From a virus (lineage: Duplodnaviria > Caudoviricetes): 64,000 bases of DNA. Under the pieces are notes generated by a model, which ran no database searches, was not told where the DNA came from, and was given only the letters and a program-made list of their open reading frames with translations. Shown one piece after another: positions 1 through 64,000 of the stretch (within the stretch, counting starts at the first letter, position 1; the number at the start of each line of letters is the position of its first letter). The position numbers and the translations under genes were made by a program. Location: the IMG/VR virus record IMGVR_UViG_3300046523_000171, positions 1,187 through 65,186 of that record. The stretch is one strand, 5' to 3'.

Positions 1-1014
1 GATGTTGTTCGCACCGTTCACGTATGCGCCGAGCGCCGTCATGTACTGGCCCAGCATTTCGGCCATGCCACCTTGACCAGCGCCCATCGACGCGAACACC
101 ACGTCGCTCGGCAGTTCCGACTCGATTGCGGCGGCGTACGTCGCGTTGACGACGGCGCTTTGCAGGGTGATGTCTTGGAACTTCTTCGTCATGCGCATTT
201 GCTTCAGCACGGCCACCATGTCGCTGATACCGCGCGACTGATCCGGCATCTGCTGTTCGATGATGTGGAGCACCTGGCGGCGGCCCCAATTCGTGTAGGC
301 GGGCACGCGCTTCCAGTACGGGATCGTGTCGTCCGAATACAGGTCGCCAGGGTGCGCGGAACGAATGTGATACGCGACCGGCTGACCGTAGATGTTCTTC
401 TCGACGCCGCCACGGATCTGCTTCGTGTCCATCTGCCCTTCAGGGTTCGACAGGCGCGTTGGCGACACCATCTGGATCGCGGTGTAGAACGGGCGCGCCT
501 TGTCGTGAACCAGCCACTCGGCCGTGCCCAGCACCTCGCCGGTCATGACGAAGCCGCCCACGCCGAGGCGGATCATGTCGGTCAGCGTCATCGTGCGGCT
601 CGCGTCGAACCAGCACTCGGTCGAATCGGCCAGCAGGTTGAAGCGCGACTCGATGTACTCGACCCATTCGGCGGCCCAGGCTTCGTCGGCACCGAGCGTC
701 ACGAAGTCCGGCGTCAGGATCAGGCGGAACTGCGAGCCAACGATGCTGTCCTTGTGCGTGTGGACCGCGCCCATCACCAGGCCGTCGTTCTGCATGGCGT
801 CGCGGCCACGCGCATCCATCAAGTCCTTCACGCCGTTCATCTGCATGTCGGGCGAGATAATCGGCGGCGACCACGATGCCATTTCGCGGCTGTTCTTGCT
901 TGCACCTTCCATGCCGCCGACCATCGCGCCTTCACGCGGACGGCCGACTTCGATGACTTGCGGTGCCCCGGCACTTACGGCGGCCAGGGTGCTCTTTGTC
1001 TGTTTGCGGGTCAT
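1..1014 (-). CDS. Portal protein, lambda family (truncated by left window edge)
   Basis: Manual translation from ATG at 1014: MTRKQTKSTLAAVSAGAPQ...SWSPPIISPD...ARGRDAMQNDG. The frame is open to position 1 and follows terL and gpW as in lambda/Chi. Confidence 0.88.
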   Translation of the reverse strand, partial: MTRKQTKSTLAAVSAGAPQVIEVGRPREGAMVGGMEGASKNSREMASWSPPIISPDMQMNGVKDLMDARGRDAMQNDGLVMGAVHTHKDSIVGSQFRLILTPDFVTLGADEAWAAEWVEYIESRFNLLADSTECWFDASRTMTLTDMIRLGVGGFVMTGEVLGTAEWLVHDKARPFYTAIQMVSPTRLSNPEGQMDTKQIRGGVEKNIYGQPVAYHIRSAHPGDLYSDDTIPYWKRVPAYTNWGRRQVLHIIEQQMPDQSRGISDMVAVLKQMRMTKKFQDITLQSAVVNATYAAAIESELPSDVVFASMGAGQGGMAEMLGQYMTALGAYVNGANNI

Positions 1015-1017
1015 GGC

Positions 1018-1269
1018 TTAGAAGAAGAATTGAGCCGGGGCCAGGGCTTGCAGGCCGCAGCCGGTCGGCGCGAGTTGCATGCGCAAGCTGGTGATATACG
1101 ACGCCAGTTTCGCGCTGTTTGCGGCGACGAATTCGACACGTTCGCCGTTCTGGTCTACGACCACGCGCGCTGCGCCACCGACCGTCAACTGGTGGTATGC
1201 AGACACGGCTTCGTCGAGGCGCGCCTGCACGACAAGGCGCTCTGCTGCGGTCAAGGTTTGTTGGATCAT
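1018..1269 (-). CDS. Head-tail joining protein gpW-like
   Basis: 83 aa: LDEAVSAYHQLTVGG...VVDQNGERVEF...LASYITSLRMQL. Lies between terL and portal; SD AGGA upstream. Confidence 0.85.
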   Translation of the reverse strand: MIQQTLTAAERLVVQARLDEAVSAYHQLTVGGAARVVVDQNGERVEFVAANSAKLASYITSLRMQLAPTGCGLQALAPAQFFF

Positions 1270-1291
1270 TTCAGGGTTCCTAGTTGTGGTG

Positions 1292-3349
1292 TTAAGCAAG
1301 CGCACTTGCCATCTTTCCGAAGTCAAATTTTACAGCACCGCTAAATGGCTTTTCCTCTTCAGGCTTGCGGATCAAGTCGTTCTTGTCCCACTCGTCGGCC
1401 CACGATGGCGGGTTGTTCCAGTCGATACCTTCGACCTTCACGAACGACGACACGGCCACGCCGATGCAGTAGTACGACAAGTCCCATGCCTCGTTGCGGA
1501 CGTTCGTGTTGTGCTCCCATCCTTTCGGCGTGCGCACCTCGGAACAGAGTTCGCCGTAGAAGTCGTCATCGAGCCACGACGGCGTGCGGTACATGCCCTT
1601 GCCCGGCTCGATGCAGTCCAGGCGGCCGTCGAGGTCGTCCTTCAGGATCGTCGGGTTCAGCATGAGCACCGGCACGTCGCCGCGCGCCGCAGCCTTCACG
1701 TCCTTGCGGCTGCTGTCGGGGAAGCTGATTCGCGTGCGCGGCTGTCCTGGCTTGCTGTCGCCCTTCAGCAGCGTGAAGCGGCGATGCTTGTTCTCGCGTA
1801 CCAGCTTGCGGTAGAAGTTGTAGGCCATCGTCGTCGCGCCCTTCTTACCGCCCGAGTCGCAGCCGGTCATCTTGATCGACATGAGACGACCGGACCCATC
1901 GGCCAGGGGGTACTCGCGCTCGATGACCTGCTCGATCAGCAGATCCCAATCTTCGAGGTAGGCGTGCGGCTTCACGAGTTCGGGGTGCCCGTCGTGATCC
2001 AGGCGCTTCGACTTCTTGACGGGGAAGCGGTCGATCATGCACATGTCGAACGGATAGCCCGGCATGATGCCGAACACCTGCACCACGAAGCTGTCCTTCT
2101 GCACGTCGGCGGTCGCCAGCAGGAAGCGCACACCATCGGGCACGACCTTCTCGCCCAGGGTGAACTCGGCGCGGGCCTTGATCGTTTCCGGCAGGCGGAT
2201 CTCCATGCGCGCGCGGCTGTAGTACGGCTCGCCCAAGTCGTTGTTATAGAACTTCTTCAGCGTCTCTTCGGTGCCGGTTCGCTCGAAGTCGTCCATCGCG
2301 TCGAGGAAGGTCACGGTCAGCTTCTTCCAAGTCGTGAACGCAGCGGCGACACCGCGCAGCCAGAACGATGCGATCAGCGAGCGCACCGACTTTCCGAACC
2401 GCTGTCCGAACTTGTTGATCGCCTCGCCGTCCTTCACCCACATGCCCCACAGGTTCATTTCGTAGCGGTCGTCCGGCACGATCTTCTGCGCGCACTTCGG
2501 GCATTCCATATAAACCGTTTCCGCTACTTCGAGGTTCGACATGCCTTCCTTGCGGTCCCACTTCAGCATTTCAAACTTGCCCTCGAAGTAGTGATCGCAG
2601 TGCGGGCAGGGCCAGTACCAGCGGCGGCGGTCGCCACGGTTATACAGGCCGATGATGCCGTCGCACGGCGGCGCTTCGTGCGGGGTGCGCGGAATCCACT
2701 TGATGTCCTTCACCTCGCGCGACGGCGACGACTCGGCCACGCACATCGCGTTCGATCCGAAGGTCGTGGTTCGCTTCGCGGCCAGGTCGTACGGCTCACC
2801 CTCGCCGTCCACGTCGTCCACCATACGATCCCGGTCGGTCAGCACCACGCGGCCGATTGGCTTACCTGCCAGTTCGGTCGGCGTCGGCCAGGACAGGGAC
2901 AGCATCATTCCGGTGTTATAGAGCTTGTCGAACTTGTTGTCGTTGTCCGCGCCAGGCAGCAGCATCTTTCCGATCTCTGGTGAGTATCGGTTCAGGCGGT
3001 CGATACGGCGCATGGAGAAGTCGCGTGCCGCCGTGTTGGTCGGGCACACGATCATCATGTCCATCGGGTCCACCTTGATCGAGTAGGCGGTGCAGTTGAC
3101 CACCAGGGCGTCGGTCTTGGCCGACTGCGCCGGGCCGACGAAGATCATGCCGTTGTAGGTGGTGGATGCGAACACGTCCATCGGCTCGACCATGTACGGC
3201 GTCGTCGCGTTGTACCAGGGGCCGACGTACGCGCCTGGCGAGTTCACGACGCGGTACTTGGCGGCGGCGGCCGACACGGTGGTGCGCTCTGGTGGGCGCA
3301 GCATTTCCGCGCACGATACGACCAGGGTTTCGATTGAATCAAAGCGCAT
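1292..3349 (-). CDS. terL: Terminase large subunit (lambda GpA type)
   Basis: Walker A-like GPAQSAKT, Walker B VVLTDRD, ESSPS motif, CPHC/CPKC zinc site, RNEAWDLSYY nuclease motif. Confidence 0.95.
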   Translation of the reverse strand: MRFDSIETLVVSCAEMLRPPERTTVSAAAAKYRVVNSPGAYVGPWYNATTPYMVEPMDVFASTTYNGMIFVGPAQSAKTDALVVNCTAYSIKVDPMDMMIVCPTNTAARDFSMRRIDRLNRYSPEIGKMLLPGADNDNKFDKLYNTGMMLSLSWPTPTELAGKPIGRVVLTDRDRMVDDVDGEGEPYDLAAKRTTTFGSNAMCVAESSPSREVKDIKWIPRTPHEAPPCDGIIGLYNRGDRRRWYWPCPHCDHYFEGKFEMLKWDRKEGMSNLEVAETVYMECPKCAQKIVPDDRYEMNLWGMWVKDGEAINKFGQRFGKSVRSLIASFWLRGVAAAFTTWKKLTVTFLDAMDDFERTGTEETLKKFYNNDLGEPYYSRARMEIRLPETIKARAEFTLGEKVVPDGVRFLLATADVQKDSFVVQVFGIMPGYPFDMCMIDRFPVKKSKRLDHDGHPELVKPHAYLEDWDLLIEQVIEREYPLADGSGRLMSIKMTGCDSGGKKGATTMAYNFYRKLVRENKHRRFTLLKGDSKPGQPRTRISFPDSSRKDVKAAARGDVPVLMLNPTILKDDLDGRLDCIEPGKGMYRTPSWLDDDFYGELCSEVRTPKGWEHNTNVRNEAWDLSYYCIGVAVSSFVKVEGIDWNNPPSWADEWDKNDLIRKPEEEKPFSGAVKFDFGKMASALA

Positions 3350-3932
3350 CTGGATCTTCCTCTTCCTGCACTGCTGCAATGGCGTTCTCGGCGTTCTCGA
3401 TCACGGCCTGGTTCGTCGGTGCCTTGGTGAATTCCTCGATCACGGTGGCGTACAGCGTTTCCAGCATGCCGTCGCCCAGCGCCTTCACGATGCCGCGCTG
3501 GCGGTCGGTCAATTCGGCCTGGCGGTCCACCGCATCGGCGTTCAGGCGAACGCTCATCTTCACCAGCTTCATGAGGCCACCGACCACCTCGACGACGCGC
3601 GCCGTGGGCCACAGGTTGCCCTCGCGCTGCTCGAATTCCTGGCGCGACCGCTGGCCTGCCCAAAACTCCTTCGTCAGCATCTTCGGCAGGTCGTTGTGGT
3701 GCATCTTCTTGATGTACGTCTCGATGTCGTACGCGGGCTTCACGAGATACGGCGCGACCTCGTGGACCGCGTAGATGTCGGCACCGTTGCGCGTGCCCAC
3801 CGGCTTGCACTTATGGATCTTTGCGACGATGCTGCGGTGATCCATGCGGAACAACTCGCCAAGCTGCGACAGGTTCGCGCCGTCGTACAGGATGGCGCGC
3901 GTGGTGTTATCGGTTCCTTCAGTGCGTTTCAT
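3339..3932 (-). CDS. terS: Terminase small subunit (DUF1441-like)
   Basis: Directly upstream of terL; N-terminal HTH (LSQLGELFRMDHRSIVAKI); GNLWPTARV motif. Confidence 0.8.
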   Translation of the reverse strand: MKRTEGTDNTTRAILYDGANLSQLGELFRMDHRSIVAKIHKCKPVGTRNGADIYAVHEVAPYLVKPAYDIETYIKKMHHNDLPKMLTKEFWAGQRSRQEFEQREGNLWPTARVVEVVGGLMKLVKMSVRLNADAVDRQAELTDRQRGIVKALGDGMLETLYATVIEEFTKAPTNQAVIENAENAIAAVQEEEDPDAL

Positions 3933-4143
3933 TAGTTCGCTCGTCGATGAGTTGTGACAAGGCGCGGCGCGACAGGCGGCCGACGACCTCGATGTGATTG
4001 CGGTGGTAGGGTTTCAGCGGGCGGCTGCAATTGCGGAACGCCGCGTAGGTGGGATAGGCGATGCCGAGGACGAGGCATGCCTTTGTCGGGCCGAGGCCGA
4101 CCAGCGCCTCGAACTCGATTAACAGTTTATTTCGTTTATCCAT
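3919..4143 (-). CDS. Small HTH protein
   Basis: 74 aa with HTH-like GLGPTKACLVLGIAYPTYAAF; sits between helicase and terS. Confidence 0.6.
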   Translation of the reverse strand: MDKRNKLLIEFEALVGLGPTKACLVLGIAYPTYAAFRNCSRPLKPYHRNHIEVVGRLSRRALSQLIDERTNETH

Positions 4144-4206
4144 TTACCGACCTATCCATTGAATAGGTCGGCATCTTACATGCTGTCAGGCAACGCTAGA
4201 ACGAAT

Positions 4207-5937
4207 TCAAAGTTCGTCGTCGGCGGCCTGCTCGTCCAGGGTCGGCTCGTCGTGATCGGTCAGGATCTCGACCACCTTATCCCACTCTGGATCGCCCACC
4301 TTCAGCTTGCGGCCCTTCAGCAGTTTCACCAGCTTCCGGCGCATCTTCTTCAGGATCTTAAACAGCTTGTCCTGCGCGTTCGTTTTCGCCGTCAGCGCCT
4401 CGACCACGGCCTCGTCTAGCGTGCCCTTGCAGACCAGCAGGAACACGATGACGCGGTGCTTCTGACCCTGGCGCGCCAGGCGGCCGATAAACTGAAGGTA
4501 GAGTTCGAGCGACCAGGGAATATCGAAGTAGACGAGGATATGGCCGCCCGCTTGCAGGTTCAGGCCGTGGCCGCCCGAGGCCGGGTGCATCAGCAGGATC
4601 GGGATCTTCCCGGCGTTCCACTTCTTGATGTTCTTGCCATCCTTGTCCATCATCACGGCCTGCGGGAATGCCTTCATCAGTCGGTCCTTCGACGCGCGGT
4701 GGTGGTAGCCGACGAGGATCGGCTTGCCCTGCGCCTCTTCGACGATCTGTTTCAACTCTTCGATCTTGTGCTCGTGGATCTTGTGGATCTTCGTGATCTT
4801 CACATGATCGTCGTCCTCGCTCTGCCCTGGTTCCAGCTTCGTGTCGTACAGGACGCCGGACGCCATTTGCAGCAGCTTCGCGGACAGCGCCGCCGCCGTC
4901 TCGGCCTGCACTTCGGTGCCGTCGTCGAGCGTCACCACCATGTCCTGCTCCATCTTCAGGTACAGGTCGCGCTGCGCATCGGTCATGTGGACGTGGCGCG
5001 TGACGAACAGCGGCGGCGTGCGCGGCAGATAGTCCTCTTCCTTCATGACCAGGCAGATGTCGCTGATCTTCGCCAGGATGGCCTTCTCCATGCCCTCGCG
5101 CAGTTCCCATTTGCGGGTGTAGCGGTTTTCCTTGAAATAGCTGTCGCGGTATGCGGTGATGTTGCGACCCAGGCGCTTGCCGCGATCCAGCAGGTAGATC
5201 TGCGGGAACAGGCCGATGTACCCCTCGGTCGCGGGCGTCGCCGTTAGCAGGTGCAGGCGGTCCACCTTGCCGTTATCGACGACCACCTGCAATGCCTTGA
5301 ACCGGCCCGAGTTGTGATCCTTGAAGCCGCTCGACTCGTCGATGATGATGGTGCGATACGGCCAGGGCTTCTTCGAGACGCGGTAGTAGGTGACGAGCCA
5401 TTCGATCCAGTCGCGGCTAATCATGTGGACCGAGGCCGGGTCGAGCGTTGCGGCAATGCGCAGTTCCTCGCGCTTCTGTGCGGCCATGCGCGTCGCGTGC
5501 TCGGTCGCTTCCTTCGTGCGCTCGGATGCGAACAGCTTGTTGCTGTTGGCCCGGCCGGACGCCATACCGTCCTTGTAAGCCTGCTTCACTCGCGGGTCAT
5601 CGTCATCGACGTGGATGACGGAGTGGTTCAGGTGGGCCAGGTGGTTCCACTTGCGGATCTCGTCAGGCCAGGTCCGCGTCGCCACCTTCAGCGGGCCGAT
5701 CACGAGCACCTTGTTGTCGTCCGCGAACTCGGCCAGTAGGTCCGCGATCAGCGTCAACGACGTGACCGTTTTGCCCAGGCCCATGTCGATGAACAGCGCC
5801 GAGAACGGGTTCGCCTTCAGGAATTCCAGGCCGGTGTTCTGGTAGCCGTGCATCATGTGCCGGTACAGTTCCACGTCGGTGAATTTCGCACGGATGGCCT
5901 CGACGACGGCCTTCAGCGCATGCGTTTCTCGCATCAT
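4207..5937 (-). CDS. SNF2/DEAD-like helicase
   Basis: DMGLGKT (I), IIDESS (II), LTATP (III), GHGLNLQ (V), QFIGRLARQG (VI). Start set at the ATGA overlap with VRR-NUC. Confidence 0.93.
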   Translation of the reverse strand: MMRETHALKAVVEAIRAKFTDVELYRHMMHGYQNTGLEFLKANPFSALFIDMGLGKTVTSLTLIADLLAEFADDNKVLVIGPLKVATRTWPDEIRKWNHLAHLNHSVIHVDDDDPRVKQAYKDGMASGRANSNKLFASERTKEATEHATRMAAQKREELRIAATLDPASVHMISRDWIEWLVTYYRVSKKPWPYRTIIIDESSGFKDHNSGRFKALQVVVDNGKVDRLHLLTATPATEGYIGLFPQIYLLDRGKRLGRNITAYRDSYFKENRYTRKWELREGMEKAILAKISDICLVMKEEDYLPRTPPLFVTRHVHMTDAQRDLYLKMEQDMVVTLDDGTEVQAETAAALSAKLLQMASGVLYDTKLEPGQSEDDDHVKITKIHKIHEHKIEELKQIVEEAQGKPILVGYHHRASKDRLMKAFPQAVMMDKDGKNIKKWNAGKIPILLMHPASGGHGLNLQAGGHILVYFDIPWSLELYLQFIGRLARQGQKHRVIVFLLVCKGTLDEAVVEALTAKTNAQDKLFKILKKMRRKLVKLLKGRKLKVGDPEWDKVVEILTDHDEPTLDEQAADDEL

Positions 5938-6224
5938 TTCATGATCCTCTTGAACTCTTCGATGTCGTCGAGCACGAACACCTCGGCACCGTGCTCGCGC
6001 ATTTCCTTGATACGGACGACCTGAATCGCGGCCAGGCCACCCTCGCCGCGACCAGGGCGCTTCCACTCGACCCAAACGTACCGACCGCGCCGCAGGTACA
6101 GGCGATCCGGTACGCCGTTGCAGGTCGGCGTGTCCACCTTGATCGTCCACCAGCCGCGCAGCTTCGCATACTTGTGCGCCTCGCTGGTGTTGTCGCTTTC
6201 GATCAGCGGCCGATTACTCTTCAT
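5934..6224 (-). CDS. VRR-NUC domain nuclease
   Basis: GVPDRLYL...WVEWKRPG...Q PD-(D/E)XK pattern; typical position before the helicase. Confidence 0.88.
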   Translation of the reverse strand: MKSNRPLIESDNTSEAHKYAKLRGWWTIKVDTPTCNGVPDRLYLRRGRYVWVEWKRPGRGEGGLAAIQVVRIKEMREHGAEVFVLDDIEEFKRIMK

Positions 6225-8367
6225 CGTCGGCCTCATCATCCGGCAGCGCGCGCTCGTCCTGGCACTTCCGGCACACGCGCATGTCGTCCGGCACGAAGCG
6301 CATTTCTTCCCACGGCTCGCGCGCCTTCTTTTCCTCGCGCCCGCACAGCGATGTCATGGTTTGCAGGTCGATGATGTGCGCGGTTTTCTGCTTCGGCAGC
6401 GCCGCGATCCGGTAGCCCTGGCGTCCGGCCAGGCGAGGGTTCCGCACGTTCAGGCCGATGTCGTCCAGGCGCGCGTATGCCTCGCGCACGTACCAGGCGT
6501 AGTTGATGTCGTCGGGGAAGTCATCGGGCAGATCCATGCAGGGGAACGCGCCAGTCGTACCGGCCACGCGCGAGCCATCCTTCTTCTTGATGTAGCCCGT
6601 CTCGCCATCGGCGTAGTACCAGCGCACCATCTTGCCCAGGTAGTTGCCGTGCATGTCGTAGCCGCCGTTGGCGACCTGCTTGACGCCCACGAACTGCGTG
6701 ATGTCGTCGCACTTCATGATGGTGTCCTCGATGTCCGCGCCGGTCGTCAGGTAGTCCACCACGGCGGTCGAGCAAATGTCGAACGTCGGGTCGTGCTTCG
6801 CTTGCAGGCCCGCTTTTGCGAACAGACCCTTGCGCTTCACTTCCGCGATCTTTCCTGGTGCTTTAGCGTCCTCGACGAGTGCCATGTACGAGTTCACATC
6901 GCGCGAGAACACGCCCAGGTAGCGCACGGCTTCGGTCTGGAACGAGGTGGCGCATTCCCAATCGAACACGATGGCGTTGAACAGCCAGTAGCGGTCCTTC
7001 GGGATCAGCGTCACGATGCCGTCCGTGTTTGCCGAGATCACGCTGAACTTCTGGCGCTCCAATTCCTCGATCAGCATCAGCAGCGAAAGCTGTCCGGTGA
7101 TGGTGGTGGAGATCAGCAGCTTCGGCGCGTACACGACGGCGAACGGCGATCCGGTCTTGCCGAACGTGCCGTTATTAACGATCTTGAAGGAGTCGGATCG
7201 CTTCTTGTACTTCATCGACTGGCCCATGTCGCCAGCCTTCTTCAGCGCCGCCGCTTTCTCCTTGTAGCTGTCGCGCAGGTTCACGAATTTGCTGAACACG
7301 CCGAGGAAGTTCTTGCCCAGGGCTTCCGGCACGTAGCCGCACGCGATCATGAGGCGCGGGTAGTAGGCGCGAACGTCGCGGTCCTCGATCAGCGTGTCCT
7401 CGTCGGCGCGGAACGAGCGGCGCTTCTCTTTCGAGTGCAGGCCGCCGATGCCCATCTTGTAGTCGGTGAAGCCGATGCGGATCTTCAGTTCTCCGATCTC
7501 TTTCGGCAGGCGCACGACGCCGTAGTTCTTCTTTTTCGCGCCTGGCGGGTCCGGCTCGCCGCTGACGTAGAAGCGCGTCGAGGTGATGACCTTCAGCACG
7601 TCCTGCAACAGTGGCGAGGTGAAGCGGATGAACTTCGGCGGCTCGTACTTGAACGAGAAGGTCTTGACCTCGGGGCGCGGCGCGTCCTTGCCGGTGATCT
7701 TCTTCACCTCGGCGGCGATCAGCGTTTCCGCGATCTGCGCGTCCGACTTCGAGCGCACGTCGATGTCATATTCCAGGCTGATCTCGTTGCGGATCTCGAC
7801 CTCTTCACGCAGGTTGAGCACGAGTTCGCGCGTGGTCGCCAGGTCGTTGCTCAGATAGCGGCGCATGAGCGGGCGACGCTTCACGCCGACCGGCTCGCTC
7901 GGGTCGATGGGGAGTTCTTGCAGGCGCTTCATGTTCATGCGCGCGCCGTACTTCTTCAGGGACAGCTTGACGCCTGGTGCCACGTCGATCAGGTCGATGT
8001 GGTCGATCCAGTCCGGCCAGGTGACGTTGTACTTCGACCAGAAGTTGACCTTCGCCAGCGGATGCACCGAGATCCGGTTCACGATCAGGTCGTCGCTCGC
8101 GCGCTTCAGCATTTCGTTGCTAGCACCGGCCACGGCCAGGGCGATCATCGGCGCGTCGTACTTCAGACCGTTGAACGTGTAGATGCGGAACTTGCGCAGG
8201 ATCTTCTTGATCTTCACTGCGTCCAGATCGAGGCCCGCGTACTTCTCGATGATGACTTCTTTGCCCGTATCGACGTTCATGAAGCCGATGCTCCAATAGT
8301 CGATGTAGCACTCGGTATCGGTTGCGGCTTCGGGCCGCTTTTCAAGGAATAATTTTGGAATGCCCAT
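6214..8367 (-). CDS. DNA polymerase family B with 3'-5' exonuclease and C-terminal Zn module
   Basis: Exo motifs DTE, FNGLKYD and YLSND; polymerase motifs DVRAYYP, KIVNNGTFGK and NTDG. Confidence 0.9.
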   Translation of the reverse strand: MGIPKLFLEKRPEAATDTECYIDYWSIGFMNVDTGKEVIIEKYAGLDLDAVKIKKILRKFRIYTFNGLKYDAPMIALAVAGASNEMLKRASDDLIVNRISVHPLAKVNFWSKYNVTWPDWIDHIDLIDVAPGVKLSLKKYGARMNMKRLQELPIDPSEPVGVKRRPLMRRYLSNDLATTRELVLNLREEVEIRNEISLEYDIDVRSKSDAQIAETLIAAEVKKITGKDAPRPEVKTFSFKYEPPKFIRFTSPLLQDVLKVITSTRFYVSGEPDPPGAKKKNYGVVRLPKEIGELKIRIGFTDYKMGIGGLHSKEKRRSFRADEDTLIEDRDVRAYYPRLMIACGYVPEALGKNFLGVFSKFVNLRDSYKEKAAALKKAGDMGQSMKYKKRSDSFKIVNNGTFGKTGSPFAVVYAPKLLISTTITGQLSLLMLIEELERQKFSVISANTDGIVTLIPKDRYWLFNAIVFDWECATSFQTEAVRYLGVFSRDVNSYMALVEDAKAPGKIAEVKRKGLFAKAGLQAKHDPTFDICSTAVVDYLTTGADIEDTIMKCDDITQFVGVKQVANGGYDMHGNYLGKMVRWYYADGETGYIKKKDGSRVAGTTGAFPCMDLPDDFPDDINYAWYVREAYARLDDIGLNVRNPRLAGRQGYRIAALPKQKTAHIIDLQTMTSLCGREEKKAREPWEEMRFVPDDMRVCRKCQDERALPDDEADDEE

Positions 8368-8436
8368 GTGCTCTTTCAGAACGAAGAAACGCCGCAGGTT
8401 TTGAGGCTGCGGCGCTTCAGGTGCTACATGTTGGTG

Positions 8437-9078
8437 TTACAGGTCGTCGTCATCGTCGCCGTCGTCCGAGCCGCCGCCAGCAGTGGCAACGTCATCCCAG
8501 GCGTCAGCGTCATCGACGCGGCCTTGACCGAACGCGGTGTCCTCCTTGGAGAACATCACAGCGACCAGGCCAGCGTTCAGGCGCTTGCCGAACTTGTTGT
8601 TCTGGACCCACGGACGCAGCAGGATATGGCCCCATGCGCCGCCGAAGAACAGTTCCTTGATGGTGTCCAGATCTTCCACCGGGTCCAGCTTCTTGCCCGC
8701 TTTATCGCGCAGCGACGGACGGTTCGATTCGCGGGCGTTGACGAACCAGTGACCGGCATAGCCGTTCTCCACGTTCTCGTCGTCGTCATCGCTCGCGTTG
8801 GCATCGCCGTCGCGCAGGAACTTCTTGTCGGCCGGGACGCTGATTTTGGCTTCGGCCAGGACTGCCTTCATCACGGCGGCAATCGCGGTCTTGGCTTCTT
8901 CGTGCGTACCCTTCGGCATCATGCCAGTGATGCTGTACTTGGCCTCGCCCTGATCGCCTTCCTTCTTCCACGGCTTATCGACGTGGGGATAGGAGAAGCG
9001 CACGTTATCGACACGGATCATGCCGTTCTCGTACAGGACGAAGTTCTTGCCACGTTTTTTAACTACCAATGCGGTCAT
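8437..9078 (-). CDS. ssDNA-binding protein (DUF2815, T7 gp2.5-like)
   Basis: VRFSYPHVDKP, YSITGMMPK, NNKFGKRLNAGL; acidic tail DDGDDDDDL. Confidence 0.85.
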   Translation of the reverse strand: MTALVVKKRGKNFVLYENGMIRVDNVRFSYPHVDKPWKKEGDQGEAKYSITGMMPKGTHEEAKTAIAAVMKAVLAEAKISVPADKKFLRDGDANASDDDDENVENGYAGHWFVNARESNRPSLRDKAGKKLDPVEDLDTIKELFFGGAWGHILLRPWVQNNKFGKRLNAGLVAVMFSKEDTAFGQGRVDDADAWDDVATAGGGSDDGDDDDDL

Positions 9079-9133
9079 TTCAGGTTCCTCAAATTTCAGA
9101 CTTCACGAATTAAACGGTTTCACGATTTCTCGA

Positions 9134-10426
9134 TCAAACGTCGCTAAAAGCGTCATCGTATTGGTCGGCCAGTGCTGGCCTGCCGTCACGAATCGACGCC
9201 AAAGTTGCTTTGCCGGGCGGCCTGAACACCAGATCCTTCAGCAGATCGGGAACGTCCTTGCGCTTGTGCCCTGCGGCGATCAGCAACCTCTCTACCTCGG
9301 CCGGGGATGCGATCTCTTCCTTGACCAGATCATCCCTGTCGAGGCCAAGACCGACGAGCACTTCGACGGCCTTATCCTTGCTCTTGAAAACCCTGAACGA
9401 GCGGCCTTCTACCAGCTTTTGCAGCTTCAGCTTTTCACCCAGCTTCGCGCGGCGTTCGAGTTCTTCGCATACACCCTTGAAGAACTTCTCGACCGTACTT
9501 CGCCAGTCGTACAGCTTTTCCAACTCACTTGTCGTCAGCGTCGCCGCTTCCAACACGTTCGGCGCGTCGGTGTCACGCAGCACCTCTTTGAAGTACAGCA
9601 TTTCCGACTCGGTGACGGGCTTGCCCAGGTCGTCGAAAGCACCTTCGGCCAGGTCGATCACCACTTTCGCCTTCGCGGCACACGTCCGCTGGACGCGACA
9701 CCACTGGCACGATTCCGCGCTAGGCGTTCTCGGCGCGTTCTCCACCCACGCCGCCGCTGCACGTTCACGCACGTACTCTGCAAAGTTCAGCAGGTACTCT
9801 CTGTCCACCGTCCATTCCTCGAACACGTCGAGGCGCGGTTGCGCGATGCGAATCACGATCTCGCGGAAGTCATACAGCCAGTCCCAGGCGAAGAAGAACC
9901 CGAGTGCGTATATGAGCAACTGCGGATTGTCCTTCGCGTAGACTCGGACACCCTTGCCCATCTTCAGGTCGGTGATGACCATGCGCTGATACGTGCATGC
10001 GCTATGGTCGGCCGTTCCGCCCTGGTTCGGGATCGGGGTAAGCTGCGAAAAATCCACTCGCGTCTCGACGAAGTGATCGCCAGGCAGGTTTTTGCACCAG
10101 TCCACGTATCGCTTCACGTAGTCCATCATCACCTCATCCACGGTGATGAAGAACCCGAAGCCCTCGCCGTCAACCCAAAACGTTTTGCCGAGTAAGTGCT
10201 TCGGACGCTTCCCTTCTTTCAGCCAGGTTTCACCGACCATGTGGCCGACTGTCCCATAAGCTGCGTCCTCGCCGGATTCATCTGGCGCGAACAGGTTTGG
10301 AATCAGAGATCCCGCGCAACCGAGCCACATCTTCGAGCCGGATGGGGAGAAAACGGAGTGACCGCCCTCTTCCACCAACCGGATCGCTTCGCGCATCTGC
10401 GAAGCGGTGAAGTGTTGCTCGGTCAT
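9134..10426 (-). CDS. DUF2800 Cas4-like PD-(D/E)XK exonuclease
   Basis: HSVFSPSGSKMWLGC, GTADH...DLKMG, NPQLLIYALG, IAQPR and CQWC motifs. Confidence 0.88.
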   Translation of the reverse strand: MTEQHFTASQMREAIRLVEEGGHSVFSPSGSKMWLGCAGSLIPNLFAPDESGEDAAYGTVGHMVGETWLKEGKRPKHLLGKTFWVDGEGFGFFITVDEVMMDYVKRYVDWCKNLPGDHFVETRVDFSQLTPIPNQGGTADHSACTYQRMVITDLKMGKGVRVYAKDNPQLLIYALGFFFAWDWLYDFREIVIRIAQPRLDVFEEWTVDREYLLNFAEYVRERAAAAWVENAPRTPSAESCQWCRVQRTCAAKAKVVIDLAEGAFDDLGKPVTESEMLYFKEVLRDTDAPNVLEAATLTTSELEKLYDWRSTVEKFFKGVCEELERRAKLGEKLKLQKLVEGRSFRVFKSKDKAVEVLVGLGLDRDDLVKEEIASPAEVERLLIAAGHKRKDVPDLLKDLVFRPPGKATLASIRDGRPALADQYDDAFSDV

Positions 10427-10432
10427 TGACGA

Positions 10433-10846
10433 TTAGATGTCGTCGTCGTCGGTGCCGGTTTCGTCGTCGCCAGCCAGGGCTTTCGTCGCGGCCTCGAACA
10501 CGGCCTTCACCTTGTCGGCGGGGATCTCGGCCATCTTGGCGACGCCAGCGACATCGGAAATGATGGCCTTGGCGGCGGCAGCGCCTTGTTCTTCCTTGAC
10601 TTTGCCCAGCGCGGCTTGCATTTCTTCGACGGTCGGGCCTTTCGGTGCGTCGTCCTTCTTCGCGGCGGCGGCCTTGCCACCCTTGCCAGCGGCGGCCGGC
10701 TTGCTTTCGGTCTTGGCGGCCGAGGTGTCAGCAGCAGCAGCGGCGGTGCCAGTCGATGCGGTCGAAACGGTGCCAGCGGCGGCCAGGGCAGCGATCAGTG
10801 CTTTGATGTTGGTGTTCAGTTCTGCGATGTTTTGTTCCAGGGACAT
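10433..10846 (-). CDS. Ala-rich replication-module protein (N-terminal coiled coil, acidic tail)
   Basis: 137 aa, phage-like codon use, upstream of DUF2800. Confidence 0.7.
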   Translation of the reverse strand: MSLEQNIAELNTNIKALIAALAAAGTVSTASTGTAAAAADTSAAKTESKPAAAGKGGKAAAAKKDDAPKGPTVEEMQAALGKVKEEQGAAAAKAIISDVAGVAKMAEIPADKVKAVFEAATKALAGDDETGTDDDDI

Positions 10847-10927
10847 GCTATTACTCCGTTAAGTAAGGTTGGCGGAAAATTGTGCGTCGGCTTACCGCCG
10901 ATTCGGCCGACGCGATCTACAAAAAAA

Positions 10928-11317
10928 CTACTCTTTCAGGACACTCGACAGGTCGATGTTCTCACCGCCTTCACCGAACAGCGCGAACGCTGCGTTGGCG
11001 TCGGTGGATTGAGCGACTACAAGACCGACGCTGTAGCGTGCTAACTCCACATCTGCAACGAGAAGCGTATGTCGATCCGCGTCGCTGATTGCCTGGTGCT
11101 GATCGCCGCACTGTAAAGTGAGGATCGCACCCTGCATTGCATCGCACGCATCGAGCAACGATTCGCGCTGCCGGGCACCGTGTAACGCATACCGCAGCAT
11201 GTGCAGTTTCGTCATCAACAGGTGCATCTGCTTGACCGTCAGATCCGCTACCGCACCGGCATCGAATTCCAACGATTCCGGCACATGCGTCACTGCGATC
11301 AGGTCGTAGTTCTTCAT
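10928..11317 (-). CDS. Hypothetical protein
   Basis: 129 aa ORF, first gene of the leftward replication operon. Confidence 0.55.
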   Translation of the reverse strand: MKNYDLIAVTHVPESLEFDAGAVADLTVKQMHLLMTKLHMLRYALHGARQRESLLDACDAMQGAILTLQCGDQHQAISDADRHTLLVADVELARYSVGLVVAQSTDANAAFALFGEGGENIDLSSVLKE

Positions 11318-11357
11318 TCGTATCGCCCTGTCGTTCGTTCGTCACTGCATGAACAGA

Positions 11358-11402
11358 ATCTTCTCATGCAGCTTGATTGGCGTCAAGTGCCTGTGGGATA
11401 AT
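11358..11402. promoter_or_regulatory. Divergent promoter pair between replication operons
   Basis: Plus-strand TTGATT-N18-GATAAT and minus-strand TTGACG-N17-GAAGAT. Their -35 boxes form the inverted repeat CTTGA-N6-TCAAG. Confidence 0.45.
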
Positions 11403-11438
11403 TCTCACATGTTTTTGAGAAATTATAAGGGGGTGCAA

Positions 11439-11741
11439 ATGGACGTGAAATTTCCGCCGTGGGTCGAGGGACCGAGGGCGTGTATTAGTGAAGGATCGTT
11501 GGAGTCTCGGCGCTTGCGATACCTTGTAATGATGGCCGCGATTAACAGCACTCCAAGCGGGAGCATCGCGGCACTAGCCGATACTTGCGGCATCGACCGG
11601 CCGCAGGTTCATGCATCAATCAGGGAAGGTCGCTGTTCGCAGAAGATGGCGTTGAAGATCGAGAAGGCGTGCGGTCGAAGCGTTGTACGACGCGAGTGGT
11701 TGATGTTCCCACTTGAGATCGAAGAATTGACGACGCAATGA
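11439..11741 (+). CDS. Cro-like HTH regulator
   Basis: SIAALADTCGIDRPQVHASIREG...ALKIEKA; located just before the primase; SD AAGGGGG. Confidence 0.65.
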   Translation: MDVKFPPWVEGPRACISEGSLESRRLRYLVMMAAINSTPSGSIAALADTCGIDRPQVHASIREGRCSQKMALKIEKACGRSVVRREWLMFPLEIEELTTQ

Positions 11742-14302
11742 AGAACGAAGAATACACGTCCAAAAATAGTGGCCCACTGGCGTACTTGGGGTCACGACTA
11801 ATCGACAAAGCCTACGACATCGTACCAATCGCTGTCGGCAAAAAAGCACCGGGATTCGACAATTGGAGCAAGGCCCGTTCGACCAAGCCGCAACTCACGG
11901 AATGGATCGAGTCGGGCCATCGCCATTCCGGTGTCGGCATCCTCACGAAAAGAACGCCAGCGGTTGATCTCGACATTCGTGACGAAGCCATCGCCCTCGA
12001 AGCTGAAGAGAAGGCGCGCGAGATTTTCGGTGACGCACCGCTGCGCATCGGCATGCCGCCGAAGCGTTTGCTCGTCTACCGCACCGAGACGCCTTTCCGC
12101 AAGATGCGCTCGAACCGCTATCAGGACGAATGGGGCGAACTGCACCAGATCGAGATCCTGTGCGACGGCCAGCAGTTCGTCGCGTACCACATTCACCCTG
12201 ACACCGGCCGTCCGTACTACTGGCCGAACGAGAAGATCGACGACGAGGGCACCGTGATCGAGGCCGGTGGTCCGCTGTCCATCGCATCGAACGAACTCAC
12301 CGAGATCACGCCGGACCAGTGCCAGGAATTGATCGACTGGTTCCACGAACGCGCGAAGAAGGAAACCGACTGGAAGCTGGTGAAGAAGCAGCGCGACGGC
12401 CAGCTTGCGAACATCGACATGGACGATCCGTTCCTCGAAGATACGCAGGCCGTGGACATCAGCGAGACGGAATTGCGCTCGCGTCTCATGATGGTGCCGA
12501 ACCCTGACGACTACGACACATGGGTTCAGGTCGGCATGGCCCTGTATCACCAGTTCGACGGCGATGAAGTCGGCATGGAACTGTGGAACGAGTGGTCCGA
12601 GACGGCCGACAACTACGACCGCGATGCGCTCGAACGTCGCTGGGATGACTTCGGCATCGACGGCAAGAAGCGTGCGCCGATCACCGCGCGTTTCATCCTG
12701 AAGCTGTCCAAGGAAGCGGCGGCAGAAGGTGCTGCGGCGCTGGCGGTGAAGCTGCGCGACATGTTCAACGAGGCGAAAGACCTGGCCGCCTGGACGAAAG
12801 CCCGCGATGCTGCACGCGAAGCCGAGATCGACGGTCTGACCCGCGCCGCGCTGGCCGGTTTGGCGAAGGATCGCCTCGACATCATCAACGGGACGAAAAC
12901 GCCGCTGGCCGAGGTTAAGAAAGCCATCGCCTACGCGCCGTCGAAGGGCGAGAAGCTGCCTGGTTGGTGCGAGGATTGGGTCTACGACACGAGCGACGAC
13001 CGTTTCTACAACACCGCGAAGGGGATCTCGACCACGAAGCAGGGTTTCGACGCGATGTTCGACCGCTACGCGATGACGAAGAAGGACATTTTGGACGGCA
13101 AGACCTCGCCATCGTCCTCGGCGTCGGCGCTCGCGCTGAACCTCTACAAAATCAAGACCGTACAGGGTCGCCGCTACGAGCCGGGCGCAGATCCGGTGTT
13201 CTATCGTCCTGACGGCGTGTTCGCCAACACGTATGCGGCGCACGAGATCCCCGAACTGCCGGAAAAACTGCTGCCGCGCGACAAAGCGGCCATCAAGCGC
13301 GTGAAGGAACACATTCGCCACCTGCTCGTGAAGCCGGAAGAACGTCGCATCCTGCTCGACTGGCTTTCGTGGATCGTGCAAAACCCTGGCAAGCATGTGA
13401 ACTGGTCGATCCTGCTGCAAGGCGTCGAGGGTGATGGCAAGTCGTTCTTCGCTTTCCTCATGCGCGCGGTCATGGGCGTGTCGAACGTGCAGATGCTCAA
13501 CGCCCACGTCCTCGAATCGTCGTTCACCGATTGGCTCGTCGGCCAGTGCCTCACCTGTATCGAGGAAGTCCGGCTCATCAATGCGCACAACAAGTACGAA
13601 GTGCTGAACAAGGTGAAGCCGAACATCACGAACCACATCATTGAGGTTCACCCGAAGGGCAAGGCACCGTACAACGCGGTGAACACCACGTCGTATCTGT
13701 TCTTCTCGAACTTCCGCGACGCGCTGCCGCTCGATGACGATGGCCGCCGCTACTGCATCCTGTTCAGCCAGTGGCAGCGCAAGGACAAACTCGATGCGTT
13801 CAAGCGCGAGAACCCCGACTACTACGAGGATCTGTACTCGACCATCGAGACTTCGGCACCGGCCCTGCGCAAGTGGCTGCTCGAATGGGAACAGGACGAG
13901 TCGTTCAAGCCGTACGGCGACGCACCGGCCACCGACGCGAAGCGGTACATGATCCGCCAGGCGCAGCCGCAGTTCATTCAGGATCTCTACGACCTGATCG
14001 CGGAAAAAGTGGACCCGCTGATCTCGTTCGAGCTTCTGGACGGGACGCGGATGACCGACACGCTCATGGAACGTGGCCTGGAAGTGCCGGGTAACAAGGC
14101 AGTCGGCTCGATGCTGTCCCGCCACCGCTTCGAGTCGCTTGGAAAAATCCGCGTCGGCGGCGAGGTTCGCACCTACTACACCCGCGATCTCGACCTGTTC
14201 CAGTCGGTTGACGCGGACGGTTGCGTGAACGTCGATAACTCGAAAGTGCGGAAATACGTCGAAGCGGCCAAGGCGTCGATTGAGGATGACGATGAACTCT
14301 GA
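11738..14302 (+). CDS. Primase-helicase (Prim-Pol + PriCT-2 + SF3/DUF5906 helicase)
   Basis: PAVDLD, GQQFVAYHIHP, YDTWVQVGMALY (PriCT-2), Walker A GVEGDGKS, Walker B CIEE. Confidence 0.92.
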   Translation: MKNEEYTSKNSGPLAYLGSRLIDKAYDIVPIAVGKKAPGFDNWSKARSTKPQLTEWIESGHRHSGVGILTKRTPAVDLDIRDEAIALEAEEKAREIFGDAPLRIGMPPKRLLVYRTETPFRKMRSNRYQDEWGELHQIEILCDGQQFVAYHIHPDTGRPYYWPNEKIDDEGTVIEAGGPLSIASNELTEITPDQCQELIDWFHERAKKETDWKLVKKQRDGQLANIDMDDPFLEDTQAVDISETELRSRLMMVPNPDDYDTWVQVGMALYHQFDGDEVGMELWNEWSETADNYDRDALERRWDDFGIDGKKRAPITARFILKLSKEAAAEGAAALAVKLRDMFNEAKDLAAWTKARDAAREAEIDGLTRAALAGLAKDRLDIINGTKTPLAEVKKAIAYAPSKGEKLPGWCEDWVYDTSDDRFYNTAKGISTTKQGFDAMFDRYAMTKKDILDGKTSPSSSASALALNLYKIKTVQGRRYEPGADPVFYRPDGVFANTYAAHEIPELPEKLLPRDKAAIKRVKEHIRHLLVKPEERRILLDWLSWIVQNPGKHVNWSILLQGVEGDGKSFFAFLMRAVMGVSNVQMLNAHVLESSFTDWLVGQCLTCIEEVRLINAHNKYEVLNKVKPNITNHIIEVHPKGKAPYNAVNTTSYLFFSNFRDALPLDDDGRRYCILFSQWQRKDKLDAFKRENPDYYEDLYSTIETSAPALRKWLLEWEQDESFKPYGDAPATDAKRYMIRQAQPQFIQDLYDLIAEKVDPLISFELLDGTRMTDTLMERGLEVPGNKAVGSMLSRHRFESLGKIRVGGEVRTYYTRDLDLFQSVDADGCVNVDNSKVRKYVEAAKASIEDDDEL

Positions 14303-14309
14303 GGGAAAC

Positions 14310-15101
14310 ATGGGTATTGAGAAGTCGCTGGAAGATCTCAGCGCGAACGTGAAGGCGCTCACCGTCCAGTTGCGAGCGTCCTTCAGCTATCGGGAGCCGA
14401 AGCATGTCATCGGCATTTCCGGCGGCAAGGACAGTACGGCGATGGCGATGCGCTTGATGGAAACCGAGCCGCGCGACTACGAATTCATCTGCAACGCGAC
14501 CGGAAACGAACTGCCGGAACTGTTCACGCACCTGGCGAAGTTGGAAAAGATGTTCGGCAAGGAGTTCAAGCGCGTCACCTATCACACCGATCTGATCGGG
14601 ATGATCGAGGAAATTGGCATGCTGCCGAACTTTCGCGCGCGCTTCTGCACTCGCATGTTGAAGATCGAGCCGACCATCGAATACTTCGAGAGTCTGCCGC
14701 CCGGCAGCACGTTGTACGTCGGATTGCGCGCCGACGAGGAAGAACGCAAGGGTCTGTACGGCGAGGACATCAACATTCGCTTCCCGATGCGTGAATGGGG
14801 ATGGGGGATCGACGATGTGTGGAAGTACCTCGACGAAAACGGCATCGTCATCCCGAAGCGCACGGACTGCGCGCTTTGCTACGGCCAGCGGATCGACGAG
14901 TGGTTTTCGCTTTGGCGTGACAACCGGCCGATGTTCGACGAAGGGATCAGGATCGAGCAAAAACACGGCCATACCTTCCGCTCGGATGGTCGGGATACCT
15001 GGCCCGCCGCGCTTATCGACCTGGGAAAAGAGTTCGAGAGCGGTCGCCCGCTGCGAAAACGGAAGGCTCGCGCCGAGACATGCCGCGTGTGCTCCATTTG
15101 A
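14310..15101 (+). CDS. PAPS-reductase-family (PP-loop) protein
   Basis: ISGGKDSTAM PP-loop, RFCTRMLKIEP, GLRADE, PMREWG, RTDCALC; SD GAGGG before ATG 14310. Confidence 0.85.
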   Translation: MGIEKSLEDLSANVKALTVQLRASFSYREPKHVIGISGGKDSTAMAMRLMETEPRDYEFICNATGNELPELFTHLAKLEKMFGKEFKRVTYHTDLIGMIEEIGMLPNFRARFCTRMLKIEPTIEYFESLPPGSTLYVGLRADEEERKGLYGEDINIRFPMREWGWGIDDVWKYLDENGIVIPKRTDCALCYGQRIDEWFSLWRDNRPMFDEGIRIEQKHGHTFRSDGRDTWPAALIDLGKEFESGRPLRKRKARAETCRVCSI

Positions 15102-15188
15102 TTTTCCGCACGGCCGGGTTCGCCTGATCGTGCGATTCTGATCTCGCCGGACAGCTTCGCGGCTGATTCGGCTCCATTTTCCAACATT

Positions 15189-15230
15189 TGACCCGCCTCG
15201 GCTTAGGACACCGAATCGCGGGTCATTTTT
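15189..15230 (+). terminator. Intrinsic terminator after primase operon
   Basis: TGACCCGC...GCGGGTCA 8-bp stem followed by TTTTT. Confidence 0.6.
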
Positions 15231-15323
15231 CATTCTGGTTCCCGTTTTCGCGGGAATCACGACCACTTCGGCCACGGCTCGGCGTCGGCTAAGAAAAAAT
15301 CCTGTGCGCCAGCGACATGCGAA

Positions 15324-15501
15324 CCCCCGCTTTTAGGGAACATAGGGTGACATTTTTATATCGAATACCCTCTTTTCTTCCATTCTGTATCTCTATGTTC
15401 TCTATTTCCCTTAGTTTGACTACGTGTAGCGAGAAAAAAATAAAAAAAAGCCAGTAGGTAGAGAATAGCGATCCCCCACTTTTCGGGAACATAGGGTGAC
15501 A
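15324..15501 (+). repeat. Two 29-bp direct repeats CCCCC(G/A)CTTTT(A/C)GGGAACATAGGGTGACA
   Basis: Copies at 15324-15352 and 15473-15501, 27/29 identical, in an AT-rich non-coding stretch. Confidence 0.9.
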
Positions 15502-15589
15502 AGCCTCGTGTACGTGGACGGGATGGCATGGTCAAACCCTGTCAACGACTTGGTGCTATAGCGATTTCGATAAATTTGCGGGACACGCG

Positions 15590-15601
15590 GCTCTACGGAC
15601 C
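15590..15601 (-). other. Candidate cos site (5'-GGTCCGTAGAGC on minus strand)
   Basis: 10/12 match to the phage Chi cohesive end GGTGCGCAGAGC (recalled, not looked up). Lies in the only large intergenic gap, with Chi-like orientation relative to the primase. Confidence 0.6.
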
Positions 15602-15659
15602 CCCGGCTCGCCATCAGGCAGGGGAGGGACCCATTGACCCATAGGCCCGCTGGCGCGAT

Positions 15660-16070
15660 TTTCCGCCAGCGCGGCTACCACGCCACCAACCGCCCATAGA
15701 TCGCGCCTTGTATGCCTGTTCTCGTGCGTCCCAGGGCCACCCACGCCACACGGCCACCCCCACAGCAGGCCATGCCCGCAGGAAATGACCCACAGGACAC
15801 CCCGCCACACGGCCACCCGGCCACGATCCAGGCCCGCCACGCCACGACCCCGCCCGCCCAGGCATGCGGACACCCGGCCACCCCGCCCGGCCCGCTGTAG
15901 GGCTTCTATCCGGCTCGGCGTCCAGGCGGCTACACCGACACCCGGCCACGCATGCAAGCGCACCCACGCACGCCTGGACGCACCCGCGCACGAGGGCAAG
16001 CGCACCCGCGTACACGTACACGCGCATACACGAGGGCGGGCGCACATGCAAGCGCACATGCACGAGAGGC
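15660..16070 (+). repeat. C/A-skewed low-complexity tract with GGCCAC and GCAAGCGCAC repeats
   Basis: GCAAGCGCAC at 15954, 15996 and 16048; many CCAC/GGCCAC units; overlapping ORFs look spurious. Confidence 0.7.
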
Positions 16071-16100
16071 GGGAATCAGGGAATGCGGGCCGAGCGGCCC

Positions 16101-16127
16101 AAAAGAAAAACCCGCCTTGCGGCGGGT
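16101..16127 (-). terminator. Intrinsic terminator of leftward early operon
   Basis: CCCGCC-TTGC-GGCGGG stem with a 10-nt A-rich run on plus (U tract on minus). Confidence 0.8.
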
Positions 16128-16153
16128 CGGGTCATGCGGGGTAGGGTGAGGGC

Positions 16154-16651
16154 TTAGGCGTCGCGGCAGAACTCGCGGGACATGCGCACCATGTCGGCGG
16201 CGTTCAGGCTTGCATCTGCGGCGAAGCGTTGCAGCAGTTCGAGCGCGGCGGCTTCGCGGTTGAACGGGTCCAGCTTGTCTACCACTGCGCCATAACCGGC
16301 AGCGATGCGGGCGGCCTCTTGCTCGGGATCTTGGCCGGGATGAATCGTGATGATCTCCGATTCGGTGCGGTGCGTGGTGTTGCTGCGCATGGTCAGCGCG
16401 TAGCGGGTTGGTTCCGTGGTCGGGCGGCCACCGGGGCGGGCCAGCTTCGCCGCAAGTTCGATGTTCCGCGACTCGGGCAGCATGTAGCGCAGCGGCGCAA
16501 CAACCCACGTTTCAAGGTACAGGCGCGCCGGGCCGCGCAGGGCGTCGCGCACGGTGTCGGCTTCGCGCTCGCCACCATCGGCGCGGGGTGCGCATTCCAG
16601 GCGGGCGACGGCTTCGCGGATAATGCTTGCTTCGGTGTTGGTCATGGTCAT
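16154..16651 (-). CDS. Hypothetical early protein
   Basis: 165 aa ORF, SD AGGAG, ends just before the terminator. Confidence 0.7.
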   Translation of the reverse strand: MTMTNTEASIIREAVARLECAPRADGGEREADTVRDALRGPARLYLETWVVAPLRYMLPESRNIELAAKLARPGGRPTTEPTRYALTMRSNTTHRTESEIITIHPGQDPEQEAARIAAGYGAVVDKLDPFNREAAALELLQRFAADASLNAADMVRMSREFCRDA

Positions 16652-16686
16652 GGCGTGGTGCTCCTATCGTTGGTGAGTGGGTCGGG

Positions 16687-17328
16687 TCAGTCGGGGCCGT
16701 TGTTGTCCAGCATACCAGCGCAGGCCAGCGCATGAAACACGCCTTGCCCGAACGCGGCGCACGCCTTGCCATAGCCCAGGCCATCGGCGGCGGTCTTGCC
16801 TTTCACGTCCAGGCCATACGACACGCGGAACCGCTTGTTTGCGAACTGTTCGACCTTGACCGGGTATTCATTGGATACGGTAACTTCGATGCAAACATGC
16901 GTGCGGGCCGTGCCGCTGTCCGTGTTCACCTGGACCGAGTGAGCGTCGGCAAGGCGCGACAGTTCGCGGGCGCGGTCGTACATCTTGCCCGCGTCGCTCG
17001 GCGGCCTGCAAGTGTGATCCAGCAGCACGCGCAGCACGTCGCGCAGTTCGTCATACGTTGGCGCGGGCTTCGTGGTATCGACGACCGGCGCAGCAGGTGC
17101 GGCGGGTTTGACTTCGAGCGGCGGAAGGTAGGACGCGCGAACGGCTTTCAATTCCTTGCCATCCTTGATGATCTCCACATCTGCGGCCTGTGCTGCAAGG
17201 CGCATGTTTTCCAGGCTCGGGCCGGTCGTTTTGGCGCGCTGGCGAAGTTTTGGAATCTCGGAAATGCGGCCCGAGTGGACCGCGTGACATTCTTGTAAAA
17301 ACTGATCCAGGGGCGAGAGGGTAGACAT
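16687..17328 (-). CDS. Hypothetical early protein
   Basis: 213 aa ORF downstream of promoter P1. Confidence 0.7.
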   Translation of the reverse strand: MSTLSPLDQFLQECHAVHSGRISEIPKLRQRAKTTGPSLENMRLAAQAADVEIIKDGKELKAVRASYLPPLEVKPAAPAAPVVDTTKPAPTYDELRDVLRVLLDHTCRPPSDAGKMYDRARELSRLADAHSVQVNTDSGTARTHVCIEVTVSNEYPVKVEQFANKRFRVSYGLDVKGKTAADGLGYGKACAAFGQGVFHALACAGMLDNNGPD

Positions 17329-17380
17329 TGGGACGGCCTTTCATGTTTGAACGGTGCGCGGAATTGCGCGACGTGTTGAG

Positions 17381-17410
17381 ATTCTAAATGACAAGGGAAA
17401 ACCCTGTCAA
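17381..17410 (-). promoter_or_regulatory. sigma70 promoter P1 with embedded palindrome
   Basis: TTGACA-gggttttcccttgtcatt-TAGAAT. Confidence 0.85.
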
Positions 17411-17474
17411 CAGCTTTTCAACAACAAACACGAACACCCGCCACGCGGGCGGGTTCGGTCAGCAGAACGCCGGG

Positions 17475-17702
17475 TTAGATCTCGATGCCGTACTTTTCGA
17501 GTCGCTGTTTTTGGAAGGCGTCAAAGGCGGCCATTTCTTCGGCGTCGGGGTGCGCCATCCAGGCAATAAGGCCACACGTCGCCACGAGGCCGAGCGCCTG
17601 CGAGCCGTGACCAGTGCCGCACAGGATGAGGCCACCAACGAAGGCCACGAGCGCGGCCAGCAGGACCACGAGAACGCGCGCGAGTATCAAGGCCATAATC
17701 AT
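17475..17702 (-). CDS. Small two-TM membrane protein
   Basis: MIMALILARVLVVLLAALVAFVGGLILCG...LGLVATCGLIAWMA. Confidence 0.6.
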   Translation of the reverse strand: MIMALILARVLVVLLAALVAFVGGLILCGTGHGSQALGLVATCGLIAWMAHPDAEEMAAFDAFQKQRLEKYGIEI

Positions 17703-18025
17703 GCATGACCCCTTCCGAACACGAACGCCGGGCGATGCTGCGCGGGCTTGCCGGTGCGCGACGCTTCGATGCGTCCAGGCTTCGCCGCGTCGCGGGACAG
17801 GTACACGTAAAACGCAAGGCCGAGCGACAGCGGAGACGTTGAACTTTTTCGCCAGCCTACCGCCTTCGCCATGTCGGACAGGGCGCATTGTTGACTGATC
17901 CGCAGGCTATGCGGGTCGGCGGTAAAGTCGATGTCATCGGCGGCGCGCATGTGGGCGCGGATCGCTTCGCGGCGCTTCGAGCCTTCGAGGGTGCGGAAGC
18001 TGCGGAGTTGATTATTCTTGCACAT
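17699..18025 (-). CDS. Hypothetical early protein
   Basis: 108 aa from ATG 18025 with SD GAAGG; stop overlaps the next start. Confidence 0.6.
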   Translation of the reverse strand: MCKNNQLRSFRTLEGSKRREAIRAHMRAADDIDFTADPHSLRISQQCALSDMAKAVGWRKSSTSPLSLGLAFYVYLSRDAAKPGRIEASRTGKPAQHRPAFVFGRGHA

Positions 18026-18029
18026 GGGT

Positions 18030-18563
18030 TTAAGCCTTCCAGTTCTCAATTTCGGTTGCAAGGTCGCGCACGCGGTCGCGGTCGCCGTGGATCGGTGAAC
18101 CGTACATGATGCGCAAAAGTGCGTCGCGGTCGTTGCCGGTCGCGGCGGCATGGTCGCGGGCGTCGCTGTAGTCGTCGGCGCTGATCGTCTCGCCGTCAGC
18201 CATGCGGCGCACCGCTTCGCCCAGCTTCGACACGTAGCGCGAACCGTCCCAGGCTTCGAGCAATCCCAGGCGCGGCGGGCGGCCATCGTCCAGGCTGCGG
18301 CGGGCTTCGTTGAGTGCGTCGGCGTCGTCATGCGCGCCGATCATGATAAAGCCGTGGCGGCCCTTGTAGCGGTACGACTTGAGGCCATGCGCCGCAAGAG
18401 GTTTGTTCGCCGTGTCGGTCGAGAAGGCCAGCGCGCGGCGGCGTCCGTGCGGCTTGCCAAACAGGGCTTTCCCGCTGCTGGTCTTGCATACTTGGCCGTT
18501 CAGGCGTCCGCAGGTCGGGCAAGTCACGGACAGCGCGCCGCCGGTTTTCGTGGTGTCGGTCAT
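18030..18563 (-). CDS. Zinc-finger protein (CPTCG...C...H)
   Basis: VTCPTCGRLNGQVCKTSSGKALFGKPHGRR. Confidence 0.65.
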   Translation of the reverse strand: MTDTTKTGGALSVTCPTCGRLNGQVCKTSSGKALFGKPHGRRRALAFSTDTANKPLAAHGLKSYRYKGRHGFIMIGAHDDADALNEARRSLDDGRPPRLGLLEAWDGSRYVSKLGEAVRRMADGETISADDYSDARDHAAATGNDRDALLRIMYGSPIHGDRDRVRDLATEIENWKA

Positions 18564-18578
18564 GGTGTCGAATTCCTG

Positions 18579-18597
18579 TAAATCGTTTATACCGTTT
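18579..18597 (+). repeat. 19-bp motif TAAATCGTTTATACCGTTT, copy 1
   Basis: Exact copies at 19271 (inverted) and 46640. Confidence 0.9.
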
Positions 18598-19237
18598 CCA
18601 GCACGAGCGCGAAGCCGCGAGACGCGAAGTAAGGCAGCGCATCAAATGGCGTTGCGAAGTGGCGGCCCGCTGTCCCGTCAATGTAGCTTGCCCAGGGTTG
18701 CGAACGGTCCCATTCGGGATGGTAGGCAATGCGGGCGCGGCTGCATTTGCTGCGGAAGGTTTGCCCCGGCGCGTAATCCATCGTCAGGCCGCGCATGCGC
18801 AGCAGTTCGGACAGCAGGAAGTAACCGCCCGCGCCAACGCTCGGCGGCGTGTCAGGTGTCGCGGCGTCGCCAACTTGATACACGTAGCGGCGGCCGTCAT
18901 CGGCGGCCATGCGCCAAACCGGGCGCGAGATCTCGCCGCGCTGCGCCATGCCGCAGAACTCCCAGCGGCCCAGCTTCGACGCCTCGGCGGCGTCCAGTTC
19001 CGCGACGTGCGCCACGCGGTCAGCTTCGAGAAGGGTAGCGGCACTGGCGATATTTTCGGACGTGATGAGGGCCGAGCTATCCACCTCGGCGCGGTAGTCG
19101 CGCCATGCCTGATTGATGATCGCAGTAAAGCGGGCCTTGCGGTGTCCCACGTCGCGGGCGGCGTCAATGCAACGCTGATACAGGCGACCATCGGAAACGG
19201 CGGATAAATAAAGGTCGTCGGCGGTAATGTAAGGCAT
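18587..19237 (-). CDS. Hypothetical early protein
   Basis: 216 aa ORF, SD AAGGGG, flanked by inverted 19-mers. Confidence 0.7.
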   Translation of the reverse strand: MPYITADDLYLSAVSDGRLYQRCIDAARDVGHRKARFTAIINQAWRDYRAEVDSSALITSENIASAATLLEADRVAHVAELDAAEASKLGRWEFCGMAQRGEISRPVWRMAADDGRRYVYQVGDAATPDTPPSVGAGGYFLLSELLRMRGLTMDYAPGQTFRSKCSRARIAYHPEWDRSQPWASYIDGTAGRHFATPFDALPYFASRGFALVLETV

Positions 19238-19270
19238 GTCTAAATTCCCCTTGATGGTGGATTATTTGAT

Positions 19271-19289
19271 AAACGGTATAAACGATTTA
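19271..19289 (-). repeat. 19-bp motif copy 2 (inverted)
   Basis: AAACGGTATAAACGATTTA on plus strand, the reverse complement of copy 1. Confidence 0.9.
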
Positions 19290-19294
19290 GCGGC

Positions 19295-20239
19295 TTATTT
19301 CTTCGGCGGGTTCAGGTCGAAGGCGTACGGGAATTCCGACAGAATGCCGCGCAGGTGTTCGAGTTCTTCGCCCTCAACGTGATTATTCCAACCGAATGCA
19401 AAGCGGTCAGTGTGGCTGTAATAGATCACGTTCGACAGGTCAACGCCACGATCAAGCAACCATGTGTAAGCGTCGCGCTTGATGGTCGCAGTCTTGACGG
19501 TCTTTTCGTAGTCGGCGGCCACGTCGGCGCGCTGTTTGGCTCGGCGTTCTTGGCCGCGCTTCGTCAGTCCCTCAATGCGGGCTTTCTCGAACAGCGGCAA
19601 CACCTCGGCGCGTTCTTCAGGCGACAGCGGCGGGCGGCTCGCGGTGCTCTTGTCCGACACGCGGCGCAGGCGCAGCAAATGCAGGTCGTCGCGCTTCAGG
19701 TACGACGATTCCAGGCAAGCGCCGCAGAACTGGCCCGGCTCGGCGTGCTGGTACTGTGCGCCGCAGTAGCCGCATGCGCAAGTGTTGGCGCGGGCCTGTT
19801 GCAGTTCGTCCGACGTGACGTAATAGCCGTGTTTAATGCGCTTGTTCGTTACGATCGCTTCGGACCAGTCGAACAGGCGCGCGGACAGTGGCGCGGCGCT
19901 GTTCATTTGATTATCGAAGATGTTTGCGAGTTCGATAGATACCGGGGCGGACCACTCGCCGGACGGCGACACCAGCGGGCGGCGGCTCGCGTCCGGTTCG
20001 GGACGGCCTGCGGCCTTGTCGATCATCTTCCAGAACTCAAAAAAGCGGGTCTTTTCCGGGCTTGCGAATTCCGGCATATAGCTATTCCAGGGCGTCAAGC
20101 CTGCGGCCTTGAATTTCTCGACCAGCGCGGCATATTGGGCGGCCTGTTCGGGCTTGTCGATCTCGAAGAAATACGCGGTTAAAGTCGCGGCGGCGGTGTC
20201 TGCGCGCTTCGGTTCGACGGTTGCAAAAATCTGTTTCAT
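19295..20239 (-). CDS. Hypothetical protein with Cys cluster (CACGYCG...CGAC)
   Basis: 314 aa ORF, likely zinc-binding. Confidence 0.7.
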   Translation of the reverse strand: MKQIFATVEPKRADTAAATLTAYFFEIDKPEQAAQYAALVEKFKAAGLTPWNSYMPEFASPEKTRFFEFWKMIDKAAGRPEPDASRRPLVSPSGEWSAPVSIELANIFDNQMNSAAPLSARLFDWSEAIVTNKRIKHGYYVTSDELQQARANTCACGYCGAQYQHAEPGQFCGACLESSYLKRDDLHLLRLRRVSDKSTASRPPLSPEERAEVLPLFEKARIEGLTKRGQERRAKQRADVAADYEKTVKTATIKRDAYTWLLDRGVDLSNVIYYSHTDRFAFGWNNHVEGEELEHLRGILSEFPYAFDLNPPKK

Positions 20240-20249
20240 GATGTGACCC

Positions 20250-20366
20250 TTAGAAAGTTAAGACCAGTTGAGCGGCGGCGTACACGGCCACCAAAATTCC
20301 CGCCAGCGCCACGACCGGGGCGGCAATGTCTGCCGCTTTGAAATACCACTGATTGCAGGTTTCCAC
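20250..20366 (-). CDS. Putative 38-aa single-TM peptide
   Basis: GTG start after SD GAAGGGG; METCNQWYFKAADIAAPVVALAGILVAVYAAAQLVLTF; first ORF after P2. Confidence 0.4.
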   Translation of the reverse strand: METCNQWYFKAADIAAPVVALAGILVAVYAAAQLVLTF

Positions 20367-20400
20367 GTTCGCCCCTTCGGTGTCGTTGTCGAGTAAGTGC

Positions 20401-20430
20401 ATTTTAATTGACAGGGTTTTCCCTTGTCAA
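20401..20430 (-). promoter_or_regulatory. sigma70 promoter P2, palindrome in flipped orientation
   Basis: TTGACA-agggaaaaccctgtcaat-TAAAAT. Confidence 0.85.
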
Positions 20431-20440
20431 CAGCTTTTCA

Positions 20441-21133
20441 TTATCCGAAGTAAGCGCGGACATTGTGCAAGCCCTCGAAGCCGTCACCGAACGCGAGCGC
20501 CCCGGCTTCGTCGCGCAGTTCCCACACGGCGAACGGGCGACGGCTGACGCGGACGGCGAACACACGCGACGGAAAGCCCGCGTTATGCAATTCCCACTTG
20601 CCACGCGAGACGAACGACAGGCGCACGGCTTCGGGTTCGGCGGCTTTCACGGTTGCGCGGTCGGTCGAGTCGATGAGGCATTGCGCAGCGGCGGCGCGGG
20701 CTTGCTCGGCGTCCAGGGCGCGGCGCTGTTCGTCGTCGCGGCAGTTCTCGACGAAGCCGGACCAATGAGCCATGAGGCGAGCGGGCGACGTGGCGACAGC
20801 GTGCAAGGTATGCGAGCGGCGACCGTGCCACATGACATAGGTGACGCCGCGTGTTGTACCGTCGCCGGTCACGGTCAGCGCACAGCCAGCGGACGCACCC
20901 GGCAGCGCGGCCACGGTGTCAGCGACGATAGAGCGGGCCAGCGTGCCCAGGTCACGAGCGGCGAAGCGGTAGCCGTCCGACTCTTCGACCGACACGCCGC
21001 GCAGAATGTCGGCGGCTTCGTCAAGGTCGGGGATGCGGTGGCCGTTCAGGCGGGCCGGGAACGACATTACAAACTTGCCGTTGATGCTGTAGCCGATTGC
21101 GCGGCCTTCGTTATAGCTTGCGATTGCTTCCAT
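20441..21133 (-). CDS. Hypothetical early protein (first gene of leftward operon)
   Basis: MEAIASYNEGRAIG...; SD AAGGGG; follows P3. Confidence 0.7.
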   Translation of the reverse strand: MEAIASYNEGRAIGYSINGKFVMSFPARLNGHRIPDLDEAADILRGVSVEESDGYRFAARDLGTLARSIVADTVAALPGASAGCALTVTGDGTTRGVTYVMWHGRRSHTLHAVATSPARLMAHWSGFVENCRDDEQRRALDAEQARAAAAQCLIDSTDRATVKAAEPEAVRLSFVSRGKWELHNAGFPSRVFAVRVSRRPFAVWELRDEAGALAFGDGFEGLHNVRAYFG

Positions 21134-21177
21134 GTTGTCACCCCTTGATGGTGGTTGTTTGAGTGCTGCTGAAACGA

Positions 21178-21207
21178 ATATTAAGCGACAAGGGAAAACC
21201 CTGTCAA
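21178..21207 (-). promoter_or_regulatory. sigma70 promoter P3 with palindrome
   Basis: TTGACA-gggttttcccttgtcgct-TAATAT. Confidence 0.85.
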
Positions 21208-21249
21208 CAGCTTTAAGCACGAACGCAACACCGGGCAAAGCCGCGCCCC

Positions 21250-21609
21250 TTATATACAGGCCGCCCGCAGTCCAGGCGCAGGCCCGGCACGCCGCCCAGG
21301 TGACAGGCCGCGCCGTGTCATCCAGGCCGCCCGCCGCCCAGGGTGCGCCCCGGTCCAGGCCGCCCGGCTGCGCTGGCGATCAGGCGATTTTGCCGATCCC
21401 GCGATACCTCGCTTTTTGCGGTAGGCTCGCTCGGCGCGCACGCCCGCCAGGCCACCAGGCCGTCACTCCGACACGCGGCACCACGCTAGGCCCACCCCCG
21501 CTTACTTGGTGGTCCTGGCCGGTTCCCTACAAACGAATCCGTGCCAGGAAACGGACCCCCTACCCTCGCCGCCTTACTTCGGGCACCTCGCCGGTTCCGC
21601 AAAAACGAA
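21250..21609 (+). repeat. GC-rich CAGGCCGCCC repeats plus two degenerate 37-bp repeats in the divergent control region
   Basis: CAGGCCGCCC occurs three times in about 21257-21365; CTTACTT-N10-GCCGGTTCC-N4-AAACGAA at 21501 and 21573. Confidence 0.7.
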
Positions 21610-21627
21610 ACGGGTTCAACAATTGAG

Positions 21628-21656
21628 TTGACAGGGTATTTCCTTGTCGGCATAAT
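21628..21656 (+). promoter_or_regulatory. sigma70 promoter P4 with palindrome
   Basis: TTGACA-gggtatttccttgtcgg-CATAAT. Confidence 0.85.
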
Positions 21657-21701
21657 CCACGTCGTCGCAACCCTATTCATTGAATATTAAGGAGTCATCA
21701 C

Positions 21702-22058
21702 ATGGGAGCAAAACCATCCGAAGCGGCACTGTCCAAAGTGGCAACCGCTATCCATTGCGCCGAGTCTGACGTGGCGCAGCCGAGCCGCGCACGCAGCGCA
21801 TCGTTCGCATCGGCCGTCGCGGATCTGAAGATCGGCGGCGAGCCTGCATCCAAGACCATGCGCCTCGATCCGAACATGACCGTCGCGGATCTCGCAGCGG
21901 CCCGCCCAACCCTGGCCGAGAAGCTGCGCAACACCGCACAGTCGTCGGTCAGCCAGGCGAAGCGCCGCGTGCCGGGCGCAGAGTTCAGCATCGAGATCTG
22001 CGATCTCACCTGCAAGTCGGGCATGTACCTGATCGCGCTCGTCTCGCGCACCGCGTAA
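21702..22058 (+). CDS. Hypothetical protein, first gene of rightward early operon
   Basis: 118 aa, strong SD TAAGGAG. Confidence 0.75.
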   Translation: MGAKPSEAALSKVATAIHCAESDVAQPSRARSASFASAVADLKIGGEPASKTMRLDPNMTVADLAAARPTLAEKLRNTAQSSVSQAKRRVPGAEFSIEICDLTCKSGMYLIALVSRTA

Positions 22059-22089
22059 CACCGACGACCAATCTTTAACGGAGAAGAAC

Positions 22090-22422
22090 ATGATCGTCGA
22101 ATTGATCTGCGGCCTCGCCGCCCTCGGCACCGGCACGGCAATCGGCCGCACCCTCGAACGTCTCGAACTGGCGAAGCGCAACCGCGTCGAGGCCGAGGAA
22201 CGCATGGACCCGAAAACGTCGAAGGTCACGATGGAAACCGACATGACCGGCCACATTCGCGCATCGGTGCTGCTGACCGCCAGCGACTTCCTCGAAGCGA
22301 CGGCGCGCATGGATCACAGCGACCGCTGCTACGTGCTGGGCGGCCACAACGGCGAGGCGCATGTGCTGCACGCGCTGTTCCTGCTGTTCCGCCACCTGCC
22401 GGGGAAGGGTGAGCGGAAATGA
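22090..22422 (+). CDS. Hypothetical protein with N-terminal hydrophobic helix
   Basis: 110 aa, SD GGAG. Confidence 0.65.
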   Translation: MIVELICGLAALGTGTAIGRTLERLELAKRNRVEAEERMDPKTSKVTMETDMTGHIRASVLLTASDFLEATARMDHSDRCYVLGGHNGEAHVLHALFLLFRHLPGKGERK

Positions 22423-22658
22423 GCGCGAAGATCTCGCCAGCACAACGGGCCATGATCGACGCGATCAAGAACGGTGCGAAGGTGAAGTTCATGTCGGGCT
22501 ACCAGGCATACGCTTACGCCGACCGCCCATGCCCCGGCGTAAAGAACTTGACGGTGACTGCGCTCGCAATGGAACGCGCTGGTCTGCTCGAACGCTGCGA
22601 CCACCGGACGAACGGCAACTTCAGCTTCCGACTGACTGCGAAAGGTGAAGCGGCGTGA
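22419..22658 (+). CDS. Small winged-helix-like protein
   Basis: ISPAQRAMIDAI...MERAGLLE...FRLTAKG pattern. Confidence 0.55.
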   Translation: MSAKISPAQRAMIDAIKNGAKVKFMSGYQAYAYADRPCPGVKNLTVTALAMERAGLLERCDHRTNGNFSFRLTAKGEAA

Positions 22659-23230
22659 AGAAGCTGCGCGTCAACCACCAGGCGCTCGCGCTCGCCGTGA
22701 AGCGCATGCTGCAAGGTCCGTTCACCGCACACGATGTCGTCGAAGTGACCGGCCTGCACATCAACACCGCGTACGAACTGGTCAACATGTTCCACAAGGT
22801 CGGCACCTCGCACCGCAGCGGATGGGAACAGAACTCGTTCGGCATCGACACCACGCCGGTATTCACGCTCGGCCCTGGCGTCAACAAGCGGCGGCGCAAG
22901 GCCAGCGCGAAAGAGAAGTCGGCCCGCTACCGTGCGAACAAGAAGATCCGGCAGCAGCGCAACCCGCTCGTGGCCGCACTGCACGCCGAATTCTACGACT
23001 ATCGCGGGTTCAAGGTCGTGAAGGGCATAACGATTGTCGTGGATCACCCCGACCCGTATTTCAAACCCGAGGGCTACCCGAACGCGCGGATCGCCCACGG
23101 CATGATTTCTCGCTTCATCACATCACGCGGACTCGACAAACTGAAGGAACAGGAAAATGGAACTGACGAACAACACGACCAGCAGCACACCGAAGGAACG
23201 CCTGGCGAAGATCTCGACGGCGTGCGCTGA
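22655..23230 (+). CDS. Winged-HTH DNA-binding protein
   Basis: GPFTAHDVVEVTGLHINTAYELVNMFHKVG HTH plus basic KRRRKASAKEKSARYR. Confidence 0.65.
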   Translation: MKKLRVNHQALALAVKRMLQGPFTAHDVVEVTGLHINTAYELVNMFHKVGTSHRSGWEQNSFGIDTTPVFTLGPGVNKRRRKASAKEKSARYRANKKIRQQRNPLVAALHAEFYDYRGFKVVKGITIVVDHPDPYFKPEGYPNARIAHGMISRFITSRGLDKLKEQENGTDEQHDQQHTEGTPGEDLDGVR

Positions 23231-24008
23231 CGCCCTGGCCGCCGCGTACAGCAGCTTGCTCGTGGCGAAGGATATGGCTCACCTGGGCGACCTGCCGCTC
23301 ATCAACCGCGTCGAGGAATTGAGCGACGCCGTGTACAGCCTGTCGTCGGACTCGAAGAAGATCGCGGCCGAGGTGCAGAACTCGCTGAATAATCCGGCCG
23401 ATGAACTGCCGACGTTCGAGGCCGAACTGTCGCCGCTGGAACGCGACCTGCTGGACCGCATGCGCACGTTCGGCATGCCGATGCGCATCGAGCGTGGTGG
23501 CCTCGGATGGGGACCGGCGCGTGTCCTGGCCGCGCGTGGCCTGATCCACTCGCTGCCGACCGACTCGGAACTGTTCACCGTCACGAAGTACCTGCCCATC
23601 GGGAAGGACAAGGCACTGGTCCCGGTGAACGACGGCCTGTACCGCATGTATCAGCACGCGATGAGCGGCGGCGATGTCGTCATCACACCGAGCCGCCCGC
23701 ATAGCGACTCGACCCGCAAGGCCGCGCAGAAGCTCGTCGATGCTGGCGTGCTGGCGCAGTTCTCGGAGAACATCTACCGCGCCGTGCCGCAGGCCGACCC
23801 GACGCCGGACGAAGCCCGCGACATGCTGAAAACCCTGAACGCGCTCGAAACGCTGATCGTGCAGTTCGTCCACGAGCGCAGCCAGGTCGAGCCGACCACG
23901 CAGCAGGAACGCGCCGCGTGCGAGAACATGGTCAACAAGCGCATCCTGTTCAAGCAGTCGAGCGGCCTGTATGCGCTGACCGACGTGTACAAGAAGGTGA
24001 TGCAATGA
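23157..24008 (+). CDS. Hypothetical protein with three wHTH-like repeats
   Basis: Repeats ending ...LAARGLI, ...LVDAGVL...YRAV and ...MVNKRIL...YALT. Confidence 0.6.
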   Translation: MELTNNTTSSTPKERLAKISTACADALAAAYSSLLVAKDMAHLGDLPLINRVEELSDAVYSLSSDSKKIAAEVQNSLNNPADELPTFEAELSPLERDLLDRMRTFGMPMRIERGGLGWGPARVLAARGLIHSLPTDSELFTVTKYLPIGKDKALVPVNDGLYRMYQHAMSGGDVVITPSRPHSDSTRKAAQKLVDAGVLAQFSENIYRAVPQADPTPDEARDMLKTLNALETLIVQFVHERSQVEPTTQQERAACENMVNKRILFKQSSGLYALTDVYKKVMQ

Positions 24009-24517
24009 GCCTGTCCGATGAGTACCGCACCGCACAGGCCACGGCCGATATGCAGGTGCCACTGCACGACGGCCAGGTGCGCAAGATCCACGCCGTCATG
24101 CCCCACGCCGACGCCACGATCTGCGGCAAGGTCGAAGCCCTGGACGTGACCTACGTGAAGCCCGCAGCGCCCGGCCATCGCTACGCCGTGACCTGCGACG
24201 ACTGCCTGAAGGCGCTGAAGCGTGAACGCCAGCGACGCAGCCGCGAGGGCACCGCACGAGCCGCCGAACGCCGTGCGCAACAGGTCGAGGAAGCACCACC
24301 GCTGACCGAGCGCGAGGCCGCGTACAAGAAGCAGCGCGACGACCTGCTGGCCTTCATGCAGTCGGCCCCGGTGTCGTCCGGCGTGTGCTGCTGCGGCAGC
24401 GACATGGAGAAGCATGGCATGTACGACGGTCACTCGCCGGTCGATACCTGGGACTACGCGGTGCAGGGATGGGCGAAACAGATCGCAGAGTTCGACGCGG
24501 AGAACCCGACGCCATGA
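24005..24517 (+). CDS. Zinc-finger protein (H-x10-CG-x22-CxxC plus C-terminal CCCG)
   Basis: HAVMPHADATICG...TCDDC; VCCCGSDM...H. Confidence 0.65.
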   Translation: MSLSDEYRTAQATADMQVPLHDGQVRKIHAVMPHADATICGKVEALDVTYVKPAAPGHRYAVTCDDCLKALKRERQRRSREGTARAAERRAQQVEEAPPLTEREAAYKKQRDDLLAFMQSAPVSSGVCCCGSDMEKHGMYDGHSPVDTWDYAVQGWAKQIAEFDAENPTP

Positions 24518-24876
24518 TGGACTTCAGCCTGAAGAAGCCCTGCAACAACTGCCCGTTCCGCACGGACGTGAAGCCGTACCTGCGCACCGCGCGCATCGTC
24601 GGTATCCTGCGCAGCATCACCGAGGGCGACGCATCGTTCTCGTGCCACAAGACCACGGCACACGATGACGACGGCGTGCCGATCCAGGGCAAGAAGGAGA
24701 AGCACTGCGCGGGCGCGCTGATCCTGTTGGAGAAGATCAAACAGCCGAACCAGTTGATGCGAATCGCGGTGCGCCTGAACATGTACAAGCCGGACAAGCT
24801 GCGCATGGACATACCGATCTACGACACGCCGATTGCAATGGTGGACGCATACCGGAAAGCGAACAACGAGAAGTGA
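24514..24876 (+). CDS. Cys-rich protein (PCxxCPF...F.CH...CAG; DUF6283-like)
   Basis: KKPCNNCPFRTD, FSCHKT, HCAGALIL. Confidence 0.65.
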   Translation: MMDFSLKKPCNNCPFRTDVKPYLRTARIVGILRSITEGDASFSCHKTTAHDDDGVPIQGKKEKHCAGALILLEKIKQPNQLMRIAVRLNMYKPDKLRMDIPIYDTPIAMVDAYRKANNEK

Positions 24877-24908
24877 AACCGCAGCACCGACCACAACGGA
24901 GAATAAAA

Positions 24909-26162
24909 ATGGACTACCTGAAAGTAGCACTGCGCACCGACCTGGCCGCCGAGGACACGAGCCAGGCAGCATCACGAGCAATCGTCCACCTCATCGGCCC
25001 GCTGTCCAGCGCAACGTTCTGCGGCAAGGCGGGCGTGCGTGAAGTGGCCCACGCTGGCTCGGATCGAGTCGTGTCCTGCCCCGACTGCCTTTCGTTTTCT
25101 CGCTCGATGCGCGATACGCCCGCCGACAATACCAGTCTGACCGATTCCGCGTATCGCACTTTGCGCTCGGTCAGTACCCCGATTTACCACGGCCTCGAAC
25201 GGAGATCCCGGCCGCGCTTCATCGAAGCGGATCTCGACCCTCAACCTTTTAACGGAGAAACCATGAAGCACTACACCAACGTTATCCGCGACGACCTGGG
25301 CACAGTCCATGCGCTGTACGACGGCGAAACCGCGACCGCGTGCGGCGCAGTCAACGCGGCCGACACGATGACCTCGGCTCGCGCCGTCTCGTGCGACGCC
25401 TGCATGAAAGCGATCATCAACCAGCAGCGCGCCAGCGATCACCGCATGCCGCCGCCAGTTAGCGAGGGCAACAATGTTCTCGCCACCGTGCGCGACATCA
25501 TCGACAACTGCGAATCGCGGATGATCGGTGACGGCAGCGGCGAGCGCGAGTACGTGCTGTCGCAATCGGACATCGACACGCTGCGCGGCCTGCGCGACGC
25601 CTTCATTGCCGAGAACATCATCGCGGCGCAGAAGATAGTCAACGACGCCGACCTGCTCGAACAACTGCGCCAGGTGTGCGGCTACGTCGAGAACGGAAGT
25701 TCGCAATACGTGACCATCGGCCAGGACGATGCGACCCGCGAATGGGGGATCAACGTCGGCACCGATCACCGCATGGAGAAGCGCCGCCATTACAGCGGCA
25801 CCAGCTTCCACCAGGCGATCCGCGCAGCGGCGGCGAAAGAGATCGAGGTCGAGGAACCGCAGGCCATCGGCTACGCCAATCAGGACGCCGATCTGCCGAC
25901 AGGCTATGCTGGCATGGCCTCGATCCATCCTGTCGTCGCGGCCGAGGCGGTGGGCGTGTCGGCGGATGCCGTCGTCGAGGCGAACCGCAAGCTGCTGCTC
26001 GACCGCTCGAACGTCGGCATTGCGAAGTACGGCGTCACCCTCGAACAGTCCGGCCTCACGCTGCGCCAGTTCGTCCAGCACGCGCTCGAAGAAACCCTCG
26101 ACCTTGCGAACTACCTGCAAGCCACCCTCATGACCACCGCAATGCAAGACCAGAAGCAATGA
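24909..26162 (+). CDS. Multidomain protein: two HC3 zinc fingers plus C-terminal MazG-like (all-alpha NTP-PPase) domain
   Basis: Two H-x10-CG...CxxC copies; C-terminal RSNVGIAKYGVTL...QHALEETLDLANYL; internal SD and ATG at 25263. Confidence 0.65.
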   Translation: MDYLKVALRTDLAAEDTSQAASRAIVHLIGPLSSATFCGKAGVREVAHAGSDRVVSCPDCLSFSRSMRDTPADNTSLTDSAYRTLRSVSTPIYHGLERRSRPRFIEADLDPQPFNGETMKHYTNVIRDDLGTVHALYDGETATACGAVNAADTMTSARAVSCDACMKAIINQQRASDHRMPPPVSEGNNVLATVRDIIDNCESRMIGDGSGEREYVLSQSDIDTLRGLRDAFIAENIIAAQKIVNDADLLEQLRQVCGYVENGSSQYVTIGQDDATREWGINVGTDHRMEKRRHYSGTSFHQAIRAAAAKEIEVEEPQAIGYANQDADLPTGYAGMASIHPVVAAEAVGVSADAVVEANRKLLLDRSNVGIAKYGVTLEQSGLTLRQFVQHALEETLDLANYLQATLMTTAMQDQKQ

Positions 26163-26719
26163 CCACCACCCTCAACACGGAGAACACCATGAACCAGAAC
26201 GACACCACCATCCAGCAATACCGCCAGGATCTCGACGCCCTCATCACCCTGGCGCAGCAGCACCTCACGCAGATCGCGCAAGGCACGTTCAACCCGACCG
26301 AGGCGATCCCGATCAGCGCCCTCGGCATGCCGGTGCGCATCGCTGGCAATCTGCTCATGACCACCTGCTACGACGCCGCACACAAGGCCGGATGGTGGAT
26401 CGACACGACGACCGGCATGGACGTGCGCACCTGGCCGGACCACTTCATGAAGCTGTGGGTCGCCGCGAAGCTGGCCCTCGTGCATAGCGAGGTGAGCGAA
26501 GGTCTGGAAGGCCACCGCAAGGGTCTGAAGGACGACAAGCTGCCGCACCGCGACATGCTCGAAGTCGAACTGGCCGACGCGGTGATCCGCATCTGCGACC
26601 TGGCCGGTGGCCTGGGCATGGATCTCGGCGGCGCAATCGAAGAGAAGCTGGCCTTCAACGCGCATCGCCCCGACCACAAGATCGAGAACCGCACGGCCGA
26701 AGGCGGAAAGAGCATCTAA
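26159..26719 (+). CDS. MazG-like nucleoside triphosphate pyrophosphohydrolase
   Basis: KLALVHSEVSEGLEGHRK...EVELADAVIRICDLAG...EEKLAFNAHR. Confidence 0.88.
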   Translation: MTTTLNTENTMNQNDTTIQQYRQDLDALITLAQQHLTQIAQGTFNPTEAIPISALGMPVRIAGNLLMTTCYDAAHKAGWWIDTTTGMDVRTWPDHFMKLWVAAKLALVHSEVSEGLEGHRKGLKDDKLPHRDMLEVELADAVIRICDLAGGLGMDLGGAIEEKLAFNAHRPDHKIENRTAEGGKSI

Positions 26720-26721
26720 GC

Positions 26722-27087
26722 ATGCAGCGAGCGACCTACCCTGCCCCGGCGCTCGCTGTCGTTCATGCCACATGCGTGTTCATCCCACCGATCACCGACC
26801 CGCTGGGCCGAAGCTGGCGACAGCCCGACCTGACCGACGTGACGATGGACGACACGCATGTGATGCTGACGAAGCGACAGTTCGACGAACTGGCCGACTA
26901 CTCAACGACCTGGCCGACCGGCGTGTATCCCGGCAAGTGCTGGAAAGCGCGTATGGCCGAAGATCGCATTGTCGGCGGCCAGGCGTTCATGGCCTGGTCT
27001 AACGTGTGGATGCTGCGCTGGTTTGGCGAGTGCGCCGACCCGACGATGTGCAGCAACAATCAACGCGAAATAATCATCATCGACTGA
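26722..27087 (+). CDS. Phage hypothetical protein
   Basis: DPLGRSWRQP...DYSTTWPTGVYPGKCWK. Confidence 0.7.
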   Translation: MQRATYPAPALAVVHATCVFIPPITDPLGRSWRQPDLTDVTMDDTHVMLTKRQFDELADYSTTWPTGVYPGKCWKARMAEDRIVGGQAFMAWSNVWMLRWFGECADPTMCSNNQREIIIID

Positions 27088-27101
27088 AATAGGAACCTGA
27101 A

Positions 27102-27731
27102 ATGGCATTGAAAAACGTACTCATGATTGGCGGCCCGGCTGACGGCCAACGATTCACCCTGGCCGCGCGCCAACGCACCTTCTGTTTTCTGGAAGAGTCC
27201 ACGCCTGGCAGGAAGGGCGGCGAATCGCACTACGCAATCGGCGGTCTGCGCGGCCTGCTCAACGACATACCAATCGGCGTCCGCGATCTCAACGTAGACG
27301 CGATCCTGGCCCTGCTGACGGCCTACAGGCGGCCCGGCGCGGATGACAGCGACGCAGAGGAAGCGGCGCGCCTGGTGACGGTCCTGGGCGGTCCTGGCGA
27401 CGGCATGCGCATCATGGCCGAACCTGAAGTCGAAACCCTGATCGTGCCGCTGCGCCGCGCTACCGATGGCGACGTGCCGGAATACCGCATCGTGCCGCTC
27501 GTCGGCAAGGATCAGCGCACCTACCGCGTCGCCATCCTCGACCCGATGAAGGACTGCCCGATCACGATGCTCATCAACGGCTACCGCCAGCCGCTCGTCG
27601 AGGCGACCGAACTCGAAGAGTGCAAGTTCTGCGGCGCACACGTCGAGACGCCATGCGAAGCGCCGCCGCCCGACATCTGCGAGAAGGCGATCAACGCAAC
27701 GTACGGTCGTCGCAGCGGGGAGGCGCAATGA
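27102..27731 (+). CDS. Hypothetical protein with tandem GGPxDG domains
   Basis: IGGPADG...AYRRP and LGGPGDG...GYRQP; C-terminal CKFC...C...C. Confidence 0.7.
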   Translation: MALKNVLMIGGPADGQRFTLAARQRTFCFLEESTPGRKGGESHYAIGGLRGLLNDIPIGVRDLNVDAILALLTAYRRPGADDSDAEEAARLVTVLGGPGDGMRIMAEPEVETLIVPLRRATDGDVPEYRIVPLVGKDQRTYRVAILDPMKDCPITMLINGYRQPLVEATELEECKFCGAHVETPCEAPPPDICEKAINATYGRRSGEAQ

Positions 27732-28066
27732 GGCGCGTGCCGTTACAGATCACGATGTCGCCGCACGGCGATGGTGAGCCGGACATCGTGATCGCCTGCA
27801 ATGACGGGACCATGTGGATGCTCGGTCACGGCGGCCAATGGGTCGAACTGCCCGGCGTGCCGCAGGACGAATCGAACGACCCGCTGGCGAAGCTGTATGC
27901 TCGCAACGTCGATCTGCAAGAAAGCCTGCGCACCGCCGAAAGCAAGCTGCATCGCCTGGGCGACCTGGCCTGCACCCTCACCGCGAACAACGGCAAGGGC
28001 CAGTGGTCAGAAGCGCATCGCAAGATCGGTGAGGCGCTGGCTGAAATGCTGGGCATCGAGATCTAA
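27728..28066 (+). CDS. Hypothetical protein
   Basis: IVIACNDGTMW...WVELPGVPQ plus coiled coil. Confidence 0.65.
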   Translation: MRRVPLQITMSPHGDGEPDIVIACNDGTMWMLGHGGQWVELPGVPQDESNDPLAKLYARNVDLQESLRTAESKLHRLGDLACTLTANNGKGQWSEAHRKIGEALAEMLGIEI

Positions 28067-28093
28067 CGCATCACATCGAAGGGATCAACAAGC

Positions 28094-28777
28094 ATGCTCG
28101 TAAAGAAGCAAGCCCTGAACTACGATTCGCCGCAGTCGCAGGAGACGATCAAGCGCGTCGTCGCCTATCTGCTGGGCCGCCCGATACACGGCGCGACGCA
28201 GCAGCAGGTGGCCGACATGCTCGGTGTAAGTCTGCAAACCGCGAACCGCTTCATACAGCACCTACTGTTGAAAAATGAGATCCACGAACACATCAAGGCG
28301 CAGGCGATGGGCCGGAACTCCCCGGCCTACTACAAAGCGGGGCCACCCGTCGTCACGCACTTCCCGAAACGTGGATATTCCGACCTGCCGCTGAACTTCT
28401 TCGGCGGCATTGAACGACGCAAAGTAAAGAGGACTTTTAACGTGAACATGATCGAAGCGAACAACCACGTCGCACAAGTTGAACAACCGCGCCAAGATAA
28501 GATGACGGACTGGTTCAAGGTGAGCGACGGCATCCAGCCGCCGATGCCCGGCCCCTGGCAATGCAAGATCGTCAGCGGCATGCTGGCGGCCAAGCCCGAC
28601 GAAGAAGCAGCGACGCACATGCGCTGGTACGACGGCGCGCGCTGGTCGTGGCCGCTGACGCACGAGCACACGCGGGAAGATGGATTCAAGAAGCCGGACG
28701 AATCCCAATTCCTGCCGGACGGCCTGCCCACGAACATCGCGTGGCGCGGACACACCGAAGATCAGGAACCGCTGTAA
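28094..28777 (+). CDS. wHTH regulator fused to an unknown C-terminal domain
   Basis: GATQQQVADMLGVSLQTANRFIQHLLLKNEI. Confidence 0.7.
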   Translation: MLVKKQALNYDSPQSQETIKRVVAYLLGRPIHGATQQQVADMLGVSLQTANRFIQHLLLKNEIHEHIKAQAMGRNSPAYYKAGPPVVTHFPKRGYSDLPLNFFGGIERRKVKRTFNVNMIEANNHVAQVEQPRQDKMTDWFKVSDGIQPPMPGPWQCKIVSGMLAAKPDEEAATHMRWYDGARWSWPLTHEHTREDGFKKPDESQFLPDGLPTNIAWRGHTEDQEPL

Positions 28778-28782
28778 AAAGA

Positions 28783-28811
28783 TTGGCAGGGATTTTCCCT
28801 GCCGTTATACT
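28783..28811 (+). promoter_or_regulatory. sigma70 promoter P5 with perfect 7-bp palindrome
   Basis: TTGGCA-gggattttccctgccgt-TATACT. Confidence 0.8.
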
Positions 28812-28849
28812 TTCAACCCGTACTACCTTCATCAACACCGGAAAGAGAC

Positions 28850-29353
28850 ATGACCAAACAACACGGAAACCGAGGCGTCAGCGTAAAGGGACTGGCGAAC
28901 ATCGGCGCACTGCTGAACCGCACCGACCTGCCGACCACCACGACCGCACCGAAGCGCGAGCGCCGCGACACGAACCAGATCTACCACCGCACGCGCGAGA
29001 AGATCCAGGCCGCAGTGAACGATCTGCCCGGCTCGCCCGACGTGATCCGCACCCGCATGCAGTTGATCGAGACTTACCTGCTGGCGGGCCTGCGCGACGC
29101 CTACAACGGCGGCCACGCCGATGCGCTCGACCAGAACAGCGCCGTCGAGAAGCTGCTGGAACAGCAGTACGACGCACGCACGAAGATGACCCTGCCCGCC
29201 GCCGTCGCGTGGATCATGGAAGGCCGTGGCCTGTCGTCGATGACCCTGGACCTGGCGCACCTGGCTACCGTGTTCGACCGCCAGAAGATCGACTTCGATG
29301 TGAGCGACGGCGAGATCATCACCTACCGCTTGACGCCCGCCGACGAGGTGTAA
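28850..29353 (+). CDS. Hypothetical protein
   Basis: 167 aa ORF following P5. Confidence 0.7.
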   Translation: MTKQHGNRGVSVKGLANIGALLNRTDLPTTTTAPKRERRDTNQIYHRTREKIQAAVNDLPGSPDVIRTRMQLIETYLLAGLRDAYNGGHADALDQNSAVEKLLEQQYDARTKMTLPAAVAWIMEGRGLSSMTLDLAHLATVFDRQKIDFDVSDGEIITYRLTPADEV

Positions 29354-29355
29354 TC

Positions 29356-29487
29356 ATGAAGCCGGAACTCGCCATACCCGCAGTCTTGATCGGCTGCTTC
29401 ATGGTCGGTGTTATCGGCCTTGCCCTGCTCGTCGATTACTATGTCGAGCGTCGTTTCCATTTCAGTGATGAAGAGGTCAAGCAGTGA
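29356..29487 (+). CDS. Small single-TM protein
   Basis: MKPELAIPAVLIGCFMVGVIGLALLVDYYVERR. Confidence 0.55.
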   Translation: MKPELAIPAVLIGCFMVGVIGLALLVDYYVERRFHFSDEEVKQ

Positions 29488-29645
29488 ACGTCATTGCCTG
29501 GATTATCGAACCGCTGGCGGCCGACAAGCCGCCGTACCTTACCCTGAACAAAGAAGTCGCGGACAAGCGCCGCAACAAGGGCGACATCGTGACCGAATAC
29601 GTCTCGAAGAAGCCCGTCCAAACCGAAGAGGATGATGAACTTTGA
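29484..29645 (+). CDS. 53-aa hypothetical protein ending TEEDDEL
   Basis: Manual translation from GTG; overlaps both neighbours by 4 nt; not in the ORF track. Confidence 0.6.
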   Translation: MNVIAWIIEPLAADKPPYLTLNKEVADKRRNKGDIVTEYVSKKPVQTEEDDEL

Positions 29646-30616
29646 AACACACGAAACTCATTAAGGCGTTCATACCGTTCGGCAGCAATGCCGTGCTGTT
29701 CGACTGGTGCGGGCGCGCCGCGAAGAACCCGACCAAGACGGCCGAGGCCATCGACCTGTTCATCGCCAAAGATCCGGCGTCGAACGAATGGACGAACCTG
29801 GGCCTGGCCGCGCCGCTGGAAGAAGGCAGCTATGTCCACGATCTCGAAGGCACCGCGCGCATGCTGAAGTTCGTGTTCAGCGAGCGCAAGCTGCCGTCGT
29901 CGGTGCGCGACGAGAAGGTGAACGAGCGTTACCGCGAACTGTCCGAGCGCGAAGGCCGCGCCCTGAACAAGAAGGAGTTCGCCCAACTGCGCGAGGACGT
30001 GGAAGCATCGCTGCTGCCGCAGGCGTTCATCACTCGCACCGTCGTGCCGGTGTTCGTGTTCAAGGACCGCCTGCTGGTCTGCACGTCGAGCGCAGCGAAG
30101 GCCGAGAAGATCCTGGGCCACCTCGTTCGCTTGACGCAGGCCCGCAAGCTGGATTGGGCGTTCAACGTCATCACCACCGAGACGACGCCCGGCCACCTGC
30201 TCGGCCAGGTCGCGCGCGAGGGCTTGCAGTACGTGGGCGACGACGAATCGGCCAAACTGGAAGCGGGCCTGGCCGCCGTGTTCAAGGGCGAGGACAAGCG
30301 CGCGATCCGCGTGAAGGACCGCGACCTGGCCGCCGACGAGATCCAGAAGGTCATCACCAGCGGCAGCTACTCGACGACCGAACTGGCGATGCAGTTGCGC
30401 GTGCTCGACGACGTGGTGGCCTCGTTCACCATGACCGACCAACTCGTGTTCAAGGGCGTCAAAATGTCCGACACGACGGTGGCCGGGATCGGTGCCGACG
30501 CTGACGATCTGCATGCGACCTACTGGCTGTTTGCGACCACGCTGAACTCGATCCTGTCGAACATCATCACCGCGCTCAATGAAGGCGAAGGCGATGCTGA
30601 CGACGAAGATCTCTAA
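29642..30616 (+). CDS. rdgC: Recombination-associated protein RdgC
   Basis: SERKLPSSVRDEKV...NKKEFAQLREDVEASLLPQAF signature. Confidence 0.88.
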   Translation: MKHTKLIKAFIPFGSNAVLFDWCGRAAKNPTKTAEAIDLFIAKDPASNEWTNLGLAAPLEEGSYVHDLEGTARMLKFVFSERKLPSSVRDEKVNERYRELSEREGRALNKKEFAQLREDVEASLLPQAFITRTVVPVFVFKDRLLVCTSSAAKAEKILGHLVRLTQARKLDWAFNVITTETTPGHLLGQVAREGLQYVGDDESAKLEAGLAAVFKGEDKRAIRVKDRDLAADEIQKVITSGSYSTTELAMQLRVLDDVVASFTMTDQLVFKGVKMSDTTVAGIGADADDLHATYWLFATTLNSILSNIITALNEGEGDADDEDL

Positions 30617-30632
30617 TCGAGGGAAGTCATTC

Positions 30633-30872
30633 ATGCCACGCGAGAAAACCGGCCAGCAGCAGATCAATGTGATCGTGAAGAAGTTCGTCGCCATGAAGCC
30701 GGGCGAGTCCTTCTTCATCGCGGATCTCGATGCGGATGATGTGGAATGGCTGCGTCGCCCGGCCGTCGCGGCAGGCTGCGGCATCACGATCCGCCGCGTC
30801 GAGCACGACGAGATCTATCTGCAAGCGGGCGTACGCATCTGGCGCGAAGAGGGCGCGTATGACGAACTCTGA
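30633..30872 (+). CDS. Small hypothetical protein (MKPGESFF...GVRIWR)
   Basis: 79 aa, phage-like codon use, ends AYDEL. Confidence 0.65.
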   Translation: MPREKTGQQQINVIVKKFVAMKPGESFFIADLDADDVEWLRRPAVAAGCGITIRRVEHDEIYLQAGVRIWREEGAYDEL

Positions 30873-31065
30873 TCCGCCGATCAGTAAGCGCGCATTTGAC
30901 GCCGCCGTGGAGCACGCCGTTCAGTACAAGGCGCTGTTCCACTCCATGCAGGAAAAGCTGCTCGAAGCGCAGGACGAAGTGGCCCGACGTGGCCGCATCA
31001 TTGAGCGCCAGCGCGGCGTCATCACCGATCTCGAAACGCGCCTCGGCGTCGATCAAGATCTGTAA
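30859..31065 (+). CDS. Small coiled-coil protein
   Basis: 68 aa with heptad pattern. Confidence 0.6.
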   Translation: MTNSDPPISKRAFDAAVEHAVQYKALFHSMQEKLLEAQDEVARRGRIIERQRGVITDLETRLGVDQDL

Positions 31066-31071
31066 AAACTG

Positions 31072-31101
31072 TTGACAGGGAAATTCCTTGTCGATTATTA
31101 T
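31072..31101 (+). promoter_or_regulatory. sigma70 promoter P6 with palindrome
   Basis: TTGACA-gggaaattccttgtcgat-TATTAT. Confidence 0.8.
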
Positions 31102-31150
31102 TCAACCCGTAGTACCGAACCACCTTTATCAACGTAACGTGAAAAACATC

Positions 31151-31627
31151 ATGGCAACCACCAACAAAACCGCATCGTCCAAGTCCGCAACCAAGACCGC
31201 CGCCAAGGCCGCAGCAACCGCCACCCCGCCAACCGTCGTCGCCAAGGGCAAGCGCGGCTTCGCGGCCCTCGCTGAAGGCGTGCCGGGCCTGCGTTCCGCC
31301 AAGCCGGTCGCCGCGACGAAGGCACCGGCCCGCAAGGCGAGCAAGGCCGAACTGAAGGTCGATGCGAAGAAGCCGTCGCGCAGCGCCGCCGCCAAGCGCG
31401 CCGAGCCGACCGGCGTGAAGGCCGGGAAGCCGGACATCGCCAAGAACCACACCACCGAGGACGGCCTGCCGCAGCACGAGGTCAAGAACCTGAAGGGTCT
31501 GCGCACGGTGATGGATCAGTACCCGAAGGCGACGCACTTCTCGACCGACATCAAGTTCGGCACGAGCATCGTCCACCTGCTGAACCTGCGTGGTCGCAAG
31601 TTGGCTGAAGTGAAGTTGGCGAAGTAA
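31151..31627 (+). CDS. Histone H1-like Lys/Ala-rich protein
   Basis: About 100-residue K/A/P-rich N-terminus plus small globular C-terminus; has its own promoter and terminator. Confidence 0.7.
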   Translation: MATTNKTASSKSATKTAAKAAATATPPTVVAKGKRGFAALAEGVPGLRSAKPVAATKAPARKASKAELKVDAKKPSRSAAAKRAEPTGVKAGKPDIAKNHTTEDGLPQHEVKNLKGLRTVMDQYPKATHFSTDIKFGTSIVHLLNLRGRKLAEVKLAK

Positions 31628-31637
31628 TCCCGATGAC

Positions 31638-31668
31638 CCGGCCGCCGCGCGCGGCCGGTTTGCTTTTT
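31638..31668 (+). terminator. Intrinsic terminator
   Basis: CCGGCCGC-cgcgc-GCGGCCGG followed by TTTGCTTTTT. Confidence 0.75.
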
Positions 31669-31680
31669 ACGGAAACAGAC

Positions 31681-32058
31681 ATGACTGAAAAAACGATTCG
31701 CGTGACGATCACGCGCGATGAAATGACCGGGCCGAAGAACAGCGGCAAGAACCTGTTCATCGCCGGGATCGCGGTAAAGGAACGCCTGTTCACCAGGGGC
31801 ATTCCGGTGACTGGTGTAGACGGCATCCTCATGGTGGAACGCGGCAAGCTGACCATCGAGCACGAGGATGGCCTGGACGGCGACGAGTGGCACTTCACGT
31901 TCGTCGGCGTGCCGGTGATGCCGGAAGTGCTGAAGGAAGTGTATGGCCGTGGCCGCCTGCGCCCGAGCCTGTCCGAACCGCTGGCCGTCATCGAAGCCCG
32001 ACTGCGCGACCAGGCAGTGAAGGTCGCCGCCAAGGCCGATGAGGACGACGAATTATGA
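31681..32058 (+). CDS. Hypothetical protein ending ADEDDEL
   Basis: 125 aa ORF. Confidence 0.7.
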   Translation: MTEKTIRVTITRDEMTGPKNSGKNLFIAGIAVKERLFTRGIPVTGVDGILMVERGKLTIEHEDGLDGDEWHFTFVGVPVMPEVLKEVYGRGRLRPSLSEPLAVIEARLRDQAVKVAAKADEDDEL

Positions 32059-32468
32059 TGCGCGATAAGATCTTCACGCTGTTCGACGCAGTGACCGGCG
32101 TGCCCGCGCAACTGCACTACCACGACGTATTCGCAATCGAGTGGCACGGCCACCACAAGCTGAACTTCGAGCGCGCCATCATCGGCTACAAGAGCGGCGC
32201 GCGCATGGAACTGTTCATGTCCAAAGAGGACGCGAACTCTGTGCGTAGCTGGATGCAGAACAACGGCGCAGTCCACACGATCTTGACGAGTGGGATTCCG
32301 CAGCCGGAAGTCGAACAGAAGCCAGCGCCACCGACGAACGCATACCCTGTGCCGGTTTTCGCAGAGAAGCGAGACTTCGGCCAGGACCGCAGGAAGGGAC
32401 CGGGAACCTACATCGGCAAGGATCGCCGCCAGGGCGACCGCAGATACCGTGGAGAAGAGAATGACTAG
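32055..32468 (+). CDS. Hypothetical protein with C-terminal DRR repeats
   Basis: GQDRRKGPGTYIGKDRRQGDRR. Confidence 0.7.
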   Translation: MMRDKIFTLFDAVTGVPAQLHYHDVFAIEWHGHHKLNFERAIIGYKSGARMELFMSKEDANSVRSWMQNNGAVHTILTSGIPQPEVEQKPAPPTNAYPVPVFAEKRDFGQDRRKGPGTYIGKDRRQGDRRYRGEEND

Positions 32469-32832
32469 GAACGAGGAAATGACGCGCGCAGCGGCCCGCC
32501 TGATCGGCCGCGACGTGACCGGATACGTGTGGAACGACAAGGCGCTCGGCCTGGAAGGGACTGTCGGCCTGCACGCGCAGCCGGACATCTTCGCGCCGAT
32601 GGCCGATCCGTGCGACGCCTTCATGGTCGAGGCCACGCTGCTCATGAACGTGAACTACCGCTTCAACGGCACCGACGTGCAGATCGCCGTGAACTCGTCG
32701 AAGAAGGACGCGGCGAAGGGCGCACTCTACATCGCCACGACCCCCATCGACGACAGCATTCGCCTGATCGGTGAACGCATGCGTGCCATCGTCGAATTCG
32801 CCTGGATGATCGCGGTATGCCAAGGGGCGTGA
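32461..32832 (+). CDS. Hypothetical protein (possible phage ABA-sandwich fold)
   Basis: FAPMADPCDAFMVEATLLMNV pattern. Confidence 0.55.
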   Translation: MTRNEEMTRAAARLIGRDVTGYVWNDKALGLEGTVGLHAQPDIFAPMADPCDAFMVEATLLMNVNYRFNGTDVQIAVNSSKKDAAKGALYIATTPIDDSIRLIGERMRAIVEFAWMIAVCQGA

Positions 32833-33125
32833 TGATGGCCGACACGAAGAAGCCGATGCGCGCGGTCGAATTGCCGCTCGAAACTGCGCTGTCGATCCTG
32901 AATGGTGTGCCGGTCCACACTGGCCGCGCAATGGGCGTGAAGATCGCTGGCGAAGATGTGATCGTGATCGCCCGCAACGTGTCGCAGTTGGACACGGTAT
33001 TCAATTACATCGAGGCGCACCTGCATGGCGGGCGCGTTCACTTGATGGACACGCTGCGCACCGACCGCTGCCCCGAGGTAGTGATCGGCCCGAGGGCGGG
33101 ATTCAATCTCGACGACGAACTGTAA
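32832..33125 (+). CDS. Hypothetical protein ending NLDDEL
   Basis: 97 aa ORF. Confidence 0.65.
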   Translation: MMADTKKPMRAVELPLETALSILNGVPVHTGRAMGVKIAGEDVIVIARNVSQLDTVFNYIEAHLHGGRVHLMDTLRTDRCPEVVIGPRAGFNLDDEL

Positions 33126-33176
33126 TACCCGGCAGCGGGGATCTGCTGCACTCCAAAACGGAAAAGGAAGAAGAAC

Positions 33177-33560
33177 ATGGCAACGACCGACCAAACCACC
33201 AAGCCCGCACGCAGCAAGCCGGGCGTCCGCAACCGCAAGGCCGCCGCCGCGAAAGCCGCAGCGACCCGCGCAGCGAACAAGGCCGCAGCACAGGGCAACG
33301 CCGACCAGGGCAACACGCCAGCAGCACCGGCCGCGAAGCCCGCAGCGCCAGCAGCACCGGCCATGCGTGATCTCGGCTCGTACGCGGTGATCGAGGAATC
33401 GAACGAGCGCGGCAAGATCATCGCCCGCGCCGAGTACCTGCACCACGGCGGCGTCGCGCAATACCTGCTGGCCTACACGCGCGCGGACGGCTGCTACGAT
33501 GAACGCTGGTTCGCCGCAGGCCAGCTTGTCGATTGGGCCGAGCGTCGCAAGGGGCGCTAA
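33177..33560 (+). CDS. K/A-rich N-terminus plus small beta-rich domain
   Basis: GKIIARAEY...YLLAYTRADG...ERWF. Confidence 0.7.
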   Translation: MATTDQTTKPARSKPGVRNRKAAAAKAAATRAANKAAAQGNADQGNTPAAPAAKPAAPAAPAMRDLGSYAVIEESNERGKIIARAEYLHHGGVAQYLLAYTRADGCYDERWFAAGQLVDWAERRKGR

Positions 33561-33565
33561 GACGT

Positions 33566-33600
33566 AAAAAAGCCCGGCGTGGATTTCTCCAAACCGGGCT
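33566..33600 (-). terminator. Terminator at convergence of early and late transcription
   Basis: AGCCCGG...CCGGGCT stem with an A run on its left (U tract on minus). Confidence 0.7.
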
Positions 33601-33657
33601 GAACGACCTTCTCTTTAACGGAGCGCCCATTCTACCAGGCGGCGCACCGAGATCCAA

Positions 33658-33786
33658 TCACCCCCTTTCCCCGAGTCCCATTTCCGCGACAGTCAGCTTC
33701 CAGGCTTCGATGCCCGCGACCGTCGCAACCATCCCGAAGAACATGGCGGCGCGCCAGGCGTCAACCAAAGATTCGTTCGTCCACAT
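33658..33786 (-). CDS. 42-aa hydrophobic peptide after spanins
   Basis: SD AGGAG; MWTNESLVDAWRAAMFFGMVATVAGIEAWKLTVAEMGLGERG. Confidence 0.5.
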   Translation of the reverse strand: MWTNESLVDAWRAAMFFGMVATVAGIEAWKLTVAEMGLGERG

Positions 33787-33828
33787 CGCGCTTCTCCTAT
33801 CCGTTGATCGTAGATTCAGGTTAGCGAT

Positions 33829-34080
33829 TCACCAACCGCACAGCTTGCGGCCAGTCAGGTTGTGCGCCAGGATCGCGCTCGCCGTTTGATCTGTGATGGT
33901 GTCGTTCTTGCTCACGTAGATCGGCTTCGCGGTGGCGCAGAAGTCAGGTGCCGTCGCGGCGATTGCCTTTTGCACTGGTGTCGGTGGCGGCGGCGTCGGT
34001 GTCACCATCGCGCATCCAGTCACGGCGCAACTGGTCAGCAGCAGCACCAGCAGGCATTTTCTGTACTTCGACTTCAGCAT
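33829..34080 (-). CDS. o-spanin (Rz1-like lipoprotein)
   Basis: Signal peptide with lipobox (LLTSC or AVTGC), Pro-rich linker; overlaps the i-spanin in another frame. Confidence 0.8.
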   Translation of the reverse strand: MLKSKYRKCLLVLLLTSCAVTGCAMVTPTPPPPTPVQKAIAATAPDFCATAKPIYVSKNDTITDQTASAILAHNLTGRKLCGW

Positions 34081-34249
34081 CGTGTACCCCTTTCGAGCCT
34101 GCGGCAGCGCGCAGGGCTTCGTCATAGTTTCGCTTCGATTCGGCCGAGCGGCGAGCCGCACGACCACCCATCACGTACGCGCCGAACAGCACCAGCAGCA
34201 CGGCCAGCACGAGCAACGCTTTCGCCTTCAGCCATTCGACGATCATCAT
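33944..34249 (-). CDS. i-spanin (Rz-like)
   Basis: N-terminal TM plus helical domain, directly after the endolysin. Confidence 0.75.
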   Translation of the reverse strand: MMIVEWLKAKALLVLAVLLVLFGAYVMGGRAARRSAESKRNYDEALRAAAGSKGVHDAEVEVQKMPAGAAADQLRRDWMRDGDTDAAATDTSAKGNRRDGT

Positions 34250-34950
34250 GCGACCACCCCGGCCTGGTGCTTCTTCACCTGCGCGTACGCCATGAACACG
34301 GCGACGCCGATGGTCATCACTGCGAACGCAATGCGCACGTAGCTGCCGGACGACAGGTGATCCTGCTGGCTGTCGATGGCGGTCATCACCTGCGGCATCA
34401 CGTCGGCCAGTTGCGCGATGCCGAGCGTTGCGGTGCCGCTGGCGGCCACGGTTTCCTTCGTCACCGGGACAGCCGCGACCACCGGGGCCGGGCGCGTCAC
34501 ACCGGCACGCAGCAGCGCAGTGTCGATCACTTCGCGGGCGTACCAAGTATTCGGCGTCGCCTTCGGGCCGATGCCGTTCTCGTGGCGAACGATGGCTTCG
34601 ACGATGGGGCACAGGTGCGCGTAGGTGTGCAGGTCGAGCGCCTGGTCAGGCTTCACGCCGACCGCGTTGGCGACGGCGGTGACGTAGGCGATGGTGTCGT
34701 TCTCGTTGGACGGTGCCCAGCGGTTGATGAGGCCGCGAATGGTGTTGATGCCGTACTTGTCCTGATAGTTGATGAGGACGACGGCCATCGCGCGAACGCC
34801 CCAGGTGGCGTCCTTGAATTCGCAGAAGCGCGGATCTTTGCGCTCGGCGTCGAGCACGAGTCCCTGCCACTTCGTACGCACGTTGTAGTCGATGTTGCCG
34901 GGATTGTTGTTGCGGATGCCGCGTGGGATTGCGGGTACTTTGTCGGCCAT
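34246..34950 (-). CDS. Endolysin (RGIRNNNPGN lysozyme-like family) with C-terminal membrane anchor
   Basis: RGIRNNNPGNI, RWAPSNENDT, IVRHENG; C-terminal hydrophobic IAFAVMTIGVAVFMAY. Confidence 0.8.
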   Translation of the reverse strand: MADKVPAIPRGIRNNNPGNIDYNVRTKWQGLVLDAERKDPRFCEFKDATWGVRAMAVVLINYQDKYGINTIRGLINRWAPSNENDTIAYVTAVANAVGVKPDQALDLHTYAHLCPIVEAIVRHENGIGPKATPNTWYAREVIDTALLRAGVTRPAPVVAAVPVTKETVAASGTATLGIAQLADVMPQVMTAIDSQQDHLSSGSYVRIAFAVMTIGVAVFMAYAQVKKHQAGVVA

Positions 34951-34952
34951 GA

Positions 34953-35363
34953 TTAGCGGCTCCATTCACGAAGTTGGCGTTGCGGTTGCGGCTGACCACC
35001 GAACACGAGGCGATCCAGTTGCGCCTTGATCTCGCCAAGCTGCTCCTTCACGTCCGTGCGCAGCCGGTCGTTCGATGCGCCCTGTTCGACCTTGATCGCG
35101 GTCAACGAGCTTTCGGCCTTCTCGACGCGCGTGGTGAGATTCGCCACCGCATAGTCGGTCGCCATCTGGCGTTTATCGAGGTTGTAGTACAGACCGACGC
35201 CAGTTGCCGACGTACTCACGATGAGCACGAGGATCGAGATCATGGTCGGAATGTTGATGGAAAGGTCTACGCCAATCTTCGGCGTGCGACGCTCGGGGCC
35301 AGTGTAATTGCGGCGGTCGCCGCCTGGCTGTTGTTGCTGGTTTGAGGACGATCCCTGTTGCAT
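34953..35363 (-). CDS. Holin/antiholin-like single-TM coiled-coil protein
   Basis: One TM segment (IPTMISILVLIVSTSATGVGLYY); first gene of the lysis cassette. Confidence 0.55.
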   Translation of the reverse strand: MQQGSSSNQQQQPGGDRRNYTGPERRTPKIGVDLSINIPTMISILVLIVSTSATGVGLYYNLDKRQMATDYAVANLTTRVEKAESSLTAIKVEQGASNDRLRTDVKEQLGEIKAQLDRLVFGGQPQPQRQLREWSR

Positions 35364-35404
35364 GTTTGTCTCTCTTGTGAAGAGGTGTCGTTGATAAAAG
35401 TTGA

Positions 35405-35427
35405 GCCGAGGAAATTATAACCTCGGC
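35405..35427 (-). terminator. Hairpin between tail and lysis modules
   Basis: GCCGAGG-aaattataa-CCTCGGC. Confidence 0.5.
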
Positions 35428-35439
35428 CCAACTTGTGAC

Positions 35440-37404
35440 TTACGACATCGAGACAGACACGATTGGTCGCGGCCCCTTTCGTAGCGGAATACCGACAAGC
35501 GAGCGGTCGGTGATGACCACGAACTCGCCCAGGTTGAACGCCTGGATCTCGGAACCACCGAACGTTCCTTGCAGCGATGGGTCGCCAAGCGCCAGGACGG
35601 CCCCTACAAGCGACGAACGCACATCGGACAAGGGAATCAGCGGGTTCGGGAACTGCGCGTCTCCCAGGGCCGCAAATTCGGCCACCATGTCCACCTGCGC
35701 CACCGACTGCGGGATCATCGGGTCCGGCAGCGTCGCGTCGCCCAGGGCAACGGACTCGACCAGGCCAGCGATCATCGCGGCCGACTGCGGCACCATCGAG
35801 CCGGGGAAGCTGTCGCCCACGGCCACGGACTGCGCCAGGCCCAGGACGGAAGCATCGGACTGCGGCGCGGTCGGGTCGATCCAACCGGCGTTGTCACCGA
35901 CTGCGACCTGGCCGACCACCTGCTGCACGCTCGCTGCCGACACTGGCGGCCAACCGCTGTTGTCACCATGCGCGACCCACTCGTGAACCGCGATCACGTC
36001 AGTCTCGTGGATCTCGGCCGGATAGTCCGGCGCGGGGAACACGTCACCGAGCGCGACCTGCTTCAGCACGTTGTAGGCGTACCGGCTTTGCGTGCTGATT
36101 ACGACAGGCGGCGTCGTGATGCGATGGGCAACCGAGATCTGCACCAGGCCCGCGACATGACGACCGATGCTCGGGTCGATCACGTCCCACGGCTTCGGCG
36201 TCGTCCTGCCGATCACGAACGACAGGTCGAGCGTGTAGACCGTCGTGAACGAGTGGTGCATCACTAGATCCGTACGCTGCTGCAACGCCTGCATGCGCAG
36301 CGTCGCCGCGTGGCGGCCGATGATGTTGGCGGGCGAGTAGGTGTCGCGGTGAAGCACGGTCTGCTGCACCAGGCCCGGCACGATGCGATACGACTGCACC
36401 GGGGCATAGTCGCGGTGAAGCACGGTCTGCTGCGCCAGGCCGCCAGCATGGTCACTACCGAACGGCACTGCTGCGGGCGCGCGGCGCTGCACGGACTGCT
36501 GCCCGTACGTGACCACGTTCTCGCCACTGTTCGGCGGCACCACGTCGCGGCGCTGCACGGCCATCGACACCAGATACGCGGCGTCCATTGGCGAGTGCGG
36601 CGCGGGCTTGCCGCTGGCCTGCACCACCTGCTCGACGTGCTGGAACACATCGGCAGTGGTGGTGATGACGATGACCTGCTGCGCGCGCGATGCGATGAAC
36701 TGCTGCACCAGGCCGCCAGCGGTGATCGCCGTGCGGACCTGCGCGACCGGCGTGAAGTCCCGGCGCTGCACGACCTGCTGCTTCTCGCCTACCACGCGCA
36801 CCTCGGACACCGCGACGTACACGATGCCGCGAGACAGCACGACCAGTTGCTTGTACGTCGGGATGCGCGTGTCGCTGCGAACGAACGGTGCTGCCGTAGC
36901 GATGCGATGCGCGATAACCTGCATTTGCAGACCACCGGCAAAGTCAGTGCTGCGTGCCCACGGTCGCACGGCACCGAGGACGATCTGCTCGCGGTAGTTC
37001 GCCACGTCGCGCGCCGACTTGACGGTGGACGGCAGTGGCATCGCCGGGCGTGGGACCAGCACGGTTTGTCGGAAGCCTGTGATCGTGCGCTGCACGGACA
37101 GGTTCTCGTTCTCCAAGCTGACCAGCACCTCGCGCGAGGTGTGCATGGCGCGGAACGGCGGTTCCTTGATAAGCGTCTCGCGCACCACGCTCGCCACGTC
37201 GGCGTAGATGTTCATGCCGATGCGGTCGCCTGTCAGCACATCACGCCCGACCAGCAGTGCGTCCGAGTACCAGTCCCGACCGACTCGATTGCCGGTCAGG
37301 ACTTCGCGCGTGACCCCGCCACCAATGTCAGCGATCAGATCGAGCGCCGACCTGTCACTGGTCAGCGTCTCGCGTGAAACGTTTATGGTGTCATTTTGAG
37401 CCAC
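35440..37404 (-). CDS. Repeat-rich tail fibre/filament protein
   Basis: Many V..Q.V..R repeats followed by VA(V/L)GD...PQS repeats. Confidence 0.65.
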   Translation of the reverse strand: MAQNDTINVSRETLTSDRSALDLIADIGGGVTREVLTGNRVGRDWYSDALLVGRDVLTGDRIGMNIYADVASVVRETLIKEPPFRAMHTSREVLVSLENENLSVQRTITGFRQTVLVPRPAMPLPSTVKSARDVANYREQIVLGAVRPWARSTDFAGGLQMQVIAHRIATAAPFVRSDTRIPTYKQLVVLSRGIVYVAVSEVRVVGEKQQVVQRRDFTPVAQVRTAITAGGLVQQFIASRAQQVIVITTTADVFQHVEQVVQASGKPAPHSPMDAAYLVSMAVQRRDVVPPNSGENVVTYGQQSVQRRAPAAVPFGSDHAGGLAQQTVLHRDYAPVQSYRIVPGLVQQTVLHRDTYSPANIIGRHAATLRMQALQQRTDLVMHHSFTTVYTLDLSFVIGRTTPKPWDVIDPSIGRHVAGLVQISVAHRITTPPVVISTQSRYAYNVLKQVALGDVFPAPDYPAEIHETDVIAVHEWVAHGDNSGWPPVSAASVQQVVGQVAVGDNAGWIDPTAPQSDASVLGLAQSVAVGDSFPGSMVPQSAAMIAGLVESVALGDATLPDPMIPQSVAQVDMVAEFAALGDAQFPNPLIPLSDVRSSLVGAVLALGDPSLQGTFGGSEIQAFNLGEFVVITDRSLVGIPLRKGPRPIVSVSMS

Positions 37405-37413
37405 GGTTCACCG

Positions 37414-39552
37414 TCAGGAAGTAACGCGCATGCCGAACTTCGCTGCGGCGGCTTCAGCGGGCGTCCACGCTGCGCCGGTATCAGGGTTCACAGTGGCCGC
37501 GTTGTACGCCATCGTGTAGCCAGCCAGCGGAACCAGCGGCGTGTCGATGAGCGCCGACGTGTACGCCATGAGCAAGCCGCTCGGGCCGACCATGAACCAG
37601 TCGCCGTTAGCCAGTGCGCACCCTGCATACAGCGTACCGGGGAACGCGGTGAGGCGACGCCAGTTCGCACCACCATCTGACGACGACAGCGCAGTGGTCG
37701 TACCAGTCACCGCAATCGTCACGCCAGTGGTGGCGTCAGCGAACATGAAGCTGATAACTGACTGCGTGCTGCCGTTCGTGTTGTAGCTTGGAGACGACCA
37801 CGAGATCCCGTCCTGCGAGCGGCGAATGTAACCGGCAGAGGTCGTGTTCTGGATCATGACGGTGAACCAGTTGCCATCGAACGCAATCTGCGTAACGTTG
37901 CCGCCGCCGAATGCCGAACCCTGGCCCGTCGCTCGGGTAGTCCACGTCAAACCTTTGTCGTCGCTCGTGATGACGCTTGAGCCGGTGCCGATTGAACCAA
38001 CGACACGACCCAGCGTAGGGTGATACAGCAGCGTTGCGATCAGGCCGGTGGTTGGAGCAATGAGCGTCCAGTTCGCGGTCACGGACGGATCGAGGTTGCC
38101 CGCACAGCGCCAGATCCGGCCGCTGGAACAGCCGACGAGAATCGTGTTGTCGGGCAGTACGAGCATGCAGTACGGCTGATACGTGGTGGTGGTTGGGCCG
38201 GTGAACGGCGCGCCAGGCGTATCGGAACCTGGCGGGATGATCTGCACCTTGAAGTCGCTGCGGGCAATGATGCCAGTGCCATCGGAGCGGAAGCCGACGA
38301 TGCCCCATGTGCCTGCACCTTCGTCAGCGATTTGATTCCACGATGAGTTCGCATCGCCGTTGATGCCGGTGGCGAACAGCGATGGGCCTGCGCCGGATGC
38401 GAACACCTTGCCGTCAGTCGGGCGTCGGGCAACCGCGTTCATGTTGCGCGCGCCGAACGGCGAAGCAAGCTGGCGGAATTCCTTCGGGTGCGGATCTTCC
38501 TTTTCGACGCCGCCAGCAGAGACGATCAGCGGGCGCAGTGTGTGCGGGTTCGATTCGAGGTTCGACGCCAGCACTTTAGTCGCAACCGCGTGGATCAGCT
38601 TTCCACTGGAAGTAGCGGTGTCCTTATTGGTTGAGTAGATGTCCATGTCGCCAGCGGTCGAACTTTGCAGCGTCATGGTCGGCTGATCCACGATGTCCTG
38701 CCCGGCCACCTGCGCGTTGCTGGTAGCGTCAATCGGGCGAACGAAGTCCACGTCAACGTCGTTGTTCGGACGTGCGCCGATAACGCGAGTCGTGGGACCG
38801 AGGCGCACGTTCGGCGCTTGTGCATCTTCGACGAGGATGTACCAGTTCGAGATCGCCCAGCGACCGGCCGCGCCTTGCAGGAAGGTGCCCGGTGCCGTAA
38901 CGTTGTTCTGGTACATGTAGAAGCCGATGCACTCAGGTGGCACTGATACCGCGCTTTGCAGCACGAGCACGTCATCGACCCACACGCGCACCTCGTTGTC
39001 GGCAATGCGATATTCGATGTATGCGATGCGGCCGGGCACAAGCGTTTTTGTGCTTTGCCTAGCGCCACCATACGCTGTAATAGACAGGTCGGTGCCTACG
39101 GTGAACAGGGTCGTCGCTGCGTTCGGCGTCGGGTCTGTTGCGCCAGCCATTGTCGAGATCACATACAGCGCATACGTAGCATTGATCTGATACGCATTGG
39201 GCACGAACTCGGGCGGCACGTAAAGGCTAAAGCCGCCGACAACCGGCTTTCCTTGCGTCGGCAGAGGTTTCCTGATTACGGCCTGTCCGGTGTAGGCAGC
39301 CCCCTTGCTCGTGTTCGTCGTGTTACCGGACGAGAACACGAGAGCCTGGCGATCAGGGTAGACGGGATCTGGACGCACGATCCACGCCCCGCTCACCTGA
39401 TTGCTGGACTGGTCGGCAATGCTCGCCAGATAACCGGCACGCTTGAATGCAGCGGTGTATGCGTTGTTTCGCGCGACGCTCGCAGCGTTATAGGCGTCGT
39501 CGCCGGTCCACTGTGCGAACGCCATGAACGATTCGGTATGCAGAAGAGACAT
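37414..39552 (-). CDS. Tail-tip paralog 4 (with C-proximal beta-propeller)
   Basis: MSLLHTESF, YIEYRI, RLGP, W...FGM; Asp-box SDDKGLTW, SQDGISW, SSDGGANW. Confidence 0.7.
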   Translation of the reverse strand: MSLLHTESFMAFAQWTGDDAYNAASVARNNAYTAAFKRAGYLASIADQSSNQVSGAWIVRPDPVYPDRQALVFSSGNTTNTSKGAAYTGQAVIRKPLPTQGKPVVGGFSLYVPPEFVPNAYQINATYALYVISTMAGATDPTPNAATTLFTVGTDLSITAYGGARQSTKTLVPGRIAYIEYRIADNEVRVWVDDVLVLQSAVSVPPECIGFYMYQNNVTAPGTFLQGAAGRWAISNWYILVEDAQAPNVRLGPTTRVIGARPNNDVDVDFVRPIDATSNAQVAGQDIVDQPTMTLQSSTAGDMDIYSTNKDTATSSGKLIHAVATKVLASNLESNPHTLRPLIVSAGGVEKEDPHPKEFRQLASPFGARNMNAVARRPTDGKVFASGAGPSLFATGINGDANSSWNQIADEGAGTWGIVGFRSDGTGIIARSDFKVQIIPPGSDTPGAPFTGPTTTTYQPYCMLVLPDNTILVGCSSGRIWRCAGNLDPSVTANWTLIAPTTGLIATLLYHPTLGRVVGSIGTGSSVITSDDKGLTWTTRATGQGSAFGGGNVTQIAFDGNWFTVMIQNTTSAGYIRRSQDGISWSSPSYNTNGSTQSVISFMFADATTGVTIAVTGTTTALSSSDGGANWRRLTAFPGTLYAGCALANGDWFMVGPSGLLMAYTSALIDTPLVPLAGYTMAYNAATVNPDTGAAWTPAEAAAAKFGMRVTS

Positions 39553-39561
39553 GCGTTCCCC

Positions 39562-40572
39562 TTATCGAGCGATGATGCCGAAGTTCGACGACTCGACCAA
39601 GTTGCGGGTCCAGGCTGCGCCGCCCGGTGCCTGCTCATAGATCACCTGCTTGTAGCCGAAGTTCGTGTCGAGCGGAACCTGCGTCTCAACGTCGCCGCCT
39701 GCGGTGCCGATGGTCATGCCCAGCTTGCGGTCGTCGAGGTCGCCCTTCCGCGCGTACGACACCAGGGCCACCGCGAAGATTGCGTTCGCGTTCGGCAGCA
39801 CGACGTTCGAGGTGAACTTGTCGGTCTTACCGTCAGCATTGGCTTGCAGATACGGCGCGTTGGCCTTGCCCGGCGCGACTTGCGCGAGGATCGAGTAGTG
39901 CGTGCCAGTCGAGCCAACCGGCGTCCACTGCGTCGTCACGTCGGCGGTCGGCGCGCGCGTGATGATCTGCACCGGGCCGAGGCGCGCGTTGTTCTGGCCG
40001 CCGCTGTTGTCCAGCACGTACAGGTCGTCGATGTCGATGGTGCCCGCCGCGCTCGAAGTCGAGGTCATGCCCCAGGTGATCGTGTAGACCGTGCCAACGC
40101 CTGCCGGGAGCGCGACGGACAGTTGCAGCGTGTCGTTCGCATACACGTTGACCAGGCTGTTCGTCTTGTCGATCTCGATCTCGATGAACCAGAAGGCGTT
40201 CAGGATAATCACGTCCTGGCCCAGCGTGGAGCCGACTTTCATCTTGCCGGTGGCGGCGTCCCAATCGAGGTCGATCACGCCAGCGATGCGCGCGAAGCGC
40301 AGGCGCGAGGTGATGCCACGGAACGAGAAGCCGAACACGACTTTCGTTGCGGCCGAAGTGACCGATCGGCTGAACGACGGCGGCGTTGCAGCGCCAGCCT
40401 GGATCGCCATGCGCAGGCCCAGCGAGCCGCTATCCTGGCCGTCGTTGATGGTGAAGGTTGCGTTGGTCGCGTTCGTCACGGTGTAGCCCGCAGCTTGCAG
40501 GTAGGTCGTGATGTCCGCAGCGAGTGCCGTCTTGTCGGCGTAGTGGTCGAAACCGTCAGTATGAAGAAGCAT
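39562..40572 (-). CDS. Tail-tip paralog 3
   Basis: MLLHTDGFD, WFIEIEID, DDLYVLD...RLGP, W...FGI. Confidence 0.7.
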   Translation of the reverse strand: MLLHTDGFDHYADKTALAADITTYLQAAGYTVTNATNATFTINDGQDSGSLGLRMAIQAGAATPPSFSRSVTSAATKVVFGFSFRGITSRLRFARIAGVIDLDWDAATGKMKVGSTLGQDVIILNAFWFIEIEIDKTNSLVNVYANDTLQLSVALPAGVGTVYTITWGMTSTSSAAGTIDIDDLYVLDNSGGQNNARLGPVQIITRAPTADVTTQWTPVGSTGTHYSILAQVAPGKANAPYLQANADGKTDKFTSNVVLPNANAIFAVALVSYARKGDLDDRKLGMTIGTAGGDVETQVPLDTNFGYKQVIYEQAPGGAAWTRNLVESSNFGIIAR

Positions 40573-40587
40573 TTCAGGATTCCTTTG

Positions 40588-42462
40588 TTATGGGCGAACG
40601 GCGATGCCGAACGGCAGAGATTGTACGTTGTCGGCGGTCCACGGCTGATCGCCAGGTGCCTTCTCGAACACCGCGTAGCTGTATTCCGGCGTGGTCGAAA
40701 GTGCGGTGTCGATCACCTCTTTCTGGTTGCCGACTTCACCGACCACGAGGCCAAGCTGTCGGTTGTCGAGGTCGGACTTCTGCGCCAGCGCCACGACGCC
40801 CACGGCGATGATCGGCGCAGCGGCAGTGCCAGCGCCAGCGGGCAACGCGGTGTTCGAGGTATAGAGATCCTGTTCGCCGGACGTGGCCGAGCGCACGTAG
40901 CTCGCGGTGGACGGCGGCAGCAGGCCGACCAGCGGGAAGTGCGGACCATCCTGCGAAGCGTCCCAATCGGCCAGGGTGTCGGCGGTAGGCAGGCGCAGCG
41001 CCACGCTGATCGGCTTCAGGCGGCCGGTGAGAGTCGATCCCCCGGTGATGTCGGCATCCAGCAGGTACAGGTCGTCGATGTGCGCCACGGCCCCGTTCTC
41101 GGCCTGCCAGGTCAGCGTATAGGTCGTCATCGCCAGGCCAGCGGCAGGCAAGGCCGTCTCGATGTCGAGCGTGTCGTTCACGTACAGCCGCACCTTGTTG
41201 GCCTGCTTGTCGATCTCGATCTCGTAGTAGTACCAAGTATTGCGGATCGGGACGCTCGCACCAGCGACGCCGAGGATCTGGATACCAGCGGGCCAGTCCA
41301 TGTCCAGCAGATCCTTGATGCTGAAGATCCGGCCGCGCGCGGTGGCCTGGTGGGCGAAGCCGATCACCACCTTGTTCGAGGTGCTGGTGAAGGTGCGGGA
41401 CATCGCGGTAGGCGGCGCGAGCGACACGTAGATCGTCGCGGTGCTGCTGGTCTGACCCGAGCGCGCGCCGACCAGGCACCAGCCAACTTGCGCACCGCTG
41501 GACGTGTTGATGTCGTAGATTGCATTGTTGGACGCACCAGCGAAGGCCGGGACCGTCCAGGCGCTACCGTCGTCGCTCATGAAGAGGCGCGCGTTGTCAC
41601 CACCTGCGACCCAGCGGCCATCCGACACTGCGATGCAGCGCAGCGCGCCATTGTTCGACAGTGCCGCCGCAGCCACGATCCAGTTGATGCCGCTGTCCGT
41701 GCTGCGCCGTACGTCCGCGCCGGTAACTGCGAGCCAGGTGCCGTTGAAGAACGCGATGTCATTGACGCTGCCGGTCGAGCCGAACGCGCGGTTCGTGAAG
41801 TTCAGGCCATCGGCCGAGGTGAGCACCTGGCCCTGCTGACCGCCGACCATCCAGCAGTCGCCGTATTCGACGCACAGGTTCGGGTATGCGCCCGAGTTCT
41901 CGGTCACGGTCGCCCAGGTCATGCCGTCGTCGTCCGACACGATGATGCAGCCGACGCCGCCGTTGTTGCCGACCGCGAGCCAGCGCGAACCGCTGCACGC
42001 CACATCGTAGAAGTTGGCCGCACCGTTCGGCGCGCTGCGCTGGCTCCACGCCTGGCCGTCCGTCGAGCGCAGGATCGTGCCCAGGTCGCCCACGGCGATG
42101 AACGTGCCAGCGTTGCACTCGATGCTGCGCATGGTCTTGTTCACGCCCAGCACCAGCGTCGCCCACGAGATCCCGTCCGTCGTCGTCGTCGCCACGCCGC
42201 CGTCACCGACCGCGACGAAGCGGCCCTGCGAGTTGGCGGCCACCGCGTTCAGGTTGGCCTTGATCGTGTTGGTACGCGCCGACCAGGCTGCACCAGCGGC
42301 ACCGGCCGACACCTGAAGTTCGAGCGCGTAGGTGCCAGCCTTGCGCCCGGCCGCCATGCCGAGGCCGTTGCTGACCGCATAGCCTGCGGATTGAAGCGCC
42401 GACAGAAGTGTTTGCGCAGATTGACCCTGGAACTGGTCGAAGCCGTCGATGTGACGAAGCAT
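40588..42462 (-). CDS. Tail-tip paralog 2 (with N-proximal Asp-box beta-propeller)
   Basis: MLRHIDGFD; repeated S.DG..W; WYYYEIEID. Confidence 0.72.
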   Translation of the reverse strand: MLRHIDGFDQFQGQSAQTLLSALQSAGYAVSNGLGMAAGRKAGTYALELQVSAGAAGAAWSARTNTIKANLNAVAANSQGRFVAVGDGGVATTTTDGISWATLVLGVNKTMRSIECNAGTFIAVGDLGTILRSTDGQAWSQRSAPNGAANFYDVACSGSRWLAVGNNGGVGCIIVSDDDGMTWATVTENSGAYPNLCVEYGDCWMVGGQQGQVLTSADGLNFTNRAFGSTGSVNDIAFFNGTWLAVTGADVRRSTDSGINWIVAAAALSNNGALRCIAVSDGRWVAGGDNARLFMSDDGSAWTVPAFAGASNNAIYDINTSSGAQVGWCLVGARSGQTSSTATIYVSLAPPTAMSRTFTSTSNKVVIGFAHQATARGRIFSIKDLLDMDWPAGIQILGVAGASVPIRNTWYYYEIEIDKQANKVRLYVNDTLDIETALPAAGLAMTTYTLTWQAENGAVAHIDDLYLLDADITGGSTLTGRLKPISVALRLPTADTLADWDASQDGPHFPLVGLLPPSTASYVRSATSGEQDLYTSNTALPAGAGTAAAPIIAVGVVALAQKSDLDNRQLGLVVGEVGNQKEVIDTALSTTPEYSYAVFEKAPGDQPWTADNVQSLPFGIAVRP

Positions 42463-42475
42463 GTGTGATTCCCTT

Positions 42476-43462
42476 TCAGTTGGATTGGACGGTGATGCCG
42501 AAGTCCGCAGCCTGCATTCCGGCCACGGTGTCGTTGTTGTTCTTGTCGAAGAAGATGAACTGCGTTTTCCAGTCGTTGCCGACATCGCGCGTCGCCTCGC
42601 GCAGATCCGCGCCGGACTGACCGCCGATGAACACGCCCAGCTTTGCAGCCAGTTGTGGCGACTTGCGGGCCAGGACGACCATGCCGGTAGCGACGACCGG
42701 GTTGCCGTTCGCCAGCGGCATTTCGGAAGTGAAGCGTTCCTCTGCGCCGATGTCGTTCGAGGCCACGTATGCGTCCAGCGGCTTCGGCGGATGCAGCGAC
42801 AGCGAGACGTTGTGCGCCTTCGTCGGATCTGCCCTGAACCACTCCACGTTCTTGTCGTAGGTCGGGAAGCGCGTCGTGACCGCGATGGGGCCGAGCCGCG
42901 CGCCGTCGATCATGTAGAAGTCGTCGTAGCTCTTGGCGTTGGCGTCGTCAGGCGCGGGCGTCACGTCGGTGCGGTACGCGGCCGGGTTCATGTAGCCGAG
43001 GGTCACGGTGACAGCCTGCTCGGCCGGTGCCGCGCCCAGCGGGATCACGATGTCCTGGCGGTTGTTGATGAAGAGGGTCGCGGTCGCCGCAGCGCGGTCG
43101 ATCTCGATCTCGTAGTAGTACCAGCGATTCGACGTAGGCAGCGCGCCGCCCGGCTGATCGTTCAGGTACGGCAGGCCGCTATCGGGGTTCAGCCACAGCA
43201 GGACTTGCTTCGCGCCGATGGTCAGCCATGCGGCCGAGCCGCGCCCGGTGAACTGGTGAGCGAAGCCGACCGCGAACTTGTTGCCGACCCAGGCCAGGGC
43301 GCGCGACATGATCGACCGCGACGCGCTGATTGCCGCGCCGCCGATCCGACCCTGCACGAGCGACCACTGGCCGGTCGCGGTGTAATCGGCTCGTTGAAAT
43401 GCGCTGGCCGGATACTGCTCGCCCGCGAATTCCTCGAAGCCGTCGATGTGAATGGTGGTCAT
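42476..43462 (-). CDS. Tail-tip paralog 1
   Basis: MTTIHIDGFE, WYYYEIEID, DDFYMIDGARLGP. Confidence 0.7.
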   Translation of the reverse strand: MTTIHIDGFEEFAGEQYPASAFQRADYTATGQWSLVQGRIGGAAISASRSIMSRALAWVGNKFAVGFAHQFTGRGSAAWLTIGAKQVLLWLNPDSGLPYLNDQPGGALPTSNRWYYYEIEIDRAAATATLFINNRQDIVIPLGAAPAEQAVTVTLGYMNPAAYRTDVTPAPDDANAKSYDDFYMIDGARLGPIAVTTRFPTYDKNVEWFRADPTKAHNVSLSLHPPKPLDAYVASNDIGAEERFTSEMPLANGNPVVATGMVVLARKSPQLAAKLGVFIGGQSGADLREATRDVGNDWKTQFIFFDKNNNDTVAGMQAADFGITVQSN

Positions 43463-43473
43463 TGATCCCCCGG

Positions 43474-44196
43474 TTAGTTTTGAAGAAGCAGTCGCACCGT
43501 CGCGGCGTAGTTCTCGAAGCCATCGGGAGGATTTTCAGGAACACGGATTGCGAACAGATCGCCAGCCGCGTACGCAACGTTGGCGGTGACTTCGACTGTT
43601 CCCGTTACGTTGGTGGGACCGAACAGGATTCTACCAACCACCGCACCGTTGCGAAGGATCTGCAAGGCCATGAGGCCGATAGGCGGGATCACGCAGCGCG
43701 CGGCAGATCCGATTGCATTGACCGGCAGCGTCATCGCTTCTGGAACCGCGAACACGGCCAGGTATTCCAGCGGCTCGGCCTCGAACGACACCGACAGCAC
43801 CACGTCGTAGCGCGTGCCGGTCGGCGCTGGTGGCGCACCTTCGTCCTGAGATTCGTCCACCCAATATTGGCCGTTCCACCAGATCCAACTAGCCGGATTG
43901 GCGAGCCTGGCGCGCACGCCGCGCGTGGGCGTGCAGAAGATCCACTTCGCGCCGTCGTACACGGCCAGGTCGTTCGTGTGACCGGACCAGGCCAGTACGG
44001 CATCGGCGGGCACGAGGTACATGTCGCCCACCGTCAGGCCGTTCACAGGTGGCACCGTCTCGCTCATCGAAATGATGTACGGGTGCAGCAGCATGTCGAT
44101 GGCGAGGAAGTTGGCGGATACCGGATCGCCCCACCAGTCCTCGCCGCGCAGCCATCCGTGCGAGAGTTTGTATCGTGCTGAATCGTGTCGTGGCAT
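43474..44196 (-). CDS. DUF2793 tail protein
   Basis: PP...GDMYLVPADAVLAWSGHTNDLAVYDGAKWIFCTPTRG. Confidence 0.8.
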   Translation of the reverse strand: MPRHDSARYKLSHGWLRGEDWWGDPVSANFLAIDMLLHPYIISMSETVPPVNGLTVGDMYLVPADAVLAWSGHTNDLAVYDGAKWIFCTPTRGVRARLANPASWIWWNGQYWVDESQDEGAPPAPTGTRYDVVLSVSFEAEPLEYLAVFAVPEAMTLPVNAIGSAARCVIPPIGLMALQILRNGAVVGRILFGPTNVTGTVEVTANVAYAAGDLFAIRVPENPPDGFENYAATVRLLLQN

Positions 44197-44198
44197 GT

Positions 44199-46640
44199 TT
44201 AAGTTCCTTGATTATCTTTCGTGTATGCGTCCCAATGACGGTCCCAATTCGTATCCCAATGTCCGGCCAGGTCAGGGTTCGGATCTTCGGGGTCCGGCTC
44301 GGGCGGCGGGTCCACCGGGTCCGGCCAGTCAGGCGGTACATCTGGTGGTGGCGGTGGACCGCTGCCGTCATCGCCGCCGCCATTATCGCCGGGGTCAGGA
44401 TCGCCACTGTTATCGCCGCCGCCCCCGCCTGTCGGTGGTGGAGTCGGGCCGCCTGGCGTTGGGCCGGTGTCGCCGTTGCCGCCGCCTGTCGGTGGTGGGA
44501 GTTGACCGCCGCCTGGTGGTTTGCCAGGTGGGCACGAGTAGGACGGCAGGGCCAGCGGGATCACATAGTATTGCCACGACACGAGCGTGCCGCGAATCGC
44601 TTCCAGCTTCATGCCGACCGTGACCCGGCCGCACACGTTCAAAAGATTGCCCGCACGATAGCCGTCCGTTTTCGCCATGCCGTAGCTGTAGACGAACTCG
44701 CTGCCGTCCACGATCTGCTCGCGCACGGTGACGGTGTAGGACTTCTTCGATGCCTGGTCGTACAGGTTCAGCGTGATCGACAGCTTGTACTTCTGGCCGT
44801 CCTCGGGCGCGCGCGTGGCCGCATGGTGATCGACGGCGTTGCCGCCCTGCGTGTCGCGGTTGCGATGCGCCCAGGTGATGCGCGTGTCCTGATCGGCCGG
44901 GATGACGCTGCCTTTGTACCAGGGCAGGCCGTTCACCAGCACCTCGCCCGGCGCGTATGGCCGCTCGACGCGATGCTGCATATCCACGCGGTCGGTCGGC
45001 ACCTGCTTCAGATCCAGCGGCGGGCCGTAGACGGCGGGAACCATCTTCACCTGCGCGGCGCTGCCGTTCTGGTTGTACGAGTCGAGGGTGTACGGATAGG
45101 CGGTCGGATCGTTGCCAGCGGCGGCCTCGACGAACCACACGCGCGCACCGACGTTGTGCTTTGTCGGCACCGTGTCGTAGCAGCCGCGCGCGATGGTGAA
45201 GCTGTCGGCCGTGCGAGCGTCGATGCGGATGAACTCAGCGTCCACGAGCGCCACCTGGCCGACCTGCACGTTCGACAGCGGCACGCCGTCGAGGAACGAG
45301 GTCTTGCCGATCACCAGCGTCGTGTCGAGATAGTCGAGCGTCGCGCCGACAGTCACCCAGGGCGTGAAGTCGGGATCGAGGCGCTTCTGGTATTCGGCCA
45401 GATCACCACGACCAGCGGGCCAGTCGTAGCGCGTCCAGATCGAGTGCGCATCGGTCAGTCGGTCGGACGGGCGAGCGACCACCGTGACCACCTTCGGATC
45501 GACGCCGACGCCGCGCTTGCGCAGCAGGGCATACGGTGCCTCGAACAGATTGCGATTCAAGTCCGTGTAGAAGTTCGTCTCTTGGCCGATGCCCTGGTGC
45601 AGATTCGCCACGAACAGGCCATGCGTCGGGCCGTTGGCGTCGTTCTGCGCGTCGGTGAGGTTCTGCGCCGACATCGCGGCAAGCTGCGCAGCCGTCATGC
45701 CATCGAGCGGCGGGAAGTCGTTGTTCATCGCGTCGGTGAGGTTCTGCGCCGACAGCGCGGCAAGCTGGCTCGCCTTGATGAAGTAGCCCTGCGTGTTCAC
45801 GCGGAACGGGATCACATAGCCCTGCCACGAGATCAGATCGTTGCGCTGCGCGAACAGCACGAGGTAGCCGGGCACGTAGCTGCCGATCTCCGATTCGAGC
45901 GCGCCCAGGTCGGCCATGCCCTGCATCCATTCGTACGTCCACGATGCCGGGATCTTCTGGCCGTAGCGGTCCTTCTGCTGCGCCATGATGCCGGTGTACT
46001 CGCGCTTCAGGACTTTGTTCTGATCGTAGACGCGCACGAGATAGCTGGTGCCTGGCTCGGGGCCGATGTCGCTGTCGTCGTGGTCGATAAGCTGGTCGGC
46101 CTCGATGGTGCGGTCGCGGTATGTCCACGTCAGCACGAGGTTCGCCGCGTCGGCCGACAGGGTTTGCAGGTTCCACCAGCGATCCCCGTTGGCGAGGACG
46201 TGGCCTGGCGGGTATGGCCGCGCGAACCGCTGCTGGTATTCCACAACGTCGATTGCGCTGCTGTCCTTCGGATCGAGTTTGCCGCTGGTCGTGTACGGGG
46301 AATACTTGATCGCGTTGACCTCGCCCGCCGTGTGTTCCTTGCCGTCGCTGCCGACCGTGTTGATCTCGACGAACCAGGCCAGGGTGTTCGCCGGATGCTG
46401 GCGCGGCACGGTGTCGGCGCAACCGCGCTTGACGGTGACGCTGCCCTGGCCGATGGCCGTGACCTGCATCCATTCGTCATCGACCAGCACGGCCATGCCG
46501 ACCTTCAGCGAGTCGGTGCGTGGGAAGTTGGCCTCGCCCAGCACGAGGGTCCGGTCGAGGTAATCCATCGCGTCATGCAGCGTGGCGAGCGGCGTGAAGT
46601 TGGCCTGCCTGCTGCTCGACTGATATTCACTATTTGCCAT
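44199..46640 (-). CDS. Tail-tip protein B (internally duplicated; Pro/Gly linker; W-rich end)
   Basis: Two RGCxDTVP..H and RPYxPG units; paralog of 46701-48512. Confidence 0.75.
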   Translation of the reverse strand: MANSEYQSSSRQANFTPLATLHDAMDYLDRTLVLGEANFPRTDSLKVGMAVLVDDEWMQVTAIGQGSVTVKRGCADTVPRQHPANTLAWFVEINTVGSDGKEHTAGEVNAIKYSPYTTSGKLDPKDSSAIDVVEYQQRFARPYPPGHVLANGDRWWNLQTLSADAANLVLTWTYRDRTIEADQLIDHDDSDIGPEPGTSYLVRVYDQNKVLKREYTGIMAQQKDRYGQKIPASWTYEWMQGMADLGALESEIGSYVPGYLVLFAQRNDLISWQGYVIPFRVNTQGYFIKASQLAALSAQNLTDAMNNDFPPLDGMTAAQLAAMSAQNLTDAQNDANGPTHGLFVANLHQGIGQETNFYTDLNRNLFEAPYALLRKRGVGVDPKVVTVVARPSDRLTDAHSIWTRYDWPAGRGDLAEYQKRLDPDFTPWVTVGATLDYLDTTLVIGKTSFLDGVPLSNVQVGQVALVDAEFIRIDARTADSFTIARGCYDTVPTKHNVGARVWFVEAAAGNDPTAYPYTLDSYNQNGSAAQVKMVPAVYGPPLDLKQVPTDRVDMQHRVERPYAPGEVLVNGLPWYKGSVIPADQDTRITWAHRNRDTQGGNAVDHHAATRAPEDGQKYKLSITLNLYDQASKKSYTVTVREQIVDGSEFVYSYGMAKTDGYRAGNLLNVCGRVTVGMKLEAIRGTLVSWQYYVIPLALPSYSCPPGKPPGGGQLPPPTGGGNGDTGPTPGGPTPPPTGGGGGDNSGDPDPGDNGGGDDGSGPPPPPDVPPDWPDPVDPPPEPDPEDPNPDLAGHWDTNWDRHWDAYTKDNQGT

Positions 46641-46702
46641 AAATCGTTTATACCGTTTGAATAGTTTGGTTCGTTTATACGGTTTATTCTGTTTATACCG
46701 TT
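46640..46702 (+). repeat. 19-bp motif copy 3 plus two partial copies
   Basis: TAAATCGTTTATACCGTTT (46640), TCGTTTATACGGTTT (46671), GTTTATACCGTT (46691). Confidence 0.9.
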
Positions 46703-48512
46703 AGCACGGATACGACGGAACGCGGATCGGCGCGACGTACGACTGGTACGACTCGATCCCGTCGCGCGCGGCCATGATGCGGCAGTAGATCACCACCGTG
46801 CCGCAGATCCCCAGCGCCCGGCCAGCAGCGTCGCCGTCAGCCTGCGCCATCGCGTAGGTGTAGGCGTATTGGAGCGCGGTCACGTCCACCTGGCGCAGCG
46901 TGTGCTCGACGGGCGGATCACCAGCGTTCGCGGGCGGCGTCGTGTAGAAGAACCGCAGGCGCGTGGTCTGGTTCAGTTCCGGCGCAGTGTCGGCCGCCGC
47001 GTGCTCCACGAGTTGCGAGCCTTGCGTGACGCGGTTGCGCCGCGCCCACGAGATCACGACGGACTGACCGATCACGGCCTGCGCTTCCTCGAACCACGGA
47101 CGACCGGCCACCACGATCCGGCCAGGCGCGTACGGCCGCAGCGCGCGCATGACGTGCGTGAACGACTGTGCCGGAAGCTGCGCCACCGGGATCGCCGCGC
47201 CATACACGCCAGGCTGAATGAAGTAGGTCACGGTGTCCGTCGCGGCATGGTTGAACGTGTCGAACGGGATTGCGGTCGGATCGAAGAACCAGGCCAGCGC
47301 GCCAGCGGCATGCGCGGTCGGCACGGTGTCGGCGCAGCCGCGCGCCACCTCGATCTGCTTGTCGCTGATAACGCGGGTCACGCGCACGATCTCGCCGTCG
47401 ATCAGGCCCATCATGCCCACCAGGGCCGAGGACAGCGGCACGCCGTCGAACAGCGACGACGAGCGCACGTTGATGATCGTTTCGAGTTCCGGCAGGCGGA
47501 AGTCCAGTGTGACCCAGGGCGTGTACTTCGCGCTCGGTGCTGGCGTGGTGTCGTCGGCGCGCATGGCGAACGTGTCGGACATGCGATCAGCCGGGCGAGC
47601 GGCCACGGCGAAAGCGAAGTTCCCGTTGGCGTCCACGCCGCGCTGCGCGTTCATGACGTACGGCGACTCGAACACCTGCGATGCGAATGCCATGTAGTTC
47701 GAGTCCAGCGGATAGGCAGGGGTCAGCGCGAAGGTGCCCTCGTAGTGCTGCCAGGCTTCCAGGCCATCGCGCGCAGCCGTCAGCGTGAAGGTCGGGTTCA
47801 CCACCTCGCTCGGGTTGCCCTGGTCGTGCGTGGCCTGCGCGCGGCGGTAGGTGAAGGCGTTGCCGACGATGCCGACTTCCTCGCGCACCAGCGCCTTCGT
47901 GACGGAGTGGTAGACGCGCATCGTGTAGGTGACACCAGGCTCGGGGCCAACACTGTCGTCGTCGTGGCCGATCAGCCGGTCGGCTTGCAGGATGCGGTCG
48001 CGGTGGACCCAGGACATGTACAGGCCCGGCACGGCGTCGTCGATGGACAGCGCGCCATACCAGCGCGTACCGTTGACCATGACCTTCGCGGGCGCGTACG
48101 GGCGCGACATGCGGAAGTTCATGGTGAGCGAGATCGGATTGACCAGTTCCATCGGCACCGATCCGGCCACGGTGTACGGCGACACCTTCAGGCCAATCGT
48201 CTCGCCCGCGTTCCATTCCTTCCGGTCGCCGCCGACGCTGGACACGTCGAAGATCCAGCAGATCAGGCCAGCGCCGTGCGGTGCCGGGATGGTGTCGGCG
48301 CAGCCGCGCTTCACGACCAGCGTGTTCTCGCTGAACGCGACCAGGGACATGATCTCTTCCTCGATCATCACGACCATGCCCAGCGCGAGCGGCCGGGCGA
48401 TGTTCGAGACGGTGTAGGGGATCATCGTGGTTTCGCGGTCCATCGACTCGTCGAGTTTGGCGATGCTGGCGAAAGCGCCGAGGCCCGTTTTGTTGTATTC
48501 GCTATTTGCCAT
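46701..48512 (-). CDS. Tail-tip protein A (internally duplicated)
   Basis: Starts MANSEY like its paralog; two RGCADT units. Confidence 0.75.
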   Translation of the reverse strand: MANSEYNKTGLGAFASIAKLDESMDRETTMIPYTVSNIARPLALGMVVMIEEEIMSLVAFSENTLVVKRGCADTIPAPHGAGLICWIFDVSSVGGDRKEWNAGETIGLKVSPYTVAGSVPMELVNPISLTMNFRMSRPYAPAKVMVNGTRWYGALSIDDAVPGLYMSWVHRDRILQADRLIGHDDDSVGPEPGVTYTMRVYHSVTKALVREEVGIVGNAFTYRRAQATHDQGNPSEVVNPTFTLTAARDGLEAWQHYEGTFALTPAYPLDSNYMAFASQVFESPYVMNAQRGVDANGNFAFAVAARPADRMSDTFAMRADDTTPAPSAKYTPWVTLDFRLPELETIINVRSSSLFDGVPLSSALVGMMGLIDGEIVRVTRVISDKQIEVARGCADTVPTAHAAGALAWFFDPTAIPFDTFNHAATDTVTYFIQPGVYGAAIPVAQLPAQSFTHVMRALRPYAPGRIVVAGRPWFEEAQAVIGQSVVISWARRNRVTQGSQLVEHAAADTAPELNQTTRLRFFYTTPPANAGDPPVEHTLRQVDVTALQYAYTYAMAQADGDAAGRALGICGTVVIYCRIMAARDGIESYQSYVAPIRVPSYPC

Positions 48513-48513
48513 G

Positions 48514-50091
48514 TCAGGTCGTCGGTGGGAGATCGTCAGGGGTCGGTTCGCTCGGCTTCACGTAGATGTTGTAGCCCAGGGACAGGTCGGTTGGCTTCTC
48601 GGCCACGGTGCCGAGGAATCCGGCGTCGTCGGTGATGTAGTCGAAGTCGGCAGGCTTCATCGCGCCTTTCAGCAGGAAGTACGGCACCTCGAACGCGCGG
48701 TGGCGGCCCAGCTTCGGTTGCGTGACCGGCTTGACGCCTGCGGGCGGTTGGTCGCCAGTGAACGAGGCCAGCGGCAGGCCGAACACGTCCTGCACTGCGG
48801 TGATGGTGATGGTCCCGTTTTGCAGCGTGCCGTCCTCGACGCGGCCGACGCGAACGATCACGTCGCGGATACCGCGCACCGTGTCGCGGATGCGCAGCAC
48901 GTCGGCGGGCGCGATCTTCCAACCGGCGCGGTCCATCGTGATCGAGAATCGGCGCAGCGCGATTGCGTTCATGCGGAGATCCCGCTGCGCGACGCGCGCG
49001 GCCAGGCCCAGGGTCGGAATGCCGTTGTACGTTTTCTTCATCGAGTTGAACACGCCGCGCGACGCCTGAAGCGATGCGAGGTTCTGCGCGTTCTTCGTGC
49101 GTGTCTCGTCAGTCACCGGGTCCGTGTACTCGACCACCACCTCGTTGATCGCCGGGCCGAGGGCCGCGACTTCGCTTTCGGTGATCGCCAGGATGCCGCT
49201 ATCCGTGTCGTAGATCGGCAGCGTTTTCGGATCGTAGTCGTAGCGGATCAGCTTCAGGGTGATGAGGGCGGTCGCGCGGTCGGAGTAGACGACAGCGCCG
49301 ATGTGGTCGATGACGGACTGGATGAACGATTCGAGCGTATCGCGGCGGTTCCAGCGCATGCACAGGCCGAATTCCTCGTCGAACAGCGTGTCGGCAGCTT
49401 TGGCGAACGATGCGATGTCGAGCGCGGATGCGGGCAGGCCACGGCCCCACTCGCGGTTCGTGTAGCACTCGTACAGCATGTGCGCCGGGTTCATCGCCTT
49501 GATCTCGGGCGTGTAGGTGACAGTCTGCGATTCGTACGTCTCGGCCTCGTACTGCGACATCGCGCCGTTGTAGGCGTCGGCCATCGTGTCGTGCAGGTCG
49601 CCGCCCGTATAGTCCATGCGCTTCGGCGTGTAGATCACGTCGGTCTGCGTGACGCCGTGCAGCAGGATCATCGCCTTCTCGGGATACCAGCACTCGCCAT
49701 CCCAGCCTTTCAGCGCGCGGCGCACGCGGAACTTCCAGGCTTTCGGGTATGCCGAGTTCGACGAGATCTGGCCGTTGTAGAACGCGGTGAACATGCGGCG
49801 GAATCCCGGCAGCGCGTGGCCCAGCATCGACACCAGCGCGCTCGGCGCTGTCTGCGTCACCTCGCCCATCAGCAGCTTCAGCGTACCCACGATGCCGCCT
49901 TCCTGCTTGTCGCCGCCGAACAGTTCAGGCTGATTGATGAAGATGTCGCTCGTGGTGGTGACGCTGCCTTCCCAGGCTTTCTTGTCGCCCACCTTGATCG
50001 CCACCATTTCATCCACCGGGCCGCGTGAAATGCCCATGTGGATACCGAAGCTGTACTTGTACCCTGTTACGGGATCGCTACCCTTACCCAT
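48514..50091 (-). CDS. Central tail/baseplate hub protein (phage-tail_3/GpJ-like)
   Basis: YKYSFGIHMGISRGPVD, NPAHMLYECYTNREWGRG, PGD-like APADVLRI. Confidence 0.8.
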   Translation of the reverse strand: MGKGSDPVTGYKYSFGIHMGISRGPVDEMVAIKVGDKKAWEGSVTTTSDIFINQPELFGGDKQEGGIVGTLKLLMGEVTQTAPSALVSMLGHALPGFRRMFTAFYNGQISSNSAYPKAWKFRVRRALKGWDGECWYPEKAMILLHGVTQTDVIYTPKRMDYTGGDLHDTMADAYNGAMSQYEAETYESQTVTYTPEIKAMNPAHMLYECYTNREWGRGLPASALDIASFAKAADTLFDEEFGLCMRWNRRDTLESFIQSVIDHIGAVVYSDRATALITLKLIRYDYDPKTLPIYDTDSGILAITESEVAALGPAINEVVVEYTDPVTDETRTKNAQNLASLQASRGVFNSMKKTYNGIPTLGLAARVAQRDLRMNAIALRRFSITMDRAGWKIAPADVLRIRDTVRGIRDVIVRVGRVEDGTLQNGTITITAVQDVFGLPLASFTGDQPPAGVKPVTQPKLGRHRAFEVPYFLLKGAMKPADFDYITDDAGFLGTVAEKPTDLSLGYNIYVKPSEPTPDDLPPTT

Positions 50092-50299
50092 TGCTTGCCT
50101 CTTTCAGTTTGGCTTCCTCTTCCTTCGCTTTGCTGACGACGACGTTGCCGAAGTGGTCGCCCAGCGCGAGGATCGCTTCGGCGTCGATGCCGTTCTTGAG
50201 GAAGTCGGGATAGTTGATGTTGTGGCGCTCGAACCAGGCGCGCGTGCCGGACGCGCAGAGATTCGCCTGGCGCACATGACGGATGCGCACGGTCGTCAT
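50084..50299 (-). CDS. Small tail assembly protein
   Basis: IRHVRQANLCASGTRAWFERH...GIDAEAILALGD. Confidence 0.7.
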   Translation of the reverse strand: MTTVRIRHVRQANLCASGTRAWFERHNINYPDFLKNGIDAEAILALGDHFGNVVVSKAKEEEAKLKEASNG

Positions 50300-50610
50300 T
50301 TCTTACCGCCGCCAGCGTGGATCTCATCGACCTTGTAGTTGCCCACTGCGAGCACCATCCAGTCGCCCGACCAGCAATCACCGAAGATCACTGCTTGCGG
50401 CGTACCCTCGTCGGCCTTCGGGAAGTCGATGTCATCGAACGCGGTAGGACCGGCACCTTCGTTCTTCGGCTTCGGCGTCAGCGCATAGCTGATAAGGAAG
50501 GACGCGATCATCAGGTAGAGCGCGTCATCCCATCCCATCACGCCCATGAGGCTATACATCAGCCCCATGCGCACCACGCCGACGATGTAGCGCCGCAGCA
50601 GGTCTTTCAT
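50296..50610 (-). CDS. Tail assembly protein with hydrophobic N-terminus
   Basis: SYALTPKP...FPKADEGTPQAVIFG. Confidence 0.7.
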   Translation of the reverse strand: MKDLLRRYIVGVVRMGLMYSLMGVMGWDDALYLMIASFLISYALTPKPKNEGAGPTAFDDIDFPKADEGTPQAVIFGDCWSGDWMVLAVGNYKVDEIHAGGGKK

Positions 50611-50626
50611 GTGTTAATCCCTTGTT

Positions 50627-51442
50627 TTAGAAAACCGGATTTCCGTCGAACGGTGACTTCCCAGGAAGGTCGGGAATGCCGCCGAAGTTATCCAGATTGT
50701 TGAACTTTCCGGTGCAGTCTCCCGTCGTGCGATTGCAGCCGGGGTACGCCGTGACTTGAAGGCCGTAGTATAGCCCGTCAGTAATACCGAACATGGCGCA
50801 GGCGGTCCCGATCTGCTGCTCGATGCCGAGGAATTCGGTGCCGCGCGAAGGGTGCTCCCACTGGATAAATCCGCCGTCAAATTTGCCGTCAGCGCCGGTC
50901 ATTCCCTGGAAGTAGACGGTGCTGCCAACCACGTCGGCCACGACCACCTGCTGCCCGAACTGCGACTTGTCCACCTTGCAGTTCAACTCGTCGTAGAGGG
51001 CGTACGGGCAGTTGCGTTGCCAGGCCAGGCGCAGGCCGTCGCGCTGCATAGACGCGCTGATCGTGCCGCAGGTGATGGTCGCGGTGCCGGGCGACGGTTG
51101 GTTCACCTGAAGCAGTTCGCCCATGTAGCCGAGGATGCTTTGCGTGTCACCCTCGTGGTAGTGATAGATGCGGACCATGATCGTTTGCGACGGCGGCGCG
51201 CCGAAGAACATCTGGACCGGCGCGATGGTGTTCGGGGCCGTGATCGTCAGGTTGTCGGTCTGCGCGTCGCCGGTCAGCTTCACGCCATCGTCCGAGATCG
51301 GCATGGCTTTCCACTGGTATCCGTCAACGCTAATGTCGGCGTCGGCCGAGGTGTAGCGCCAGGTGGCCGCGCCCAGGGTGAACGAGTACAGGTAGATGGG
51401 GCGGCCATCATCGTTGCTTGTCTCGATTGCTGCAAACGTCAT
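50627..51442 (-). CDS. DUF2163/BR0599-type tail tip protein (gpL-like Cys cluster)
   Basis: WQRNCPYALYD..C, GCNRTTGDC..KFNNLDNFGG.P..P. Confidence 0.85.
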   Translation of the reverse strand: MTFAAIETSNDDGRPIYLYSFTLGAATWRYTSADADISVDGYQWKAMPISDDGVKLTGDAQTDNLTITAPNTIAPVQMFFGAPPSQTIMVRIYHYHEGDTQSILGYMGELLQVNQPSPGTATITCGTISASMQRDGLRLAWQRNCPYALYDELNCKVDKSQFGQQVVVADVVGSTVYFQGMTGADGKFDGGFIQWEHPSRGTEFLGIEQQIGTACAMFGITDGLYYGLQVTAYPGCNRTTGDCTGKFNNLDNFGGIPDLPGKSPFDGNPVF

Positions 51443-53103
51443 TGGTGAATCCTCTTATCGGTGAACTGGTGGAGCACCACGGCCACGTCGATGCTGACCT
51501 GATTGCTCGACGGGTGGTGGATCTCGAACTGGTCTTGATCGAAGCGCGTCTCGGTGACGAACGAGATCCGCTTCAGGTCCGCGAGTCTAATCGACGGCAG
51601 CGCCGCGTCCAGGGTCAGGGACTCGCCCACGGCCAGCATGCCGTCGTACACGGTGGCCGCGTTCGTGACCGTGCGATACAGCGTCGGCGCGCCGTTGTGG
51701 AACTGGAACGCGAGTTGAATTCGTAGCGGCTGCGGCGACGTGATCGCGGACCTGAAGCCCTGGTTGCAGATCATCAGCGTCGCGCCTTCGATCTGGTCGT
51801 CCATCGGGTACACGTCGTTCGTGAAGGTCGGACACATGAACTTCTTGGCCCGGCCGCGCGCCGCCTGAAGGAACTGCCGCAGCGCGAATGCCTGCGAGCG
51901 GCCGAACAGGCGCAGCTTCGCCTGCGTGCTGGTCGTCGTGTACTTGCCGTGGTCGATCACGAACGGCGCGCCGGTCTGGTTGTCCACGGTGTACGCCTTG
52001 CGCGAGTAGTTCACGATCATGCCGTCCGTCCAGTCGGGCGACCAGTGGAACAGCGGTTGCCCCGACATGTTCGCGCCGAAGGAGCCAGGGATCTCGTACG
52101 GCTCGGACAGGTCGAAGAGGATCTGCGCGCGCGCCACGGTGTCGGTGATATTCGTGACCTGCGGCGGCTGCGTGTAGATGCGGGCCTCGCGCATCGGATA
52201 GATCCGCGTGCCGACCGGCCAGGTGCGGCGCGGTGGGAACGCCCACGAGAAGCGGGTGGCCTCGACATCACCGACTTGCAGTACGTCGTACTCGTCGGGA
52301 TTGCCGTTGTTGACGAACACGAGATCGCCCTTGCGGAACTCGCGCAGCGCCAGGTTATCCAGGGTCACGCCGGTCGCTTCCATGTCCAGGCCATCGGCCA
52401 TGCGCACCTGCTCGTGCCACAGCGGCAGCATGAACGATCCGGCACCGATGCCGACGAGGAAGGAGTCGATGCGGTTGCGCTGCATGCGCTGACGCAGGAA
52501 CGACGCCTCGAACTGACGGCGCGCGTTGCGGCGCACCGAGCGGCGCTGCTCGGCGTCCGTCTCGCTCGCCAGCACGTCGGTCTGCCAGATCAGGCGCTCG
52601 GTGATCCCGTTCTCCCAATTCGGCAGCGTGGAGAACACCGGCAGGCTGAAGCGCACGTCATCGAGCGTCGGCAGATCGTCGTCGCTGATTGCGATGTCGT
52701 CGAGCACCCAGCCGGTCTTGTCCGAGGCGTAGACGGTGTTGCCGTCCTTGTCCAGAATGACCAGGCCGAAGTAGCACGGAGTCGGCGCGGTCGGCAGGTT
52801 TTGCAGAACCACGTCGATGCGGAAGTCGCCCTGCGAGATATACAGGACGTTCGAGGCGGGCGCGCCCAGCACGCACGACAGCACAATGCGGCTGTCGAAC
52901 TGCGTGGTGCCCAGCCACAGCGTCGCCGCGTCGTCGGCGTTCATGAGGAACGTGTATTCGCCCTCGGTGAAGTTGAAGCGGCGCGACAGGTAGTAGGTGC
53001 GAGCACCCCCTGCCGAGCCGATTGGATCTGCCACCGACACCATCTTCTCGCCGTGGTCGGCGGGCGGATCGTAGTCGAAGTCGAAGGGGGTGCGAAGCGT
53101 CAC
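51439..53103 (-). CDS. Distal tail protein with N-terminal PA14-like domain
   Basis: GEYTFLMNADDAATLWLG; PNWENGITERLIWQTDVL...EQRRSVR. Confidence 0.72.
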   Translation of the reverse strand: MTLRTPFDFDYDPPADHGEKMVSVADPIGSAGGARTYYLSRRFNFTEGEYTFLMNADDAATLWLGTTQFDSRIVLSCVLGAPASNVLYISQGDFRIDVVLQNLPTAPTPCYFGLVILDKDGNTVYASDKTGWVLDDIAISDDDLPTLDDVRFSLPVFSTLPNWENGITERLIWQTDVLASETDAEQRRSVRRNARRQFEASFLRQRMQRNRIDSFLVGIGAGSFMLPLWHEQVRMADGLDMEATGVTLDNLALREFRKGDLVFVNNGNPDEYDVLQVGDVEATRFSWAFPPRRTWPVGTRIYPMREARIYTQPPQVTNITDTVARAQILFDLSEPYEIPGSFGANMSGQPLFHWSPDWTDGMIVNYSRKAYTVDNQTGAPFVIDHGKYTTTSTQAKLRLFGRSQAFALRQFLQAARGRAKKFMCPTFTNDVYPMDDQIEGATLMICNQGFRSAITSPQPLRIQLAFQFHNGAPTLYRTVTNAATVYDGMLAVGESLTLDAALPSIRLADLKRISFVTETRFDQDQFEIHHPSSNQVSIDVAVVLHQFTDKRIHQ

Positions 53104-53107
53104 GGTT

Positions 53108-62954: not shown

Positions 62955-63371
62955 TTATTTTTCGTCCAGCGCGTAGCCGGTTGCGCGGCCGAAGTCGCGC
63001 AGGACGGCATCGGCCATCTGCTCGGCGGTCGGCTTCTCGCCTGCGGCGGCACCAGCGGCACCGGCAGCGGCGTCAGCGCCGACGTTCGGTTGTGCGGTGT
63101 TCGCCATTGCTTGATGCAGGGTGTTCGTGGTTGCGGCCGGGGCGGCAGCGGCGGCAGCGGCTTTCGGTGCGACGGCCATTGCGGCTTTCGCATCATCGAC
63201 CGACATGCTGGTGTTGAACGCGAAGTGGTTTGCCAGTTCGCCACGGCCTTCGGCTTCGGCGCAGGCCAGGATGCCTTGCACGCGGGCGCGCTCGGCTTTC
63301 GCTGCGTCCTGATTGACGGCTGCTGCCGGTTGGCCTGCGGCCGGGGTGTTGTTGCCTTGAGTCGGGTCCAT
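62955..63371 (-). CDS. Nested scaffolding protein (lambda Nu3-like)
   Basis: In-frame internal ATG with SD GAGG 8 nt upstream; Ala-rich; ERARVQGILAC. Confidence 0.6.
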   Translation of the reverse strand: MDPTQGNNTPAAGQPAAAVNQDAAKAERARVQGILACAEAEGRGELANHFAFNTSMSVDDAKAAMAVAPKAAAAAAAPAATTNTLHQAMANTAQPNVGADAAAGAAGAAAGEKPTAEQMADAVLRDFGRATGYALDEK

Positions 63372-64000
63372 CGTCATTTCCTCGTTGGTAGTGGTTTCAG
63401 TTTTGGCGGCCTGCTCGTCACCTTCGTCGCCGGTCGGAGCGGGATCTGGTTGATCCTGTTCTTCGTCGTCGCCGTCGATTGCCGTTTGCAGCGCCGCCGA
63501 TGGTACTGCAATCTTCGTAATCAAACCGAGTGCGAGCGCGTCGTCGGCCCGGTACGTTCGAGCCTGCGTATCATAAATGATCTTGCTGTCGAGTCCCAGG
63601 TTGCGGGCGACCACGGCCACGAATTTAGCACGCGACTTGTCCACGCTTTTCTGAATGTCGGCCTTCACTTCTGCCGACAGCGCCTCGTACGGATTGCCAT
63701 CGACCTTGTGATCGCCCGAGTAGATGAAGGTGATCTTGTAGCCGTAGGATTCGAGCGCCTTGGACATGTCGATGTGCATCGAGACGACGCCCACCGAGCC
63801 GACACCAGCGGACGGGATTGCGATGATCTTGTCGCACGCGGTAGCGAGTGCGAACGACGCGCTGTAGCAGTTGGAATCGACCACTGCGATGATCGGCTTC
63901 TTGCCACGCGATGCGTAGATCTCGTCGCTCAACTCGAAGCAGCCAGCGGCCTCGCCGCCGAAGCTGTTGTGGTCGTGGATGATGTACTTCACGTCGTCAT
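62955..64000 (-). CDS. S49 family capsid maturation protease (N-terminus beyond window)
   Basis: NSFGGEAAG, CYSASFALA, GSVGVV, YSGDHKVDGNPYE. Confidence 0.9.
   Translation of the reverse strand, partial: DDVKYIIHDHNSFGGEAAGCFELSDEIYASRGKKPIIAVVDSNCYSASFALATACDKIIAIPSAGVGSVGVVSMHIDMSKALESYGYKITFIYSGDHKVDGNPYEALSAEVKADIQKSVDKSRAKFVAVVARNLGLDSKIIYDTQARTYRADDALALGLITKIAVPSAALQTAIDGDDEEQDQPDPAPTGDEGDEQAAKTETTTNEEMTMDPTQGNNTPAAGQPAAAVNQDAAKAERARVQGILACAEAEGRGELANHFAFNTSMSVDDAKAAMAVAPKAAAAAAAPAATTNTLHQAMANTAQPNVGADAAAGAAGAAAGEKPTAEQMADAVLRDFGRATGYALDEK

What the first reader, a model, noticed from the sequence alone, without database searches (positions are those of the whole stretch)
10433..15101. 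PAPS-reductase-like enzyme carries a leader resembling the N-terminus of a replication-module protein
Seen: ORF 14310 begins MGIEKSLEDLSANVKALTVQL before its ISGGKDS PP-loop. ORF 10846 begins MSLEQNIAELNTNIKALIAAL. The amphipathic pattern and N-x-KAL-x3-L match at protein level with little DNA identity. The gene is co-transcribed with the primase-helicase and lies next to the candidate genome end; no other sulfur-assimilation genes are present. Established: PP-loop/PAPS-reductase folds include DndC and SspD (DNA phosphorothioation) and tRNA thiolases. Inference: a coiled-coil tag recruits a nucleotide- or DNA-modifying enzyme to the replisome, i.e. a possible undescribed single-gene phage DNA modification or anti-restriction system.
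Basis: partly seen in the sequence, partly recalled or inferred. Interest (0 to 1): 0.72.

Follow-up and report, generated by a model that had tools for sequence, protein, structure and literature searches.

The report
Orphan SspD-like enzyme with borrowed helix
A 65-kb phage has acquired a stand-alone relative of SspD, the sulfur-transfer enzyme of bacterial DNA phosphorothioation. The enzyme starts with a short helix copied from the front end of the phage's own small replication-module protein, probably a docking tag, but neither binding nor DNA modification has been shown.

Summary
Residues 1-21 of the two proteins are reciprocal best matches in the whole genome (score 46, next best 20-29). 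One in 200,000 shuffles reaches that score.

The enzyme (14310-15101) is not CysH. It is a full-length homologue of true SspD: hhalign probability 100%, 33% identity, PP-loop and five cysteines conserved. The complete phage genome has no sspA, sspB or sspC.

The gene is an 800-bp cassette placed just after the primase stop codon. It is missing from all five complete relatives searched.

Leaderless homologues are common. They usually lie between the DNA polymerase and primase-helicase genes of about 37-kb phages.

The helical leader occurs only in this phage and in one sister cluster at 74% identity. That cluster's leader matches a different allelic type of the same helix.

The 137-aa protein belongs to a large phage-only family. 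It has an N-terminal helix, a disordered linker, a three-helix domain and an acidic tail.

A docking or co-assembly tag is the best reading, but it is inferred. The sister contig could not be fetched and no co-fold could be run. That it modifies DNA or counters host defence is inferred from homology and gene neighbourhood only. The "genome end" next to the gene is unverified. The scan had noted this enzyme family in replication operons of other phages.

The parts
14310..15101 (+). Orphan SspD-like PP-loop enzyme, 263 aa (P0001), stop codon included
   Evidence: Pfam PAPS_reduct 34.6 bits. PADLOC SspD model 134 bits, E 2e-39. hhalign against true SspD: probability 100%, E 7e-41. AF2 mean pLDDT 86.
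14310..14387 (+). Leader, residues 1-26, predicted as a single helix; hydrophobic residues at 3, 7, 10, 14, 17 and 21
   Evidence: AF2 helix 2-26, pLDDT about 78. Missing from most of the 120 nearest homologues and from all 115 distinct homologues in fetched loci. Matches the 137-aa family's N-helix.
14388..15098 (+). Catalytic core: PP-loop SGGKDS at residues 37-42; cysteines 61, 113, 187, 190, 258, 261
   Evidence: Family alignment. Five of the six cysteines are invariant with true SspD. No ECGLH motif.
14303..15100 (+). Inserted cassette (ribosome-binding site plus ORF), missing from close relatives; boundaries approximate
   Evidence: No blastn match in G001 or G002, which are about 80% identical on either side. 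The sequence after this gene's stop aligns with the sequence after the primase stop in G001.
14301..14306 (+). Shine-Dalgarno site GAGGGA, overlapping the primase stop codon
   Evidence: Read directly from the sequence.
15190..15230 (+). Terminator-like hairpin with a long loop and a T-run, at the position of G001's canonical post-primase terminator
   Evidence: Sequence and alignment to G001. The simple scan does not call it because the loop exceeds 8 nt.
11738..14302 (+). Primase-helicase (Prim-Pol, PriCT-2, DUF5906), the upstream gene of the same transcription unit
   Evidence: Pfam. 7-nt gap to the enzyme gene.
10433..10846 (-). 137-aa replication-module protein (P0121), family phrog_7721
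   Evidence: PHROG hit E 7e-17. 1,327 representative clusters. AH2 gp76 is a member.
10778..10846 (-). N-terminal helix of the 137-aa protein, residues 1-23; the model for the enzyme's leader
   Evidence: AF2 helix 3-23. It is the most conserved block of the family.
10475..10630 (-). Three-helix C-terminal domain of the 137-aa protein, residues 73-124
   Evidence: AF2 pLDDT 82-89. No significant fold match.
10436..10474 (-). Disordered acidic tail ending in a hydrophobic residue
   Evidence: 128 of 133 family representatives end in L, M or I.

Best explanation
**Shown**
- The gene at 14310-15101 encodes a stand-alone member of the SspD branch of PP-loop ATP pyrophosphatases. SspD is the sulfur-transfer enzyme of SspABCD DNA phosphorothioation.
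- It entered this 65-kb phage lineage (related to Burkholderia phages AH2 and BcepNazgul) as an 800-bp cassette directly behind the primase-helicase gene.
- The sequence supports co-transcription with the primase, though this is not measured.
- Its first 26 residues form a predicted helix. At the protein level, but not the DNA level, this helix belongs to the N-terminal helix family of the phage's 137-aa replication-module protein.

**Inferred**
- In the 137-aa family the helix is an anchor. It carries a payload made of a linker, a small domain and an acidic tail.
- In the enzyme the same anchor carries a catalytic payload instead. The enzyme would then go where the 137-aa protein goes, either by co-assembling with it or by using the same docking site in the replication machinery.
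- The enzyme most likely acts on replicating phage DNA, by phosphorothioation or a related thio-modification with sulfur from a host cysteine desulfurase. Alternatively it interferes with host defence that depends on phosphorothioation.

My confidence by layer: identity and origin about 0.9; a functional docking tag about 0.5; action on DNA or against defence about 0.4.
For: **Identity of the enzyme**
- PADLOC SspD model: E 2e-39, 134 bits, against DndC 23 and BrxP 20 bits.
- A true sspA-B-C-D plus sspFGH operon was verified in L218.
- The alignment with four true SspD proteins runs end to end at 33-35% identity. The PP-loop, the R-x-C-T-R block, the internal CxxC and the C-terminal CxxC are all invariant.
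- hhalign: probability 100%, E 7e-41, 229 columns.

**Insertion**
- The gene is missing from two relatives that are about 80% identical on both sides.
- It is absent from 5 of 5 complete relatives and from all 18 fetched loci that carry the 137-aa family.

**Link to replication**
- Among 128 distinct loci with leaderless homologues, a family-A DNA polymerase neighbours the gene in 70.
- A DUF5906 primase-helicase neighbours it in 61, and a DUF2800 nuclease lies upstream in 40. Nearly all are on the same strand.

**Leader**
- The leader is present only here (cluster of 2) and in the P0002 cluster (6 members).
- Type matching: this phage's leader scores 44-45 with type-1 helices and 30 with type-2. 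The P0002-cluster leaders score 37-43 with type-2 and 17-20 with type-1. This phage's own 137-aa protein is type 1.
- Identical residues are mostly encoded by different codons, so this is not a recent duplication.

**Modularity**
- Family members with two C-domains still have a single N-helix.
- Other homologues of the enzyme carry different N-terminal add-ons, such as a zinc ribbon.
- The 137-aa family is essentially absent near leaderless enzymes.
Against: - Nothing here tests binding or oligomeric state.
- The contig that carries P0002 could not be fetched. Whether its 137-aa protein is type 2 is unknown, so the type matching is indirect.
- One locus (L166) has a distant member of the 137-aa family together with a leaderless enzyme.
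- All five complete relatives do without the enzyme, so it is dispensable for replication.
- The phage enzyme scores 134 bits on the SspD model where a true SspD scores 300. It also lacks three short SspD segments, so its substrate may differ.
- SspD normally needs SspB and SspC, and the phage has neither.
- After the heptad pattern is accounted for, the residual similarity has p of about 0.004, not 5e-6.
Confidence: 0.45

Rival explanations
1. The leader is a fusion scar or a generic self-association helix. The gene once recombined into or next to a gene of the 137-aa family and kept its first codons. The helix now serves at most to make the enzyme a homo-oligomer or to stabilise it. It has no functional link to the 137-aa protein or the replisome.
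For: - Cassette-like gene movement is evident.
- N-terminal add-ons in this enzyme family are variable and often absent.
- The enzyme works without any leader in most phages.
- One locus pairs a leaderless enzyme with a distant member of the 137-aa family.
- Much of the score comes from the heptad pattern: the mean of heptad-preserving shuffles is 24, against 46 observed.
Against: - The helix has stayed intact in two clades whose cores are 74-77% identical, while synonymous sites between the leader and the 137-aa helix are saturated.
- Each clade matches a different allelic type of the 137-aa helix. A single old scar drifting freely would not do that.
- The leader occurs only in the lineage that owns the 137-aa family.
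Confidence: 0.3
2. The enzyme is an anti-defence protein that acts on the host rather than on phage DNA. It might hijack, titrate or poison host Ssp/Dnd sulfur relay or modification complexes, as the vibriophage insert that carries a PAPS-domain::Dam fusion defeats Dnd. On this view its place in the replication operon reflects only early timing.
For: - An insert of two phage-specific genes, one a PAPS-domain::Dam fusion, confers anti-Dnd activity (bioRxiv 10.1101/2021.05.05.442762).
- PAPS reductases occur in Aca-regulated anti-defence operons (PMC13551039).
- The gene is an accessory cassette, missing from close relatives.
- It lacks three short SspD segments, which could change its partners.
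Against: - All catalytic-type invariants are kept, which argues against a pure decoy.
- The synteny between polymerase and primase-helicase holds in 60-70 of 128 loci. That is tighter than simple early expression would require.
- A borrowed replication-protein helix points to a site of action inside the phage's own machinery.
Confidence: 0.2
3. The gene is an auxiliary metabolic gene: a CysH-type PAPS reductase that boosts host sulfate assimilation, as phage papers often annotate this family.
For: - The Pfam PAPS_reduct domain is above threshold (34.6 against 22.5 bits).
- The top Foldseek hits are CysH structures, at TM about 0.45.
- The annotation is in routine use (PMC9144972).
Against: - The best family model by far is SspD (134 bits).
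- There is no ECGLH catalytic motif; the protein ends in a CxxC like SspD.
- No other sulfur-assimilation gene is present.
- The family sits in replication modules.
Confidence: 0.03
4. The similarity of the two N-termini is a chance match between two amphipathic helices.
For: The stretch is short (21 residues, 8 identities) and both sequences are biased towards helix-forming residues.
Against: - They are reciprocal best hits in the genome by a wide margin.
- p is about 5e-6 by full shuffle and 0.004 by heptad-preserving shuffle.
- An independent family profile picks out exactly the leader-bearing enzymes, in register.
- A second clade matches a second helix type.
Confidence: 0.02

Closest known systems
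SspD of the SspABCD-SspE/SspFGH single-strand DNA phosphorothioation systems
   Same: Full-length homology: hhalign probability 100%, 33-35% identity. It shares the PP-loop, the R-x-C-T-R block, an internal CxxC and a C-terminal CxxC, and has a similar length.
   Different: It is an orphan, with no SspA, SspB or SspC in the complete phage genome. It lacks three short SspD segments and scores 134 bits where a true SspD scores 300. It carries an N-terminal helix and sits in a phage replication operon.
Vibriophage PAPS-domain::Dam fusion in an anti-Dnd insert (Piel et al., bioRxiv 10.1101/2021.05.05.442762; Nat Microbiol 2022)
   Same: A phage-borne accessory protein with a PAPS-reductase-family domain, acquired as a module and fused to a second module.
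   Different: There the partner module is a C-terminal methylase, and anti-Dnd activity was shown by phage engineering with a two-gene insert. Here the partner is a 26-residue N-terminal helix and no phenotype is known.
phrog_424, the phage 'PAPS reductase' family (e.g. Dunaliella viridis virus SI2 gene DVVG_00035)
   Same: Same protein family: phrog_424 E 4e-34, and 46% identity to the SI2 protein.
   Different: Members usually begin 7-10 residues before the PP-loop and have no helical leader. Their function has not been tested.
DndC (Dnd phosphorothioation) and BrxP (BREX type 4)
   Same: Same PP-loop clan, with a role in DNA phosphorothioation (PMC12914056).
   Different: The matches are weak: TIGR03183 scores 18 bits against a cut-off of 290, PADLOC DndC 23 bits and BrxP 20 bits.
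Acidic C-terminal tails of phage and bacterial SSBs (T7 gp2.5, E. coli SSB), used as docking tips; from my own knowledge
   Same: The 137-aa family ends in an acidic run closed by a hydrophobic residue. In this phage the SSB and the primase end the same way, and the polymerase ends in an acidic run.
   Different: No OB fold. The 137-aa protein is a helix, a linker and a three-helix domain of unknown function. The analogy is a lead only.

Membership tests
SspD (PT-system PP-loop sulfurtransferase) | PP-loop ATP-binding motif SGGxDS near the N-terminus of the core | tested here: met
   SGGKDS at residues 37-42, invariant in 45 family members and in four true SspD proteins.
SspD (PT-system PP-loop sulfurtransferase) | Full-length sequence homology to SspD proteins encoded in verified sspABCD operons | tested here: met
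   The operon was verified in L218. PADLOC SspD E 2e-39. hhalign probability 100%, E 7e-41, 229 columns.
SspD (PT-system PP-loop sulfurtransferase) | Conserved cysteines (R-x-C-T-R, internal CxxC, C-terminal CxxC) | tested here: met
   C113, C187, C190, C258 and C261 are invariant across the phage family and true SspD.
SspD (PT-system PP-loop sulfurtransferase) | Genomic linkage to sspA (or iscS), sspB and sspC | tested here: not met
   No SspA, SspB or SspC match in the 100%-complete phage genome. The SspB search also found nothing in the control genomes, so it is the weakest of the three.
SspD (PT-system PP-loop sulfurtransferase) | Score comparable with bona fide members on the family model | tested here: inconclusive
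   134 bits, against 300 bits for the L218 SspD. Profile positions 204-277 are unmatched by HMMER, although hhalign aligns through to the end.
SspD (PT-system PP-loop sulfurtransferase) | ATP pyrophosphatase activity and sulfur transfer to DNA | not testable with these tools
   Needs biochemistry and LC-MS of DNA.
CysH (assimilatory PAPS reductase) | C-terminal catalytic ECGLH motif | tested here: not met
   No ECG[LI]H in the protein; it ends in a CxxC.
DndC | Score above the curated cut-off of TIGR03183 | tested here: not met
   18 bits against a cut-off of 290.4.
phrog_7721 (137-aa replication-module protein family) | N-terminal helix, disordered linker, three-helix domain, acidic tail ending in a hydrophobic residue | tested here: met
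   PHROG E 7e-17. AF2 architecture. Family-wide pattern.
phrog_7721 N-helix (as a module) in the enzyme's leader | Match to a profile of the family's N-helices, in register from residue 1 | tested here: met
   E 0.004 and 12.9 bits in an 809-sequence database, profile positions 1-19 on residues 1-19. Noise starts at E 6.7.

The most novel reading that the evidence does not exclude
Orphan SspD-like enzymes are regular parts of a widespread phage replication module (DUF2800 nuclease, Enc34-type SSB, family-A polymerase, DUF5906 primase-helicase). They would carry out replication-coupled thio-modification of phage DNA without SspB or SspC, with the replisome supplying access to DNA. In this lineage the enzyme would be plugged into the machinery through an anchor helix copied from a hub protein (the 137-aa family). 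That would make the anchor helix an exchangeable address label for replisome payloads.
Probability: 0.15. Interest if true: 0.85.

Novelty: new variant of a known kind. Interest (0 to 1): 0.55.

Why it matters
Phage 'PAPS reductase' genes are among the most often reported viral auxiliary metabolic genes and are usually read as sulfate assimilation. Here one large branch of them proves to be a full-length SspD homologue wired into phage replication modules. That shifts the likely role to DNA modification or counter-defence against phosphorothioation-based immunity.

The borrowed helix gives a concrete handle for experiments. If it is an address label, deleting or swapping it should unhook the enzyme from its site of action. 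The 137-aa family, with over a thousand clusters and no known function, would then gain a first functional clue as a replisome hub.

If the helix is only a fusion scar, the finding reduces to a tidy example of cassette insertion and module shuffling.

Tried and rejected
This blocked the direct co-variation test.

**Searches that found nothing useful**
- Scans of IMG/VR and the JGI metagenomes with P0002 returned only leaderless relatives.
- A word search restricted to residues 1-40 found no further carrier of the leader.
- No second protein with the helix exists within 10 kb of the 137-aa gene in 18 related loci, nor anywhere in the whole genomes G001 and G002.
- Foldseek of the 137-aa model gave no significant match. 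The protein atlas gave only unnamed viral clusters.
- tblastn of the 137-aa protein against cultured phages found nothing, although AH2 gp76 is a member by direct reading. My guess is that the low-complexity filter hid it.
- A profile hit to PDB entry 21fy chain C, 'PptA' (E 1.5e-6), could not be interpreted. No paper on it was found.
- The zinc-ribbon leaders of some homologues have no second copy in their own loci. That add-on therefore does not mimic a neighbouring protein in the same way.

**Readings rejected:** CysH-type AMG, DndC membership, recent intragenomic duplication (DNA about 52% identical) and chance similarity.

Full report
**Setting.** The window is 64,000 of the 65,186 bases of a single viral contig. 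CheckV rates the contig 100% complete. It closes on an exact 127-bp terminal overlap, which is an assembler k-mer and not evidence of physical ends.

The region holds a divergent replication module. On the minus strand lie:
- a DNA polymerase (6214-8367);
- an Enc34-type SSB (8437-9078);
- a DUF2800 PD-(D/E)XK nuclease (9134-10426);
- the 137-aa protein (10433-10846);
- a 129-aa protein (10928-11317).

On the plus strand lie a YdaS/HTH-like protein (11349-11741), a Prim-Pol/PriCT-2/DUF5906 primase-helicase (11738-14302) and the PAPS_reduct protein (14310-15101). Gene order matches Burkholderia phage AH2, family Casjensviridae. In AH2 the record ends about 530 bp after the primase gene and there is no such enzyme.

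**The observation.**
- Over 21 residues the ungapped BLOSUM62 score is 46, with 8 identities.
- The pair is the reciprocal best match among 89,354 six-frame 21-mers of the genome; the next best scores are 29 and 25.
- It is also the reciprocal best among 2,763 possible N-termini, where the next best are 20 and 25.
- One of 200,000 full shuffles reaches 46. With the six heptad-core positions held hydrophobic, 840 of 200,000 do.

So part of the score is the shared 3-4 hydrophobic spacing at positions 3, 7, 10, 14, 17 and 21, and part is not.

I then built a profile from 31 distinct N-helices of the 137-aa family, leaving out this phage's own copy. I searched it against all stop-to-stop ORFs of the genome plus 126 homologues of the enzyme.
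- The phage's own 137-aa protein came first (E 1e-10).
- Next came only the leader-bearing enzymes, aligned from their first residue (E 0.004 to 0.7).
- Noise began at E 6.7.

By my hand count on the sequences, the two leaders are about 52% identical in DNA. Six of the seven identical non-Met residues use different codons. This is not a recent duplication or gene conversion.

**What the enzyme is.**
- Pfam gives only a modest PAPS_reduct hit (34.6 bits). NCBIfam's DndC model is far below its cut-off (18 against 290 bits).
- PADLOC's SspD model matches at E 2e-39 and 134 bits.
- To check against real SspD, I scanned bacterial genomes with the family alignment.
- Several hits at 30-35% identity lie in operons of about 400, 300, 1,070 and 270 aa, followed by three large genes.
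- For L218 these score as SspA, SspB, SspC, SspD, SspF and SspG.
- The phage protein aligns with four such SspD proteins from its core's first strand to the last residue.
- The PP-loop, the R-x-C-T-R block, an internal CxxC and the C-terminal CxxC are all invariant. The phage form lacks three short SspD segments.
- hhalign gives probability 100%, E 7e-41 and 33% identity over 229 columns.
- The AF2 model (pLDDT 86) has the PP-loop fold. CysH, NcsA, APS reductase and LarE are the nearest solved structures, at TM about 0.45.
- There is no ECGLH motif.
- The phage genome has no SspA, SspB or SspC match.

I file it as an orphan member of the SspD branch, not as a proven SspD.

**How it got there.** Two complete relatives, G001 and G002, are about 80% identical to this phage over most of its length. 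Both lack 14303-15259. The primase's last codons are conserved. The sequence that follows the enzyme's stop codon aligns with the sequence that follows the primase stop in G001, including a hairpin and T-run at the place of G001's terminator.

The insert is therefore essentially a ribosome-binding site plus the ORF. Its GC and GC3 match those of its neighbours. None of five complete relatives, and none of 18 loci carrying the 137-aa family, has the gene. With a 7-nt gap, a Shine-Dalgarno site over the primase stop and no terminator between the genes, co-transcription is the natural reading.

**The wider family of the enzyme.** There are 3,643 homologues at E 0.001 or better, and the top 120 are all at least 57% identical. 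Most have 7-17 residues before the PP-loop. Seventeen have 24 or more, and six of those carry a zinc ribbon.

Among 128 distinct fetched loci the gene sits in a conserved same-strand block:
- a DUF2800 nuclease (40 loci);
- a 210-aa protein (43 loci);
- a family-A polymerase (70 loci, mostly the immediate neighbour);
- the enzyme;
- a DUF5906 primase-helicase (61 loci).

This is the same kind of replication module as in the present phage. Earlier notes of this scan had flagged the same family inside replication operons of other phages. My neighbour count is an independent check of that pattern.

**The leader's distribution.**
- No helical leader of this kind is seen in 115 distinct homologues from IMG/VR, JGI and GTDB loci.
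- None turned up in a word search restricted to residues 1-40.
- The only other carriers are the six members of the P0002 cluster, 74-77% identical in the core. Their leaders have the same length but a different sequence.

The 137-aa family's N-helix comes in allelic types. Proteins whose C-terminal halves are 90-100% identical to this phage's copy can carry a different helix type.
- This phage's enzyme leader scores 44-45 with type-1 helices and 30 with type-2.
- The P0002-cluster leaders score 37-43 with type-2 and 17-20 with type-1.
- This phage's own 137-aa protein is type 1.

Whether the P0002 phages carry type 2 could not be checked.

**The 137-aa protein.** It belongs to phrog_7721, of unknown function. 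A profile search of 1.84 billion representatives finds 1,327 clusters, nearly all 105-140 aa and aligned from residue 1. AF2 predicts helix 3-23, disorder 24-72, a three-helix domain 73-124 and a disordered acidic tail. No fold match is significant.
- The N-helix is the best conserved block of the family.
- The tail ends in L, M or I in 128 of 133 representatives.
- A few members carry two C-domains behind one N-helix.
- AH2 gp76 is a member.
- In this phage the SSB and the primase also end in an acidic run closed by a hydrophobic residue, and the polymerase ends in an acidic run. From my own knowledge this recalls the docking tails of T7 gp2.5 and bacterial SSB; that is a lead, not a test.
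- The family is essentially absent from the flanks of leaderless enzymes. The one exception is a distant member in L166, next to a leaderless enzyme.

**Reading.**

Shown:
- an orphan SspD-branch enzyme;
- insertion as a cassette behind the primase;
- a leader that is a protein-level member of the 137-aa family's N-helix;
- a leader restricted to the lineage that owns that family, with type-specific resemblance in two clades.

Inferred:
- The helix is an anchor that puts the enzyme where the 137-aa protein sits. It does so by co-assembly or by sharing a docking site; I cannot tell which.
- The enzyme thio-modifies replicating DNA or counters defence that depends on phosphorothioation.

The main rival is a fusion scar or a plain self-association helix.

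**Comparison with the literature.**
- Phage PAPS-reductase-family genes are widely annotated, often as sulfate-assimilation genes (PMC9144972).
- Reviews and surveys note their kinship to DndC and SspD and their place in anti-defence regions (PMC11437467; PMC13551039).
- A vibriophage insert of two genes, one a PAPS-domain::Dam fusion, was shown to overcome Dnd.
- Orphan 'SspD' hits in prophages have been listed without follow-up (PMC12429752).

In the papers searched I found no description of three things: the end-to-end SspD homology of this large branch, its fixed place between polymerase and primase-helicase, and the borrowed helix.

**Verdict.** This is a new variant of a known kind, of moderate interest, and the decisive test (reading the sister contigs) is a simple look-up that I could not run here.

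Noticed in passing
window 15100-16150: A 1-kb non-coding stretch lies after the enzyme gene. It has two 34-nt direct repeats (15319-15352 and 15468-15501, 91% identical) flanking an AT-rich core, then CA-rich iterons (15735-16060). In relative G001 the contig breaks inside this stretch with a 12-bp overlap, and AH2 has iterons at the same position after its primase. It is a candidate origin or packaging site.
   Followed up: partly
window 6214-14302 (C-termini of the polymerase, SSB, 137-aa protein and primase): The SSB, the 137-aa protein and the primase each end in an acidic run closed by a hydrophobic residue. The DNA polymerase ends in an acidic run without one. This may be a shared docking-tail system like T7 gp2.5 and gp4.
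   Followed up: no
window 10433-10846 and homologues P0122-P0125: The N-helix of the 137-aa protein is swapped between allelic types among phages whose C-terminal halves are 90-100% identical. That implies recombination inside this small gene.
   Followed up: partly
homologues P0007, P0013, P0019, P0047, P0096, P0112; loci L060 and L164: Some homologues of the enzyme carry an N-terminal four-cysteine zinc ribbon instead of a helix. The N-terminus thus seems to be a general site for add-on modules. No second copy of the ribbon exists in their own loci.
   Followed up: partly
window 11373-11449: Divergent sigma-70-like promoters lie back to back between the 129-aa gene (minus strand) and the HTH gene (plus strand). 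This is probably the control region of the replication module.
   Followed up: no
PDB entry 21fy chain C ('PptA'): The family profile hits a solved 270-aa protein named PptA (E 1.5e-6) that lacks the canonical PP-loop serine-glycine motif. I found no paper describing it.
   Followed up: partly
window 16000-28000: Most of the sequence that differs from relatives G001 and G002 lies here, in a region of small early genes. It looks like an accessory-gene hotspot.
   Followed up: no
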